Source of the DNA: Clostridia bacterium
GTDB taxonomy: Bacteria; Bacillota; Clostridia; TANB77; RGIG9151
Direction of reading: 5' to 3'
DNA: 32,000 nucleotides
Assembly: GCA_017934955.1 (NCBI GenBank)
Contig: JAGBIO010000011.1
Coordinates: 1-32,000 of the forward strand
A model generated the notes under the pieces. That model was not told the DNA's origin. It did no database searches and worked only from the letters and a program-made list of their open reading frames with translations. This document shows, piece by piece, positions 1-32,000 of the stretch. Numbering within the stretch: position 1 is the stretch's first letter; the number at the start of each line of letters is the position of its first letter. Both the position numbers and the translations under genes were made by a program.

Positions 1-1058
1 AAGAGAAAAAAGAAAAGAAAACGGAACAGGAAGAAAAACCGGAAAATGAGAAAATAAACGGATTGATAGATAAAATTACGGAACAAAAGTTGGGAGAAGA
101 CGTAGAGTTTAGTGAGGATGATTTAAAGAATTTAATTATAACGGAAGCAGAAAACGAAGGAATGCCTTTAACGGAAGAAGAGCTGTTGAAAATTACGGAA
201 ATTTTAGAAAAAAAGATGATGGAAAAGGTTAGCGAAGTTGGCCCACAAAGCGTGGAAACGGAGAAAATAACGTTAAACAAAGAAGATGAAAATAAGACGG
301 AAGAAACGGACAAGGATTCAGGGGAGAATTCGAGGTCTTTTGATGTGTCTTTGGAAAAAGAAGGAATATCGGAAAAAGAGGAAACGGAACCATTAACGGA
401 TACAATGAATCAGCAAGGTTCTACGGAAGAAAAGATGTTTGATGAAGACGGAAAATCGAAAAAAGAGACGAAAATGAATGTGACGGATTTACGAAGAAAA
501 GGATTTGAGAATACAAAGGATTCATCAATGGAAATAGACGTGAAAACTGATAATTTGACAGATATAAAGACAGATACGGAAAATAAAATTCTTTCTAATA
601 ACGGCAATATGCAGGAAACCATTGATATTATCGAACAGGTGGCGGAACAAGTGGACGTTACGGTTATGGAAGATAAATCGGAAATGGTCATTAAGTTAAA
701 GCCGGATCATCTTGGAAAAGTGACAATGCAAATTTCGGTTGAAAACGGAAATGTAACAGCGAAATTTTTGGCAGAAAGTCAACGAGTAAAAGAAATCTTG
801 GAAGCAAATTTTCAAGATTTAAAGGATATGTTGAATAAACAGGGAATGTCTGTTCAAAACTTGAGTGTGTCGATTGGAAATGACAGACAAAATCAAGAGT
901 TTGAAAGCAGAAGACAAGGCTTATTTAATAGAAAAAACGGAATTTCAAGGATAAATCCGATGCAAGCAAATTCTGTATATGGATATGAGAATTCTTATTC
1001 GAATGAGCAAATTTTGAGAAATTATTATCCGGATAGTACGGTTAGTTTTTCTGCTTAG
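1..1058 (+). CDS. fliK: flagellar hook-length control protein FliK (5'-partial, open to window edge)
   Basis: The track starts this ORF at TTG 63. The same frame (codons from nt 3) has no stop back to nt 1 and keeps the same E/K/T-rich composition, so the gene probably begins upstream of the window. The C-terminal part (MVIKLKPDHLGKVTMQISVENGNVTAKFLAESQRVKEILEANFQDLKDMLNKQGMSVQNLSV) resembles the FliK/Flg_hook C-terminal domain. It lies directly upstream of flgD-flgE. Confidence 0.75.
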   Translation, partial: EKKEKKTEQEEKPENEKINGLIDKITEQKLGEDVEFSEDDLKNLIITEAENEGMPLTEEELLKITEILEKKMMEKVSEVGPQSVETEKITLNKEDENKTEETDKDSGENSRSFDVSLEKEGISEKEETEPLTDTMNQQGSTEEKMFDEDGKSKKETKMNVTDLRRKGFENTKDSSMEIDVKTDNLTDIKTDTENKILSNNGNMQETIDIIEQVAEQVDVTVMEDKSEMVIKLKPDHLGKVTMQISVENGNVTAKFLAESQRVKEILEANFQDLKDMLNKQGMSVQNLSVSIGNDRQNQEFESRRQGLFNRKNGISRINPMQANSVYGYENSYSNEQILRNYYPDSTVSFSA

Positions 1059-1079
1059 AAGAAACGGAGGTCGTGAAAA

Positions 1080-1640
1080 ATGGCGGTAGAGAGTGTTAAC
1101 GGTGGATATGACGTGGCACCGAGCGATTATACGGGTGAAACCGGAACCGGAAAAAGCAATTTAGGAAAAGATGAATTTTTGAATTTATTGGTGACGCAGT
1201 TGCGGTATCAGGATCCGTTGAACCCTTCAAATGATACAGAATTTATCGCACAGTTAGCTCAGTTTTCTTCATTGGAACAGATGCAGAACTTAAATGATAG
1301 TTTCTCAAAATTTAAGGCATATTCCTTAGTTGGAAAGAATGTAGAAGCCAATTTGGGAACAGACGTAGTAGAAGGGTATGTGGAAAGTGTACGTATTGTA
1401 GGAGATAAAGAGTATGCGGTAATTGATGGAAATAGTGTGGAAATAGACGATATTAAGAAAGTAAACGATGTGGCAGAGGAGCTTCAGGTGTTGGTTGGTA
1501 TTTTGGAACAGCTGGGCAAGAACAATGAGATTTCGAAAGAAATTTTGGATAAAGTAACCGCTTCGAAAGACGAGAGTAATGAAGCAGGAACAGATGATTC
1601 GACAACGGATGAAGTGCCTGAGGCTACCGAGGGAGTTTAA
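1080..1640 (+). CDS. flgD: flagellar hook capping/assembly protein FlgD
   Basis: ATG 1080 follows GGAGG at 1066-1070. KDEFLNLLVTQLRYQDPLNPSNDTEFIAQLAQFSSLEQ is the conserved FlgD N-terminal signature. The gene lies between fliK and flgE. Confidence 0.85.
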   Translation: MAVESVNGGYDVAPSDYTGETGTGKSNLGKDEFLNLLVTQLRYQDPLNPSNDTEFIAQLAQFSSLEQMQNLNDSFSKFKAYSLVGKNVEANLGTDVVEGYVESVRIVGDKEYAVIDGNSVEIDDIKKVNDVAEELQVLVGILEQLGKNNEISKEILDKVTASKDESNEAGTDDSTTDEVPEATEGV

Positions 1641-1672
1641 ATAGAGAATCAAATTATTGGGAGAGAGCGAGA

Positions 1673-2059
1673 ATGATTGTTAATAACAGAATAATTCCGG
1701 GAATTGGCGGAAATATCAGTATTCCGTCCGGTCAATCCTCTCAAGGGGTTACAAAACCAAATTCGAATTTTGCGGATATTTTTAATAAAACGTTATTTGA
1801 GAGTAAGGAAGTTACGTTTTCGAAACATGCGGAAAGTCGATTGAAAACGCGCGGGATTGATTTAACGGAAGAACAAAAAAGTAAGTTGAATGACGCTGTA
1901 AATAAAGCGGGAGAAAAGAACGTAAAGGATTCGTTAATTATGATGGACGATATTGCGTTTGTTGTCAACGTGAAGGATAAGAACGTAATAACTGCACTAA
2001 ACAAGGAAGAAATGAAAAACAATGTATTCACAAATATTGATGGGGCAGTGATAGCATAG
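1673..2059 (+). CDS. small flagellar operon protein (TIGR02530-like, typical flgD-flgE intervening gene of Firmicutes)
   Basis: A 128-aa ORF with a GGGAGAGAG RBS-like run upstream. The FSKHAESRLKTRGIDLTEEQ...DSLIMMDDIAFVVNVKDKNVITA pattern and the position between flgD and flgE fit that family. The family name is from memory, not a search. Confidence 0.55.
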   Translation: MIVNNRIIPGIGGNISIPSGQSSQGVTKPNSNFADIFNKTLFESKEVTFSKHAESRLKTRGIDLTEEQKSKLNDAVNKAGEKNVKDSLIMMDDIAFVVNVKDKNVITALNKEEMKNNVFTNIDGAVIA

Positions 2060-2098
2060 GATGGTTATTTTGCACCTCTTTAAGGAGGAGTTTTACAT

Positions 2099-3433
2099 AT
2101 GATGAAATCAATGATGGCCGGAATTTCAGGCTTACGTATGCATCAGATAAGAATGGACGTTATCGGAAATAATATTGCGAATGTTAATACGACCGGTTTT
2201 AAGTCTTCGCGTGCTACTTTTAAAGAAGTTTTTTCATCGACAAGTGCATCGGCATCTGCGCCGGACTCAGAGCGTGGAATCGGTGGTGTTAATCCTATGC
2301 AGGTCGGAATGGGCATGACCCTTGCGAGTATTGATTTACAATATACCGAGGGAAATGTAGAAAGAACGGATAACCCGTTAGATGTTTCGATTGAAGGAAG
2401 CGGATTATTTGTTATTAAAGAAAATTCAGCTTCCGGTTTTACATTTACAAGAGCCGGGATGTTCGGAGTGGATAAAGTAGGAAATTTAATTACTTCAAGC
2501 GGTGCGATGGTTTGCGGATGGCAGAAGAGAAAAATTGGGGAAGATGAGATTAACCCTTCGGGATTTGATACAAGTTTGCAAGTGGAGCCGATTAATTTAT
2601 ATAAAGATCTTTTTAATGGAAATAAAAAAATAATTTCACCACAGGCGACCAGTCAAATCGTTTTTTCGGGGAATATTAACTCCAATAACGAATTAGATGA
2701 TACAGTCGGAATTCCGATGAGTTTATATGATTCCTATGGTAATGAGCATCAAGCACAAATTTCCATTAGTCGTGTGGATGGAGAAGTTAATACTTGGAAA
2801 TATTCTCTCGAACTTGACAGTGATCCGGGAAATGTTATTGTAAGCGGTGAAATTGTATTCAAATCGACCGGAGATGAAATCGGTAAAATTGAGAGTATGA
2901 CAGTGGATGACCCTGCAGGTGGTACGGCAACTGATATTACAGATGGAAAGGTTACTACAGATATTATTTTTGACGCAGATGCAAATAATGAGATATCGGT
3001 AACATTTGATTTTAACGCGTTAACACAGTATGCAGCAGACGATTCTGCCAAAGTATATGATTTTAACGGATATCCGTCCGGAGAATTAGTTGACTATAGT
3101 ATCGGTAACGATGGAATTATTACCGGAGTATATTCTAACGGAAAACAGCAACCGCTTGCGATGATTGCTTTAGCAGCGTTTGATAACCCACAGGGCTTAA
3201 AGAAAGTGGGAGACAGTTGCTTTACGCAGACAGCGAACTCCGGTGATTTTAGAGCGGTTCCGCCGGATACAACAGCCGGACAATTGGTGTCCAATACTTT
3301 GGAAATGTCAAATGTCGATTTATCCTCAGAATTCACAAATATGATTATTACCCAAAGAGGATTCCAAGCAAACAGCAAAACGATTACAACAACCGATGAA
3401 ATGTTACAGGAATTAGTTAATTTGAAGAGATAA
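2099..3433 (+). CDS. flgE: flagellar hook protein FlgE
   Basis: AGGAGG at 2083-2088 precedes ATG 2099. The N-terminal rod/hook motif is MAGISGLRMHQIRMDVIGNNIANVNTTGFK. The C-terminal motif is SNVDLSSEFTNMIITQRGFQANSKTITTTDEMLQELVNLKR. Confidence 0.9.
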   Translation: MMKSMMAGISGLRMHQIRMDVIGNNIANVNTTGFKSSRATFKEVFSSTSASASAPDSERGIGGVNPMQVGMGMTLASIDLQYTEGNVERTDNPLDVSIEGSGLFVIKENSASGFTFTRAGMFGVDKVGNLITSSGAMVCGWQKRKIGEDEINPSGFDTSLQVEPINLYKDLFNGNKKIISPQATSQIVFSGNINSNNELDDTVGIPMSLYDSYGNEHQAQISISRVDGEVNTWKYSLELDSDPGNVIVSGEIVFKSTGDEIGKIESMTVDDPAGGTATDITDGKVTTDIIFDADANNEISVTFDFNALTQYAADDSAKVYDFNGYPSGELVDYSIGNDGIITGVYSNGKQQPLAMIALAAFDNPQGLKKVGDSCFTQTANSGDFRAVPPDTTAGQLVSNTLEMSNVDLSSEFTNMIITQRGFQANSKTITTTDEMLQELVNLKR

Positions 3434-3480
3434 AAAGGCATCGTTCAATGAAGTGAACCCAAATTATTAGACAAAAAAGT

Positions 3481-4620
3481 TTAATAAGGAGGGTTCTTTT
3501 TTTTCTGCAAGAAATGAATTTGAAAAATTTTAAATATACTCGAAAACAGCAGTAAAGTCAATATTACAGACAGAATCAGATTAATTTCCGATTCAGTGTA
3601 GGCGGGTGTTGTTGCGACGACAGATGTGGTTAAAAGGGTAGAGAAATTCGTTTTCCACAGGAAAAGCCAAGTAATCATTCCGGAGAAAAGACTTTGTATT
3701 ATTTTACCTGTTAAGTAGCGCAAAAAAGATATATTGGTGTCGGAAAGGACGCTGAGTGTTTGCATATGAATGCTGAATCCGGCGAAACTAACTAACATTG
3801 AAGTGATGATTAGTTTATAAAGTAATGGTATAGAAAGTGTTGCAACTTTATTGACACCGTTTGTAACTTCCAATAATCCGGTTAAGATAGAGTAAGAAGT
3901 TTGTGTTTCGATTTTAGGAAAGAGAATTTTTGATAACAACAGTAAAATGCCGGTCTTTTCTAATATAGCGGAAAAAATCGAAAAAGTGAGAATGAATCCG
4001 CCGATGACGCAGATTAATTGAATCGAATGTTTGATGGTTTCGGTTAAAATTCCACTTAGTTTGGAAAGACGAATGACTTCAAAACGGATGGGAGAGGATG
4101 CTGTGGTTTGTGATTCGGTTTCCTTTTTAAAAAAGCGAAACAGGAAGCCTGTAAAGAAGGCAGCAAGATAATGAGATAGAAGAAGGAGAAGTCCGATGGT
4201 TGTGTTTTGGTATAATCCGATTCCGATAGCCCCTAATATAAACAATGGACCGGAATTATTGACAAAGGTAATCAGATGATTTGCTGCGTTTTGGGAAATA
4301 GCATTATTTTTGAGTAAATCCGCAGTCGTTTTCGCACCAATCGGATAACCGCCGGTCATTCCTAAGAAAACGGCAATGGAAGAGACACCGGGAAGATGAA
4401 AGAGTATTTTCATAACAGGTGCAAAAAGCTTTCCGAAAAGATAAGGAAGTGCGGATTTTGTAATTAAGTCGGAAAGAATCAAAAAAGGAAGAAGAGAAGG
4501 CACAATAACGTTATACCAAAGCGTCAAACCGGATTTTGTTGCCGCAATCATATCCTGCGGAAAGACAATACAGAATACGGCGATGATAAAGATCGTAATG
4601 CTAAAGAAATATTTTTTCAT
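3481..4620 (-). CDS. ylbJ: sporulation integral membrane protein YlbJ-like (nucleoside-recognition/Gate domain)
   Basis: Polytopic membrane protein. The start was moved to MKKYFFSITIF (ATG complement at 4618-4620), which has a GGAG RBS (complement of 4629-4632). The track's longer start at 4716 would run through the divergent relA promoter region. The family assignment rests on the TKSGLTLWYNVIVPSLLPFLILS pattern, from memory. Confidence 0.65.
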   Translation of the reverse strand: MKKYFFSITIFIIAVFCIVFPQDMIAATKSGLTLWYNVIVPSLLPFLILSDLITKSALPYLFGKLFAPVMKILFHLPGVSSIAVFLGMTGGYPIGAKTTADLLKNNAISQNAANHLITFVNNSGPLFILGAIGIGLYQNTTIGLLLLLSHYLAAFFTGFLFRFFKKETESQTTASSPIRFEVIRLSKLSGILTETIKHSIQLICVIGGFILTFSIFSAILEKTGILLLLSKILFPKIETQTSYSILTGLLEVTNGVNKVATLSIPLLYKLIITSMLVSFAGFSIHMQTLSVLSDTNISFLRYLTGKIIQSLFSGMITWLFLWKTNFSTLLTTSVVATTPAYTESEINLILSVILTLLLFSSIFKIFQIHFLQKKKNPPY

Positions 4621-4665
4621 TTTCTTTTCTCCTTTTGCTTGAGAAATTGTTCTTAGAAAATTGTA

Positions 4666-4694
4666 TTGCAATTGGGGCAAAAAAATGACATAAT
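4666..4694 (+). promoter_or_regulatory. candidate sigma-A promoter for relA
   Basis: TTGCAA (4666-4671), a 17-nt spacer, then CATAAT (4689-4694), with TG at 4686-4687 (extended -10). The implied leader is very short. Confidence 0.4.
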
Positions 4695-4714
4695 CTTTTT
4701 GAGGAGTGTTGAAC

Positions 4715-6895
4715 ATGGGAATACCTACGGCGGATGAAATTATTGAGAGAGTGAATATATATTCGAAAAGTAAAGATCATGAGCTGATTCGGAAGGCGTA
4801 TGATTTTGCGAAGAAGGCGCATGAAGGGCAACTGCGGGAGTCGGGAGAGCCGTTTTTTAAGCATCCGGCGAAGGTGGCTTTGATTTTGACGAGTTTTGAG
4901 TTGGATGATGCGTCGATTTGTGCGGGACTTTTGCATGATGTGGTGGAGGATACCGATTGTACGTTGGAGGATATTCAACGCGAATTTGGGGAAGAAGTGG
5001 CAACTTTGGTGAATGGAGTTACGAAGTTGGGAAAAATTCCGTATAATACCAAAGAGGAGCAGCAGGCGGAAAATTTGCGTAAGATGTTTATGGCGATGGC
5101 GATGGATATTCGTGTTATTTTTGTGAAATTGGCGGATCGCTTGCATAATATGAAGACTTTAGGCTATACCGGTCATGAGAAGCAAATTGAGAAGGCGCGG
5201 GAGACGCTTGAAATTTATGCACCGCTTGCTCATCGTTTGGGAATGTATTCGATTAAATGGGAATTAGAGGATTTGTGTCTGCGTTACTTGGATCCGGATG
5301 CGTATTATAAGTTGGTGGATGCGATATCCCAGCGAAGAAAAGAAAGAGAAAAGTTTATTAATGATATTATTGAGGCTGTACGGGAAAAGTTGAAGGAAGT
5401 GAATATCGAGAACGATATCGAGGGGCGTCCGAAGCATTTTTACAGTATTTATCGAAAGATGCGAGAACAGAATAAGGAAATCGATCAGATTTATGATTTG
5501 TTTGCGTTGCGAATTATCGTAAATTCGGTAAAGGATTGTTATGCAGTTTTGGGAATTGTGCATGAAATGTATCGCCCTGTGCCGGGTCGTTTTAAGGATT
5601 ATATTGCGATGCCGAAAGCAAACGGTTATCAGTCGCTTCATACGACGCTGGTGGGAAAGACCGGACATCCTTTTGAGATTCAGATTCGTACTTGGGATAT
5701 GCATCGTACGGCAGAGTACGGCGTGGCAGCGCATTGGAAGTATAAAGAGAAAACAACGGACAAAAAAGATTCCTTTGATGATAAAATGAGTTGGATTCGT
5801 CGGACGGTAGAATGGCAGAAGGAGACGAAGGATGAAAAGGAGTTCATGGAGAGTTTGAAACTTGATTTATTTAGTGATGACGTTTTCGTGTTTTCTCCTA
5901 AAGGAGACGTTTACCAACTTCCGGTTCATTCGACGCCGATTGATTTTGCGTATCGCGTTCACAGCGAAGTGGGAAATAAGATGGTGGGAGCGCGTGTTAA
6001 CGATAAAATGGTTCCGATCGGTTATGAACTGCAGAACGGTGATGTTGTGGAAATTATTACGTCTGCGAATTCGAAGGGACCGAGTCGGGATTGGCTAAAT
6101 ATTGTAAAAAGCGCGAATGCTCGTGCGAAGATGATTCAATGGTTCCGAAAGGAAGGCTATGAAGAAAATGTAGAACGTGGAAAGGAACAGGTAGAAAAGG
6201 AAGTAAAACGACTTCGACTTACACTTTCGGATTTATTGAAACCGGAGTGGGTAGAGCCGTTGTTGAAAAAATATACTTTTAACAAGATAGAAGATTGTTA
6301 TGCGGCAATTGGTTACGGTGCGATTCCGGTGGGAAAAGTAATCGGACGTTTGAAGGAAGAGTATGATAAAAAGAAAAAAGCAGAAGAGACGGTTCCCGTT
6401 GAAAATGTTGTAAAAGAGGATCATGCTAAGACAAGAAAAGCACCACCAAGTGGTATTGTAGTGAAGGGAATTGATAATTGTTTGGTGAGACTGTCGAAGT
6501 GTTGTAATCCGCTTCCGGGAGATGAAATTGTAGGGTATATTACTAAGGGAAGAGGTGTTTCGGTTCATCGAAGCGATTGTCCGAATGTAAGCAGTTTTTC
6601 TTCGGAAGATATCAATCGGTGTATTGATGTTGAGTGGTATAAGTCGAAAAATACGGAATATGTGGCGGAAATTGAAATTTTTGCAAATGATAGAAATAAC
6701 TTGTTAGCAGATGTGACAGCGGCGGTAAATGATGCAAAGGGTAGAATTTCGGCGGTGATGGCGAGAGTTATGCCGGATAAAGTGGTAGTATTGCAGATGG
6801 AGATTCAGTTGCAGGATATCGATCATTTGAATAAAGTAATGAAGGCGGTTCGAAAAGTGGATAGTGTTTATGAAGTTCGCCGTAAAAAGAAGTAG
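4715..6895 (+). CDS. relA: bifunctional (p)ppGpp synthetase/hydrolase RelA/SpoT (Rel)
   Basis: HD hydrolase motif (AGLLHDVVEDT). Synthetase core (DLFALRIIV...YIAMPKANGYQSLHTTL...EIQIRTWDMH). TGS and C-terminal ACT-like regions are present. ATG 4715 lies 8 nt after GAGGAG (4701-4706) and is preferred over the track's GTG 4706. Confidence 0.9.
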   Translation: MGIPTADEIIERVNIYSKSKDHELIRKAYDFAKKAHEGQLRESGEPFFKHPAKVALILTSFELDDASICAGLLHDVVEDTDCTLEDIQREFGEEVATLVNGVTKLGKIPYNTKEEQQAENLRKMFMAMAMDIRVIFVKLADRLHNMKTLGYTGHEKQIEKARETLEIYAPLAHRLGMYSIKWELEDLCLRYLDPDAYYKLVDAISQRRKEREKFINDIIEAVREKLKEVNIENDIEGRPKHFYSIYRKMREQNKEIDQIYDLFALRIIVNSVKDCYAVLGIVHEMYRPVPGRFKDYIAMPKANGYQSLHTTLVGKTGHPFEIQIRTWDMHRTAEYGVAAHWKYKEKTTDKKDSFDDKMSWIRRTVEWQKETKDEKEFMESLKLDLFSDDVFVFSPKGDVYQLPVHSTPIDFAYRVHSEVGNKMVGARVNDKMVPIGYELQNGDVVEIITSANSKGPSRDWLNIVKSANARAKMIQWFRKEGYEENVERGKEQVEKEVKRLRLTLSDLLKPEWVEPLLKKYTFNKIEDCYAAIGYGAIPVGKVIGRLKEEYDKKKKAEETVPVENVVKEDHAKTRKAPPSGIVVKGIDNCLVRLSKCCNPLPGDEIVGYITKGRGVSVHRSDCPNVSSFSSEDINRCIDVEWYKSKNTEYVAEIEIFANDRNNLLADVTAAVNDAKGRISAVMARVMPDKVVVLQMEIQLQDIDHLNKVMKAVRKVDSVYEVRRKKK

Positions 6896-6899
6896 GAGT

Positions 6900-7081
6900 G
6901 GACACAATAAATTGTGTCCGTACAGGTAGGTAGAGGTATGATTCAAAGGTGGACAGCATGAATGCTGTCCGTACGGATACTATTGAATGAAAAGGTAGAA
7001 ATGTGATTGAATGCTGTCCGTACGGATACTATTGAATGAAAAGGTAGAAATGTGATTGTAGGGACGGCATTTATGCTGTCC
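6900..7081. repeat. REP-like palindrome cluster (relA-dtd gap)
   Basis: Type B GGACACAATAAATTGTGTCC at 6900-6919 (followed by GTAC). Type A GGACAGCATGAATGCTGTCC at 6951-6970 (followed by GTAC). A perfect 49-bp tandem duplication at 6961-7009 / 7010-7058 re-copies the right half of the palindrome. A degenerate type A, GTAG+GGACGGCATTTATGCTGTCC, is at 7058-7081. Confidence 0.95.
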
Positions 7082-7103
7082 GTGGAAGGAATCGGTGTGT
7101 AGT

Positions 7104-7550
7104 ATGAGAGTCGTAGTGCAAAGAGTGAAATATGCGTCAGTAAAAGTAGATGGAGCAGTAAAGGGTGAAATCGGACAAGGTCTTTTGGCGTTGATTGGTG
7201 TAAAAGAAGGCGATACCGAGAAGGATTTACAGTTTTGTGTGAAAAAATTGGTGAATTTGAGAATCTTTAAGGATAACGAAGATAAGATGAACTTGTCGGT
7301 ACAAGATATCGGCGGCGAGTTGTTATTGATTTCTCAATTTACCTTATATGGTGATTGCCGAAAGGGAAACCGTCCAAGCTTTATTATGGCGGAGGCGCCG
7401 GAAAAGGCGAATGCGATGTATGAGAAGTTCATTGAGATGGTGAAGGAAACCGGTTTGAAGACGGAAAAAGGCGTTTTTGGCGCGGATATGAAAGTAGAGT
7501 TGCTTAATGACGGTCCGGTGACAATTATTATTGAGAGTCCGGGAGAGTAG
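7104..7550 (+). CDS. dtd: D-aminoacyl-tRNA deacylase
   Basis: [17 protein letters not shown]...[17 protein letters not shown]...NDGPVT is a classic Dtd sequence. ATG 7104 gives the canonical MRVVVQRV N-terminus. The relA-dtd adjacency is typical of Firmicutes. Confidence 0.9.
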
Positions 7551-7553
7551 CTT

Positions 7554-7609
7554 GGACAGCATAAATGCTGTCCGTACAGAAAACCGTAGGGACAGCATTC
7601 ATGCTGTCC
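7554..7609. repeat. REP-like palindrome pair (dtd-MBL gap)
   Basis: Type A at 7554-7573 (GGACAGCATAAATGCTGTCC+GTAC). Type A at 7590-7609 (GTAG+GGACAGCATTCATGCTGTCC). Confidence 0.95.
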
Positions 7610-7638
7610 ATGAAATAGCAGAGTACTGGGGGAACGTT

Positions 7639-8247
7639 ATGATTCAGCGATTTGTGGTTGGCGCGATACAGACGAATTGTTATGTGTTTTTTGATGAGGT
7701 ATCAAAAGAGGCTATGATTGTAGATCCCGGATATTTTGAGGAGAGAATTTGTACTTTTATTGAAGAACATCAATTAAAGCCGAAGTGTATTTATTTGACA
7801 CATTGTCATTTTGATCATATTTTGGGTGTGAAGGAATTGAAGAAACGCTATGAGATTCCTGTTTATTCCTCTGCTTTGGAGGAAATGAATTTGATGAATG
7901 ATGCGGTGAATTTATCGACATATATGTCAGGGGAATGTGTGAAAATTCCTTGTGATAAGGTGTTTTTCGAAAATGATGAATTTGAGATTGGAGCGACTTG
8001 CTTTCGTGTTTTGGAAACGCCGGGACATACCGCAGGCTCCAGCTGTTTGTATGCGGATAAAATTTTGTTTTCGGGAGATACCATGTTTTGTGATACTTAC
8101 GGAAGGTGCGATTTACCGACGGGAAATGAGAGACAGATTGTGCAGTCGATTAAGACAAAGCTGTTGACTTTGCGGGGAGATACGATTGTCTATCCGGGGC
8201 ATGGAGAGATGACCACGATTGGAGAATTTGCTGAATTGGAACTTTAG
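7639..8247 (+). CDS. MBL-fold metallo-hydrolase (glyoxalase II-like)
   Basis: HxHxDH motif (THCHFDH), plus TPGHTAGS and PGHG. The start was moved to ATG 7639 (MIQRFVVG, GGGGGA upstream). The track's 7531 start reads through two repeat hairpins. Confidence 0.75.
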   Translation: MIQRFVVGAIQTNCYVFFDEVSKEAMIVDPGYFEERICTFIEEHQLKPKCIYLTHCHFDHILGVKELKKRYEIPVYSSALEEMNLMNDAVNLSTYMSGECVKIPCDKVFFENDEFEIGATCFRVLETPGHTAGSSCLYADKILFSGDTMFCDTYGRCDLPTGNERQIVQSIKTKLLTLRGDTIVYPGHGEMTTIGEFAELEL

Positions 8248-8266
8248 GACACAATTTATTGTGTCC
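8247..8266. repeat. REP-like palindrome, type B, overlapping the MBL stop codon
   Basis: GGACACAATTTATTGTGTCC. Its first G is the last base of the TAG stop (8245-8247). Confidence 0.95.
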
Positions 8267-8281
8267 GTAAAATAGGCAGAA

Positions 8282-9604
8282 ATGGATTTGGCGGTGAATG
8301 GTATGAAAAAAGCAGTAATGTTTTTCGTTAGTTTATTTTGTTTCGTATCGATTAGTTTGGGTATTGAGATTACAAGTGATGTAAGAATCGGGTTAAGTTA
8401 TGGAAAAAATGCCGTTTCCGAGTTTACGATGTATGCGCCTTCCGGTTTGTTCATCGGCGATATCGGTGTGATGAAGGGGACGGTAACTTTTGAAAAGGGT
8501 TCTTCGAAAAAATTGAAAATTACCGCTTCCGGAACATCGCAAACTTGTCGTGTGGACGAAGAGGAAGGCGTTACGGTGGAGCCGGTAGATGAGGACGAGT
8601 TTATTTCGTATAATGGGAAAGAATATCGTGGGACGTTTGTGATTTATCGTTTTTCGGACAGCGATATTACTGTTGTAAATGTGGTGGATTTGGAAGAGTA
8701 TTTATATGGTGTCGTTCCGAAGGAACTTTCGACGGGGCATCCGATGGAGGCGTTAAAGGCACAGGCGGTAGCGGCGCGGACTTATGCTTGTCAAACGTTA
8801 AATAAGTATCAAAAGTGGAATTTCGATATGACGAATTCAACAGCGGATCAAGCTTATTCCGGTAAATCGGTGGAGCATGAGGATACCAATCGTGCGGTGG
8901 ATGAAACGGCGGGAGAGATTATTACATATGATGGCAAACCGATTACAGCGTATTATTTTTCTACCAGTGCAGGGATGACGGAAAATTCCGAAAATGTTTG
9001 GGTGAATGCTTATCCTTATTTAGTCGCGGTAGAAGATATTTATCAGAGTGAAAATTTGCCATATTCGACGTGGAGTGTGCGGTTTACGGCGGAGGAATTG
9101 GAAAAAATTTTGTTGGGACGTTCGGCAAAAATCGGGGAATTGTTGTCGGTTGATATTTTGAAAAAATCGCCGAGCAATGCGGTCTTGGAGCTTGAATTTG
9201 TAGGAAGTAAAGATACTTATAAAGTGACAAAGGAAACGGCTCGTTTGGTGTTTGGGACGAGTGAAGTGAGAAGTCAGTTTTATGATATTACGACAGATAA
9301 TACAGTGACGGTAATGAATGAGGAAGAAGAAACAAATACGGCACAACTTTCTTCTTTAGCGATTGCGACGGCGGAGGGTGTGATTTCACCGAAGGATTCG
9401 GAAATTTATGTGAAGGGTTGGAAGGAAGCCCAGGAATATCCTCTTCAGGCGAGTGAGTATATCTTAAACGGAAAAGGCTGGGGGCATGGTGTCGGAATGA
9501 GTCAAAACGGGGCTCTTGGCATGGCGAGAGAGGGATTTACGTATGATGAGATTTTGAGGTGGTATTATACCGATGTGGAAATCGAGGAAGTGGATAAAGT
9601 TTAG
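8282..9604 (+). CDS. spoIID: stage II sporulation protein D (SpoIID/LytB lytic transglycosylase family)
   Basis: SpoIID-domain motifs: EEYLYGVVPKE...EALKAQAVAARTYA...YFSTSAGMTENSENVW. The C-terminal region contains GHGVGMSQNGA. An alternative start at ATG 8303 (MKKAVMFF signal-like N-terminus) is equally plausible. Confidence 0.8.
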   Translation: MDLAVNGMKKAVMFFVSLFCFVSISLGIEITSDVRIGLSYGKNAVSEFTMYAPSGLFIGDIGVMKGTVTFEKGSSKKLKITASGTSQTCRVDEEEGVTVEPVDEDEFISYNGKEYRGTFVIYRFSDSDITVVNVVDLEEYLYGVVPKELSTGHPMEALKAQAVAARTYACQTLNKYQKWNFDMTNSTADQAYSGKSVEHEDTNRAVDETAGEIITYDGKPITAYYFSTSAGMTENSENVWVNAYPYLVAVEDIYQSENLPYSTWSVRFTAEELEKILLGRSAKIGELLSVDILKKSPSNAVLELEFVGSKDTYKVTKETARLVFGTSEVRSQFYDITTDNTVTVMNEEEETNTAQLSSLAIATAEGVISPKDSEIYVKGWKEAQEYPLQASEYILNGKGWGHGVGMSQNGALGMAREGFTYDEILRWYYTDVEIEEVDKV

Positions 9605-9619
9605 AAGGGAGCGTTTTAT

Positions 9620-10330
9620 ATGAAGATTATTGTAGATACGCATACACATACTTTAGCCAGTAATCATGCGTTTTCGACAATATTGGAAAACGTGGAATAT
9701 GCGAAGAGGAACGGAATGAAGGCGATTGGGTTTACCGATCATACGCATGGCGGAGAAGATGGTGCCCATCGTTGGCATTTTAAAAATTTGAAAGTATTGC
9801 CGTCGGTGATAAATGATATTCGTGTCATAAAAGGGGCAGAGGCGAATATTTTAAATGATAGGGGAGACTTAGATATTGACGGTGTGGAGAGTTATGGGAA
9901 GTTGGAACTCGTGATTGCGAGTATTCATAATGATTATGACTTTCCGCAAAATAAGGAGTATCATACGAACGCGTATCTTGGCGCGATTGCGCATCCGAAT
10001 GTGAAGATTATCGGGCATCCGGATGATAAGCGGTTTGATTTTGACGTGGAAGCGGTTGTAAAGGCTTGTAAAGAGAGTGGTACGGCAATTGAACTAAATA
10101 ATTCTTCTTTGAAAAAGGGACGTGCGGATATTGCGCGCGTGAAGAGAATTTTAAAGGCTTGCCGGGAATTTGGAACGTATGTTTCTTGTGGGACGGACGC
10201 CCATTTTGCAATGGAAGTCGGAAGTTTTGCGGAGTCGATTGCGATGTTGGAGGAATGTCAATTTCCTGAAAAGTTGATTTTAAATACATCTGTGGAGAAG
10301 ATGCTGGACTTTTTAGGATTGGCAGAGTAG
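9620..10330 (+). CDS. PHP-domain phosphatase (YcdX-like)
   Basis: The N-terminal DTHTHT metal-binding motif and further His/Asp motifs (FTDHT, ASIHN, GHPD, GTDAH) are characteristic of the PHP superfamily. A GGGAG RBS lies upstream. Confidence 0.65.
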   Translation: MKIIVDTHTHTLASNHAFSTILENVEYAKRNGMKAIGFTDHTHGGEDGAHRWHFKNLKVLPSVINDIRVIKGAEANILNDRGDLDIDGVESYGKLELVIASIHNDYDFPQNKEYHTNAYLGAIAHPNVKIIGHPDDKRFDFDVEAVVKACKESGTAIELNNSSLKKGRADIARVKRILKACREFGTYVSCGTDAHFAMEVGSFAESIAMLEECQFPEKLILNTSVEKMLDFLGLAE

Positions 10331-10345
10331 GCACAAACGTTGGGA

Positions 10346-10457
10346 GGACAGCATGAATGCTGTCCGTACGGAAAAAATGCACAACCACTGTAGGGACAGC
10401 ATTCATGCTGTCCACAAAATAGGCACAATCATCGTAGGGACACAATTTATTGTGTCC
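10346..10457. repeat. REP-like palindrome cluster (PHP-murB gap)
   Basis: Type A at 10346-10365 (+GTAC). Type A at 10394-10413 (GTAG+...+AC). Type B at 10438-10457 (GTAG+GGACACAATTTATTGTGTCC+AC). Confidence 0.95.
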
Positions 10458-10475
10458 ACCGAAGGAGGAATTTCT

Positions 10476-11378
10476 TTGTATCAGGAATTAATCAATACTT
10501 TATCGAAAACAGAAGTTTTATTAGAGGAACGTATGGCAAATCATACTTCTTTTCGTATTGGCGGACCGGCGGATTTGTTTTGTGCGGTGAATTCGAAGGA
10601 AGATTTGAAGAAGATCCTTGGTTATACAAAAGAGAAACAAATTCCGCTTTTGATAGTAGGAAACGGTAGTAATTTATTGGTTTCGGATAAGGGATTTCGT
10701 GGAATCGTGTTAAAACTCGGTGAGGCGTTTTCTTCTCTTTCGGTAGAAGGAAGTTCGATTATAGCGGGTGCAGCGGTTGATTTACGGAGGCTTTGCAGAT
10801 TTGCTTTAGAAAATTCGCTTACCGGAATGGAGTGGGCGTACGGGATTCCGGGGACGCTTGCCGGTGCGGTTTTTATGAATGCAGGCGCGTATGGAGGAGA
10901 GTTTTCGCAGATTTTGGAATCGACAACTTATTGGGAGGAAGATTTTGCGGAAAAAGAAATCAGTAATCAAGAGCATGATTTTTCCTATCGGACCAGCGTA
11001 TTTCAGAAGGAGAAAAAAAATGCGATTATTTTGTCCGCGAAAGTGAAATTAAGTCAAGGAAATCCGGCAGAAATTGAGGCGAAAATGAAGGATTATATGG
11101 AGCGTCGTATCACGAAGCAGCCGCTAAATTTGCCGAGTGCGGGAAGTGTATTTCGCAGACCGGAGAATGCTTATGTGGGGCAGATGGTGGAGGAGCTTGG
11201 GCTAAAGGGCTTCTCGATTGGTGGTGCGCAGGTGTCGGAAAAACATGCGGGATTTATTGTGAATACCGGCAAGGCATCTTGTGAAGATGTGAAGCATTTA
11301 ATACAATATATACAGAGGAAAGTAGAAGAACAGTATGGGATTAAGTTAAAAACAGAAGTAAGGGAGGTAGGAGAATGA
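10476..11378 (+). CDS. murB: UDP-N-acetylenolpyruvoylglucosamine reductase
   Basis: MANHTSFRIGGPADLF...LLIVGNGSNLL...GIPGTLAGAVFMNAGAYGGE...PSAGSVFRRP are MurB motifs. The proposed start is TTG 10476, 6 nt after GAAGGAGGA (10461-10469). The track's 10353 start runs through three repeat hairpins. ATG at the MANHTS position is an alternative. Confidence 0.85.
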   Translation: MYQELINTLSKTEVLLEERMANHTSFRIGGPADLFCAVNSKEDLKKILGYTKEKQIPLLIVGNGSNLLVSDKGFRGIVLKLGEAFSSLSVEGSSIIAGAAVDLRRLCRFALENSLTGMEWAYGIPGTLAGAVFMNAGAYGGEFSQILESTTYWEEDFAEKEISNQEHDFSYRTSVFQKEKKNAIILSAKVKLSQGNPAEIEAKMKDYMERRITKQPLNLPSAGSVFRRPENAYVGQMVEELGLKGFSIGGAQVSEKHAGFIVNTGKASCEDVKHLIQYIQRKVEEQYGIKLKTEVREVGE

Positions 11379-12232
11379 AATTTGTGATTGTAACAGGTCT
11401 TTCGGGAGCCGGAAAGAGTCAGGCAGTAAAAATTTTAGAAGATATGGATTTTTTCTGTGTGGATAACCTTCCACAGGCTTTGATTCCGAAGTTTTTAGAA
11501 ATGTGTAAGAAGAGTGAGGACAAGTTCGAAAAAGTGGCAATTGTAATGGACATTCGTGCCGGAATGTGGTTTGACAAGTCGTTTCCGGCTTTGGCGATGA
11601 TTGAGGATGCGGGGTATCAGTATGAAATTTTATTTTTGGATGCGTCGGATAACACTTTAATTAAGCGTTTTAAGACGACACGGCGAAGACATCCGTTGGC
11701 ACCGAATGATCGTTTAAATGTGGGAATTCAGAGAGAACGGGAGATGCTTGTAAATTTGAAAAATCGCGCGAAGTATGTGATTGATACTTCGAATATGTCG
11801 GTAAAGCAACTTCGAGAAGAATTATTGAATATTTTTGAATACGGAAAGTCTTTTGAAGAGCTGTTTATCGGGGTCACTTCCTTTGGTTTTAAAAACGGAA
11901 TTCCTACTGACGTGGATTTGGTGTTTGATGCGAGATTTTTGCCGAATCCGTATCATGTGGAATCGTTACGGGAATTTAACGGGAAAGATGAGCGGATTAA
12001 GGATTATGTGATGAGTTTTCCGGAGACGGAAATCTTGATTGGAAAGATTATGGATTATTTAGAATTTGTGATTCCCGGTTATATAAAAGAGGGACGAACC
12101 CAACTTATTATCGGAATCGGCTGTACCGGCGGAAAGCATCGTTCGGTTGTGATTTCCGAGGAAATTACGAAGCGTTTGACGGAGCATGGTCATCGTGTTC
12201 AGATTGCGCATAGAGATATCGGGAAGGAGTAG
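11375..12232 (+). CDS. rapZ: RNase adapter / nucleotide-binding protein RapZ (YvcJ)
   Basis: P-loop GLSGAGKS, then DNLP...RRRHPL...CTGGKHRSV motifs. The ATG overlaps the murB stop (ATGA at 11375-11378). Confidence 0.85.
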   Translation: MKFVIVTGLSGAGKSQAVKILEDMDFFCVDNLPQALIPKFLEMCKKSEDKFEKVAIVMDIRAGMWFDKSFPALAMIEDAGYQYEILFLDASDNTLIKRFKTTRRRHPLAPNDRLNVGIQREREMLVNLKNRAKYVIDTSNMSVKQLREELLNIFEYGKSFEELFIGVTSFGFKNGIPTDVDLVFDARFLPNPYHVESLREFNGKDERIKDYVMSFPETEILIGKIMDYLEFVIPGYIKEGRTQLIIGIGCTGGKHRSVVISEEITKRLTEHGHRVQIAHRDIGKE

Positions 12233-12251
12233 GAATTTTTTCAAAAAAGTG

Positions 12252-12280
12252 TTTACATAACATTGAAAATGTGATATAAT
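12252..12280 (+). promoter_or_regulatory. sigma-A type promoter upstream of the small membrane ORF
   Basis: TTTACA (12252-12257), a 17-nt spacer, then TATAAT (12275-12280), with TG at 12272-12273. Confidence 0.6.
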
Positions 12281-12356
12281 TATTAGTATAAAAGCACAAT
12301 CATTTTGCAAAACTTCTTAGATAAGTCAATCATTTTTGGCTTAAGGGGGCGATTTT

Positions 12357-12587
12357 ATGACACTTACAGTTGTTTCGGGTGTGATTTGTTTAGCTTCAAT
12401 GTTATGGTTGGTATTGCGTCAACCGAAGGAAGGGAAACGTAAAAATGCGTTTGCTGTGATTGTGTTGGTGATTTCTTTTCCGGTGATGGTTGCCGGTGGG
12501 ATTATAAATATGCAAAATCCGGAGGATGAGATAAAGTTGGCTAAGGAAAGTAAATATGAAGTTGTTGGAATGAATTTGGCGGAGTAG
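12357..12587 (+). CDS. hypothetical small membrane protein (two predicted TM helices)
   Basis: A 76-aa ORF with AAGGGGG RBS (12343-12349), a near-consensus promoter upstream (12252-12280) and a terminator downstream (12607-12634). No family recognised. Confidence 0.5.
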   Translation: MTLTVVSGVICLASMLWLVLRQPKEGKRKNAFAVIVLVISFPVMVAGGIINMQNPEDEIKLAKESKYEVVGMNLAE

Positions 12588-12606
12588 AGAAAGTTAAATT
12601 CTTGGG

Positions 12607-12634
12607 AAAGGGCAGAGATTTTCTGCTCTTTTTG
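12607..12634 (+). terminator. intrinsic terminator after the small membrane ORF
   Basis: The stem AAAGGGCAGA / TCTGCTCTTT has one G-U pair and a 5-nt loop, and is followed by a T-rich run. Confidence 0.55.
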
Positions 12635-12653
12635 TATTTTAAAATTTTTTCTG

Positions 12654-12823
12654 AGAATACAGATTAGATTTAATTTTTTTGCAATGATGACACAAACGTT
12701 GTAGGGACAGCATTCATGCTGTCCACAGAAAAAGGCAGAAAAGCAGGACAGCATAAATGCTGTCCCTACAATAGACTGAGAAACATTTAAGGTACATATA
12801 TAAGGTTAAGTCTGACCAGCTAC
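12654..12823. mobile_element. MITE-like composite element, copy A
   Basis: It has a degenerate left end ACAGATTAGATTTAAT (12659-12674), the A-A doublet, and then the conserved right arm CCCTACAATAGACTGAGAAACATTTAAGGTACATATATAAGGTTAAGTCTGACC (to about 12817). Confidence 0.55.
12701..12769. repeat. REPIN-like inverted doublet of type A palindromes
   Basis: The sequence is GTAGGGACAGCATTCATGCTGTCC-ACAGAAAAAGGCAGAAAAGCA-GGACAGCATAAATGCTGTCCCTAC. The two 24-nt arms are reverse complements of each other except for one loop base. Confidence 0.95.
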
Positions 12824-12909
12824 TTTGAATATACCACAATGTTCGAATGGTTTGACAAGGATTCGGATTGGGTATATACTATGGTTACGTATAGAGATAG
12901 GAGGCCTTT

Positions 12910-14925
12910 ATGGAGCAGGAAAACAGAAGAATTTCGAATCGGCTGGTTTCAAAAGATTGGATTTATTTGACGGTTATTTTTATATTAATCGCCATTATTG
13001 GTGTTTTAAATCATAATTTTATTGTGATTGGCGGCTTTTTTTGGTTCTTGATGTTGTTTTATTCGTTATATTCGAACGGAAAGCGAAAAGAGGAAATTGA
13101 GGGTTATATTGAGAATTTGACCTTTAATATGGATTCGGTGACGAAGGATACTTTACTGAATTTTCCGCTTCCGATGCTGACGTTGGAATTAAACGGTATG
13201 ATTATTTGGCACAATTTACTGTTTCAGAAATTGGTGCAGGAAGATTCAATTGTGGAACGATATATTTATGAATTTATGGAAGAATTAAGACCGGAAAATC
13301 TTATTAAGAACAATAAAATTATACCGGTTACGGTAAATTATAAGAATAAAGTTTATAAAGTTTTGGGAAATTTGGTGAGAACGAACCAGAAAAGTGAGAA
13401 GGAACATTATACGCTGTCGTTGTATTTTATTGATATGACAGAGTATAACATGCTTCTGAAAAAGCATTTTGAAGAGGAACCGGATATCGGAGTCGTAATT
13501 ATTGATAATTACGATGAATTGATGCAGGGCGTGGAAGACTCCGATCGTTCGCAGTTACTTGCGGAGATTGATAAGCGTTTGAAGCAGTGGTTTGCGTTTA
13601 CGAACGGGATTGTAAGAAAGTATGAGCGAGACAAGTACATTATGTTATTTGAGTCGAAGTACTTGGCGGAAATGGAAGAGAAGAAGTTTGAAATTTTGGA
13701 TTCTGTGAAGGAAATTGAATTGGAGAATAATTTCCAAGTAACGCTTAGTATCGGTATTGCGTCAGAAATGACGGATTTTGCGGATGGAATGAAGGAAGCT
13801 TTGGATGCAATCGAATTGGCTCTTGGTCGTGGCGGAGATCAAGTTGCGATTAATAAGAATAACGAATATGAGTTCTTTGGCGGTCGCAGTAAAGAAATTG
13901 AGAAGAGAACGCGTGTAAAAGCACGTGTTATGGCGACGGCTTTGGAAAAGTTGATAGAACAGAGTGAAAATGTTGTGATTATGGGGCATGCGAATCCGGA
14001 TGCGGATTCTTTGGGAGCGTCGCTTGGACTGTTTCGGGTGGCGCAATGCTTAAATCGTGAGGCAAAGATTGCGTTAAATGAAGCGGGGACGGCAAATGTA
14101 AAGGATATGTTGGAACGAATTGAAAATTCAGGACAGTACGAGAACGTATTTATTGGGAAAAATGAGGCTTTGGAATATACGAAGCAGGATACGTTGCTGA
14201 TTGTGGTAGATACGCATCGTGCGTCTTTTACCGAAGTGCCGGATTTGTTGGATCGAACGAAGAAAGTGGTTGTAATCGATCATCATAGAAAAGTAACGGA
14301 CTTTATTGGAGACGCGATTTTAACGTATCATGAAATTTATGCTTCTTCTGCGTGCGAGTTAGTGACAGAGTTGTTACAGTATATGGATAAGCGGGTAACC
14401 ATTCGTCAAATAGAAGCAGAGGCACTGTATGCCGGAATTATTATTGATACGAAGAATTTTACCTTAAAAACAGGTATTCGTACCTTCGAAGCAGCTGCAT
14501 TTTTGAAGAAGTACGGTGTGGATACGATTGCTGTAAAACAGTTATTTAAAAATGATATCGGTACGTATGTGCAGAAAGCTGAAATTGTAAAAAATGCGGA
14601 GATTTTTGATGATGAAATTGCAATTTCAAAGTGTGAAACCGAGTTATTAAATACCAGCTTGGTTGTGGCGCAGGCGGCAGATGATTTGTTAAATATCAAA
14701 GGAATCAAGGCTTCTTTTGTCCTTTCCCCGAATGATAGTCGAATTGTGATTAGCGGAAGATCGCTTGGGGATATTAATGTGCAGATGATTTTGGAAAAAT
14801 TGGGCGGTGGCGGAAGTATGACGATTGCCGGCGCACAAGTTCCGAATGTAACGATTGATGAGGCAGTGGAACAATTAAAGGCTGCGATTAAGGAATATAA
14901 AGAGAATTTGACATCTGAAGTGTAG
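12910..14925 (+). CDS. gdpP: c-di-AMP phosphodiesterase GdpP (YybT; TM-PAS-degenerate GGDEF-DHH/DHHA1)
   Basis: Two N-terminal TM helices and a central GGDEF-like region (SIGIA...GRGGDQV). DHH motifs are present (MGHANPDADSLGAS, VVDTHR, DHH at VIDHHRK) with a DHHA1 tail (GGGGSMTIAG). The gdpP-rplI-dnaB order matches B. subtilis yybT-rplI-dnaC. AGGAGG precedes ATG 12910. Confidence 0.8.
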   Translation: MEQENRRISNRLVSKDWIYLTVIFILIAIIGVLNHNFIVIGGFFWFLMLFYSLYSNGKRKEEIEGYIENLTFNMDSVTKDTLLNFPLPMLTLELNGMIIWHNLLFQKLVQEDSIVERYIYEFMEELRPENLIKNNKIIPVTVNYKNKVYKVLGNLVRTNQKSEKEHYTLSLYFIDMTEYNMLLKKHFEEEPDIGVVIIDNYDELMQGVEDSDRSQLLAEIDKRLKQWFAFTNGIVRKYERDKYIMLFESKYLAEMEEKKFEILDSVKEIELENNFQVTLSIGIASEMTDFADGMKEALDAIELALGRGGDQVAINKNNEYEFFGGRSKEIEKRTRVKARVMATALEKLIEQSENVVIMGHANPDADSLGASLGLFRVAQCLNREAKIALNEAGTANVKDMLERIENSGQYENVFIGKNEALEYTKQDTLLIVVDTHRASFTEVPDLLDRTKKVVVIDHHRKVTDFIGDAILTYHEIYASSACELVTELLQYMDKRVTIRQIEAEALYAGIIIDTKNFTLKTGIRTFEAAAFLKKYGVDTIAVKQLFKNDIGTYVQKAEIVKNAEIFDDEIAISKCETELLNTSLVVAQAADDLLNIKGIKASFVLSPNDSRIVISGRSLGDINVQMILEKLGGGGSMTIAGAQVPNVTIDEAVEQLKAAIKEYKENLTSEV

Positions 14926-14977
14926 GACACAATAAATTGTGTCCGTACAGAGAAAGTGGCACAAACGGATTGTGTCC
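14925..14977. repeat. REP-like palindromes (gdpP-rplI gap)
   Basis: Type B at 14925-14944; its first base is the last base of the gdpP TAG stop, and GTAC follows. A degenerate type B, GGCACAAACGGATTGTGTCC, is at 14958-14977. Confidence 0.9.
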
Positions 14978-14996
14978 GCAGAAAAGGGGCGAGAGT

Positions 14997-15443
14997 ATGA
15001 AAGTTATTTTGTTAAAAGATGTGAAGGCGCTTGGAAAAAAGGGACAAGTCGTAGAGGTAAGCGAAGGATATGCGAATAACTTTTTGTTAAAGACGAAGTC
15101 TGCTGTTATAGCGAACGCGCAAAATATGAATGTGTTAAAGACGCAGGAAGGTTCGAAAATGTATAAAAGAGAGCGGGATTTTGAGGAAGCAAAGCATCTT
15201 GCGGAGAAAATGAAGGATATTGTTTTGAAGTTTACCGTGAAGGCGGGAGAGGGCGGAAGACTTTTCGGTTCTGTTACTTCGAAAGATATTGCGGATAAAT
15301 TGTTGAAGGATTATAAGATTGAGACCGACAAGAAGAAAGTTTATTTGGAGGATGCGATTAAGATAGCGGGAATTACCGAAGTGGAGATTAAACTTTTTGA
15401 GGGGGTAATTGCGAAGATAAAGGTACAGGTGTCGGCGGAGTGA
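14997..15443 (+). CDS. rplI: 50S ribosomal protein L9
   Basis: MKVILLKDVKALGKKGQVVEVSEGYANNFL is the canonical L9 N-terminus. The start was moved from the track's 14937, which lies inside the repeat, to ATG 14997. Confidence 0.9.
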   Translation: MKVILLKDVKALGKKGQVVEVSEGYANNFLLKTKSAVIANAQNMNVLKTQEGSKMYKRERDFEEAKHLAEKMKDIVLKFTVKAGEGGRLFGSVTSKDIADKLLKDYKIETDKKKVYLEDAIKIAGITEVEIKLFEGVIAKIKVQVSAE

Positions 15444-15450
15444 GAATTGA

Positions 15451-15559
15451 GGACAGCATGAATGCTGTCCGTACAGAGGAAAGAGGCAGAACGTATGGAC
15501 ACAATAAATTGTGTCCGTACGGAGAGAGGCAGAATGTATGGACACAATAAATTGTGTCC
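15451..15559. repeat. REP-like palindrome cluster (rplI-dnaB gap) with tandem unit
   Basis: Type A at 15451-15470. Type B at 15497-15516 and 15540-15559. The spacer plus type B unit is tandemly repeated (15471-15516, 46 nt; 15517-15559, 43 nt). Confidence 0.95.
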
Positions 15560-15590
15560 ATTGAACAATTGATTAGTTAGGAGAGTATAT

Positions 15591-16931
15591 ATGCCGTCAA
15601 ATGAGTCGATTATGCGTGTTTTGCCGAATGATGTTGAGGCGGAACAGGCTGTGCTTTGCTGTATGTTAATCGATAAAGATGCTGTGACATCCGCTATTGA
15701 AATTTTAAAGGCGGATGATTTTTATCGGGAGGATAATAAGGAAATTTTTTCTGCGATTACGGATTTGTTTGAGCGTTCCGCACCGATTGATTTGGTGAGT
15801 TTGAATGAGCAATTGCGCTTGCGTGGAACGTTAGACGCTGTTGGCGGAATTGAATATATTGCGGATCTTTCTTTGAAAGTGGCAACTTCTGCGAATATTG
15901 AGTACTATGCGAAATTGGTGGAGGAAAAGTCAATTTTGCGAAAATTGATTCGTTCTTCTACCGATATTGTGAATATGGGTTATACCGCGGCGGAAGATGT
16001 GCAGACGATTGTAGATACCGCTGAGAAAAAGATTTTTGATATTGTGCAAAAGCGGAATGTGAAGGGGTTTACGCCGATTAAAAATATTTTAATCAGTAAT
16101 TTTGAGAAATTGGAAGAATTATATAATCAAAAAGGATTTTTAACGGGAATTTCATATGGATTTAAGGATTTGGATATGAAAACGGCAGGACTTCATAATT
16201 CGGATTTGGTACTGATTGCGGCCAGACCGGCGATGGGAAAATCGGCGTTTGGTTTAAATATCGCTCAGCATGCGGCGGTACATAGCAAAATTCCGGTGGC
16301 TATTTTCAGCTTGGAGATGTCGAAGGAACAGATTGTAAACAGAATGCTTTGCTGTGAAGCGATGATTGATGCGAATAAGATGCGTACCGGGAAATTAGAG
16401 GAAGACGATTGGGGGAAAGTGGCGGAGGCGATGAGTACCTTGTCCGATGCACCGATTTATATTGACGATAATCCCGGTCAAACGGTAATGGATATTCGTG
16501 CGAAATGCAGAAGATTAAAGTTAGAAAAGGGTTTAGGCTTGATCGTGATTGACTATTTACAGTTGATGCAGGGACCTTCAAGGCGGAACGGTGAGAATCG
16601 TCAGCAGGAAGTTTCAGATATTAGTAGAGCGTTAAAGATTATGGCAAAAGAGTTAGATGTTCCGGTTATTACTTTGTCTCAGTTGAGCCGTGCTCCGGAT
16701 GCAAGACCGGATCATCGTCCGGTATTAAGTGATTTAAGAGAGTCCGGTGCTATCGAGCAGGACGCGGATATTGTTATGTTTTTGTATCGAGACGATTATT
16801 ATAATCCGGAAACGGAGAAGAAAAACATTTCGGAAGTTATTTTGGCAAAACACAGAGGTGGTTCTACCGGTACGGTTGAACTGGTATGGCTTGGTCAATA
16901 TACAAAGTTCGCCAATAAGTTTAATGGGTAA
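15591..16931 (+). CDS. dnaB: replicative DNA helicase (DnaB family; DnaC in Bacillus nomenclature)
   Basis: PNDVEAEQAVLCCML N-terminus, Walker A ARPAMGKSAF, IVIDYLQLM, SQLSRAPD, and DADIVMFLYRDDYY. Confidence 0.9.
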   Translation: MPSNESIMRVLPNDVEAEQAVLCCMLIDKDAVTSAIEILKADDFYREDNKEIFSAITDLFERSAPIDLVSLNEQLRLRGTLDAVGGIEYIADLSLKVATSANIEYYAKLVEEKSILRKLIRSSTDIVNMGYTAAEDVQTIVDTAEKKIFDIVQKRNVKGFTPIKNILISNFEKLEELYNQKGFLTGISYGFKDLDMKTAGLHNSDLVLIAARPAMGKSAFGLNIAQHAAVHSKIPVAIFSLEMSKEQIVNRMLCCEAMIDANKMRTGKLEEDDWGKVAEAMSTLSDAPIYIDDNPGQTVMDIRAKCRRLKLEKGLGLIVIDYLQLMQGPSRRNGENRQQEVSDISRALKIMAKELDVPVITLSQLSRAPDARPDHRPVLSDLRESGAIEQDADIVMFLYRDDYYNPETEKKNISEVILAKHRGGSTGTVELVWLGQYTKFANKFNG

Positions 16932-16934
16932 AAA

Positions 16935-16960
16935 AAGTGTTTTGCGTAGGCAAAACACTT
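16935..16960 (-). terminator. terminator hairpin at the end of X1 (T-tract on the minus strand only)
   Basis: An 11-bp stem AAGTGTTTTGC / GCAAAACACTT with loop GTAG. The A-run at 16930-16934 gives a U-tract only for minus-strand transcripts. On the + strand it sits 4 nt after the dnaB stop but lacks a U-tract. Confidence 0.55.
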
Positions 16961-17067
16961 GCGCCGAACGCGAGTTGCGCAGCAAAATTCCTTTCGCGTG
17001 AGTGTGCTTCCCCACGGAGCGTTTTTTATTGTATAGGCAAAATCTTTGATTTTTCCTATACAATAAA
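16935..17067 (-). repeat. X-family repeat, copy X1 (about 130 nt, minus-strand sense, ends in terminator hairpin)
   Basis: The reverse complement reads TTTATTGTATAGG-loop-CCTATACAATAAAAAACGCTCCGTGGGGAAGCACACTCACGCGAAAGGAATTTTGCTGCGCAACTCGCGTTCGGCGCAAGTGTTTTGCCTACGCAAAACACTTTTTTT. It aligns by eye along its length with 19621-19731. Confidence 0.7.
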
Positions 17068-17068
17068 G

Positions 17069-17094
17069 AAAAGGCGAGCAGTGCTCGCCTTTTC
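17069..17094 (-). terminator. intrinsic terminator of the 113-aa gene (type C-like hairpin)
   Basis: AAAGGCGAGC-AGTG-CTCGCCTTTT is flanked by A and T runs on both sides. On the minus strand it follows the stop at 17096-17098 and is followed by TTTTCTTT. The stem sequence resembles the hairpin at 23876-23894. Confidence 0.7.
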
Positions 17095-17095
17095 T

Positions 17096-17437
17096 TTAAC
17101 TTTTTTCTTGTTGTACCCGAAGGTTGGTGAGGGTACGATACCACTCATTATAGAACATGAGCGGTAAAGTTGCACCTCTGAAGCCGTTATTATCGACTTG
17201 CTCGGTTTTAAAAGGCTTATTGAGCTTCATACAAGCTAAGTACTGGTGGATTCCGGTGGCGATGAACGTGACTTTATTGTGCGTATAAACTTGAATCGGA
17301 GGGAGTTCTTGCTCGGATTTCAGCATTTGTACGTAAGAGATAAACAGCGAGGTGTTGACTTGGTGCGGTGCGATGTTGGGTACTAAGAAGTTATACTTGG
17401 TAAAGTAGTTATAAAGATAGTTATAGACCGTCTCCAT
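17096..17437 (-). CDS. hypothetical protein (113 aa, no family recognised)
   Basis: A strong RBS (AAAGGAGG, complement of 17445-17452), a TTTACA-17-TATAAT promoter on the minus strand and an intrinsic terminator just after the stop all argue for a real gene. It is one of only three minus-strand genes here. Confidence 0.6.
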   Translation of the reverse strand: METVYNYLYNYFTKYNFLVPNIAPHQVNTSLFISYVQMLKSEQELPPIQVYTHNKVTFIATGIHQYLACMKLNKPFKTEQVDNNGFRGATLPLMFYNEWYRTLTNLRVQQEKS

Positions 17438-17467
17438 TGTTTTACCTCCTTTGGTGGTTTAACGTCT

Positions 17468-17482
17468 TGTAACAGTGTTACA
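17468..17482. promoter_or_regulatory. 15-bp palindrome TGTAAC-AGT-GTTACA in the 5' UTR of the 113-aa gene (operator-like)
   Basis: A perfect 6-3-6 inverted repeat between the predicted -10 box and the RBS. The half-site resembles the CTGTAAC motif at the outer ends of the composite elements. Confidence 0.35.
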
Positions 17483-17503
17483 GAATAAAATAGATTTTCC
17501 CAT

Positions 17504-17532
17504 ATTATAAATGATATGCGCGAATTTGTAAA
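17504..17532 (-). promoter_or_regulatory. sigma-A type promoter for the 113-aa minus-strand gene
   Basis: On the minus strand: TTTACA (complement of 17527-17532), 17 nt, then TATAAT (complement of 17504-17509). The -35 box lies at the outer edge of composite element B. Confidence 0.6.
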
Positions 17533-17679
17533 CTATGACTAAATTAGAACAAAAGTGGATAGCATGAATGCTGTCCGAAGAATAGGCAGATAGTAGAAAT
17601 AGGACACAATAAATTGTGTCCCTACAATAGATTAAGAAACATTCGAGGTACAGGTGTAAATTTAAGTCTGAACTGTAAC
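17528..17679. mobile_element. MITE-like composite element, copy B
   Basis: The left end is GTAAACTATGACTAAATTAG (17528-17547). Two hairpins follow. The right arm CCCTACAATAGATTAAGAAACATTCGAGGTACAGGTGTAAATTTAAGTCTGAACTGTAAC closely matches copy A. Confidence 0.55.
17557..17625. repeat. REP-like palindromes (orf113-tilS gap)
   Basis: A degenerate type A, GGATAGCATGAATGCTGTCC, is at 17557-17576. Type B GGACACAATAAATTGTGTCC is at 17602-17621, followed by CTAC. A half-palindrome remnant, GAATGCTGCCCGTA, lies near 17684-17697. Confidence 0.9.
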
Positions 17680-17721
17680 CATGCGAATGCTGCCCGTAAA
17701 ATGGTAAGATAGGAGTAAACT

Positions 17722-19083
17722 ATGGAATTAAAGGAAAAAGTTCGAAGAACCGGTTTCATTCAATCAGGGGATAAAATAATAGCGGGGGTTTCCGGGGGAC
17801 CGGATTCTGTTTGTATGCTTTCGATTTTGACGGAATTGGCGAAGGAAATGCAGTTTGAGCTGATTGTGGTACATATCAATCATATGTTGCGGGATGTGGC
17901 TGATGAGGAAGAGGAATACGTAAAGAATCTTTCGCTACAGTTAGGCGTTCCTTTTTTTTCGAAGAAAGCGGATGTACGTTCTTTGAGCAAGGAGTGGAAG
18001 CTATCTTGCGAAGAGGCGGCGAGGAAGGTTCGATATGATTTCTTTTATGAGATTTTAGAAAAAACGGGAGCGAATAAAATTGCGGTTGCGCATAATGCGA
18101 ACGATCATGTTGAAACAATGTTATTGAATTTGATCCGGGGAAGCGGATTGGATGGACTTTGTGGAATTCAACGGAACAACGGTGAGATTATTCGTCCGCT
18201 GTTGGAAATTTCGCGAGAAGAGATTGAAGAATATTTGAAGGAGCGAAAGATTACGGCAAGGATCGATGCGACTAATTTCGAGGAAGTGTATACAAGAAAT
18301 AAAATCCGAAATCGCTTGCTTCCTTATTTGACAGAATTAAATCCGAATATCCTTTCGACGCTTTATCGGACTTCGGAAATTTTAAATGATGTGCGGTGTA
18401 TTTTGCGGGACGTGACAGAGAAGGAGTATCAGCAGGTAAAAAAAGCAACCGGAATTTTAGATAAAACACGTTTCTTGGCGCTTTCGTCGGAGTTACGTAG
18501 AGAAGTTTTGCGATTGGCGATTGGGGAGTTTCACGGGAATCGAAAGGATATTTCTTACGAAAATTTACAAAATGCAGTTCGAATTTTGGAAAATGCACAG
18601 TCGGGCACGGTTGTTGAGCTTTTGAAGGGTTTGAAAATTAAGGTAGAATATGAGAATATTTGCTTTTTGAAAGGGTCGGAATTACGGAAGTTTTATGAGT
18701 ATGAGTTAAAGGTTCCCGGGATAACGATGATTCCGGAAACCGGGAGAAAAATAAAGGCGGAAATTGTTTCGGTAAATCAGGTGGAAAATGTTGCATTTTC
18801 TAAAAATAAAGTAGTTTTAGATGTTGCAAAAACCGGAAAAAAGTTATATGTTAGAAATAAGCGTTCGGGAGACTTTTTTTATCCTACCGGAATGAGCGGA
18901 AAGAAAACGCTGAAAAAGTTTTTTTCGGATTTGAAAATATCGGAAAAGGAGCGAAATGAATGGCCGATATTGACGACGGAAAAGGAAGTTGTTTGGATAA
19001 TCGGAAAACGCTTATCAAGAAAATTTTTAAAAGAGGAATCAACAAAGGAGGTTATTATTTTAGATTATGGAGAAAATATATGA
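17722..19083 (+). CDS. tilS: tRNA(Ile)-lysidine synthase
   Basis: PP-loop SGGPDS motif in [13 protein letters not shown]. Long form with a C-terminal domain. Conserved tilS-hpt-ftsH order. Confidence 0.85.
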
Positions 19084-19615
19084 GAGTATCGAAAAAGTAT
19101 TGATTTCAAAAGAAGAAATAGAAGCAAGAATTACGGAACTCGGAAAACAGCTTACCGAGGATTTTGCAGGAGAGGAACTTGTGGTGGTTGGTGTTTTAAA
19201 GGGTAGCTTTATTTTTATGTCGGATTTGGTTCGAAATATTGATTTGCCGCTTGATTTGGATTTTATGGTTTGCTCCAGCTATAAAGGAAAGACGGAAAGT
19301 TCCGGCAATGTAAAAATTATTAAAGACATAAATGTGGATGTAGAGAATAAAGTGGTGTTAATTGTGGAAGATATTATCGATACCGGTCTTACAATGAGTC
19401 ACTTAAAGGAATTGTTTAGAGTTCGTAAGTGTAAAGATTTTAAAATCTGTTCGTTATTGGATAAAAAGGAAAGAAGAAAAACAGAGATTCATGCGGATTA
19501 TGTTGGGTTTGATGTTCCGAATGAGTTTGTAGTGGGATATGGTCTTGATTATGACGGAAAATACAGAAATCTTCCGGATATCGGAGTTTTAAAACCGGAA
19601 GTATATCAAGAATAA
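19067..19615 (+). CDS. hpt: hypoxanthine phosphoribosyltransferase
   Basis: PRPP-binding motif [15 protein letters not shown] and the FVVGYGLDY tail. It overlaps the tilS 3' end by 17 nt. Confidence 0.85.
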
Positions 19616-19620
19616 AAATA

Positions 19621-19731
19621 TAACAGAAGTTGCGTTAAAAATGCTTCGACGGAAGTATACTCATGTGTTAGGAAAGTTGTTGCGCAACTTGCGTTCAGTG
19701 CAGGTGTTTTGCCTGCACAAAACACTTTTTT
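19621..19731 (+). repeat. X-family repeat, copy X2 (hpt-ftsH gap)
   Basis: The sequence is ...GTTAAAAATGCTTCGACGGAAGTATACTCATGTGTTAGGAAAGTTGTTGCGCAACTTGCGTTCAGTGCAGGTGTTTTGCCTGCACAAAACACTTTTTT. Blocks shared with X1 are TAAAAAYGCTYCG, GGAAGYAYACTCA, TGCGCAACTYGCGTTC and GTGTTTTGCC..CAAAACACTTTTTT. Confidence 0.7.
19704..19731 (+). terminator. terminator hairpin at the end of X2, immediately upstream of the ftsH RBS
   Basis: GTGTTTTG (19704-19711) pairs with CAAAACAC (19718-19725) around a 6-nt loop, followed by TTTTTT (19726-19731). An alternative pairing, GTGCAGG (19698-19704) / CCTGCAC (19712-19718), is mutually exclusive with it. Confidence 0.55.
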
Positions 19732-19745
19732 AGGAGGTTATATGA

Positions 19746-21557
19746 TTGAAGAGAAAAGGATTTGATTGGGTCAGCGTACTGATTGTATTTGGCGTTATTT
19801 TATTTATGTGTTCTGTATTTTTCTCTCCTGCGTCAGAACCGGTAACAGAGATGCAGTATTCTGAGCTGATGAAAAAAATTGAGTTGAATGAAGTAAAGTC
19901 AATTACGGATAATGAGTCTTCTGAAGCGTTGATAGAGCTAAAGGATGGAACAAAATATACTTGTGATCTTCCGGCGCAGAATATGATTGCAGCGAAATAT
20001 GATGAGCTTTTAGCGGAAGGAAAAGATTTTGAATATAAGTATGTCCCGCTTGCTACAGCGCCTTGGTGGGTAAGTTTACTCCCGACTTTAGTGATTATTA
20101 TTTTGTGTGTATTATTCTGGTTTATGATTGTTCAGCCGTCGGCGAATGGAGGCGGAAAAGCGATGTCTTTCGGAAAGAGTCGTGCAAAGCTTAATAACGG
20201 AAATGCGAAGGATAAGATTACTTTCCGTGATGTTGCGGGTGTGGACGAGGAAAAAGAGGAATTACAGGAAATTGTGGAGTTTTTAAAATCTCCTAAGAAG
20301 TTTACCGATATGGGGGCAAGAATTCCGAAGGGAGTTTTGCTGGTAGGACCTCCGGGAACGGGTAAGACGTTATTGGCGAAGGCAGTATCCGGAGAAGCGG
20401 GAGTACCGTTTTTCAGTATCAGTGGTTCGGATTTCGTGGAAATGTTTGTCGGCGTCGGTGCGTCGCGTGTAAGAGATTTGTTTGAACAGGCGAAGAAAAA
20501 TTCCCCGTGTATTGTGTTTATTGATGAGATTGATGCGGTTGGTCGTCAGAGAGGCGCCGGTGTCGGTGGCGGACATGATGAGAGAGAACAAACGTTGAAT
20601 CAGCTATTGGTGGAAATGGATGGATTCGGTGTTAATGAAGGAGTTATTATTTTGGCAGCAACAAACCGTCCGGATGTATTGGATCCTGCGTTATTAAGAC
20701 CGGGAAGATTTGATCGTCAAGTAGCGGTTGGTTCTCCGGATATTTTGGGAAGAGAAGCGATTTTGAAGGTTCATGCGAGAAAGAAGCCGCTTGCGGAAGA
20801 TGTGGATTTGAATGTTTTGGCGAAAAATACATCGGGATTTAGCGGTGCGGATTTAGAAAATATGCTAAATGAGGCGGCGCTTTTAGCGGCGAGACGAGAT
20901 AAAAAGCAAATCGGAATGGCGGAAATTGAGGATGCCATTGTGAAAGTGATTGTCGGTACGGAAAAGAAGAGCCGTGTGATTAATGAGAGAGAAAAGAAAT
21001 TAACGGCTTATCATGAAGCGGGTCATGCTGTCGTTAGTAAGTATCTTCCGACCCAAGATCCGGTACATCAGGTTTCGATTGTACCGCGTGGAAGAGCCGG
21101 CGGATACACGATGTATCGTCCAAATGAAGATAAGTCTTATCGTTCGAAGACCGAAATGGAAGAAAGTATTGTTTCATTATTGGGCGGAAGAGTTGCAGAA
21201 AAGATGATTTTGGATGATATTAGTACCGGAGCTCAAAATGATATTGAACGGGCAACTGCTACCGCGAGAAATATGGTGACGAAGTATGGTATGAGTGATG
21301 TTTTAGGTCCGATTACTTTCGGGGACGATAACGATGAAGTATTTTTGGGCAGAGGATTTGCTCATTCTCGAACGTATAGTGAAGAAGTGGCTCGAGAAAT
21401 CGATGAGGAAATTAAGAAGATTATTCAAAAGGCGTATGTGAAAGCGGAGGGTATTTTAAAAGAACATATTGAAAAATTGCATACCGTTGCACAACTTCTT
21501 TTGGAGAAGGAAAAGATCGATGGAGAAGAGTTTAATGCTATTTTTGAAGAAGCATAA
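19746..21557 (+). CDS. ftsH: ATP-dependent zinc metalloprotease FtsH
   Basis: Two TM segments, AAA+ Walker A GPPGTGKT, Walker [12 protein letters not shown] region, and zinc motif HEAGHA. The start is TTG, 7 nt after AGGAGG (19733-19738). The ATG at 19742 is in a frame that stops after 7 codons. Confidence 0.9.
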
Positions 21558-21560
21558 GAT

Positions 21561-21588
21561 AAAAGAGTGAGAGAATCTCACTCTTTTG
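21561..21588 (+). terminator. intrinsic terminator of ftsH
   Basis: AGAGTGAGA-GAA-TCTCACTCT (21564-21584) followed by TTTT. Confidence 0.75.
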
Positions 21589-21604
21589 TATTGTAAGGAT
21601 ATTA

Positions 21605-21670
21605 GGACACAATGAATTGTGTCCGTACATAAAAAGCAGATGTGTTGTAGGAACACAATTTATTGTGTCC
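21605..21670. repeat. REP-like palindromes (ftsH-acpS gap)
   Basis: Type B GGACACAATGAATTGTGTCC at 21605-21624 (+GTAC). A type B copy with a 1-nt bulge, GTAG+GAACACAATTTATTGTGTCC, at 21647-21670. Confidence 0.9.
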
Positions 21671-21704
21671 GTATAAAGTCTGGTGTAATGACTGGGGTGA
21701 TAAT

Positions 21705-22076
21705 ATGAATTGTGGAGTTGATTTGATTGAGATATCGAGGATAAAAGAATCGATTGAGGAGCATGGGGATGCTTTTGTGAAGAGAATTTTTACCGAGCGG
21801 GAAATCGAGTATTGCGAGTTACATAGAGCGGCTAAGTATCAGCATTATGCCGTTCGTTTTGCGGCGAAAGAGGCGGTTGCGAAGATGTTTGGAACCGGTT
21901 TTAACGGGAGCTTTGACTGGTTAGAGATTGAAGTGCAAAATGAGAAATCCGGGAAACCAAATGTAGTGTTAATGGGTCGAGCGCGGGCGCTTTTGGAGGA
22001 GCTTGGAATGACAAAGATTACCGTTAGTTTATCTCACTCGAAAGAATATGCGACTTGTATGGTAATTGGATATTGA
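21705..22076 (+). CDS. acpS: holo-[acyl-carrier-protein] synthase
   Basis: GVDLIEISRI...FTEREIEY...RFAAKEAVAKMFG...SLSHSKEYA are AcpS motifs. The start was moved to ATG 21705. The track's 21663 start begins inside a repeat hairpin. Confidence 0.85.
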   Translation: MNCGVDLIEISRIKESIEEHGDAFVKRIFTEREIEYCELHRAAKYQHYAVRFAAKEAVAKMFGTGFNGSFDWLEIEVQNEKSGKPNVVLMGRARALLEELGMTKITVSLSHSKEYATCMVIGY

Positions 22077-22101
22077 CAAATGCTGAAATTATGAGTATAA
22101 T
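22073..22101 (+). promoter_or_regulatory. consensus sigma-A promoter for rpsU-yqeY
   Basis: TTGACA (22073-22078, overlapping the acpS stop), exactly 17 nt, then TATAAT (22096-22101). Confidence 0.7.
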
Positions 22102-22186
22102 AGTGAAAGTCGGACAAGTTTTTGTATATAGGTTTACTGATATAGATGATCTTGTGGTACGTATTAGCTGAGAGGAGGGTAGAGAC

Positions 22187-22363
22187 ATGTCTGAAATTAA
22201 GTTAAAAGAAAATGAATCTTTAGATAATGCATTAAAGAGATTTAAGAGACAATGCGCAAAGAGCGGGGTTATGTCTGAACTCCGAAAGAGAGAGCACTAC
22301 GATAAGCCCAGTGTAAGAAGAAAGAAAAAATCTGAGGCTGCGAGAAAGAGAAAATTCAGATAG
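22187..22363 (+). CDS. rpsU: 30S ribosomal protein S21 (58 aa; below the ORF-track length cutoff)
   Basis: My own translation gives [70 protein letters not shown] lies at 22172-22179. A consensus promoter is upstream and a terminator downstream. The rpsU-yqeY pairing matches Bacillus. Confidence 0.9.
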
Positions 22364-22370
22364 AAAATTG

Positions 22371-22410
22371 AGAGGCATCCGGCGCGAAAGAATCGGACTG
22401 CCTCTTTTTT
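22371..22410 (+). terminator. intrinsic terminator after rpsU
   Basis: GAGGCATCCG ... CGGACTGCCTC (one bulge) followed by TTTTTT (22405-22410). Confidence 0.65.
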
Positions 22411-22435
22411 CGTTATTAAAAAAGGAGGAGTATAT

Positions 22436-22882
22436 ATGTCATTAAAAGATACGTTTATGGAGGAAATGAAAAACGCGATGAAGGAGAAAGACGAATTGAA
22501 GAAAAATGTTGTTACGATGGTTCGTTCGGCAATTAAGCAATATGAGGTGGATAACCGCGTGGAGTTGGATGATGCGGGGGTATTGGAGATTGTTGCGAAG
22601 GAAGTTAAAAAGAGAAAAGATTCGTTACCGGAATATGAGAAAAGCGGAAGAACCGAGTTAATTGAAAATTTGAATCGTGAGATTGCGTATTTGGCGAAGT
22701 ATTTGCCGGAACAGCTTTCAGAAGCGGAGGTAAGAGAAATTGTTGCTTCTACGATTCAGGAAATCGGTGCTGCCGGAATGAAGGATATGGGAAAAGTGAT
22801 GAGTGCCGTTATTGCTAAGACAAAGGGCAGAGCGGACGGAAAAGTGATTAACGGAATTGTGAAGGAATTGTTGAATGCTTAA
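22436..22882 (+). CDS. yqeY: GatB/YqeY domain-containing protein
   Basis: A 148-aa helical protein with a typical YqeY N-terminus (L.....MK.AMK......). It lies immediately after rpsU. AGGAGG RBS. Confidence 0.8.
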   Translation: MSLKDTFMEEMKNAMKEKDELKKNVVTMVRSAIKQYEVDNRVELDDAGVLEIVAKEVKKRKDSLPEYEKSGRTELIENLNREIAYLAKYLPEQLSEAEVREIVASTIQEIGAAGMKDMGKVMSAVIAKTKGRADGKVINGIVKELLNA

Positions 22883-22886
22883 AATA

Positions 22887-23144
22887 GTTACAGGTTAGAC
22901 TCAAATTTATAAAGAAGGCACAATCCTGTAGGGACAGCATTTATGCTGTCCACAGAAAAGGCAGAAAGGCAGGACAGCATAAATGCTGTCCCTACAAATA
23001 ACTTTCCACTGATACCGTAGGGACACAATTTATTGTGTCCTAATTCTAATAGCAGGCTATTTCGTGGACACAATAGATTGTGTCCCTACAAAGGAATACA
23101 GGACATTTCGTACATATAGAAAATTATTAAGTCTGAGCCCTAAC
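22887..23144. mobile_element. Non-coding composite element with terminal inverted repeats (MITE-like), copy E1
   Basis: The left end is GTTACAGGTTAGACTCAAATTTATAAA (22887-22913). The right end is TATAGAAAATTATTAAGTCTGAGCCCTAAC (23115-23144), which is related to it in inverted orientation. A 52-nt internal block (23017-23068) matches E2 29600-29651 at 50 of 52 positions. Confidence 0.65.
22928..23089. repeat. Two REPIN-like doublets (A-A and B-B) in the yqeY-infC gap
   Basis: A-A doublet at 22928-22995 (hairpins 22932-22951 and 22972-22991, flanked by GTAG and CTAC). B-B doublet at 23017-23089 (hairpins 23021-23040 and 23066-23085, flanked by GTAG and CTAC), with spacer TAATTCTAATAGCAGGCTATTTCGT. 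Confidence 0.95.
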
Positions 23145-23173
23145 TGAATTTGCTGTAAAAGCAAAAAAAGTGG

Positions 23174-23202
23174 TTGACAAAACTAATTTTCTGTTGTAAA
23201 AT
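23174..23202 (+). promoter_or_regulatory. sigma-A promoter for the infC-rpmI-rplT operon
   Basis: TTGACA (23174-23179), 17 nt, then TAAAAT (23197-23202). Confidence 0.65.
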
Positions 23203-23208
23203 ATTTAG

Positions 23209-23325
23209 AGTAAAGAAGAAGTTATCCACTTCTCACCTTCCGAATTTTGTTTTGGATGGTTCTGATAATTAAGTCTTGTCTTAGTTTATTTGGTGTGGAT
23301 TAACTTCGTTAATCCACATTTTTTA
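23209..23325 (+). promoter_or_regulatory. L20-leader-like 5' UTR attenuator upstream of infC
   Basis: A leader of about 130 nt lies between the promoter and infC. It ends in the hairpin GTGGATTAAC-TTCG-TTAATCCAC (23295-23317) plus ATTTTTT, immediately before the infC RBS. Firmicute infC operons are known to carry an L20-binding leader with such a terminator. I have not run a covariance model. Confidence 0.55.
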
Positions 23326-23340
23326 TTGGAGGGGATTCGT

Positions 23341-23850
23341 ATTAAAGAAGAAACAAAAATTAATGAAGAAATCAGATGTAAAGAAATTCGTGTAATCGAT
23401 TCGGATGGTACTATGCTTGGTATCATGACGCCGGATGCGGCAATGAAGATTGCGGATGAAAAGGAATTGGATTTGGTGATGATTGCGCCGACTGCGGTAC
23501 CGCCGGTTTGTAAGGTGATGGATTACGGGAAATATCGCTTTGAGGAAATGAAAAAGGAAAAAGAAGCTAAGAAAAAGCAGAAAGTTATTGATATCAAAGA
23601 AATTCGAATTTCTCCGAATATCGAACAGCATGATTTTGAATTTAAGGTAAAGAATGCGGCGTCCTTTTTGAAGAACGGAAACAAAGTGAAAATTACATTG
23701 CGTTTCAGAGGAAGAGAAGCAAGTTATGCGGCTCTTGGTGAAAAAGTATTGATGAAGTTTAAGGATGCGTTGGAAGAAGTAGGAACAGTGGAAAAGCCTC
23801 CGAAGATGGAAGGCAGAAGTATGATTATGATTGTTGTTCCAAAAAATTAG
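23341..23850 (+). CDS. infC: translation initiation factor IF-3 (non-canonical ATT start proposed)
   Basis: INEEIRCKEIRVIDSDG...DLVMIAP...PPVCKVMDYGKYRFE...IRISPNIEQHDFEFK are IF-3 motifs. The track's TTG 23290 lies inside the leader terminator hairpin. ATT 23341 lies 6 nt after GGAGGGG (23328-23334) and fits the known use of rare start codons by infC. Confidence 0.85.
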   Translation: MKEETKINEEIRCKEIRVIDSDGTMLGIMTPDAAMKIADEKELDLVMIAPTAVPPVCKVMDYGKYRFEEMKKEKEAKKKQKVIDIKEIRISPNIEQHDFEFKVKNAASFLKNGNKVKITLRFRGREASYAALGEKVLMKFKDALEEVGTVEKPPKMEGRSMIMIVVPKN

Positions 23851-23859
23851 TCAGTAGTG

Positions 23860-23948
23860 AGAATGTTCTGAGTCCGGGCGAGCACAGCTCGCCCCTACAA
23901 TGATTTTGTACAGGAATTTTGTTTGAAATTTATGTTTCAGAACATTTT
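23860..23948. mobile_element. Miniature variant of the same element carrying a different GC-rich hairpin (type C)
   Basis: A 10-bp inverted repeat, AATGTTCTGA (23862-23871) / TCAGAACATT (23937-23946), flanks the hairpin GGGCGAGC-ACA-GCTCGCCC (23876-23894). This is followed by CCCTACAATGATTTTGTACAGG...AAATTTATGTTTCAGAAC, which shares blocks with the right arm of copies A and B. Confidence 0.5.
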
Positions 23949-24040
23949 TATGAATATAAAAACTTGGTTCTGTTTGGGTTTTATGATTCTCAGGAACTGT
24001 AGTTGAAAAAATATTGTATTTAAGATAGGGGGATTTTAAC

Positions 24041-24238
24041 ATGCCAAAGATTAAAACTCGCAGAAGTGCTGCAAAAAGATTTTCGTTTACAAAGTCCGGT
24101 TTGGTAAAGAGAGCGAATGCTAACAGAAGACATTTATTAAACGGAAAAGCTCCTAAGAGAATGAGAGCTTTAAGAAAGACAAGTTTTGCAGATAAAACAA
24201 ATGTTGATGCAATCAAGAAAATGTTACCGTATGCGTAA
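24041..24238 (+). CDS. rpmI: 50S ribosomal protein L35
   Basis: MPKIKTRRSAAKRFSFTKSGLVKR is the canonical L35 N-terminus. Confidence 0.9.
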   Translation: MPKIKTRRSAAKRFSFTKSGLVKRANANRRHLLNGKAPKRMRALRKTSFADKTNVDAIKKMLPYA

Positions 24239-24271
24239 TGGTTATGAATTTTTAGTTGGGAGGAATAGAAA

Positions 24272-24625
24272 ATGGCAAGAGTAAAATCGGGTATGACAAC
24301 TCGTCAAAAACATAAAAAAGTGCTTAAAATGGCAAAAGGCTATTTCGGAGCAAAAAGCGTAAGATTCAGAATGGCGAACCAAGCGGTTATGAAGTCTTTG
24401 AACTACGCTTATATCGGAAGAAGATTAAAGAAAAGAGATTTCAGACAACTTTGGATTGCTCGAATCAATGCAGCTGCAAGAATGAATGGTATGTCTTACA
24501 GCAGATTTGTTTCGGGATTGAAGAAAGCAGGAGTAAACATTAACAGAAAAATGTTATCTGAAATTGCAATTGCTGATGCAGAAGGCTTTAAAAAATTAGT
24601 TGAAGTTGCTAAGAGCGCAAAGTAA
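24272..24625 (+). CDS. rplT: 50S ribosomal protein L20
   Basis: [27 protein letters not shown]...[24 protein letters not shown] is a classic L20 sequence. Confidence 0.9.
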
Positions 24626-24632
24626 GAAAATA

Positions 24633-24663
24633 AATAGGGTGTCATTGTGGCACTCTATTTTTA
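24633..24663 (+). terminator. intrinsic terminator of rplT
   Basis: AATAGGGTG...CACTCTATT stem (one G-U pair) followed by a T-run. Confidence 0.6.
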
Positions 24664-24741
24664 TATAATAGGAAATGTCATTTCCTATTATATAAAAACG
24701 CTCCGCAAGGAAGCACACTCGCACGTGCAGAATGGGTATGT
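24658..24741 (+). repeat. X-family repeat, 5' portion only (copy X3), preceded by a 41-nt perfect palindrome and abutted by a type A hairpin
   Basis: TATAAAAACGCTCCGCAAGGAAGCACACTCGCACGTG matches the first blocks of X1. The palindrome TTTTTATATAATAGGAAATG-T-CATTTCCTATTATATAAAAA spans 24658-24698. Homology is lost before the REP-like hairpin at 24742. Confidence 0.6.
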
Positions 24742-24761
24742 GGACAGCATGAATGCTGTCC
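24742..24761. repeat. REP-like palindrome, type A (rplT-mazG gap)
   Basis: GGACAGCATGAATGCTGTCC followed by GTAC. Confidence 0.95.
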
Positions 24762-24794
24762 GTACGTTAAGAGTAAAAGTAAGGAGGTTAAAAT

Positions 24795-25595
24795 ATGGAT
24801 TTGCATAAGGAAAGATACAGCTTTGAGGATTTTAAGGAAATTATTAAAATTTTGCGTTCGGAGAACGGATGTCCTTGGGATAAAGAGCAGACTCATAGCA
24901 GTTTGCGGAAAAATTTGATTGAAGAGTCGTATGAATTTATTCATGAGGTGGATACCGATTCAAAAGCGGGGATGTGTGAAGAACTTGGAGATGTCTTGTT
25001 GCAAGTGGTGATGCATGCCCAAATTGCTTCGGAAACGGGAGATTTTACAATGGAAGATGTGATTGATGGAATTGCGAAAAAAATGTTATTTCGCCATCCG
25101 CATGTTTTCGGGGAGAAGAAAGCGAATAATGCTGAGGAAGCGCTAGAGAGTTTTAAAGCGCAGAAGAGTAAAGAGAAAAAATATAAGAATGTGGGAGACT
25201 CATTGGAGAAAATTCCGGGAGATTTACCGGCGTTGATTAAAGTTTATAAGTTGGCTTCTCAGCTTCGTAAAATGCAGCCGGAAGTATTTAAGAGTGATGT
25301 GAATGAGTGGTTTGATAAGTTATATGCGACACTTCATGAGTTGGAGGATATGCAGGTTTTTGCGAGTGAATCGGAATTGGAAGATAAGATTGGTGAAGTT
25401 TTCGGAATCTTAGTGATGATTGGAAATATTATGGGAGTAGATTCAGAGGTTTCGGCGAATAAAGAGTTTGAGAGTACGAAAAAGCGTATTGAAAGAATTG
25501 AGGAAAAAATGCTGAAAGAGGGAGAGAAAATCGCGGAGTTATCTCCTGAAACCTTTGAAGAATACTGGGAAAAAACAAAAAATGTAGAAAAATAA
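24795..25595 (+). CDS. mazG: nucleoside triphosphate pyrophosphohydrolase MazG
   Basis: CPWDKEQTHSSLRKNLIEESYEFIHEV...ELGDVLLQVVMHA...RHPHVF is the MazG tandem-domain pattern. AAGGAGG RBS at 24781-24787. Confidence 0.8.
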   Translation: MDLHKERYSFEDFKEIIKILRSENGCPWDKEQTHSSLRKNLIEESYEFIHEVDTDSKAGMCEELGDVLLQVVMHAQIASETGDFTMEDVIDGIAKKMLFRHPHVFGEKKANNAEEALESFKAQKSKEKKYKNVGDSLEKIPGDLPALIKVYKLASQLRKMQPEVFKSDVNEWFDKLYATLHELEDMQVFASESELEDKIGEVFGILVMIGNIMGVDSEVSANKEFESTKKRIERIEEKMLKEGEKIAELSPETFEEYWEKTKNVEK

Positions 25596-25703
25596 ACATT
25601 TTTTTGAAAAAAAGAAGGAGTTTAGCGATGTAGGGCGAATATTACCAAGGAAAGTTCATTGGTTCAGATTACCAATGGCAAAATTTTATAGGAGGAATGA
25701 AAG

Positions 25704-25976
25704 ATGAACAAAGCAGATTTAGTTTCTATGATCGCTGCAAAAAGCAATTTAACAAAGAAGGATTCCGAAAGTGCATTAAACGCATTTGTTGAAACAGTAC
25801 AAAGCGCACTTAAAAAGGGAGAAAAGATTCAATTAGTTGGATTTGGTACATTTGAAGTGCGTAACAGAGCTGCAAGAAGCGGTATTAACCCAAGAACAAA
25901 ACAAGCTATCAAGATTCCTGCATCTAAGGCTCCTGTATTCAAAGCCGGAAAAGCATTAAAAGATTCTTGCAAATAA
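25704..25976 (+). CDS. hup: DNA-binding protein HU
   Basis: MNKADLVSMIA...GFGTFEVRNRAARSGINPRTKQAIKIPASKAPVFKAGKALKD matches the HU family throughout. Confidence 0.9.
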   Translation: MNKADLVSMIAAKSNLTKKDSESALNAFVETVQSALKKGEKIQLVGFGTFEVRNRAARSGINPRTKQAIKIPASKAPVFKAGKALKDSCK

Positions 25977-26004
25977 TTAAGAGTATTACAGAAAATAATA
26001 CATG

Positions 26005-26038
26005 AAAAAAACAGATGCCGAAAAGCATCTGTTTTTTT
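26005..26038. terminator. bidirectional intrinsic terminator between convergent hup and the CBM25-like gene
   Basis: AAAAAAA-ACAGATGC-CGAAAA-GCATCTGT-TTTTTTT. The A-run and T-run allow it to function on both strands. Confidence 0.8.
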
Positions 26039-26044
26039 CATGTA

Positions 26045-26416
26045 TTATTCATTACAATATACGTAATTATTTCCGTTATTATTATCCCAATTATTGCATG
26101 TATCTTTGAAGCAAAGATTTAATGAAGAATAATCTGCTGTGATGGTTGCTGTGAATCCTGATTTTGTTTTTGACATTTTTACGTCGTTTACGTTGTCCCA
26201 ATTATCTCCCCAGCCAATATGAGCATAAATTTCATCAGCTCCGGCTTGTGAAAGTAAACCGTTGTAAGTTACTTTAATTTTGTCGCCGTAGGAAAAAGAT
26301 GTAGGGCTTACTGTGATTCCGTTGCTCTTGTAAGGGTTTGCAGCTACCGAATTTGTTTTAACGGAGCTTGTCTTTGTTGAGCGAGCGGATGTTGTAGTGG
26401 TTTTCTTTAATGGCAT
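26045..26416 (-). CDS. small single-domain protein resembling a CBM25-type starch/glycogen-binding module
   Basis: VTYNG...IYAHIGWG..W..V.DVKM......F.ATI......LNLCFKD...NWDNNNGNNY matches the CBM25/CBM53 consensus ending in WDNNxGxNY (from memory). The S/T/K-rich N-terminus has no signal peptide. GGAG RBS. It shares a bidirectional terminator with hup. Confidence 0.55.
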   Translation of the reverse strand: MPLKKTTTTSARSTKTSSVKTNSVAANPYKSNGITVSPTSFSYGDKIKVTYNGLLSQAGADEIYAHIGWGDNWDNVNDVKMSKTKSGFTATITADYSSLNLCFKDTCNNWDNNNGNNYVYCNE

Positions 26417-26737
26417 CTATAACACTCCTTTCGAAAAATACTTAAATACATCTTATTTTCTTTTTTTAATTTTTTTTATGCAACACTTATTTTTGACAAA
26501 TTCAAGAAATTATATTCTGTTTGCTTCCGAAAACTTTGAATTTCTTTAAAAAGCTATTAGTTAAGTCGCTTTTTGCTGAAATAAGATAGAATAAGTATGT
26601 AGAAAAGCAGTATTATGCGAAAAAAGATGTCGGAAAAAATAATAAAGGATAAATTAAAGTTGTGTTACAAATTTTTGAAAAAGATGGACAAGGTAGAAAA
26701 AAAACGGTACAATAAGGAAGGAATAGGAGGGATACGA

Positions 26738-27667
26738 ATGAAAAAATTATTTTTGCTGATTTTTTGTTTTTTAATGATAAATATATCTTATGCGGAAGCA
26801 GTAAATTATATACAGTCGATTGATGTTATTTCGGGAAACGGTACAAGCACTGTAATAAAAACGTCCGCTCCGATTCAGTATAAAGTTGGAAAATTAACAG
26901 CGAATCAAAAATTGTATTTTGATTTTCAAGATACTATTTTGCGAGAAAAGAAGTCGATTCCTGTTGGGAAAAATAATATTATTTCGGTAAGAGCGGCACA
27001 AAATATGACAAAACCTTCGTATGTGACTCGTGTGGTTTTTGATATGACCGAGTTAACGGACTATACGGCAGTATTATCGGAGGATAAACAAACCTTAACG
27101 ATATCGCTTGGGTCCGGAGAAGAGATTGTGAAGAAAAAGATTGTTCTGGATCCGGGACATGGCGGAAGTGATCCGGGGGCGGTTGTATCGGATTTGAGTG
27201 AAAAACATTTGAATTTGGATATTGCAACGAGATTACAAACCTTATTGGAAGCAGATGGACGTTTTGAGGTTATTATGACAAGAACTTCGGATGTGTTTGT
27301 GGCTTTATTGGAAAGAGCAGAAATTGCAAATAAAAATAAAGCAGATTTGTTTGTTTGTATTCATAACAATTCTATGCCGACCGGCTTTAAGGGTGTTATG
27401 ACGTTATATAACGATACAAAATTAGCATCAAATAAAGAGTTGGCAAATATTTTTCAAGAAAAATTGGAAAAGAAGTTAAATATGGGAAGTATTGGTACAA
27501 GATTGAGAACGGATTTGGTAGTATTGAAAAATATTGAAGTGCCGGGGATTTTAGTAGAGGTTGCATGTATGACAAACTTGATGGAAAGGCGTGCACTTAG
27601 AACAGAGACGTTCCGTCAAAATGCGGCGCAAGCAATTTATGATTCGATTGTAACGGCGACATTGTGA
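26738..27667 (+). CDS. N-acetylmuramoyl-L-alanine amidase (Amidase_3 family) with signal peptide and N-terminal AMIN-like domain
   Basis: LDPGHGGSDPGA, ADLFVCIHNNS and LVEVACMTN are Amidase_3 motifs. The start was moved to ATG 26738 (MKKLFLLIFCFLMINISYAEA), 6 nt after AGGAGGG. The track's 26615 start adds a Lys-rich extension with no RBS. Confidence 0.8.
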   Translation: MKKLFLLIFCFLMINISYAEAVNYIQSIDVISGNGTSTVIKTSAPIQYKVGKLTANQKLYFDFQDTILREKKSIPVGKNNIISVRAAQNMTKPSYVTRVVFDMTELTDYTAVLSEDKQTLTISLGSGEEIVKKKIVLDPGHGGSDPGAVVSDLSEKHLNLDIATRLQTLLEADGRFEVIMTRTSDVFVALLERAEIANKNKADLFVCIHNNSMPTGFKGVMTLYNDTKLASNKELANIFQEKLEKKLNMGSIGTRLRTDLVVLKNIEVPGILVEVACMTNLMERRALRTETFRQNAAQAIYDSIVTATL

Positions 27668-27704
27668 TTTTTGTAATAAGAAGGCTTGTTTTGAATAGAA
27701 TGAA

Positions 27705-27729
27705 ATAGAGCGTAGTTGCTCTATTTTTT
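27705..27729 (+). terminator. intrinsic terminator after the amidase gene
   Basis: ATAGAGC-GTAGTT-GCTCTAT followed by TTTTT. Confidence 0.65.
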
Positions 27730-27749
27730 CTTGTTTACGGAGTTTATTT

Positions 27750-28790
27750 ATGAAGAAGATCGGTCTTTTTGCTTTCTTATTTTTTATGCTTTTAGTGTTT
27801 CATTTTTTTGCTAAGGTTGCTTTTCAGAATGTGACGGTTGCAAAATTGATTCTTTCGGATGGGATTCCGTTGATAAAAATAGCGATGAATGAGACGGGAA
27901 ATTTTACTATGCTTTCTTATGTGGATTTGATTAAAAATCGTTTTGCGAGTGAAGATATTTTTATTGAATTGCCGGAAGATTCGGTGGAATTGATTCCGGA
28001 GGAAGTGAAACAGGAAGATATTGTGAAGGAAATGGAAGAGGAGGATAATCATACAAAATCGGTTACGATGGATTGGTCGAGAGTTCTGAAGAATGAAACA
28101 AAGTATGCTGTTAATGCGGAAGATTTGGTAAACAAAAAGTTGAGTTTCAGTTTGACAAAATTTGACGTGAATGTTTTGATTTATCATACGCATACGACGG
28201 AAAGCTATACGCAAAGCAAAGATTATAAGTATGTTGCTTCGGGAGATTTTCGAACGTTGGAGCTGAATGCGAATATGAGCAGAGTTGGGGCGTACTTAGC
28301 GGAGTTGCTGGAGGCGAAAGGGATAAAGACTTATCATGACAAAACGGTTTATGACAGTCCTTCTTATAATCTTTCTTACAGCAAGGCGGGTAAAGCGATT
28401 ACTGCCTTAAAAAAGAAATATCCCAAAGCTTCCGTCGTGTTGGATGTCCATCGAGATGCAATTGGGACGGCGGAGGAAATTTATCGTCCGATTGTGAATA
28501 TTGACGGACGGGATGTGGCGCAGATTCTTTTGGTGGTTGGAACGAATCAAGGAGGATTGACACATAACAATTGGCGGGAAAATTTGAAGTTTGCGCTCAA
28601 ACTTCAGAAAGTAGCGAATGAAGAATATCCGGGATTTTGCCGATATGTGGATTTGAGGAAGGAACGATTTAATCAACATGTTGCACCGGGCGCTGTGATT
28701 GTGGAAATGGGTGCGACAGGAAATACGATGGAAGAGGCTTTGGCGGCAGCAGAGTTGTTTGCAAATGTTTTGGAGAAAGTGATGAAATAG
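27750..28790 (+). CDS. spoIIP: stage II sporulation protein P
   Basis: N-terminal TM segment, then VLIYHTHTTESY...VLDVHRDA...NQHVAPGAVIVEMG, which are characteristic SpoIIP motifs. Confidence 0.8.
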   Translation: MKKIGLFAFLFFMLLVFHFFAKVAFQNVTVAKLILSDGIPLIKIAMNETGNFTMLSYVDLIKNRFASEDIFIELPEDSVELIPEEVKQEDIVKEMEEEDNHTKSVTMDWSRVLKNETKYAVNAEDLVNKKLSFSLTKFDVNVLIYHTHTTESYTQSKDYKYVASGDFRTLELNANMSRVGAYLAELLEAKGIKTYHDKTVYDSPSYNLSYSKAGKAITALKKKYPKASVVLDVHRDAIGTAEEIYRPIVNIDGRDVAQILLVVGTNQGGLTHNNWRENLKFALKLQKVANEEYPGFCRYVDLRKERFNQHVAPGAVIVEMGATGNTMEEALAAAELFANVLEKVMK

Positions 28791-28800
28791 AGAGGAAGGA

Positions 28801-29523
28801 ATGAATATGGCAAGGAGATTTATAGTAGAGGGAAATCCGGAGGGAAGGTTTACGATAGCGGAGAAAGAGGCGCGACATATTTTTGTTTTACGTCATAAGG
28901 TTGGAGATGTGATTCAGGTAAATAATAAACTGTGTGAAATTATTGCAATGCAAAAAGATGAGGTTATTTGCGATGTTGTCGGAGAGGCGGAAATAAGAGG
29001 TGTTCCGGATACAAAAATCACTTTATTTCAAGCACTTTTGAAAGCGGATAAAATGGAGTTTGTGATTCAAAAAGCAGTTGAATTGGGAGTAACTTCAGTT
29101 GTCCCTTTTGTCAGTAAAAACGTGGTGGTGAAATTAGAGGGTAAGGATAAAGCGAAGAAATCAGAACGTTGGAATAAAATTAGCGTGGAGGCGTCGAAAC
29201 AGTGCGGTCGAAGCGATATTGTTCCGGTTTCGGAAATTTTGAGTTTTGAGGAAATGCTAACGACGTTTCAGGAGTATGATTTGGTGTTGTTTGCTTATGA
29301 GAATGAGAAAGAATCGTTAAAGGAAGTATTGCAGGGTCGGGGAAAGGGAAAGAGAATTGCTGTTGTGATTGGTGCAGAAGGTGGATTTGATGCTACTGAG
29401 GCAGAGCGTGTGATGAAAGCAGGAGAGAATGTAAAGTCGGTGAGTTTGGGTGACCGAATTTTACGTGCTGAGACAGCGAGTTTGTTTTTGTTGTCGGTGT
29501 TGATGTATGAGTGTGAGGAGTAG
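28801..29523 (+). CDS. rsmE: 16S rRNA (uracil1498-N3)-methyltransferase RsmE
   Basis: ARRFIVEG N-terminus, QALLKADKMEFVIQKAVELGV, IGAEGGF, and LGDRILRAETA. ATG 28807 is an equally good start. Confidence 0.8.
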   Translation: MNMARRFIVEGNPEGRFTIAEKEARHIFVLRHKVGDVIQVNNKLCEIIAMQKDEVICDVVGEAEIRGVPDTKITLFQALLKADKMEFVIQKAVELGVTSVVPFVSKNVVVKLEGKDKAKKSERWNKISVEASKQCGRSDIVPVSEILSFEEMLTTFQEYDLVLFAYENEKESLKEVLQGRGKGKRIAVVIGAEGGFDATEAERVMKAGENVKSVSLGDRILRAETASLFLLSVLMYECEE

Positions 29524-29539
29524 GGCTTGTTTTGCATTG

Positions 29540-29769
29540 GTTTATTCATACTTAAATTTATAAAAATGGTTGTACAAACCGCTTTCTGCTGTTATTTTTG
29601 TAGGGACACAATTCATTGTGTCCTAATTCTAATAGCAGGCTATTCCGTGGAAAGTCATTTGTAGGGACAGCATTCATGCTGTCCTACATTCCGCATTTTC
29701 TGTGGACAGCATAAATGCTGTCCCTACAGTGTTTATACCATTTTTATAGCTTTAAGCCTGACTTGTAAC
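29540..29769. mobile_element. Non-coding composite element with terminal inverted repeats (MITE-like), copy E2
   Basis: The 25-nt ends at 29546-29570 (TCATACTTAAATTTATAAAAATGGT) and 29737-29761 (ACCATTTTTATAGCTTTAAGCCTGA) are reverse complements at 21 of 25 positions. The interior consists only of three REP-like hairpins plus spacers. There is no ORF. Confidence 0.7.
29600..29727. repeat. REP-like palindromes (rsmE-PilZ gap)
   Basis: Type B at 29604-29623 (GTAG+). An A-A doublet at 29661-29727 (hairpins 29665-29684 and 29704-29723). Its spacer is the reverse complement of the spacer used at 12725-12745 and 22952-22971. Confidence 0.95.
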
Positions 29770-29797
29770 GACCCTCATGCGAAATCGCTTGCTTAGG

Positions 29798-29826
29798 TTG
29801 ACAATAAAAGGGAATATCGGTATAAT
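29798..29826 (+). promoter_or_regulatory. consensus sigma-A promoter for the PilZ-queA unit
   Basis: TTGACA (29798-29803), exactly 17 nt, then TATAAT (29821-29826). It lies just outside the right end of element E2. Confidence 0.7.
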
Positions 29827-29847
29827 AGAAAACGGAGTGTGAATGGG

Positions 29848-30501
29848 ATGGGAAACATAAAGTTAAGGGATTTTTTGGATGTGCAAAGTACGGTAAAAAC
29901 GGGGCTTCCGAAGTCTACAGATTGCATTTTGAATACGGTTACTGCGATTTATGAGGAACGGGGTGAGGTTGAGATTAAGTTTGATGAACGTTATGTTGCG
30001 GCTCTTACGATGGTGGGAGATGATTTGCGTGTAACGAAAACATTGGATGGATATGAATATGTGATGGATACGACGATTATTAAGATTCAAATTGAGCCGA
30101 CGAAGAGTATGGTTTTGAAAGTGCATTCGATTAATCGGTATACGAATTTGAGAAAGGATGAAAGATATTCGGTTAATTATGCGGTGACGATTCAGAGTTT
30201 TTCGGAGGAAGATGGAATTTTTGGAGTGGTTGTGAATATCAGCGTTTCGGGACTTGCCTTTGTTTGTCGGCATAATTTTATTGTAGGGGAAACCGTTCGT
30301 TTGTCGATTCTGCTTCCTGCCAGCACGTTTACGATCGATGGCGAGATTGTGCGAGTGACGGATTCTACAAAGGGAAACGAGTATGGTGTGAAGTTTTTAC
30401 GTGAAGATGAGGATGCGATTCGCGACGTAAAAGAGTTGATTGAAAATATTAAGGAGAGAGAGGACAGGCTTTCACGTATTGTGGGCTATCATATATTGTA
30501 A
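29848..30501 (+). CDS. PilZ-domain c-di-GMP receptor, two-domain YcgR/MotI-like architecture
   Basis: RxxxR (LRKDERY) followed by the N-x-S-x-x-G motif ([10 protein letters not shown]) in the C-terminal half. A ~100-aa N-terminal beta-rich domain precedes it. ATG 29848 is preferred over the track's GTG 29839 (GGAG at 29834-29837). A consensus promoter lies at 29798-29826. Confidence 0.7.
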
Positions 30502-31535
30502 TGGATAAGATGAAATTAAGTGATTATTATTATGATTTACCGGAGGAGCTGATTGCGCAGGATCCGCTAAAAAAGCGGGATGAGTCGCGGTTGATGGTTT
30601 TAAATCGCGGGGAAAAATCCATAACGCATGAGACTTTTCGGAATGTGATTGATTTTTTGAGACCGGAGGATTGCTTGGTTATTAATAATACAAGAGTAAT
30701 TCCGGCACGGTTGCTTGGGCAAAAAGAAGTGACCGGTGGAAAGATTGAAATATTTTTATTAAAGAATTTAGGAAACGATACTTGGGAAGTTTTGACGAAG
30801 CCGGGAAGAAAAGCGATTCCGGGAGCTTCTTTTGTGTTTGGAGACGGTTTATTGAAGGCGACGGTATTGGAGGTTCACGAGGATGGAAATCGTGTGGTGA
30901 AGTTTCAATATGACGGTGTGTTTGAGGCAGTTTTAGATAAAGTGGGGACGGTGCCGTTACCGCCGTACATTCATCATAAATTAGAGGATGCGGAGCGCTA
31001 TCAGACGGTGTATTCGAAGTGGAACGGTTCTTCTGCAGCGCCGACGGCGGGATTGCATTTTACGCCGGATTTGTTGGAGGCGATTCGTCAAAAAGGTGTT
31101 TCGATTGCGGAGTTGACGCTTCATGTTGGTTTGGGAACTTTTCGTCCGGTAAAGGAAGAGAACATTTTGGATCACAAGATGCATTCGGAGTATTATAAAA
31201 TTACTGAAGAGGCTTGTCATAAGATTAATGAGGCGAAGAAGAAGGGCGGCAGAGTGATTGCGGTTGGAACAACGTCCTGCCGAGTTTTAGAGAGTGTGGC
31301 GAAGGAAACCGGAGAGATTTTCCCGGAGGAAGGAAATACTGAAATCTTTATTTATCCGGGTTACCGATTTAAGATTTTAGATGGTTTGATTACGAATTTT
31401 CATTTGCCGGAATCGACTTTAATTATGTTGGTTTCTGCATTCGCCGGTTATGATTTTACAATGGAAGCGTATAAAAAGGCAGTGGAAGAGAGATATCGAT
31501 TTTTTAGTTTTGGGGATGCGATGCTGATTCTGTAA
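30501..31535 (+). CDS. queA: tRNA preQ1(34) S-adenosylmethionine ribosyltransferase-isomerase
   Basis: [18 protein letters not shown]...[10 protein letters not shown]...PLPPYI...YQTVY...[11 protein letters not shown]...HVGLGTF...VGTTSCR are QueA motifs. The ATG overlaps the PilZ stop (TAATG, 30499-30503). Confidence 0.9.
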
Positions 31536-31614
31536 AGAAAGAATAAAGAAAAAAAATGGAAGTTTTTCGGCAAGCCGAAAAACAACAAAAAATTAGAAAA
31601 AGAGCACAAACACT

Positions 31615-32000
<386 letters not shown>

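Follow-up and report, generated by a model that had tools for sequence, protein, structure and literature searches.

The 69-nt inverted doublets in contig JAGBIO010000011.1 (assembly GCA_017934955.1; Clostridia bacterium, TANB77, RGIG9151) are genuine members of a family of small, palindromic, intergenic REPs that is very abundant and whose elements are often paired in a REPIN-like manner. This REP type is already known to accompany one class of domesticated transposase, so the kind is ordinary and what is unusual is its density and its host, an uncultured gut Clostridia. Taken together, the elements are best read as non-autonomous REP/REPIN (BIME-like) elements that are probably moved as single-stranded DNA by a RAYT (REP-associated tyrosine transposase). 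A preliminary description had listed four doublets, at 12701-12769, 22928-22995, 31615-31677 and 29661-29727, and had proposed a REPIN-like nature for them. Direct reading of the sequence places all four at these positions, and the proposal is supported by canonical REP anatomy, outward-facing feet, a conserved spacer and turnover between relatives. The doublets it listed exist, while the rest of the family, comprising type-B doublets, head-to-head pairs, tandem arrays and singletons, had been missed.

The window, that is, the whole stretch analysed (positions 1 to 32,000 of the forward strand, 32,000 nt), contains 29 oriented hairpins of two types, A (GGACAGCATnnATGCTGTCC, n=17) and B (GGACACAATnnATTGTGTCC, n=12). 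As shuffled sequences yield 0.00 and 0.01 of these, respectively, chance is excluded. All 29 hairpins are intergenic, distributed over 13 spacers within a housekeeping region, and the repeat sequence is identical across three ENA assemblies and Logan contigs, which therefore excludes an assembly artefact. By a published definition (Quentin et al. 2018, PMC6006769), a canonical REP has GT[AG]G at 0-2 nt on the 5' side of its foot, a basal stem of 7-20 nt that is paired throughout, a loop of 2-5 nt, and G or C in at least three of the four bases that open the stem. In the window, GTAG is found at distance 0 in 16 of the 29 hairpins and GTAC in nine, with four having no foot. The stem, GGACAGCA/TGCTGTCC or GGACACAA/TTGTGTCC, consists of 8 bp with a 4-nt loop, or, in an alternative reading, of 9 bp with a 2-nt loop; it starts with GGAC, giving three G/C in the first four bases, and is perfect in nearly all copies. 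With loops of 2-4 nt, both types fall within the published limits, and, as is typical of canonical REPs, they are extragenic and present in many copies, the arms reaching 500-900x the depth of unique sequence.

The hairpins are arranged as BIME-like mosaics in which tail-to-tail doublets represent the REPIN-type units, accompanied by head-to-head pairs, tandem arrays and singletons. By local count, the 16 adjacent pairs comprise six tail-to-tail, four head-to-head and six tandem arrangements, and the doublet is therefore dominant yet not the exclusive unit. The doublets and their extensions are as follows.

12701-12769, + strand: focal A/A tail-to-tail doublet, GTAG-GGACAGCATTCATGCTGTCC-ACAGAAAAAGGCAGAAAAGCA-GGACAGCATAAATGCTGTCC-CTAC, 21-nt spacer ACAGAAAAAGGCAGAAAAGCA, depth edges at 12701 and 12770
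12691-12700: short conserved 5' extension of the focal doublet, CACAAACGTT
22928-22995, + strand: A/A tail-to-tail doublet (family D4), spacer ACAGAAAAGGCAGAAAGGCA, loops TT/AA, arms exact reverse complements
22903-22927: 5' extension of the preceding doublet, AAATTTATAAAGAAGGCACAATCCT
31615-31677, + strand: decayed A/A doublet with arm 1 intact; arm 2 (31658-31677) reads GGACATCATGAATATTGTCC, with three substitutions and GTGG in place of CTAC
29661-29727, - strand: reversed A/A doublet, spacer TACATTCCGCATTTTCTGT
34061-34127 (window-equivalent): fifth A/A doublet, reversed, on the same contig beyond the window end
23017-23089, + strand: B/B tail-to-tail doublet (family D5), GTAG-GGACACAATTTATTGTGTCC-TAATTCTAATAGCAGGCTATTTCGT-GGACACAATAGATTGTGTCC-CTAC, spacer depth about 30-50 copy-equivalents
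29600-29651, + strand: half B/B doublet (family D5), left arm plus B/B spacer, 96% identical to 23017-23068

The half doublet at 29600-29651 lacks its right arm and is abutted by an A/A doublet, and the decayed doublet at 31615-31677 immediately precedes the ribosome-binding site of tgt. Decay of the second arm of the latter had been noted before; the arm has lost CTAC, and its substitutions number three rather than two. A/A doublets occur both ways round; as had been proposed, the spacer of 29661-29727 is reversed, its reverse complement, ACAGAAAATGCGGAATGTA, agreeing with the other A/A spacers at 15 of 19 positions. In an alignment of the five A/A units, mean column identity is 81% and GTAGGGACAGCATT.ATGCTGTCCACAGAAAA is invariant. 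The A/A spacer, which is free of palindromic constraint, is kept in all five local copies. That the two arms are reverse complements of each other, as originally emphasized, is true, and exact at 22928-22995, but nearly automatic, given that each arm is itself palindromic. For the same reason, the inversion of the arms is visible only in the loop (YY versus RR) and in the one-sided GTAG foot, and arm-to-arm covariation is unusable as evidence here because each arm alone is a perfect palindrome. Folded as single-stranded DNA, intact doublets form one long hairpin of -23 to -27 kcal/mol (z about -10), which bears out the earlier suggestion that the unit can fold in this way, whereas a single REP reaches -8.5 kcal/mol and the decayed copy at 31615-31677 reaches -11.5 kcal/mol. 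The REPIN structure, with inverted REPs, a short spacer and one long hairpin, is thus found in five A/A doublets and one complete B/B doublet, with one-hairpin folding energies of -22 to -27 kcal/mol. No direct repeat is shared by the flanks of the five doublets (CGTT/AATA, TCCT/AAAT, ATTT/AGTG, CAAT/TATT).

The remaining hairpins in the window occur in clusters, pairs and singletons.

6896-7085, unstranded: relA-dtd spacer cluster (family D6), B hairpin-GTAC, A hairpin-GTAC, tandem duplication, GTAG-A (GGACGGCAT variant)
7550-7613, unstranded: A/A head-to-head pair, hairpin-GTAC-8 nt-GTAG-hairpin
8247-8266, unstranded: single B hairpin without a GTAG foot
10342-10461, unstranded: cluster of three (family D2), A hairpin with GTAC, GTAG-A and GTAG-B, head-to-head then tandem
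14921-14948, - strand: single B hairpin with GTAC foot, its first base overlapped by the gdpP stop TAG (14923-14925)
15447-15563, unstranded: tandem array A, B, B with periods of 46 and 43 nt and linkers GTAC-AGAGGAAAGAGGCAGAAC-GTAT and GTAC-GGAGAGAGGCAGAAT-GTAT
17557-17625, unstranded: tandem pair (family D7), degenerate footless A hairpin (GGATAGCAT) plus B hairpin with CTAC
21601-21674, unstranded: B/B head-to-head pair, hairpin-GTAC-18 nt-GTAG-hairpin
24738-24765, - strand: single A hairpin with GTAC foot in the rplT-mazG spacer

In the relA-dtd cluster, a 49-nt stretch made up of half a REP plus its linker has been duplicated exactly in tandem (6959-7007 and 7008-7056), and the linkers of the 10342-10461 cluster contain GCACAACCACT and AGGCACAATCATC. 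The linkers carry a common purine-rich motif, GGCA[G/C]AA, nearly always on the coding/leading strand, which could be a binding site or plain strand composition.

Beyond the window, abundance and unit edges can be read from metagenome depth. In run X1, depth is about 25 in the unique flank, 180-470 in the long flanks, 12,000-22,000 in the arms and 10,500-11,100 in the A/A spacer, so that the spacer stands at about 430x unique and the arms at about 900x and 500x. In the source metagenome, this suggests some 430 copy-equivalents for the A/A spacer and a number of A hairpins above 1,000; both figures, being sums of k-mer depth over metagenome contigs, are approximate, and other members of the community could contribute to them. 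Contig depth falls away sharply at GTAG (12701) and CTAC (12770), and the whole doublet, spacer included, therefore behaves as a repeated and conserved unit. With the conserved spacer reaching hundreds of copy-equivalents, a lack of spacer conservation genome-wide, named beforehand as counter-evidence, is therefore not what was found. A scan of the metagenome for closely spaced A-A pairs (ATGCTGTCCN{12,32}GGACAGCAT) returned at least 120 stretches, and all those listed were chance matches in unrelated DNA.

REPs have been gained and lost at orthologous sites between close relatives. Sister species, at 90-94% protein identity, differ in REP content at corresponding sites, and relatives at 77-82% protein identity have no REPs, which together point to recent lineage-specific gains. 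Between yqeY and infC, there are two doublets in the source, one singleton in the related locus L230 and none in L232. The queA-tgt spacer holds a doublet in the source, two tandem REPs in L222 and L223, one decayed REP in L221, and, in L224, nothing but a bare 24-nt spacer. The site of the 21601-21674 pair has one different REP in L230, none in L232 and a 16-nt spacer in L234, in which the rplI-dnaB spacer, occupied in the source by the 15447-15563 array, is 13 nt long; apart from yqeY-infC and queA-tgt, six spacers measure 10-16 nt in L234 and are without REPs. Both the doublet at 22928-22995 and the single hairpin at 24738-24765 are absent from the orthologous sites of L230 and L232. Overall, presence, absence and rearrangement vary at four orthologous spacers among close relatives, in addition to one strain-level difference; in strain X4, depth is zero across 6982-7051 of the relA-dtd cluster. 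An empty-site joint for the focal doublet was sought in more distant strains and none was found, coverage being low and contigs breaking at repeats.

The hairpin is also linked to RAYT genes. A Muribaculum MAG (L083) contains a RayT-family ORF that is bordered on both sides by the exact type-A hairpin, GTAG foot included; the ORF has the motifs NHFH, WQ and YIRNN, corresponding to the subclass motifs NH[IFV]H, WQ and YIxNN. Relatives of this ORF bear the name 'REP element-mobilizing transposase RayT', its sole PDB match is 4ER8 TnpArep, and it matches NCBIfam NF047646 at E 2.5e-7; at E<=0.01, Pfam offers no family for either E. coli RayT or this ORF. A type-A hairpin adjoins a RayT fragment (E 2.8e-22) in a Clostridia MAG (L086), and another RayT-family member (L227) has tail-to-tail doublets of this design on either side and one REP inside its ORF. 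Among the matches listed in a scan of genome contigs, the 20-nt type-A hairpin and its GTAG foot are present in Chloroflexota, Bacteroidota and Clostridia. REPs of RAYT subclass 2.4 include GTAGGGACAGACTTTATGTCTGTCC, GTAGGGACACTCTGCGTGTGTCC and GTAGGGACGCACTGCGTGCGTCC (PMC6006769, Table S1), and both the foot and the GGAC...GTCC stem ends found here are the same as theirs. The short GTAG-bearing hairpin with GG[AG]C...G[TC]CC ends, together with double-foot forms, is the REP type of subclass 2.4, or group 4. In 49 kb of the source contig, no RAYT was found by regex, by phmmer with E. coli RayT, or by a RayT HMM built from 120 RayT relatives, and across six-frame ORFs of all examined loci, RAYTs were found only in L083 and L086. 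Two abundant RayT clusters, at 46-47% GC, were discarded as the source RAYT as both come from other organisms; source-metagenome contigs gave no match to the L086 RayT DNA, the RayT matches contained no REP-derived peptides, and the names of RayT relatives carry almost no taxonomy.

By extension from the IS200/IS605 and TnpA-REP systems, mobilization may proceed as follows. The hairpin would fold on transiently single-stranded DNA, e.g. the lagging-strand template, and be bound together with its GTAG foot by a single-copy HUH/Y1 RAYT, which, judging from the sequence type, would belong to subclass 2.4 / group 4. The foot would serve as a guide that selects a nearby dinucleotide cleavage site. 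Single strands would then be cut and rejoined, and a REP or a whole doublet copied or moved to other intergenic DNA, leaving no target-site duplication. It is presumed that the source genome encodes a cognate RAYT, that the REPs follow this cut-and-rejoin chemistry, by analogy, and that replication acts mainly on doublets rather than on single REPs.

An alternative is that the REPs are relics or have been domesticated in a host role, for example mRNA 3'-end protection, protein binding or nucleoid organisation, and are immobile for want of an active RAYT. The RAYT-free 49 kb of contig, some decayed copies and the strand preference of GGCA[G/C]AA in the linkers fit this view, as does the placement of the elements between codirectional genes, where transcription would cover them (three metatranscriptome runs, as contigs only, contain 5-8% of words). 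The nine non-canonical GTAC feet also speak for it and against mobility, as GTAC in place of GT[AG]G impairs or redirects cleavage in tested systems (PMC8266576). However, variation in REP content among species at 90-94% protein identity and among strains indicates recent activity, perfect stems in nearly all copies favour recent copying, and no hairpin is terminator-like on the coding strand. Host function and mobility are, moreover, compatible with each other. The relic or domesticated reading appears unlikely. Still less probable is a PATE/MITE-like origin, in which the elements would be non-autonomous derivatives moved by an IS200/IS605 TnpA or another transposase instead of a RAYT. The hairpin-plus-guide design is common to IS200/IS605 ends and subclass 1.1 TnpA(IS200) is well represented in Clostridia (PMC6006769); in addition, a second mobile repeat, element X, is present alongside the REPs in the source genome. 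Nevertheless, the GTAG foot and GGAC...GTCC stem are those of published subclass-2.4 REPs, the hairpin flanks RayT-family rather than IS200 genes in L083, L086 and L227, and the elements have neither target-site duplications nor DDE-type terminal inverted repeats; MITEs of DDE transposons were rejected on the flanks of the five doublets. Finally, although the hairpins are stable and sit at gene ends in intergenic DNA, their being convergent terminators or regulatory hairpins, chance or an assembly artefact is hardly conceivable and already effectively refuted by copy number and sequence identity, given a chance expectation of zero, no T-tract after any hairpin on the coding strand, identical 20-nt palindromes at 29 sites, conserved spacers in two orientations, exact agreement of independent assemblies and no Rfam match above threshold. 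Genuine terminators lie elsewhere (e.g. 12605-12633 and 27702-27727), no REP being called as one on the + strand; the sole Rfam match in the window is the L20 leader, the doublets giving only sub-threshold eukaryotic miRNA-hairpin noise. tRNA-related elements were likewise rejected.

Among known systems, the RAYT-mobilized REPs favoured here are closest to those of RAYT subclass 2.4 (Quentin et al. 2018), equivalent to group 4 (Bertels et al. 2017), exemplified by GTAGGGACAGACTTTATGTCTGTCC by ACS97067.1 and GTAGGGACGCACTGCGTGCGTCC by AFU18914.1. Shared with them are a GTAG directly on a short perfect hairpin with a stem from GGAC to GTCC, a loop of 3-5 nt, a total of about 24 nt, 'double foot' forms (GTAG...CTAC), several subtypes per genome and a family scattered over many phyla, whereas the uncultured gut Clostridia host and doublets with a type-specific conserved spacer are peculiar to the present case. 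For group-4 RAYTs, the flanking 16-mers have been found to be only modestly repeated (median about 14 occurrences; PMC5581495). The copy number here is far above this, and a REP population numbering around a thousand would not be typical of the group. The comparison with Pseudomonas and E. coli, drawn in the preliminary description, holds by kind but not by family, as the present type is subclass 2.4 / group 4 rather than group 2 or 3. REPINs of Pseudomonas fluorescens and E. coli (groups 3 and 2, respectively; Bertels and Rainey) likewise consist of inverted REPs with a short spacer that form one long hairpin, the whole doublet plus spacer being conserved in many extragenic copies in both orientations; they differ in REP sequence and RAYT group, and in that singletons, tandem arrays and head-to-head pairs here locally about equal doublets. 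E. coli BIMEs are similar as mosaic clusters of two REP types, alternating or in tandem, with few recurring linker motifs, but the motifs here are the purine-rich GGCA[G/C]AA and the stems are perfect, without the bulge required by E. coli TnpA-REP. IS200/IS605 ends share the subterminal hairpin, the 5' guide tetranucleotide, the lack of target-site duplication and, putatively, single-strand chemistry; unlike these, the two ends here are alike, no transposase gene lies between the hairpins, and the foot is the RAYT-type GTAG. A literature search with the hairpin string returned only unrelated primer sequences.

To our knowledge, REP/REPIN biology is based almost entirely on Gammaproteobacteria, and the current picture, as we know it, is one of vertically inherited REPIN-RAYT systems that hardly occur outside groups 2 and 3 in these bacteria. 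A tentative and rather doubtful extension of the present data is that an uncultured Clostridia lineage of herbivore guts has recently experienced a very large burst of a group-4 (subclass 2.4) RAYT/REPIN system, which left hairpins in most of the usable intergenic spacers, about a thousand in all at a density of roughly one every 1 kb. If true, this would imply cross-phylum horizontal spread of a RAYT with its recognition hairpin and group-4 RAYTs capable of REPIN-scale expansions, both of which contradict that picture. A REP-saturated gut Firmicute would be a useful second system, especially with REP-free close relatives, in which genome invasion by REPs, the reshaping of gene spacing and gene ends, and the possible mobiliser activity of group-4 RAYTs could be studied. 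REPs also have practical consequences: they break short-read assemblies, contigs of the relatives being mostly 1-6 kb, and they mislead gene callers, as stop codons and N-terminal extensions at gdpP and rplI are REP-derived.

The hairpins of the window are best explained as REP elements, and the tail-to-tail doublets as REPIN-type units mobilised by a REP-associated tyrosine transposase (RAYT). The doublets belong to a far more numerous hairpin family: a bare-palindrome search of the 32 kb returned 17 type-A hairpins, GGACAGCATnnATGCTGTCC (0.00 in shuffles), and 12 type-B hairpins, GGACACAATnnATTGTGTCC (0.01 in shuffles). Every hairpin is oriented, with a four-base foot marking one side (GTAG in 16, GTAC in 9 and none in 4 of the 29) and two loop bases that differ with foot position, pyrimidines with a 5' foot on the + strand and purines with a foot on the opposite side; on the + strand, all nine GTAC feet lie 3' of their hairpins. 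The 16 adjacent pairs comprise six tail-to-tail (feet outward), four head-to-head (feet inward) and six tandem pairs, the tail-to-tail set including four A/A doublets inside the window.

Hairpin arrangements
12701-12769: A/A doublet, GTAG-GGACAGCATnnATGCTGTCC-(20-21 nt spacer)-GGACAGCATnnATGCTGTCC-CTAC
22928-22995: A/A doublet, GTAG-GGACAGCATnnATGCTGTCC-(20-21 nt spacer)-GGACAGCATnnATGCTGTCC-CTAC
29661-29727: A/A doublet with reverse-complemented spacer, 15/19 spacer positions identical
31615-31677: A/A doublet, arm 1 intact, arm 2 decayed
34061-34127 (window-equivalent, same contig, past the window end): fifth A/A doublet, reversed
23017-23089: B/B tail-to-tail doublet
29600-29651: half B/B doublet
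7550-7613; 10342-10417; 21601-21674: head-to-head pairs
6896-6974; 10390-10461; 15447-15563; 17557-17625: tandem arrays
7058; 8247; 14925; 24742: single hairpins

Read directly, the sequence has the four doublets where the preliminary description placed them; decay of the second arm at 31615-31677 also stands, with three substitutions rather than the two proposed and with CTAC lost as well. Tail-to-tail doublets differ from the other arrangements in never mixing arm types and in having a conserved spacer for each type, ACAGAAAAGGCAGAAAGCA in A/A and TAATTCTAATAGCAGGCTATTTCGT in B/B, the two B/B copies being 96% identical (repeat family D5). Alignment of the five A/A units gives a mean column identity of 81%, with GTAGGGACAGCATT.ATGCTGTCCACAGAAAA invariant. 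Folded as single-stranded DNA, each intact doublet closes into a single long hairpin (-23 to -27 kcal/mol), the values for a lone hairpin and for the decayed copy being -8.5 and -11.5 kcal/mol. Non-doublet arrangements share a purine-rich core, GGCA[G/C]AA, in otherwise variable linkers, and this core is also found 3-5 nt 5' of many GTAG feet. At 22928-23089 and 29600-29727, an A/A doublet adjoins a B/B element and is followed on its right by the same 14 nt, AAATrACTTTCCAC; the neighbouring B arm is gone at 29600, as though an arm of one unit had been interrupted or displaced by the arrival of the other. Half a REP plus linker is repeated as an exact 49-nt tandem duplication at 6959-7056, and the gene table of locus L097 is offset by -49 past relA, although its DNA is identical.

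Copy number was estimated from Logan contigs of the source metagenomes as summed k-mer depth over the doublets, a rough measure that may include DNA of other organisms, though the depth of the contigs listed is that of the genome itself. Over the focal doublet, depth rises from ~25-30 in the unique flanks to ~19,000 in arm 1, 3,900-4,600 in the spacer and ~12,500 in arm 2, jumping exactly at 12701 and dropping after 12770. The 22928 copy, whose spacer is nearer the consensus, reaches ~21,900 and ~12,200 in its A arms, 10,500-11,100 in the A/A spacer, ~8,900 in the first B arm and 800-1,300 in the B/B spacer, with just 180-470 in the longer flanks. Taken at face value, these rough depths put the A/A doublet spacers at roughly 430 per genome-equivalent, with type-A hairpins well above 1,000 and type-B hairpins numbering several hundred. 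The earlier suggestion of a REPIN-like unit was set against random juxtaposition of single hairpins; judged by spacer depth in the metagenome contigs, doublets are commoner than chance and their spacer is conserved genome-wide.

Orthologous loci in relatives, reached via QueA and YqeY homologues, differ from the window in their hairpins.

Hairpins at two orthologous spacers (protein identity in brackets)
yqeY-infC, window: A/A and B/B doublets
yqeY-infC, L230 and L231 (93% YqeY): one single type-A hairpin
yqeY-infC, L232 and L233 (93%) and L234 (82%): no hairpin
queA-tgt, window: doublet with decayed arm
queA-tgt, L222 and L223 (91% QueA): two tandem type-A REPs
queA-tgt, L221 (90%): one decayed hairpin
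queA-tgt, L224 (77%): 24-nt spacer

The second REP of L222 and L223 occupies the exact position of the window's decayed arm, before the same ribosome-binding site, with its loop flipped. In the window, REPs also sit in the rplT-mazG, ftsH-acpS, gdpP-rplI, rplI-dnaB and dnaB-tilS spacers; the relatives' counterparts are 10-80 nt long and mostly REP-free. In the relA-dtd cluster, a strain ~99.5% identical (sequencing run X4) shows zero depth from 6982 to 7051, inside the 6959-7056 duplication. None of these relatives and strains supplied an unambiguous empty site to match the filled site of any one doublet. Taken together, the differences among relatives and in the X4 strain argue that the elements are recent, lineage-specific gains with ongoing turnover. 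Relic or domesticated REPs serving a host function are a less probable reading, compatible with mobility; perfect stems and turnover among close relatives argue for recent activity.

The type-A palindrome is present in many genomes of several phyla (loci L003-L088, among the matches listed), and Chloroflexota, Bacteroidota and Clostridia MAGs all have examples of the identical 20-nt hairpin with its GTAG foot. Among the matches listed, a GT[AG]G foot accompanies 63/70 in Chloroflexota, 9/12 in Clostridia and 8/9 in Bacteroidota; it is missing in the two Poribacteria matches listed, which are probably due to chance. The usual partner in the listed Chloroflexota matches is a different hairpin, GTAGGGACG..., head-to-head in 51/63; the arrangement in the window is tail-to-tail. 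In a Muribaculum MAG (L083), the footed hairpin lies on both sides of a 172-aa ORF, the foot overlapping the stop codon. MPNHFHAIV, WQSRYYDHAIR and YIRNN motifs are present in this ORF, and some of its 283 relatives bear the name 'REP element-mobilizing transposase RayT'; its sole PDB match is 4ER8 TnpA-REP, and NCBIfam NF047646 was matched below the cut-off. A RayT fragment in a Clostridia MAG (L086) adjoins the same hairpin (E 2.8e-22 against a profile of the ORF's relatives). On a 997-nt contig, a RayT-family gene (L227:214-762) is flanked on both sides by tail-to-tail GTAG-hairpin-spacer-hairpin-CTAC doublets and carries a REP, GGACGCTGCACGCAGCGTCC-CTAC, in frame within the ORF, making it a textbook subclass-2.4 REPtron. 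Motifs of this kind, an in-gene REP and double-foot forms are hallmarks of subclass 2.4 (Quentin et al. 2018, PMC6006769), equivalent to Bertels' group 4; the subclass-2.4 REPs in Table S1 of Quentin et al. include GTAGGGACAGACTTTATGTCTGTCC and GTAGGGACGCACTGCGTGCGTCC. Mobilisation by an IS200/IS605 TnpA fits less well, being a poorer match to the GTAG foot and the RayT neighbours.

For RAYT-mobilised REPs, a mechanism can be modelled on IS608 and the biochemically studied TnpA-REP enzymes (PMC8266576). By this analogy, which extends to the cleavage chemistry and to a RAYT presumably encoded in this genome (none lies in the 49 kb read of the source contig), the hairpin would fold on single-stranded DNA and be bound together with its GTAG foot, which would direct cleavage to a CT or CA site close by; a tyrosine would then form a 5'-phosphotyrosine link, followed by strand transfer, with no target duplication. 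No target-site duplication was found at any doublet, which is consistent with RAYT-type strand transfer and makes a DDE-type MITE unlikely. In a small sample, almost all GTAG-footed REPs outside doublets have the foot 5' on the + strand, the lagging-strand template as judged by GC skew. On the coding strand, none of the hairpins has a T-tract after it, which rules out intrinsic terminators; known RNA families are ruled out as well.

REPs, BIMEs and REPINs are already known, and this sequence type has been tabulated for RAYT subclass 2.4. Less expected are the host, an uncultured gut Clostridia, a class described in the REP literature searched solely for RAYT group 1 and IS200 (PMC6006769, PMC5581495), and the density of about one hairpin per 1.1 kb, whereas the 16-mers flanking group-4 RAYTs have been reported as just modestly repeated (PMC5581495). 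The host, detected in cattle, goat and pig gut metagenomes, is a flagellated, spore-forming bacterium with 39% G+C. Three ENA assemblies and the Logan contigs give the same sequence for its 249-kb source contig, which rules out misassembly as the origin of the repeats. The window covers a housekeeping part of the chromosome. All of its 4-kb bins show very strong GC skew (+0.30 to +0.39), and the G-rich strand carries almost all of its genes.

Window genes
fliK-flgD-flgE, relA, dtd, spoIID, murB, rapZ, gdpP, rplI, dnaB, tilS, hpt, ftsH, acpS
rpsU, yqeY, infC-rpmI-rplT (L20 leader), mazG, hup, amidase, spoIIP, rsmE, PilZ protein, queA, tgt

The hairpins are spread over 13 intergenic spacers from 6.9 to 32 kb. 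Neither the tightly packed flagellar operon nor the mobile-element islands flanking the window contain any (islands at window-equivalent -7576 to -500 and 37900 to 41500, one side with a serine recombinase, PemK toxin and HTH regulators, the other with a phage integrase).

Other features
14923-14997; 10353-10480; 7531-7620: regions where REPs reshape gene ends
12745-12772; 17601-17628; 29703-29730: promoter-like REPs
16935-17030 (+): element X
24698-24735: partial reverse copy of element X
L230:1490-1585: element X in a relative
12770-12815; 17626-17671; 29755-29775; L222:3230-3250: homology downstream of CTAC, or related motif

The TAG that terminates gdpP extends over the first base of a REP (14923-14997), and mechanical ORFs of rplI, murB and a metallo-beta-lactamase-fold gene begin within REP clusters, giving spurious N-terminal extensions (rplI, 168 aa in the window versus 148 aa in L234). 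A 76-aa ORF at 12357-12587, located between rapZ and the focal doublet, would encode a small hydrophobic protein and is probably a real gene; a good intrinsic terminator lies after it (12605-12633). At three REPs, hairpin arm, foot and flank form a weak sigma-70-like promoter, AGGACA-16 nt-TACAAT (9/12 positions), the overall promoter count not being above chance. Element X, a second repeat of ~95 nt unrelated to REPs, consists of a GTGTTTTGCGTAGGCAAAACAC hairpin and ...GCGTGAGTGTGCTTCCCCACGGAGCGTTTTTT, with contig depth 100-400 versus ~10 in its flanks; it looks mobile too, because it is in the rpsU-yqeY spacer of L230 and missing from that spacer in the window and L232. About 50 nt 3' of the CTAC foot are homologous at two sites (family D7, 82% over 71 nt), AATAGAyTrAGAAACATTyrAGGTAC...TTAAGTCTGA. 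A related motif, TTAAGyCTGAayTGTAAC, lies directly 5' of strong promoter-like sites at gdpP, tilS and the PilZ gene, is conserved in a relative and may serve as an UP-like element or as the site of a regulator.

Follow-up and report, generated by a model that had tools for sequence, protein, structure and literature searches.

The window, i.e. the whole stretch of DNA analyzed here (32,000 nt; positions 1 to 32,000 of contig JAGBIO010000011.1, referred to as C33), belongs to the genome of an uncultured gut Clostridia bacterium (G000), a short-read metagenome assembly of 1.57 Mb in 35 contigs that is 99.7% complete. Almost all genes of the window are on the + strand, and its GC skew is very strong (~+0.35). 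It carries two composite repeats, E1 and E2, built from modules of the same kinds: arms with 15-nt terminal inverted repeats, head-to-head doublets of A or B hairpins, and a link between them (Table 1). Both end 29–30 nt upstream of a strong sigma-70-type −35 box (23144–23202 and 29769–29826); the promoter past E1 serves infC with its L20 leader (11/12 consensus matches), and the one past E2 serves a gene for a PilZ-domain protein (12/12). The features listed in a preliminary description of E1 and E2 (modules, coordinates, a nearly identical block and inverted ends) are all present as given, including the second B hairpin of E2, which stops after GGA and is followed by a piece of the link and the A-A doublet (29649–29727).

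Table 1. Modules of E1 and E2 (window coordinates) and the two RAYT-like genes of G000 (contig:position)
Feature	Coordinates	Strand	Remarks
E1, whole element	22887–23144	+	
E1 common arm (La)	22887–22927	+	15-nt terminal inverted repeat 22887–22901; >100 genomic arm copies with a sharp outer boundary
E1 A-A doublet	22928–22995	+	Head-to-head REP pair; folds as a single long hairpin
E1 GTAG + first A hairpin	22928–22951	+	
E1 A-A spacer (20 nt)	22952–22971	+	Purine-rich
E1 second A hairpin + CTAC	22972–22995	+	
E1 link L1 (21 nt)	22996–23016	+	Tail-to-tail linker between A and B hairpins
E1 B-B doublet	23017–23089	+	GTAG + B hairpin, 25-nt spacer, B hairpin + CTAC
E1 GTAG + first B hairpin	23017–23040	+	
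E1 B-B spacer (25 nt)	23041–23065	+	Reverse complement of the E2 spacer in the arm-oriented frame
E1 second B hairpin + CTAC	23066–23089	+	
E1 second arm (type Ra4) + end	23090–23144	+	Degenerate terminal repeat 23130–23144
E2, whole element	29540–29769	Inverted relative to E1	
E2 B-side arm	29540–29599	+	Degenerate La-like end; 20-nt piece found nowhere else in the genome
E2 GTAG + B hairpin	29600–29623	+	
E2 B-B spacer (25 nt)	29624–29648	+	
E2 remnant GGA of second B hairpin	29649–29651	+	
E2 deletion junction	29647–29660	+	GTGGA microhomology 29647–29651, then last 9 nt of link L1 (29652–29660)
E2 A-A doublet	29661–29727	+	Opposite to E1 on the + strand; collinear after reverse-complementing E2
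E2 common arm (La)	29728–29769	−	Terminal repeat 29755–29769
RAYT-like gene 1	C22:48449–48943		Between gatB and miaB; A-type REPs on both sides
RAYT-like gene 2	C32:423–1043 (L002:423–1043)		Flanked by C-type REPs

The 52-nt block shared by the two elements (23017–23068 and 29600–29651) is identical at 50 of 52 positions (96%); in opposite orientation, they also share the A-A doublet and its flank (inverted matches of 41 nt at 95% and 47 nt at 89% identity). The ends of E1 match each other at 11/15 positions, and the left end of E2 is degenerate. Both elements fold far better than shuffled controls (z = −11.8 for E1 and −10.2 for E2), with each doublet predicted as one long hairpin. Searches of Rfam returned no family for E1 or E2, only sub-threshold hairpin look-alikes.

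The similarity between E1 and E2 is far beyond chance: ~1040 of the same hairpins are found genome-wide, and a control pattern gave 0 matches. They fall into types A (~665), B (~290) and a third type C (~70–105), the counts depending on the matching criterion; the stems are 8–9 bp long, those of A and B differing by two compensated base pairs, and of ~1000 oriented hairpins nearly all have a 5′ foot that reads GTAG or GTAC. Within the window, 26 of the 28 hairpins lie outside long ORFs, which make up 77% of its length. Among neighboring hairpins, 235 pairs are head-to-head, 146 are tail-to-tail and 168 are in tandem, and particular spacers and links recur among them, a grammar described for BIMEs (PMC3333891) and for GTAG dimers (PMC3733652). 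A shell bounded by terminal inverted repeats (TIR) encloses roughly one in three hairpins; the other ~2/3 are shell-free and without conserved flanks. The A hairpin has 669 matches in G000 and none in 30 relatives, seven congeners included. The exact 24-nt unit made of GTAG plus the A hairpin occurs sparsely in metagenome-assembled genomes of other phyla, where the shell is absent. Its carriers (L050–L066) comprise a Clostridiales genome of 63% GC (RUG103) and genomes of Anaerolineae and Phototrophicaceae, in which it is a sparse singleton or part of a heterodimer with other stems, and MITE ends are absent.

Both RAYT-like genes of G000 match the NCBIfam model REP_Tyr_transpos (NF047646) with E ~1e-17, at 64 and 63 bits, under the 80-bit cut-off, and the gene on C22 passes the Pfam Y1_Tnp threshold (30.9 bits). 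Among proteins of solved structure (PDB), TnpAREP of E. coli (4ER8) is their best relative. They have the HUH motif and keep a tyrosine aligned with Y115, the catalytic Tyr of the 4ER8 chain. The reading frame on C32 holds two in-frame C-type REP hairpins, mutually inverted, near L002:645–670 and 826–851, that is, on either side of the HUH motif. The hairpins are a GTAG-tagged REP population linked to these two Y1 transposase genes, following the REP/RAYT pattern.

The shell enclosing part of the hairpins is a MITE family with a 15-nt TIR, whose arm, present in >100 copies across the genome, has a sharp outer boundary. A perfect 8-bp target duplication flanks 33 of the 101 paired ends, and one with a single mismatch flanks 12 more (45/101). 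HUH transposition is not known to yield such duplications. Three other genomes carry these shell ends with perfect 8-bp duplications and REP-free interiors: the congener G005, and G049 and G122, which belong to another family of the order. Since shells without REPs occur elsewhere and hairpins without shells abound in G000, shell and cargo are separable; the shell is an element separate from the REPs, and an older one. The 8-bp duplication is compatible with an IS66-family origin. No match to PF03050 (IS66-type DDE) was found in G000, and no pair of ends 0.5–4 kb apart with a duplication, as expected for an autonomous IS, of which unassembled copies may exist. E1 and E2 themselves show no target duplication at any offset tried, so that their membership in the MITE family is assigned by ends and arms, and any transposition of them as composites is hypothetical. 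At C27:95714–96053 (L028), two MITEs lie in tandem, one with an A-A and one with a B-B cargo, and the same 8-bp duplication is present three times, which suggests repeated insertion at one target.

We then compared the arrangement of the modules. When oriented by the common arm, E1(+), E2(rc), C34:17893–18154(rc) and C23:29323–29579(rc) align end to end in the order arm, A-A doublet, 21-nt link, B-B doublet and second arm. E1 and E2 were previously thought to carry their modules in different orders; since E1(+) and E2(rc) are collinear, the difference seen on the + strand is only the orientation of the whole element. At C34:18025 and C35:28627, too, a B and an A hairpin are connected by the link, half of which is kept in E2. 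The B–link–A adjacency is an inherited arrangement common to at least four copies (E1, E2, C34 and C35:28627). Note that the 50/52 identity is not special to E1 and E2, as other block copies are equally similar (C33:153861–153912 is also 50/52 identical to E1); a direct recent exchange between the two as the source of their similarity is thus rejected. A reciprocal inversion between E1 and E2 was also rejected, the flanking 8-mers not matching in the expected swapped pattern, and a search for ectopic recombination partners with swapped target duplications gave matches at noise level only.

With a probability that we put at about 60%, E1 and E2 are best explained by one composite ancestor followed by small local events. 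This ancestor would have been a MITE shell, with the 15-nt TIR and the 8-bp duplications of the family, carrying A-A and B-B REP doublets joined through the 21-nt link. Descent from one composite requires additional exchanges, given that the four copies with the link have unlike outer arms. Three differences separate E1 from E2: a deletion in E2, the orientation of the B-B spacer, and the type of the B-side arm.

Relative to E1 and C34:17893–18154, E2 is missing 33 nt, which comprise the second B hairpin with its CTAC and 12 nt from the start of the link. The stretch absent from E2 sits, in the C34 copy, exactly between two intact GTGGA direct repeats, and removing the 33 nt between these words gives the E2 junction with 1 substitution. 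The lone B hairpin of E2 is the derived state, because the other 5 copies of its spacer type (one of them, C33:159397, degenerate) all lie between two B hairpins, and spacers of 25–26 nt, found in 61 head-to-head doublets, belong essentially to the B-B class. The preliminary description had considered that the A-A unit inserted into or next to a B hairpin. Such an insertion would leave the rest of the B hairpin past the insert; no remainder is found beyond the A-A doublet of E2, and the junction is that of the 33-nt GTGGA–GTGGA deletion, so an insertion is not supported. What does stand is that E1 and E2 are related mosaics and that a rearrangement junction lies at a hairpin foot in E2.

The cause of the deletion would most likely be replication slippage across the hairpin. 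Alternatively, a RAYT transposase may have cut at hairpin feet or linkers and transferred strands, leaving the B doublet truncated in E2 and flipped or exchanged in E1. Such a role, which we consider possible though rather unlikely, would be in line with the REP-flanked position of the two RAYT-like genes and their HUH motif and aligned catalytic Tyr, with the junctions at hairpin feet and with the 89-nt insert in 29 hairpin loops (see below); TnpAREP cleaves inverted REPs and linkers in vitro, strand transfer leading to linker variability (PMC3333891). However, the 5-nt microhomology at the E2 junction is a usual mark of slippage and is unneeded for HUH chemistry, other deletions in the family also lie between short direct repeats, several of them of 3–10 nt (C2:26073; C5:25980, an empty shell; C27:38791; and the 110-bp copy C33:37840–37949), and no cleavage-site motif could be defined in the G000 hairpins. 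The sequence alone does not separate slippage from RAYT-catalyzed cleavage and rejoining, and the assignment of an enzyme or a replication error to each event is our inference.

In the arm-oriented frame, the 25-nt B-B spacer of E1 is the reverse complement of the E2 spacer at 24/25 positions. Under the preferred reading of a common composite ancestor, the spacer between the inverted B hairpins would have flipped in E1 or, alternatively, the whole doublet would have been exchanged. Flipped spacers relative to the shell are also observed in ~10% of in-shell A-A doublets, in at least 2 arm subfamilies. REP doublet spacers and MITE shells are ~76–88% co-oriented with the G-rich strand; setting of the spacer orientation by the replication strand was considered and rejected, as the A-A spacer of shells opposing the GC skew was oriented with the shell in 9 out of 11 instances.

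E1 and E2 also differ in the type of their B-side arm. In E1, 47 nt from the start of this arm (23090–23136) are identical to C18:360–406, the arm of the B-B MITE subfamily (copy at C18:244–414). Genome-wide, almost all arm types are found next to A as well as B hairpins. As A and B are distinguished by four coordinated differences, this reassortment of arms and hairpins, which resembles that of E. coli BIMEs, indicates exchange and not recurrent mutation. The B-side arm would thus have been replaced, probably by recombination or gene conversion with family members at shared hairpins. Recombination between hairpins, which had been invoked to account for shuffled modules, fits the inverted spacer and the differing arm types as an exchange or conversion between family members; it did not reorder the modules.

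The composites could also have been assembled independently and in place, from REP doublets or whole MITEs inserted nested or adjacent to one another with subsequent loss of the inner ends. Precedents for single steps exist, in the tandem MITEs with a shared duplication on C27, in a fusion at C4:27397 in which both inner ends are lost and in one arm variant that contains link-like sequence, and neither E1 nor E2 has a target duplication. Nevertheless, the B–link–A junction of the four copies would need to be recreated four times, and a remnant of the second B hairpin would be expected past the A-A doublet of E2, where none is seen; we therefore hold independent assembly to be improbable.

We also considered an assembly artefact, in which short metagenomic reads would have been joined into a chimeric path through the abundant repeats, making part of the composite structure spurious. 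Compared with positions 22300–30100, every Logan contig from four runs is interrupted within E1 and E2, and no contig spans either element; the joints that they contain have sides of <30 nt and probably derive from other copies. Moreover, several G000 contigs end in the same repeat, and yqeY and infC are adjacent in none of the relatives searched. Scans for strain variants, run on metagenome contigs with the 3′ flank of yqeY and with the link–REP junction, gave no matches. On the other hand, the internal junctions carry copy-specific sequence (the link variant of E1 and the unique 20-nt piece of E2), the same architecture is found at C34 and C23, and contigs from independent samples match two E1 segments without differences, one from the flank to the first hairpin and one from the B-B doublet to the arm. 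An artefact is therefore very improbable. Contigs of an independent study reproduce the two outer parts of E1 and of E2; together with the missing target duplications, this indicates that E1 and E2 are not brand-new insertions.

Turnover of the family is visible throughout the genome. Among the 153-bp copies, the median identity is 80% over all pairs and 92% to the nearest neighbor, with a few pairs at 97–99%. In the window, a REP unit and its flank form a perfect 49-nt tandem duplication (6959–7056), a sign of very recent local amplification. These closely related pairs and the 49-nt duplication indicate turnover that continues on a species scale; the earlier suggestion that the system has been dynamic recently holds within the genome only. 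MITE fusions include the adjacent copies on C27 and the copy on C4 described above.

In 29 hairpins of type A or B, the loop harbors a unit of 89 nt, inserted in either orientation (e.g. C35:22573–22663), a true nested insertion; none is present in the window, the nearest being at C33:96043–96130. It matches no Rfam family, giving only sub-threshold hairpin look-alikes. In the congeners G002, G003 and G006, a related unit is found only between rpsN and rpsH, in 1–2 tandem copies (L034:1501–1700 and L036:1501–1650), and compensatory changes are seen in its stems, around a GAACGNAGTGA loop that is conserved. In G000, REPs occupy the rpsN–rpsH spacer in place of the unit. Capture and subsequent amplification of a conserved structured element may explain the 89-nt unit. 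One may speculate that the REP hairpins are shared docking or recombination points for three nested mobile layers, and that strand transfer by RAYT, not host slippage, reshuffles the MITE cargo, a proposal to which we give little credence. The layers, equally tentative and unlikely as a set, would be the RAYT-driven REPs, a DDE-type MITE shell acting as a vehicle for REP doublets, and the 89-nt unit, single-locus in congeners and at 29 copies here.

E1 also stands at the left edge of a 15-kb block (C33:22887–37949), at the right edge of which lies the 110-bp MITE (C33:37840–37949). The two edge elements have the same orientation and outward-facing ends. A composite-transposon reading of this block was examined, and no target duplication was found around it. 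In the congener G002 (L047, G002:C4), yqeY is followed by a terminator, tRNA-Met and tRNA-Tyr; the corresponding spacer of G000 is split by the 15-kb block.

Comparison with known systems shows that this one works like E. coli BIMEs and Pseudomonas REPINs, with a MITE shell added. As in the E. coli REP/BIME and TnpAREP system (PMC3333891; 4ER8), GTAG-tagged hairpins alternate in orientation, spacers between head-to-head hairpins and linkers between tail-to-tail ones are conserved, linkers and copy number can vary, the stems of the several hairpin types differ by compensated changes, and a Y1 transposase gene is flanked by its REPs. In contrast to E. coli, the system resides in a low-GC Clostridia genome, its stems are short perfect palindromes of 8–9 bp, a TIR-bounded shell with 8-bp duplications, which BIMEs do not have, encloses about a third of the hairpins, and the RAYT stays under the NCBIfam cut-off (64 versus 80 bits). 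With the REPINs of Pseudomonas fluorescens (PMC3116915), it shares inverted REP pairs with a conserved spacer that form one long hairpin, singlets resembling decayed doublets and a single-copy RAYT per REP type, whereas the chaining of two doublet types by linkers, their carriage in MITE shells and the many free singlets with a GTAC instead of a GTAG foot are particular to G000. The GTAG-15 dimers of Anabaena variabilis (Di Nocera et al. 2013, PMC3733652) are likewise REP dimers enclosed by a larger inverted-repeat sequence, and the same survey describes hetero- and hybrid dimers and deleted spacers; however, the enclosing palindrome was not found REP-free there and no target duplications were reported, while the present shell occurs REP-free in other genomes and with 8-bp duplications. 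Compared to bacterial MITEs (Correia/NEMIS, RUP, bcr1, Nezha; PMC3733652), the elements are similarly 100–260 bp long, non-coding and intergenic, with 15-nt terminal inverted repeats and fixed-length target duplications, but their interior consists of REP hairpins of a second mobile system, the search of G000 gave no autonomous partner, and E1 and E2 have no duplication. In the REP/REPIN/RAYT literature searched, Clostridia are hardly treated and Firmicutes go unmentioned; a single paper (PMC5581495) notes that Clostridia have Group 1 RAYTs.

This analysis newly shows that E1 and E2 are collinear, that E2 has a deletion at a microhomology and that the B-B spacer of E1 is inverted, and it tabulates the reassortment of arms with hairpins. 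The differences between E1 and E2 are ordinary repeat turnover and not a new mechanism; they provide a worked example of REP/BIME-type mosaic diversification in a Clostridia genome, in which apparent module shuffling between composite repeats can reduce to strand orientation and two small events. With a RAYT-linked repeat nested in a cut-and-paste shell, possible cooperation between two unrelated transposition machineries could also be studied in a natural setting. Annotators should be aware that nearly every intergenic spacer in this genome holds such elements, often <30 nt from promoters.

Follow-up and report, generated by a model that had tools for sequence, protein, structure and literature searches.

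A compound cluster of GTAG-tagged REP hairpins with inverted, GTTAC-ended leaders in the rsmE-pilZ spacer of an uncultured Clostridia bacterium

A 230-bp non-coding unit (29540-29769) lies in a 32-kb chromosomal segment of an uncultured Clostridia bacterium, hereafter the window, and we regard it, with moderate confidence, as a compound cluster within a lineage-specific family of REPs of the REPIN/BIME type, probably mobilised in trans by an HUH enzyme of the RAYT type. The unit is assembled from REP hairpins and inverted leaders, belongs to a family, ends sharply, bears no target duplications and is absent from sister lineages. On present evidence it elaborates a known repeat class and does not represent a new type of mobile element.

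The lineage comes from the ruminant gut, and the RsmE protein encoded in the window is identical to NCBI MBP3284377.1. The unit is situated between rsmE, whose stop codon is at 29523, and a gene for a PilZ-domain protein. Assemblies of the same strain match the window at 100% identity and lengthen the sequence to 47 kb, with L102 adding to its left and L001 to its right. All real genes of the window are carried by the + strand, and the GC skew is ~0.37 across it. We also note that the skew is 0.3-0.5 throughout the window and all sister lineages (L095-L101, L133-L141), with nearly all genes on one strand, which amounts to an unusually extreme strand asymmetry.

The two arms of the unit, TCATACTTAAATTTATAAAAATGGT (29546-29570) and ACCATTTTTATAGCTTTAAGCCTGA (29737-29761), are complementary at 21 of 25 positions and are separated by 166 nt. 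This pairing, first pointed out in the initial annotation, is borne out by the complementarity count and by resampling: none of 1000 first-order Markov resamples of the 315-nt spacer reached 21/25, the maximum being 20. The 12-mer ACCATTTTTATA occurs in the window only in these two arms. The left arm is part of a 60-nt left leader (29540-29599, + strand), delimited by the alignment of 11 leaders and by the inverted repeat. It opens with the end box GTTTA--TTCATACTTAAATTTATAAAAATGG, in which 2 nt are deleted, and the copy as a whole is hybrid or degenerate. A B-type REP, composed of a GTAG tag and the 20-nt palindrome GGACACAATTCATTGTGTCC, occupies 29600-29623 (+) and is followed by the spacer of a B-B doublet (TAATTCTAATAGCAGGCTATTCC; 29624-29646, +), which was recognised by comparison with the unit at 22887-23144. 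The partner B- REP, present in the latter unit, is missing here, and the junction lies at GTGGA. Next comes the short GTAG-side flank of the A doublet, GTGGAAAGTCATTT (29647-29660, +), the reverse-complement homologue of 22996-23009; the segments 22966-23012 and 29644-29690 are 89% complementary. The A-A REP doublet (29661-29727) has its tags outward in the manner of REPINs and consists of A+ (29661-29684), a 19-nt spacer (29685-29703) and A- (29704-29727). Its 25-nt inverted repeat is 96% complementary, and the doublet folds into a single long hairpin of 25 bp. The right leader, of S type and 42 nt long (29728-29769, - strand; reverse complement GTTACAAGTCAGGCTTAAAGCTATAAAAATGGTATAAACACT), includes the right arm. 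Outside the unit, native sequence (29770-29826, +) comprises a 28-nt promoter-upstream spacer and then the promoter of the PilZ-domain gene, a consensus TTGACA-17-TATAAT at 29798-29826 that is kept in the relatives L095/L096, which are without the unit.

The interior had been described beforehand as one B hairpin and one A-A doublet without coding capacity, and both points agree with these coordinates and with the scan for reading frames, in which no ORF longer than 45 aa was found inside the unit. The outer limits proposed there, 29540 and 29769, fall exactly on the GTTAC boundary that is common to the family and is described below. Folded as DNA, the unit gives -47.4 kcal/mol (z = -9.0), and its arms pair with each other to enclose the B hairpin and the long hairpin of the A-A doublet; folded as RNA, it gives -88.8 kcal/mol (z = -10.2). 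A search of Rfam at gathering and permissive thresholds returned no family in the unit, the matches being an L20 leader elsewhere and spurious miRNA hairpins. A role as intrinsic terminator was rejected, because the hairpins have no T-run after them.

The hairpins belong to a family of 29 REP copies, each a 20-nt palindrome, in 13 intergenic spacers of the 32-kb window, or ~1 per kb. The REPs are strongly over-represented and extragenic, the motif GTAGGGACAGC having 23 matches against 2.46 expected. Two types are distinguished, type A (GTAG-GGACAGCATnnATGCTGTCC) and type B (GTAG-GGACACAATnnATTGTGTCC), which differ by a compensatory change in the middle of the stem, GC..GC versus CA..TG. Each REP carries GTAG on one side, and an asymmetric loop fixes its orientation. 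The palindromes fit the definition of GTAG-tagged REPs as a class (PMC3733652), and the doublets match the GTAG-outward arrangement of REPINs (PMC3116915). All + copies are tagged GTAG, while the - copies read CTAC (5) or GTAC (9) on the + strand. The - REPs inside operons (6900, 6951, 7554, 10346, 14925, 15451, 15497, 21605, 24742) read GTCC-GTAC on the + strand, so that their tag is GTAC in place of GTAG, and all five - REPs of leader-bearing units (12746, 17602, 22972, 23066, 29704) retain CTAC. The C-to-G change of the in-operon tags runs in the same direction as the extreme G>C skew of the + strand.

The hairpin class is widespread, as a scan of metagenomes recovered the same 24-nt core in contigs of GC 0.28 to 0.62 with further compensatory stem variants, CC..GG and GA..TC. 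The core GTAGGGACAnnATTYATnnTGTCC is unchanged across the metagenome loci L051-L094, always with compensatory stem variants. In one group of them (L051, L052, L059, L064, L068, L070, L081) the core occurs as doublets within the group's own inverted arms of ~25 nt, and in an unrelated metagenomic organism a doublet of the B-type core is nested in that organism's own arms of ~25 nt, CAAGTTTCTaAaGTAGtAatAGT. The ORFs near the REPs in metagenome locus L073 encode ribosomal proteins, and a scan of viral contigs gave no match to the REP. A scan for the REP head together with TTAAGYCTGA in a genome collection that lacks this species returned 47 loci, which are chance matches and unrelated repeats of Oscillatoriales. 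The Oscillatoriales repeat (Microcoleus, Tychonema) consists of GTAG-type REP pairs bounded by inverted arms of the GGTGTCAACTTAAGCCTGA type; it was seen at L005-L007, L013, L017, L019, L021-L026, L029, L032, L034, L038, L041, L046, L048 and L050, with four tandem copies at 251-nt spacing in L006.

An alignment that took in every cluster edge of the 47 kb yielded 11 leader copies, each of which flanks an outward-facing REP on its GTAG side. In all 11 the homology starts abruptly at GTTAC, and the sequence beyond is unrelated. The outer 25 nt have the consensus GTTACAGGTYAGACTYAAATTTATA. Measured from the end to GTAG, the leaders fall into an S class of 41-42 nt (~45 in one degenerate copy) and an L class of 54-55 nt; the 60-nt hybrid left leader of 29540-29769 lies outside both. 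Both leaders of this unit share the subtype ATAAAAATGG, which is also present in a third copy at L001 16682, and among the four units bounded by leaders at both ends it is the only one with two leaders of one subtype. The + strand carries the motif TTAAGYCTGA at 12806, 17662, 23127 and 29752; an inverted copy with one mismatch lies at 29546. In the 47 kb no leader was found without an adjacent REP at a fixed distance, and 17 of the 29 window REPs are without an end box. The fixed distance from arm to GTAG makes leader plus REP the conserved half-unit, with the REP as its likely recognition module. Because GTAG-outward REPs put the leaders outermost, inverted leaders look like terminal inverted repeats. 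A search with an nhmmer model of the end box gave no further copies in the 47 kb, the relatives or the metagenome loci, and the corresponding scan of viral contigs gave 28 chance matches, none of them with REPs. At 17462-17485 the sequence CTTGTAAC-AGT-GTTACAG resembles two back-to-back end boxes (palindrome GTAACAnTGTTAC); it is located in a divergent promoter region upstream of tilS and may represent decayed leaders or an operator.

Three other doubly bounded units were found in the 47 kb. They are a 168-nt unit at 12656-12823 (degenerate S leader, A+, A-, L leader), a 258-nt unit at 22887-23144 (S leader, A+, A-, B+, B-, L leader) and, to the right of the window, L001 19040-19149, a deletion derivative with A- only, in which the first A REP is gone between AAGG repeats. 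The statement that related ends bound four other units in the window was slightly generous, since only the two just named are doubly ended there: the cluster at 17541-17679, with an A-like and a B- REP, has an L leader with its end box at the right edge alone, and the A-A doublet at 31589-31686 (+), which is 82% complementary to 29656-29753 over 98 nt, has a degenerate leader. Single-ended leader copies end at 17679 and at L001 15219 and 16682, and three further copies in all are found within 7.5 kb beyond the right edge of the window. The view of the hairpins as enclosed in a larger unit with inverted termini stands in so far as the hairpins are indeed enclosed, the termini recur at other cluster edges and the boundary is sharp. 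The four doubly bounded units have four different interiors, namely A+A-, A+A-B+B-, B+A+A- and A- only, and in three of the four the leader classes differ between the two ends. A target-site duplication, which had been proposed as a check, was sought at the four complete units; none was present, and the flanks share nothing.

The longest shared segment is an S leader plus A-A doublet, which exists in four copies (12658-12771, 22887-23012, the reverse complement of 29644-29769, and 31589-31686) with 82-85% identity over 98-127 nt; 29644-29769 and the reverse complement of 22887-23012 share 84% identity. This level of identity gives no sign of recent movement. The left piece of the unit matches elsewhere: 29600-29651 is 96% identical to 23017-23068, the first half of a B-B doublet, and at GTGGA (29647) the homology switches into the short flank of the A doublet. 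The switch in segment matches indicates that the 230-bp unit is a mosaic of two oppositely oriented half-units. No second copy of the whole unit was found in the 47 kb, and BLASTN of the unit against plasmid and phage collections gave no match. Elsewhere in the window, the REP cluster at 6959-7056 contains a perfect 49-nt tandem duplication, of which the copy at 7008-7056 is absent from L102 and present in L103 and the window. The difference may be a genuine polymorphism or the result of an assembly collapse; if genuine, it would indicate remodelling by recombination.

Four orthologous spacers were compared with those of sister lineages, whose flanking genes have ~82-90% nucleotide identity to the window. 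Between the rsmE stop codon and the -35 box of pilZ, the window has 274 nt including the unit, and L095/L096 have 64 nt with no REP and the same promoter. In the yqeY-infC spacer, where the window has the 258-nt unit, L135 has one A REP, the stop codon of L141 abuts the -35 box, and L137/L097 have an unrelated REP-free spacer; in L135 the homology picks up again precisely where the 22887-23144 unit ends in GTAAC. The rplT-mazG spacer holds one REP in the window, an A and a B REP in L141 and none in L135, and the ftsH-acpS spacer holds two B REPs in the window, one A-like REP in L135 and none in L139. Among these lineages REPs thus come and go site by site. A and B REPs occur at other sites in L135 and L141, where they are without end boxes; the REP family is common to the window lineage and at least two sister lineages, and units bounded by end boxes were seen only in the window's lineage among those compared. 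The lack of the unit from the orthologous rsmE-pilZ and yqeY-infC spacers supports the earlier notion of a larger bounded unit, but neither comparison furnished a clean empty site. Global alignment of the rsmE-pilZ spacer with that of L096 gave no clean insertion junctions, the 64-nt spacer of the relative being too diverged; the sequence ATAGGCAGATTGTGTC in it could be a relic half-REP or chance. No insertion or excision polymorphism of the whole unit was seen among the same-strain contigs, which are all identical. In the sister lineage L133/L134, yqeY is followed by a sipL-flagellar hook region that is ~22 kb away in the window, and the rearrangement breakpoint relative to the window (22882 and window position 1) falls at the REP-bearing yqeY-infC spacer.

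In four units the right-hand GTAAC end precedes a perfect TTGACA-17-TAnnnT promoter, by 28, 29, 28 and 29 nt, the respective positions of end and -35 box being 12823/12852, 23144/23174, 29769/29798 and L001 19149/19179. Four of the five right-hand ends are 28-29 nt from a perfect -35 box. The 47 kb contain five perfect intergenic promoters of this type, and these are four of them. That relatives without the unit retain the promoters identifies them as native. The single REP of L135 has its end 30 nt from the orthologous -35 box of the yqeY-infC spacer, and in L141 nothing lies upstream of that box. The spacing may reflect selection against disturbance upstream of promoters, a target preference or recruitment as an upstream module. 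A stronger version, in which REPIN-like leader units have a promoter-proximal placement as such, either by insertion ~64 nt upstream of the start of a strong sigma-A promoter or by host recruitment of the leader (TTAAGTCTGA...GTAAC) as a phased module, would explain the position of these four ends; we consider it rather improbable. That the promoter is a part of the element was also considered and rejected, as relatives without the unit keep the promoter and the left-hand leaders have none.

How the unit might have arisen can be outlined from its segment matches. The left piece can be read as a truncated B-B doublet with its leader, and the right piece as a reverse-oriented S leader plus A-A doublet, the two being joined at the short microhomology GTGGA. 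Half-units would spread in the form of hairpins of single-stranded DNA. A RAYT-type HUH (Y1) transposase, present in single copy and recognising the GTAG-tagged hairpin, would cut and rejoin them in trans. The clusters may then be remodelled as repeats recombine with one another and as tandem duplications and deletions arise between them. Transcription of rsmE probably runs into the unit once it is in place, and the 3' end of the transcript would then carry a very stable structure. Group 1 RAYTs have been reported in Clostridia (PMC5581495). Pfam annotation and a motif scan detected no RAYT gene (Y1_Tnp, PF01797) in the 47 kb of this genome, and a scan for HUH/Y1 transposase motifs over the ORFs of all loci examined detected none. 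One feature speaks against a REPIN reading, in that the REP sequences do not form the ends of the unit and homology reaches 41-60 nt outside each REP.

Several other explanations compete with the REPIN/BIME-like cluster. That the inverted repeat is a product of chance in AT-rich spacer DNA is effectively refuted, since, beside the resampling result, the arms align with nine other leaders having the same boundary; in its favour are the AT richness of the arms and the restriction of their 12-mer to these two places in the window. A true MITE, of the kind implied when the palindromes were initially taken for cargo, would be a non-autonomous derivative of a DDE-transposase IS, with the GTTAC... 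TIRs as the recognised ends and the REPs as passengers or later insertions. Such an element is consistent with the inverted, sharp and conserved termini that lie on either side of four units, 106-258 bp in size and with no coding capacity. It could further draw on the sister lineages, whose plain REPs are without end boxes, as are 17/29 REPs of the window; this occurrence of bare REPs indicates that the end-box layer is separable from the REP layer. We nevertheless judge a MITE origin to be improbable and do not retain the cargo interpretation. Target-site duplications are present at 0/4 units, and the copies have no common whole-element sequence, given four interiors, mixed leader classes in 3/4 and a 230-bp unit that is unique. 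The leader is always tied to a REP at a fixed distance, and single-ended copies exist. Neither a transposase gene nor a longer element with these ends (GTTACAGGTCAGAC...), such as an autonomous IS, occurs in the 47 kb, and the plasmid and phage collections are without a match. The GTAG hairpins, outward doublets, lack of target duplication, single-ended copies, free combination of half-units and gain and loss among relatives thus fit a REPIN/BIME-like cluster better than a DDE-type MITE.

The unit might instead not be mobile as such but be an intergenic module maintained by the host, serving as a transcript-end stabiliser, an insulator or a site for a nucleoid protein or regulator upstream of promoters, and arising and spreading locally through duplication, recombination and gene conversion, as higher-order BIME mosaics do. 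The regular promoter spacing described above (4/5 in 47 kb) is in keeping with this proposal, as are the way in which units take up the gap that runs from a stop codon or terminator to a promoter, the 49-nt difference in tandem copy number as a possible case of remodelling by recombination, and the co-variation of A and B stems, which implies that the hairpin itself is under selection. Sister lineages, however, keep the promoters without units, the L141 stop codon abutting the -35 box; left-hand leaders face coding ends and not promoters, and dispersal to many unlinked spacers needs a transposition-like step. We therefore regard a purely host-maintained module as unlikely, and the trans-mobilised REP cluster remains the reading that we adopt.

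The resemblance to REPINs with their RAYTs (Bertels and Rainey 2011, PMC3116915) is considerable: both consist of extragenic GTAG-tagged inverted doublets that form one long hairpin, singlets are likely remnants, higher-order clusters occur, no target duplication is expected and presence varies among related genomes. In contrast to REPINs, which have an invariant REP at the ends of the unit, a leader of 41-60 nt lies outside the REP here and ends in GTTAC. Two REP types per unit, an uncultured Clostridia MAG in place of a proteobacterium, and a density of ~1 REP per kb further set the present family apart from those described there (PMC3116915). The BIMEs of E. coli likewise combine several REP types, alternating in orientation, with conserved motifs that are not REPs, and BIMEs and the present units alike are found between co-directional genes or at operon ends. 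Conserved extra-REP motifs are part of classical BIMEs, and binding of IHF or gyrase to BIMEs of Escherichia coli is known. The extra-REP motif of the present family differs from these in being a long outer arm that gives inverted termini. By inspection, the window palindromes appear unrelated to the E. coli REP consensus.

REP dimers nested in long palindromes have been reported for GTAG-15 of Anabaena variabilis and CGTC-1 of Halothiobacillus neapolitanus (PMC3733652, section 7), and the initial statement that the architecture is outside the classical REP/BIME description was accordingly half right. As here, GTAG-15/CGTC-1 are GTAG-outward dimers in inverted tracts of 20-27 nt, and the tracts never occur without REPs (Di Nocera et al. 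2013, PMC3733652). They are mentioned there in passing, without analysis (PMC3733652), and differ from the present units, which have at least two arm length classes, a mosaic make-up and ends placed regularly relative to promoters. Bacterial MITEs (RUP, Correia/NEMIS, ERIC, Nezha, bcr1) share a size of 100-260 bp, TIRs, a non-coding and intergenic nature and structured transcripts; unlike them, the present units have no target-site duplication, no whole-element sequence and no cognate IS in 47 kb, and their terminal repeats are tied to a REP hairpin. IS200/IS605-derived PATEs have subterminal hairpins inside the element ends, no target duplication and a fit to HUH single-strand chemistry in common with the units. 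In PATEs the left and right ends differ and one strand is active; they are thus asymmetric, whereas the present units are symmetric.

To our knowledge, work on REPs and REPINs has dealt almost exclusively with Proteobacteria and cyanobacteria. The window offers a very dense two-type GTAG-REP family in which the conserved unit reaches past the hairpin to sharp GTTAC ends. Should a RAYT be found, these ends would bear on the position of the cut site relative to the hairpin and on the assembly of REP mosaics. The promoter spacing, if it is not a by-product of selection, would be novel as a mode of target choice or of recruitment by the host. A second, unrelated repeat family of ~95 nt with internal hairpins (AAAAAAGTGTTTTGCGTAGGCAAAACAC...GAGTGTGCTTCC..CGGAGCGTTTTT) is also present, with copies at 16931-17026 (+), 19651-19731 (-) and 24694-24725 (-) in the window and at 1496-1584 in L135. 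The L135 copy is at a different site, the rpsU-yqeY spacer, which suggests that this family may also be mobile.
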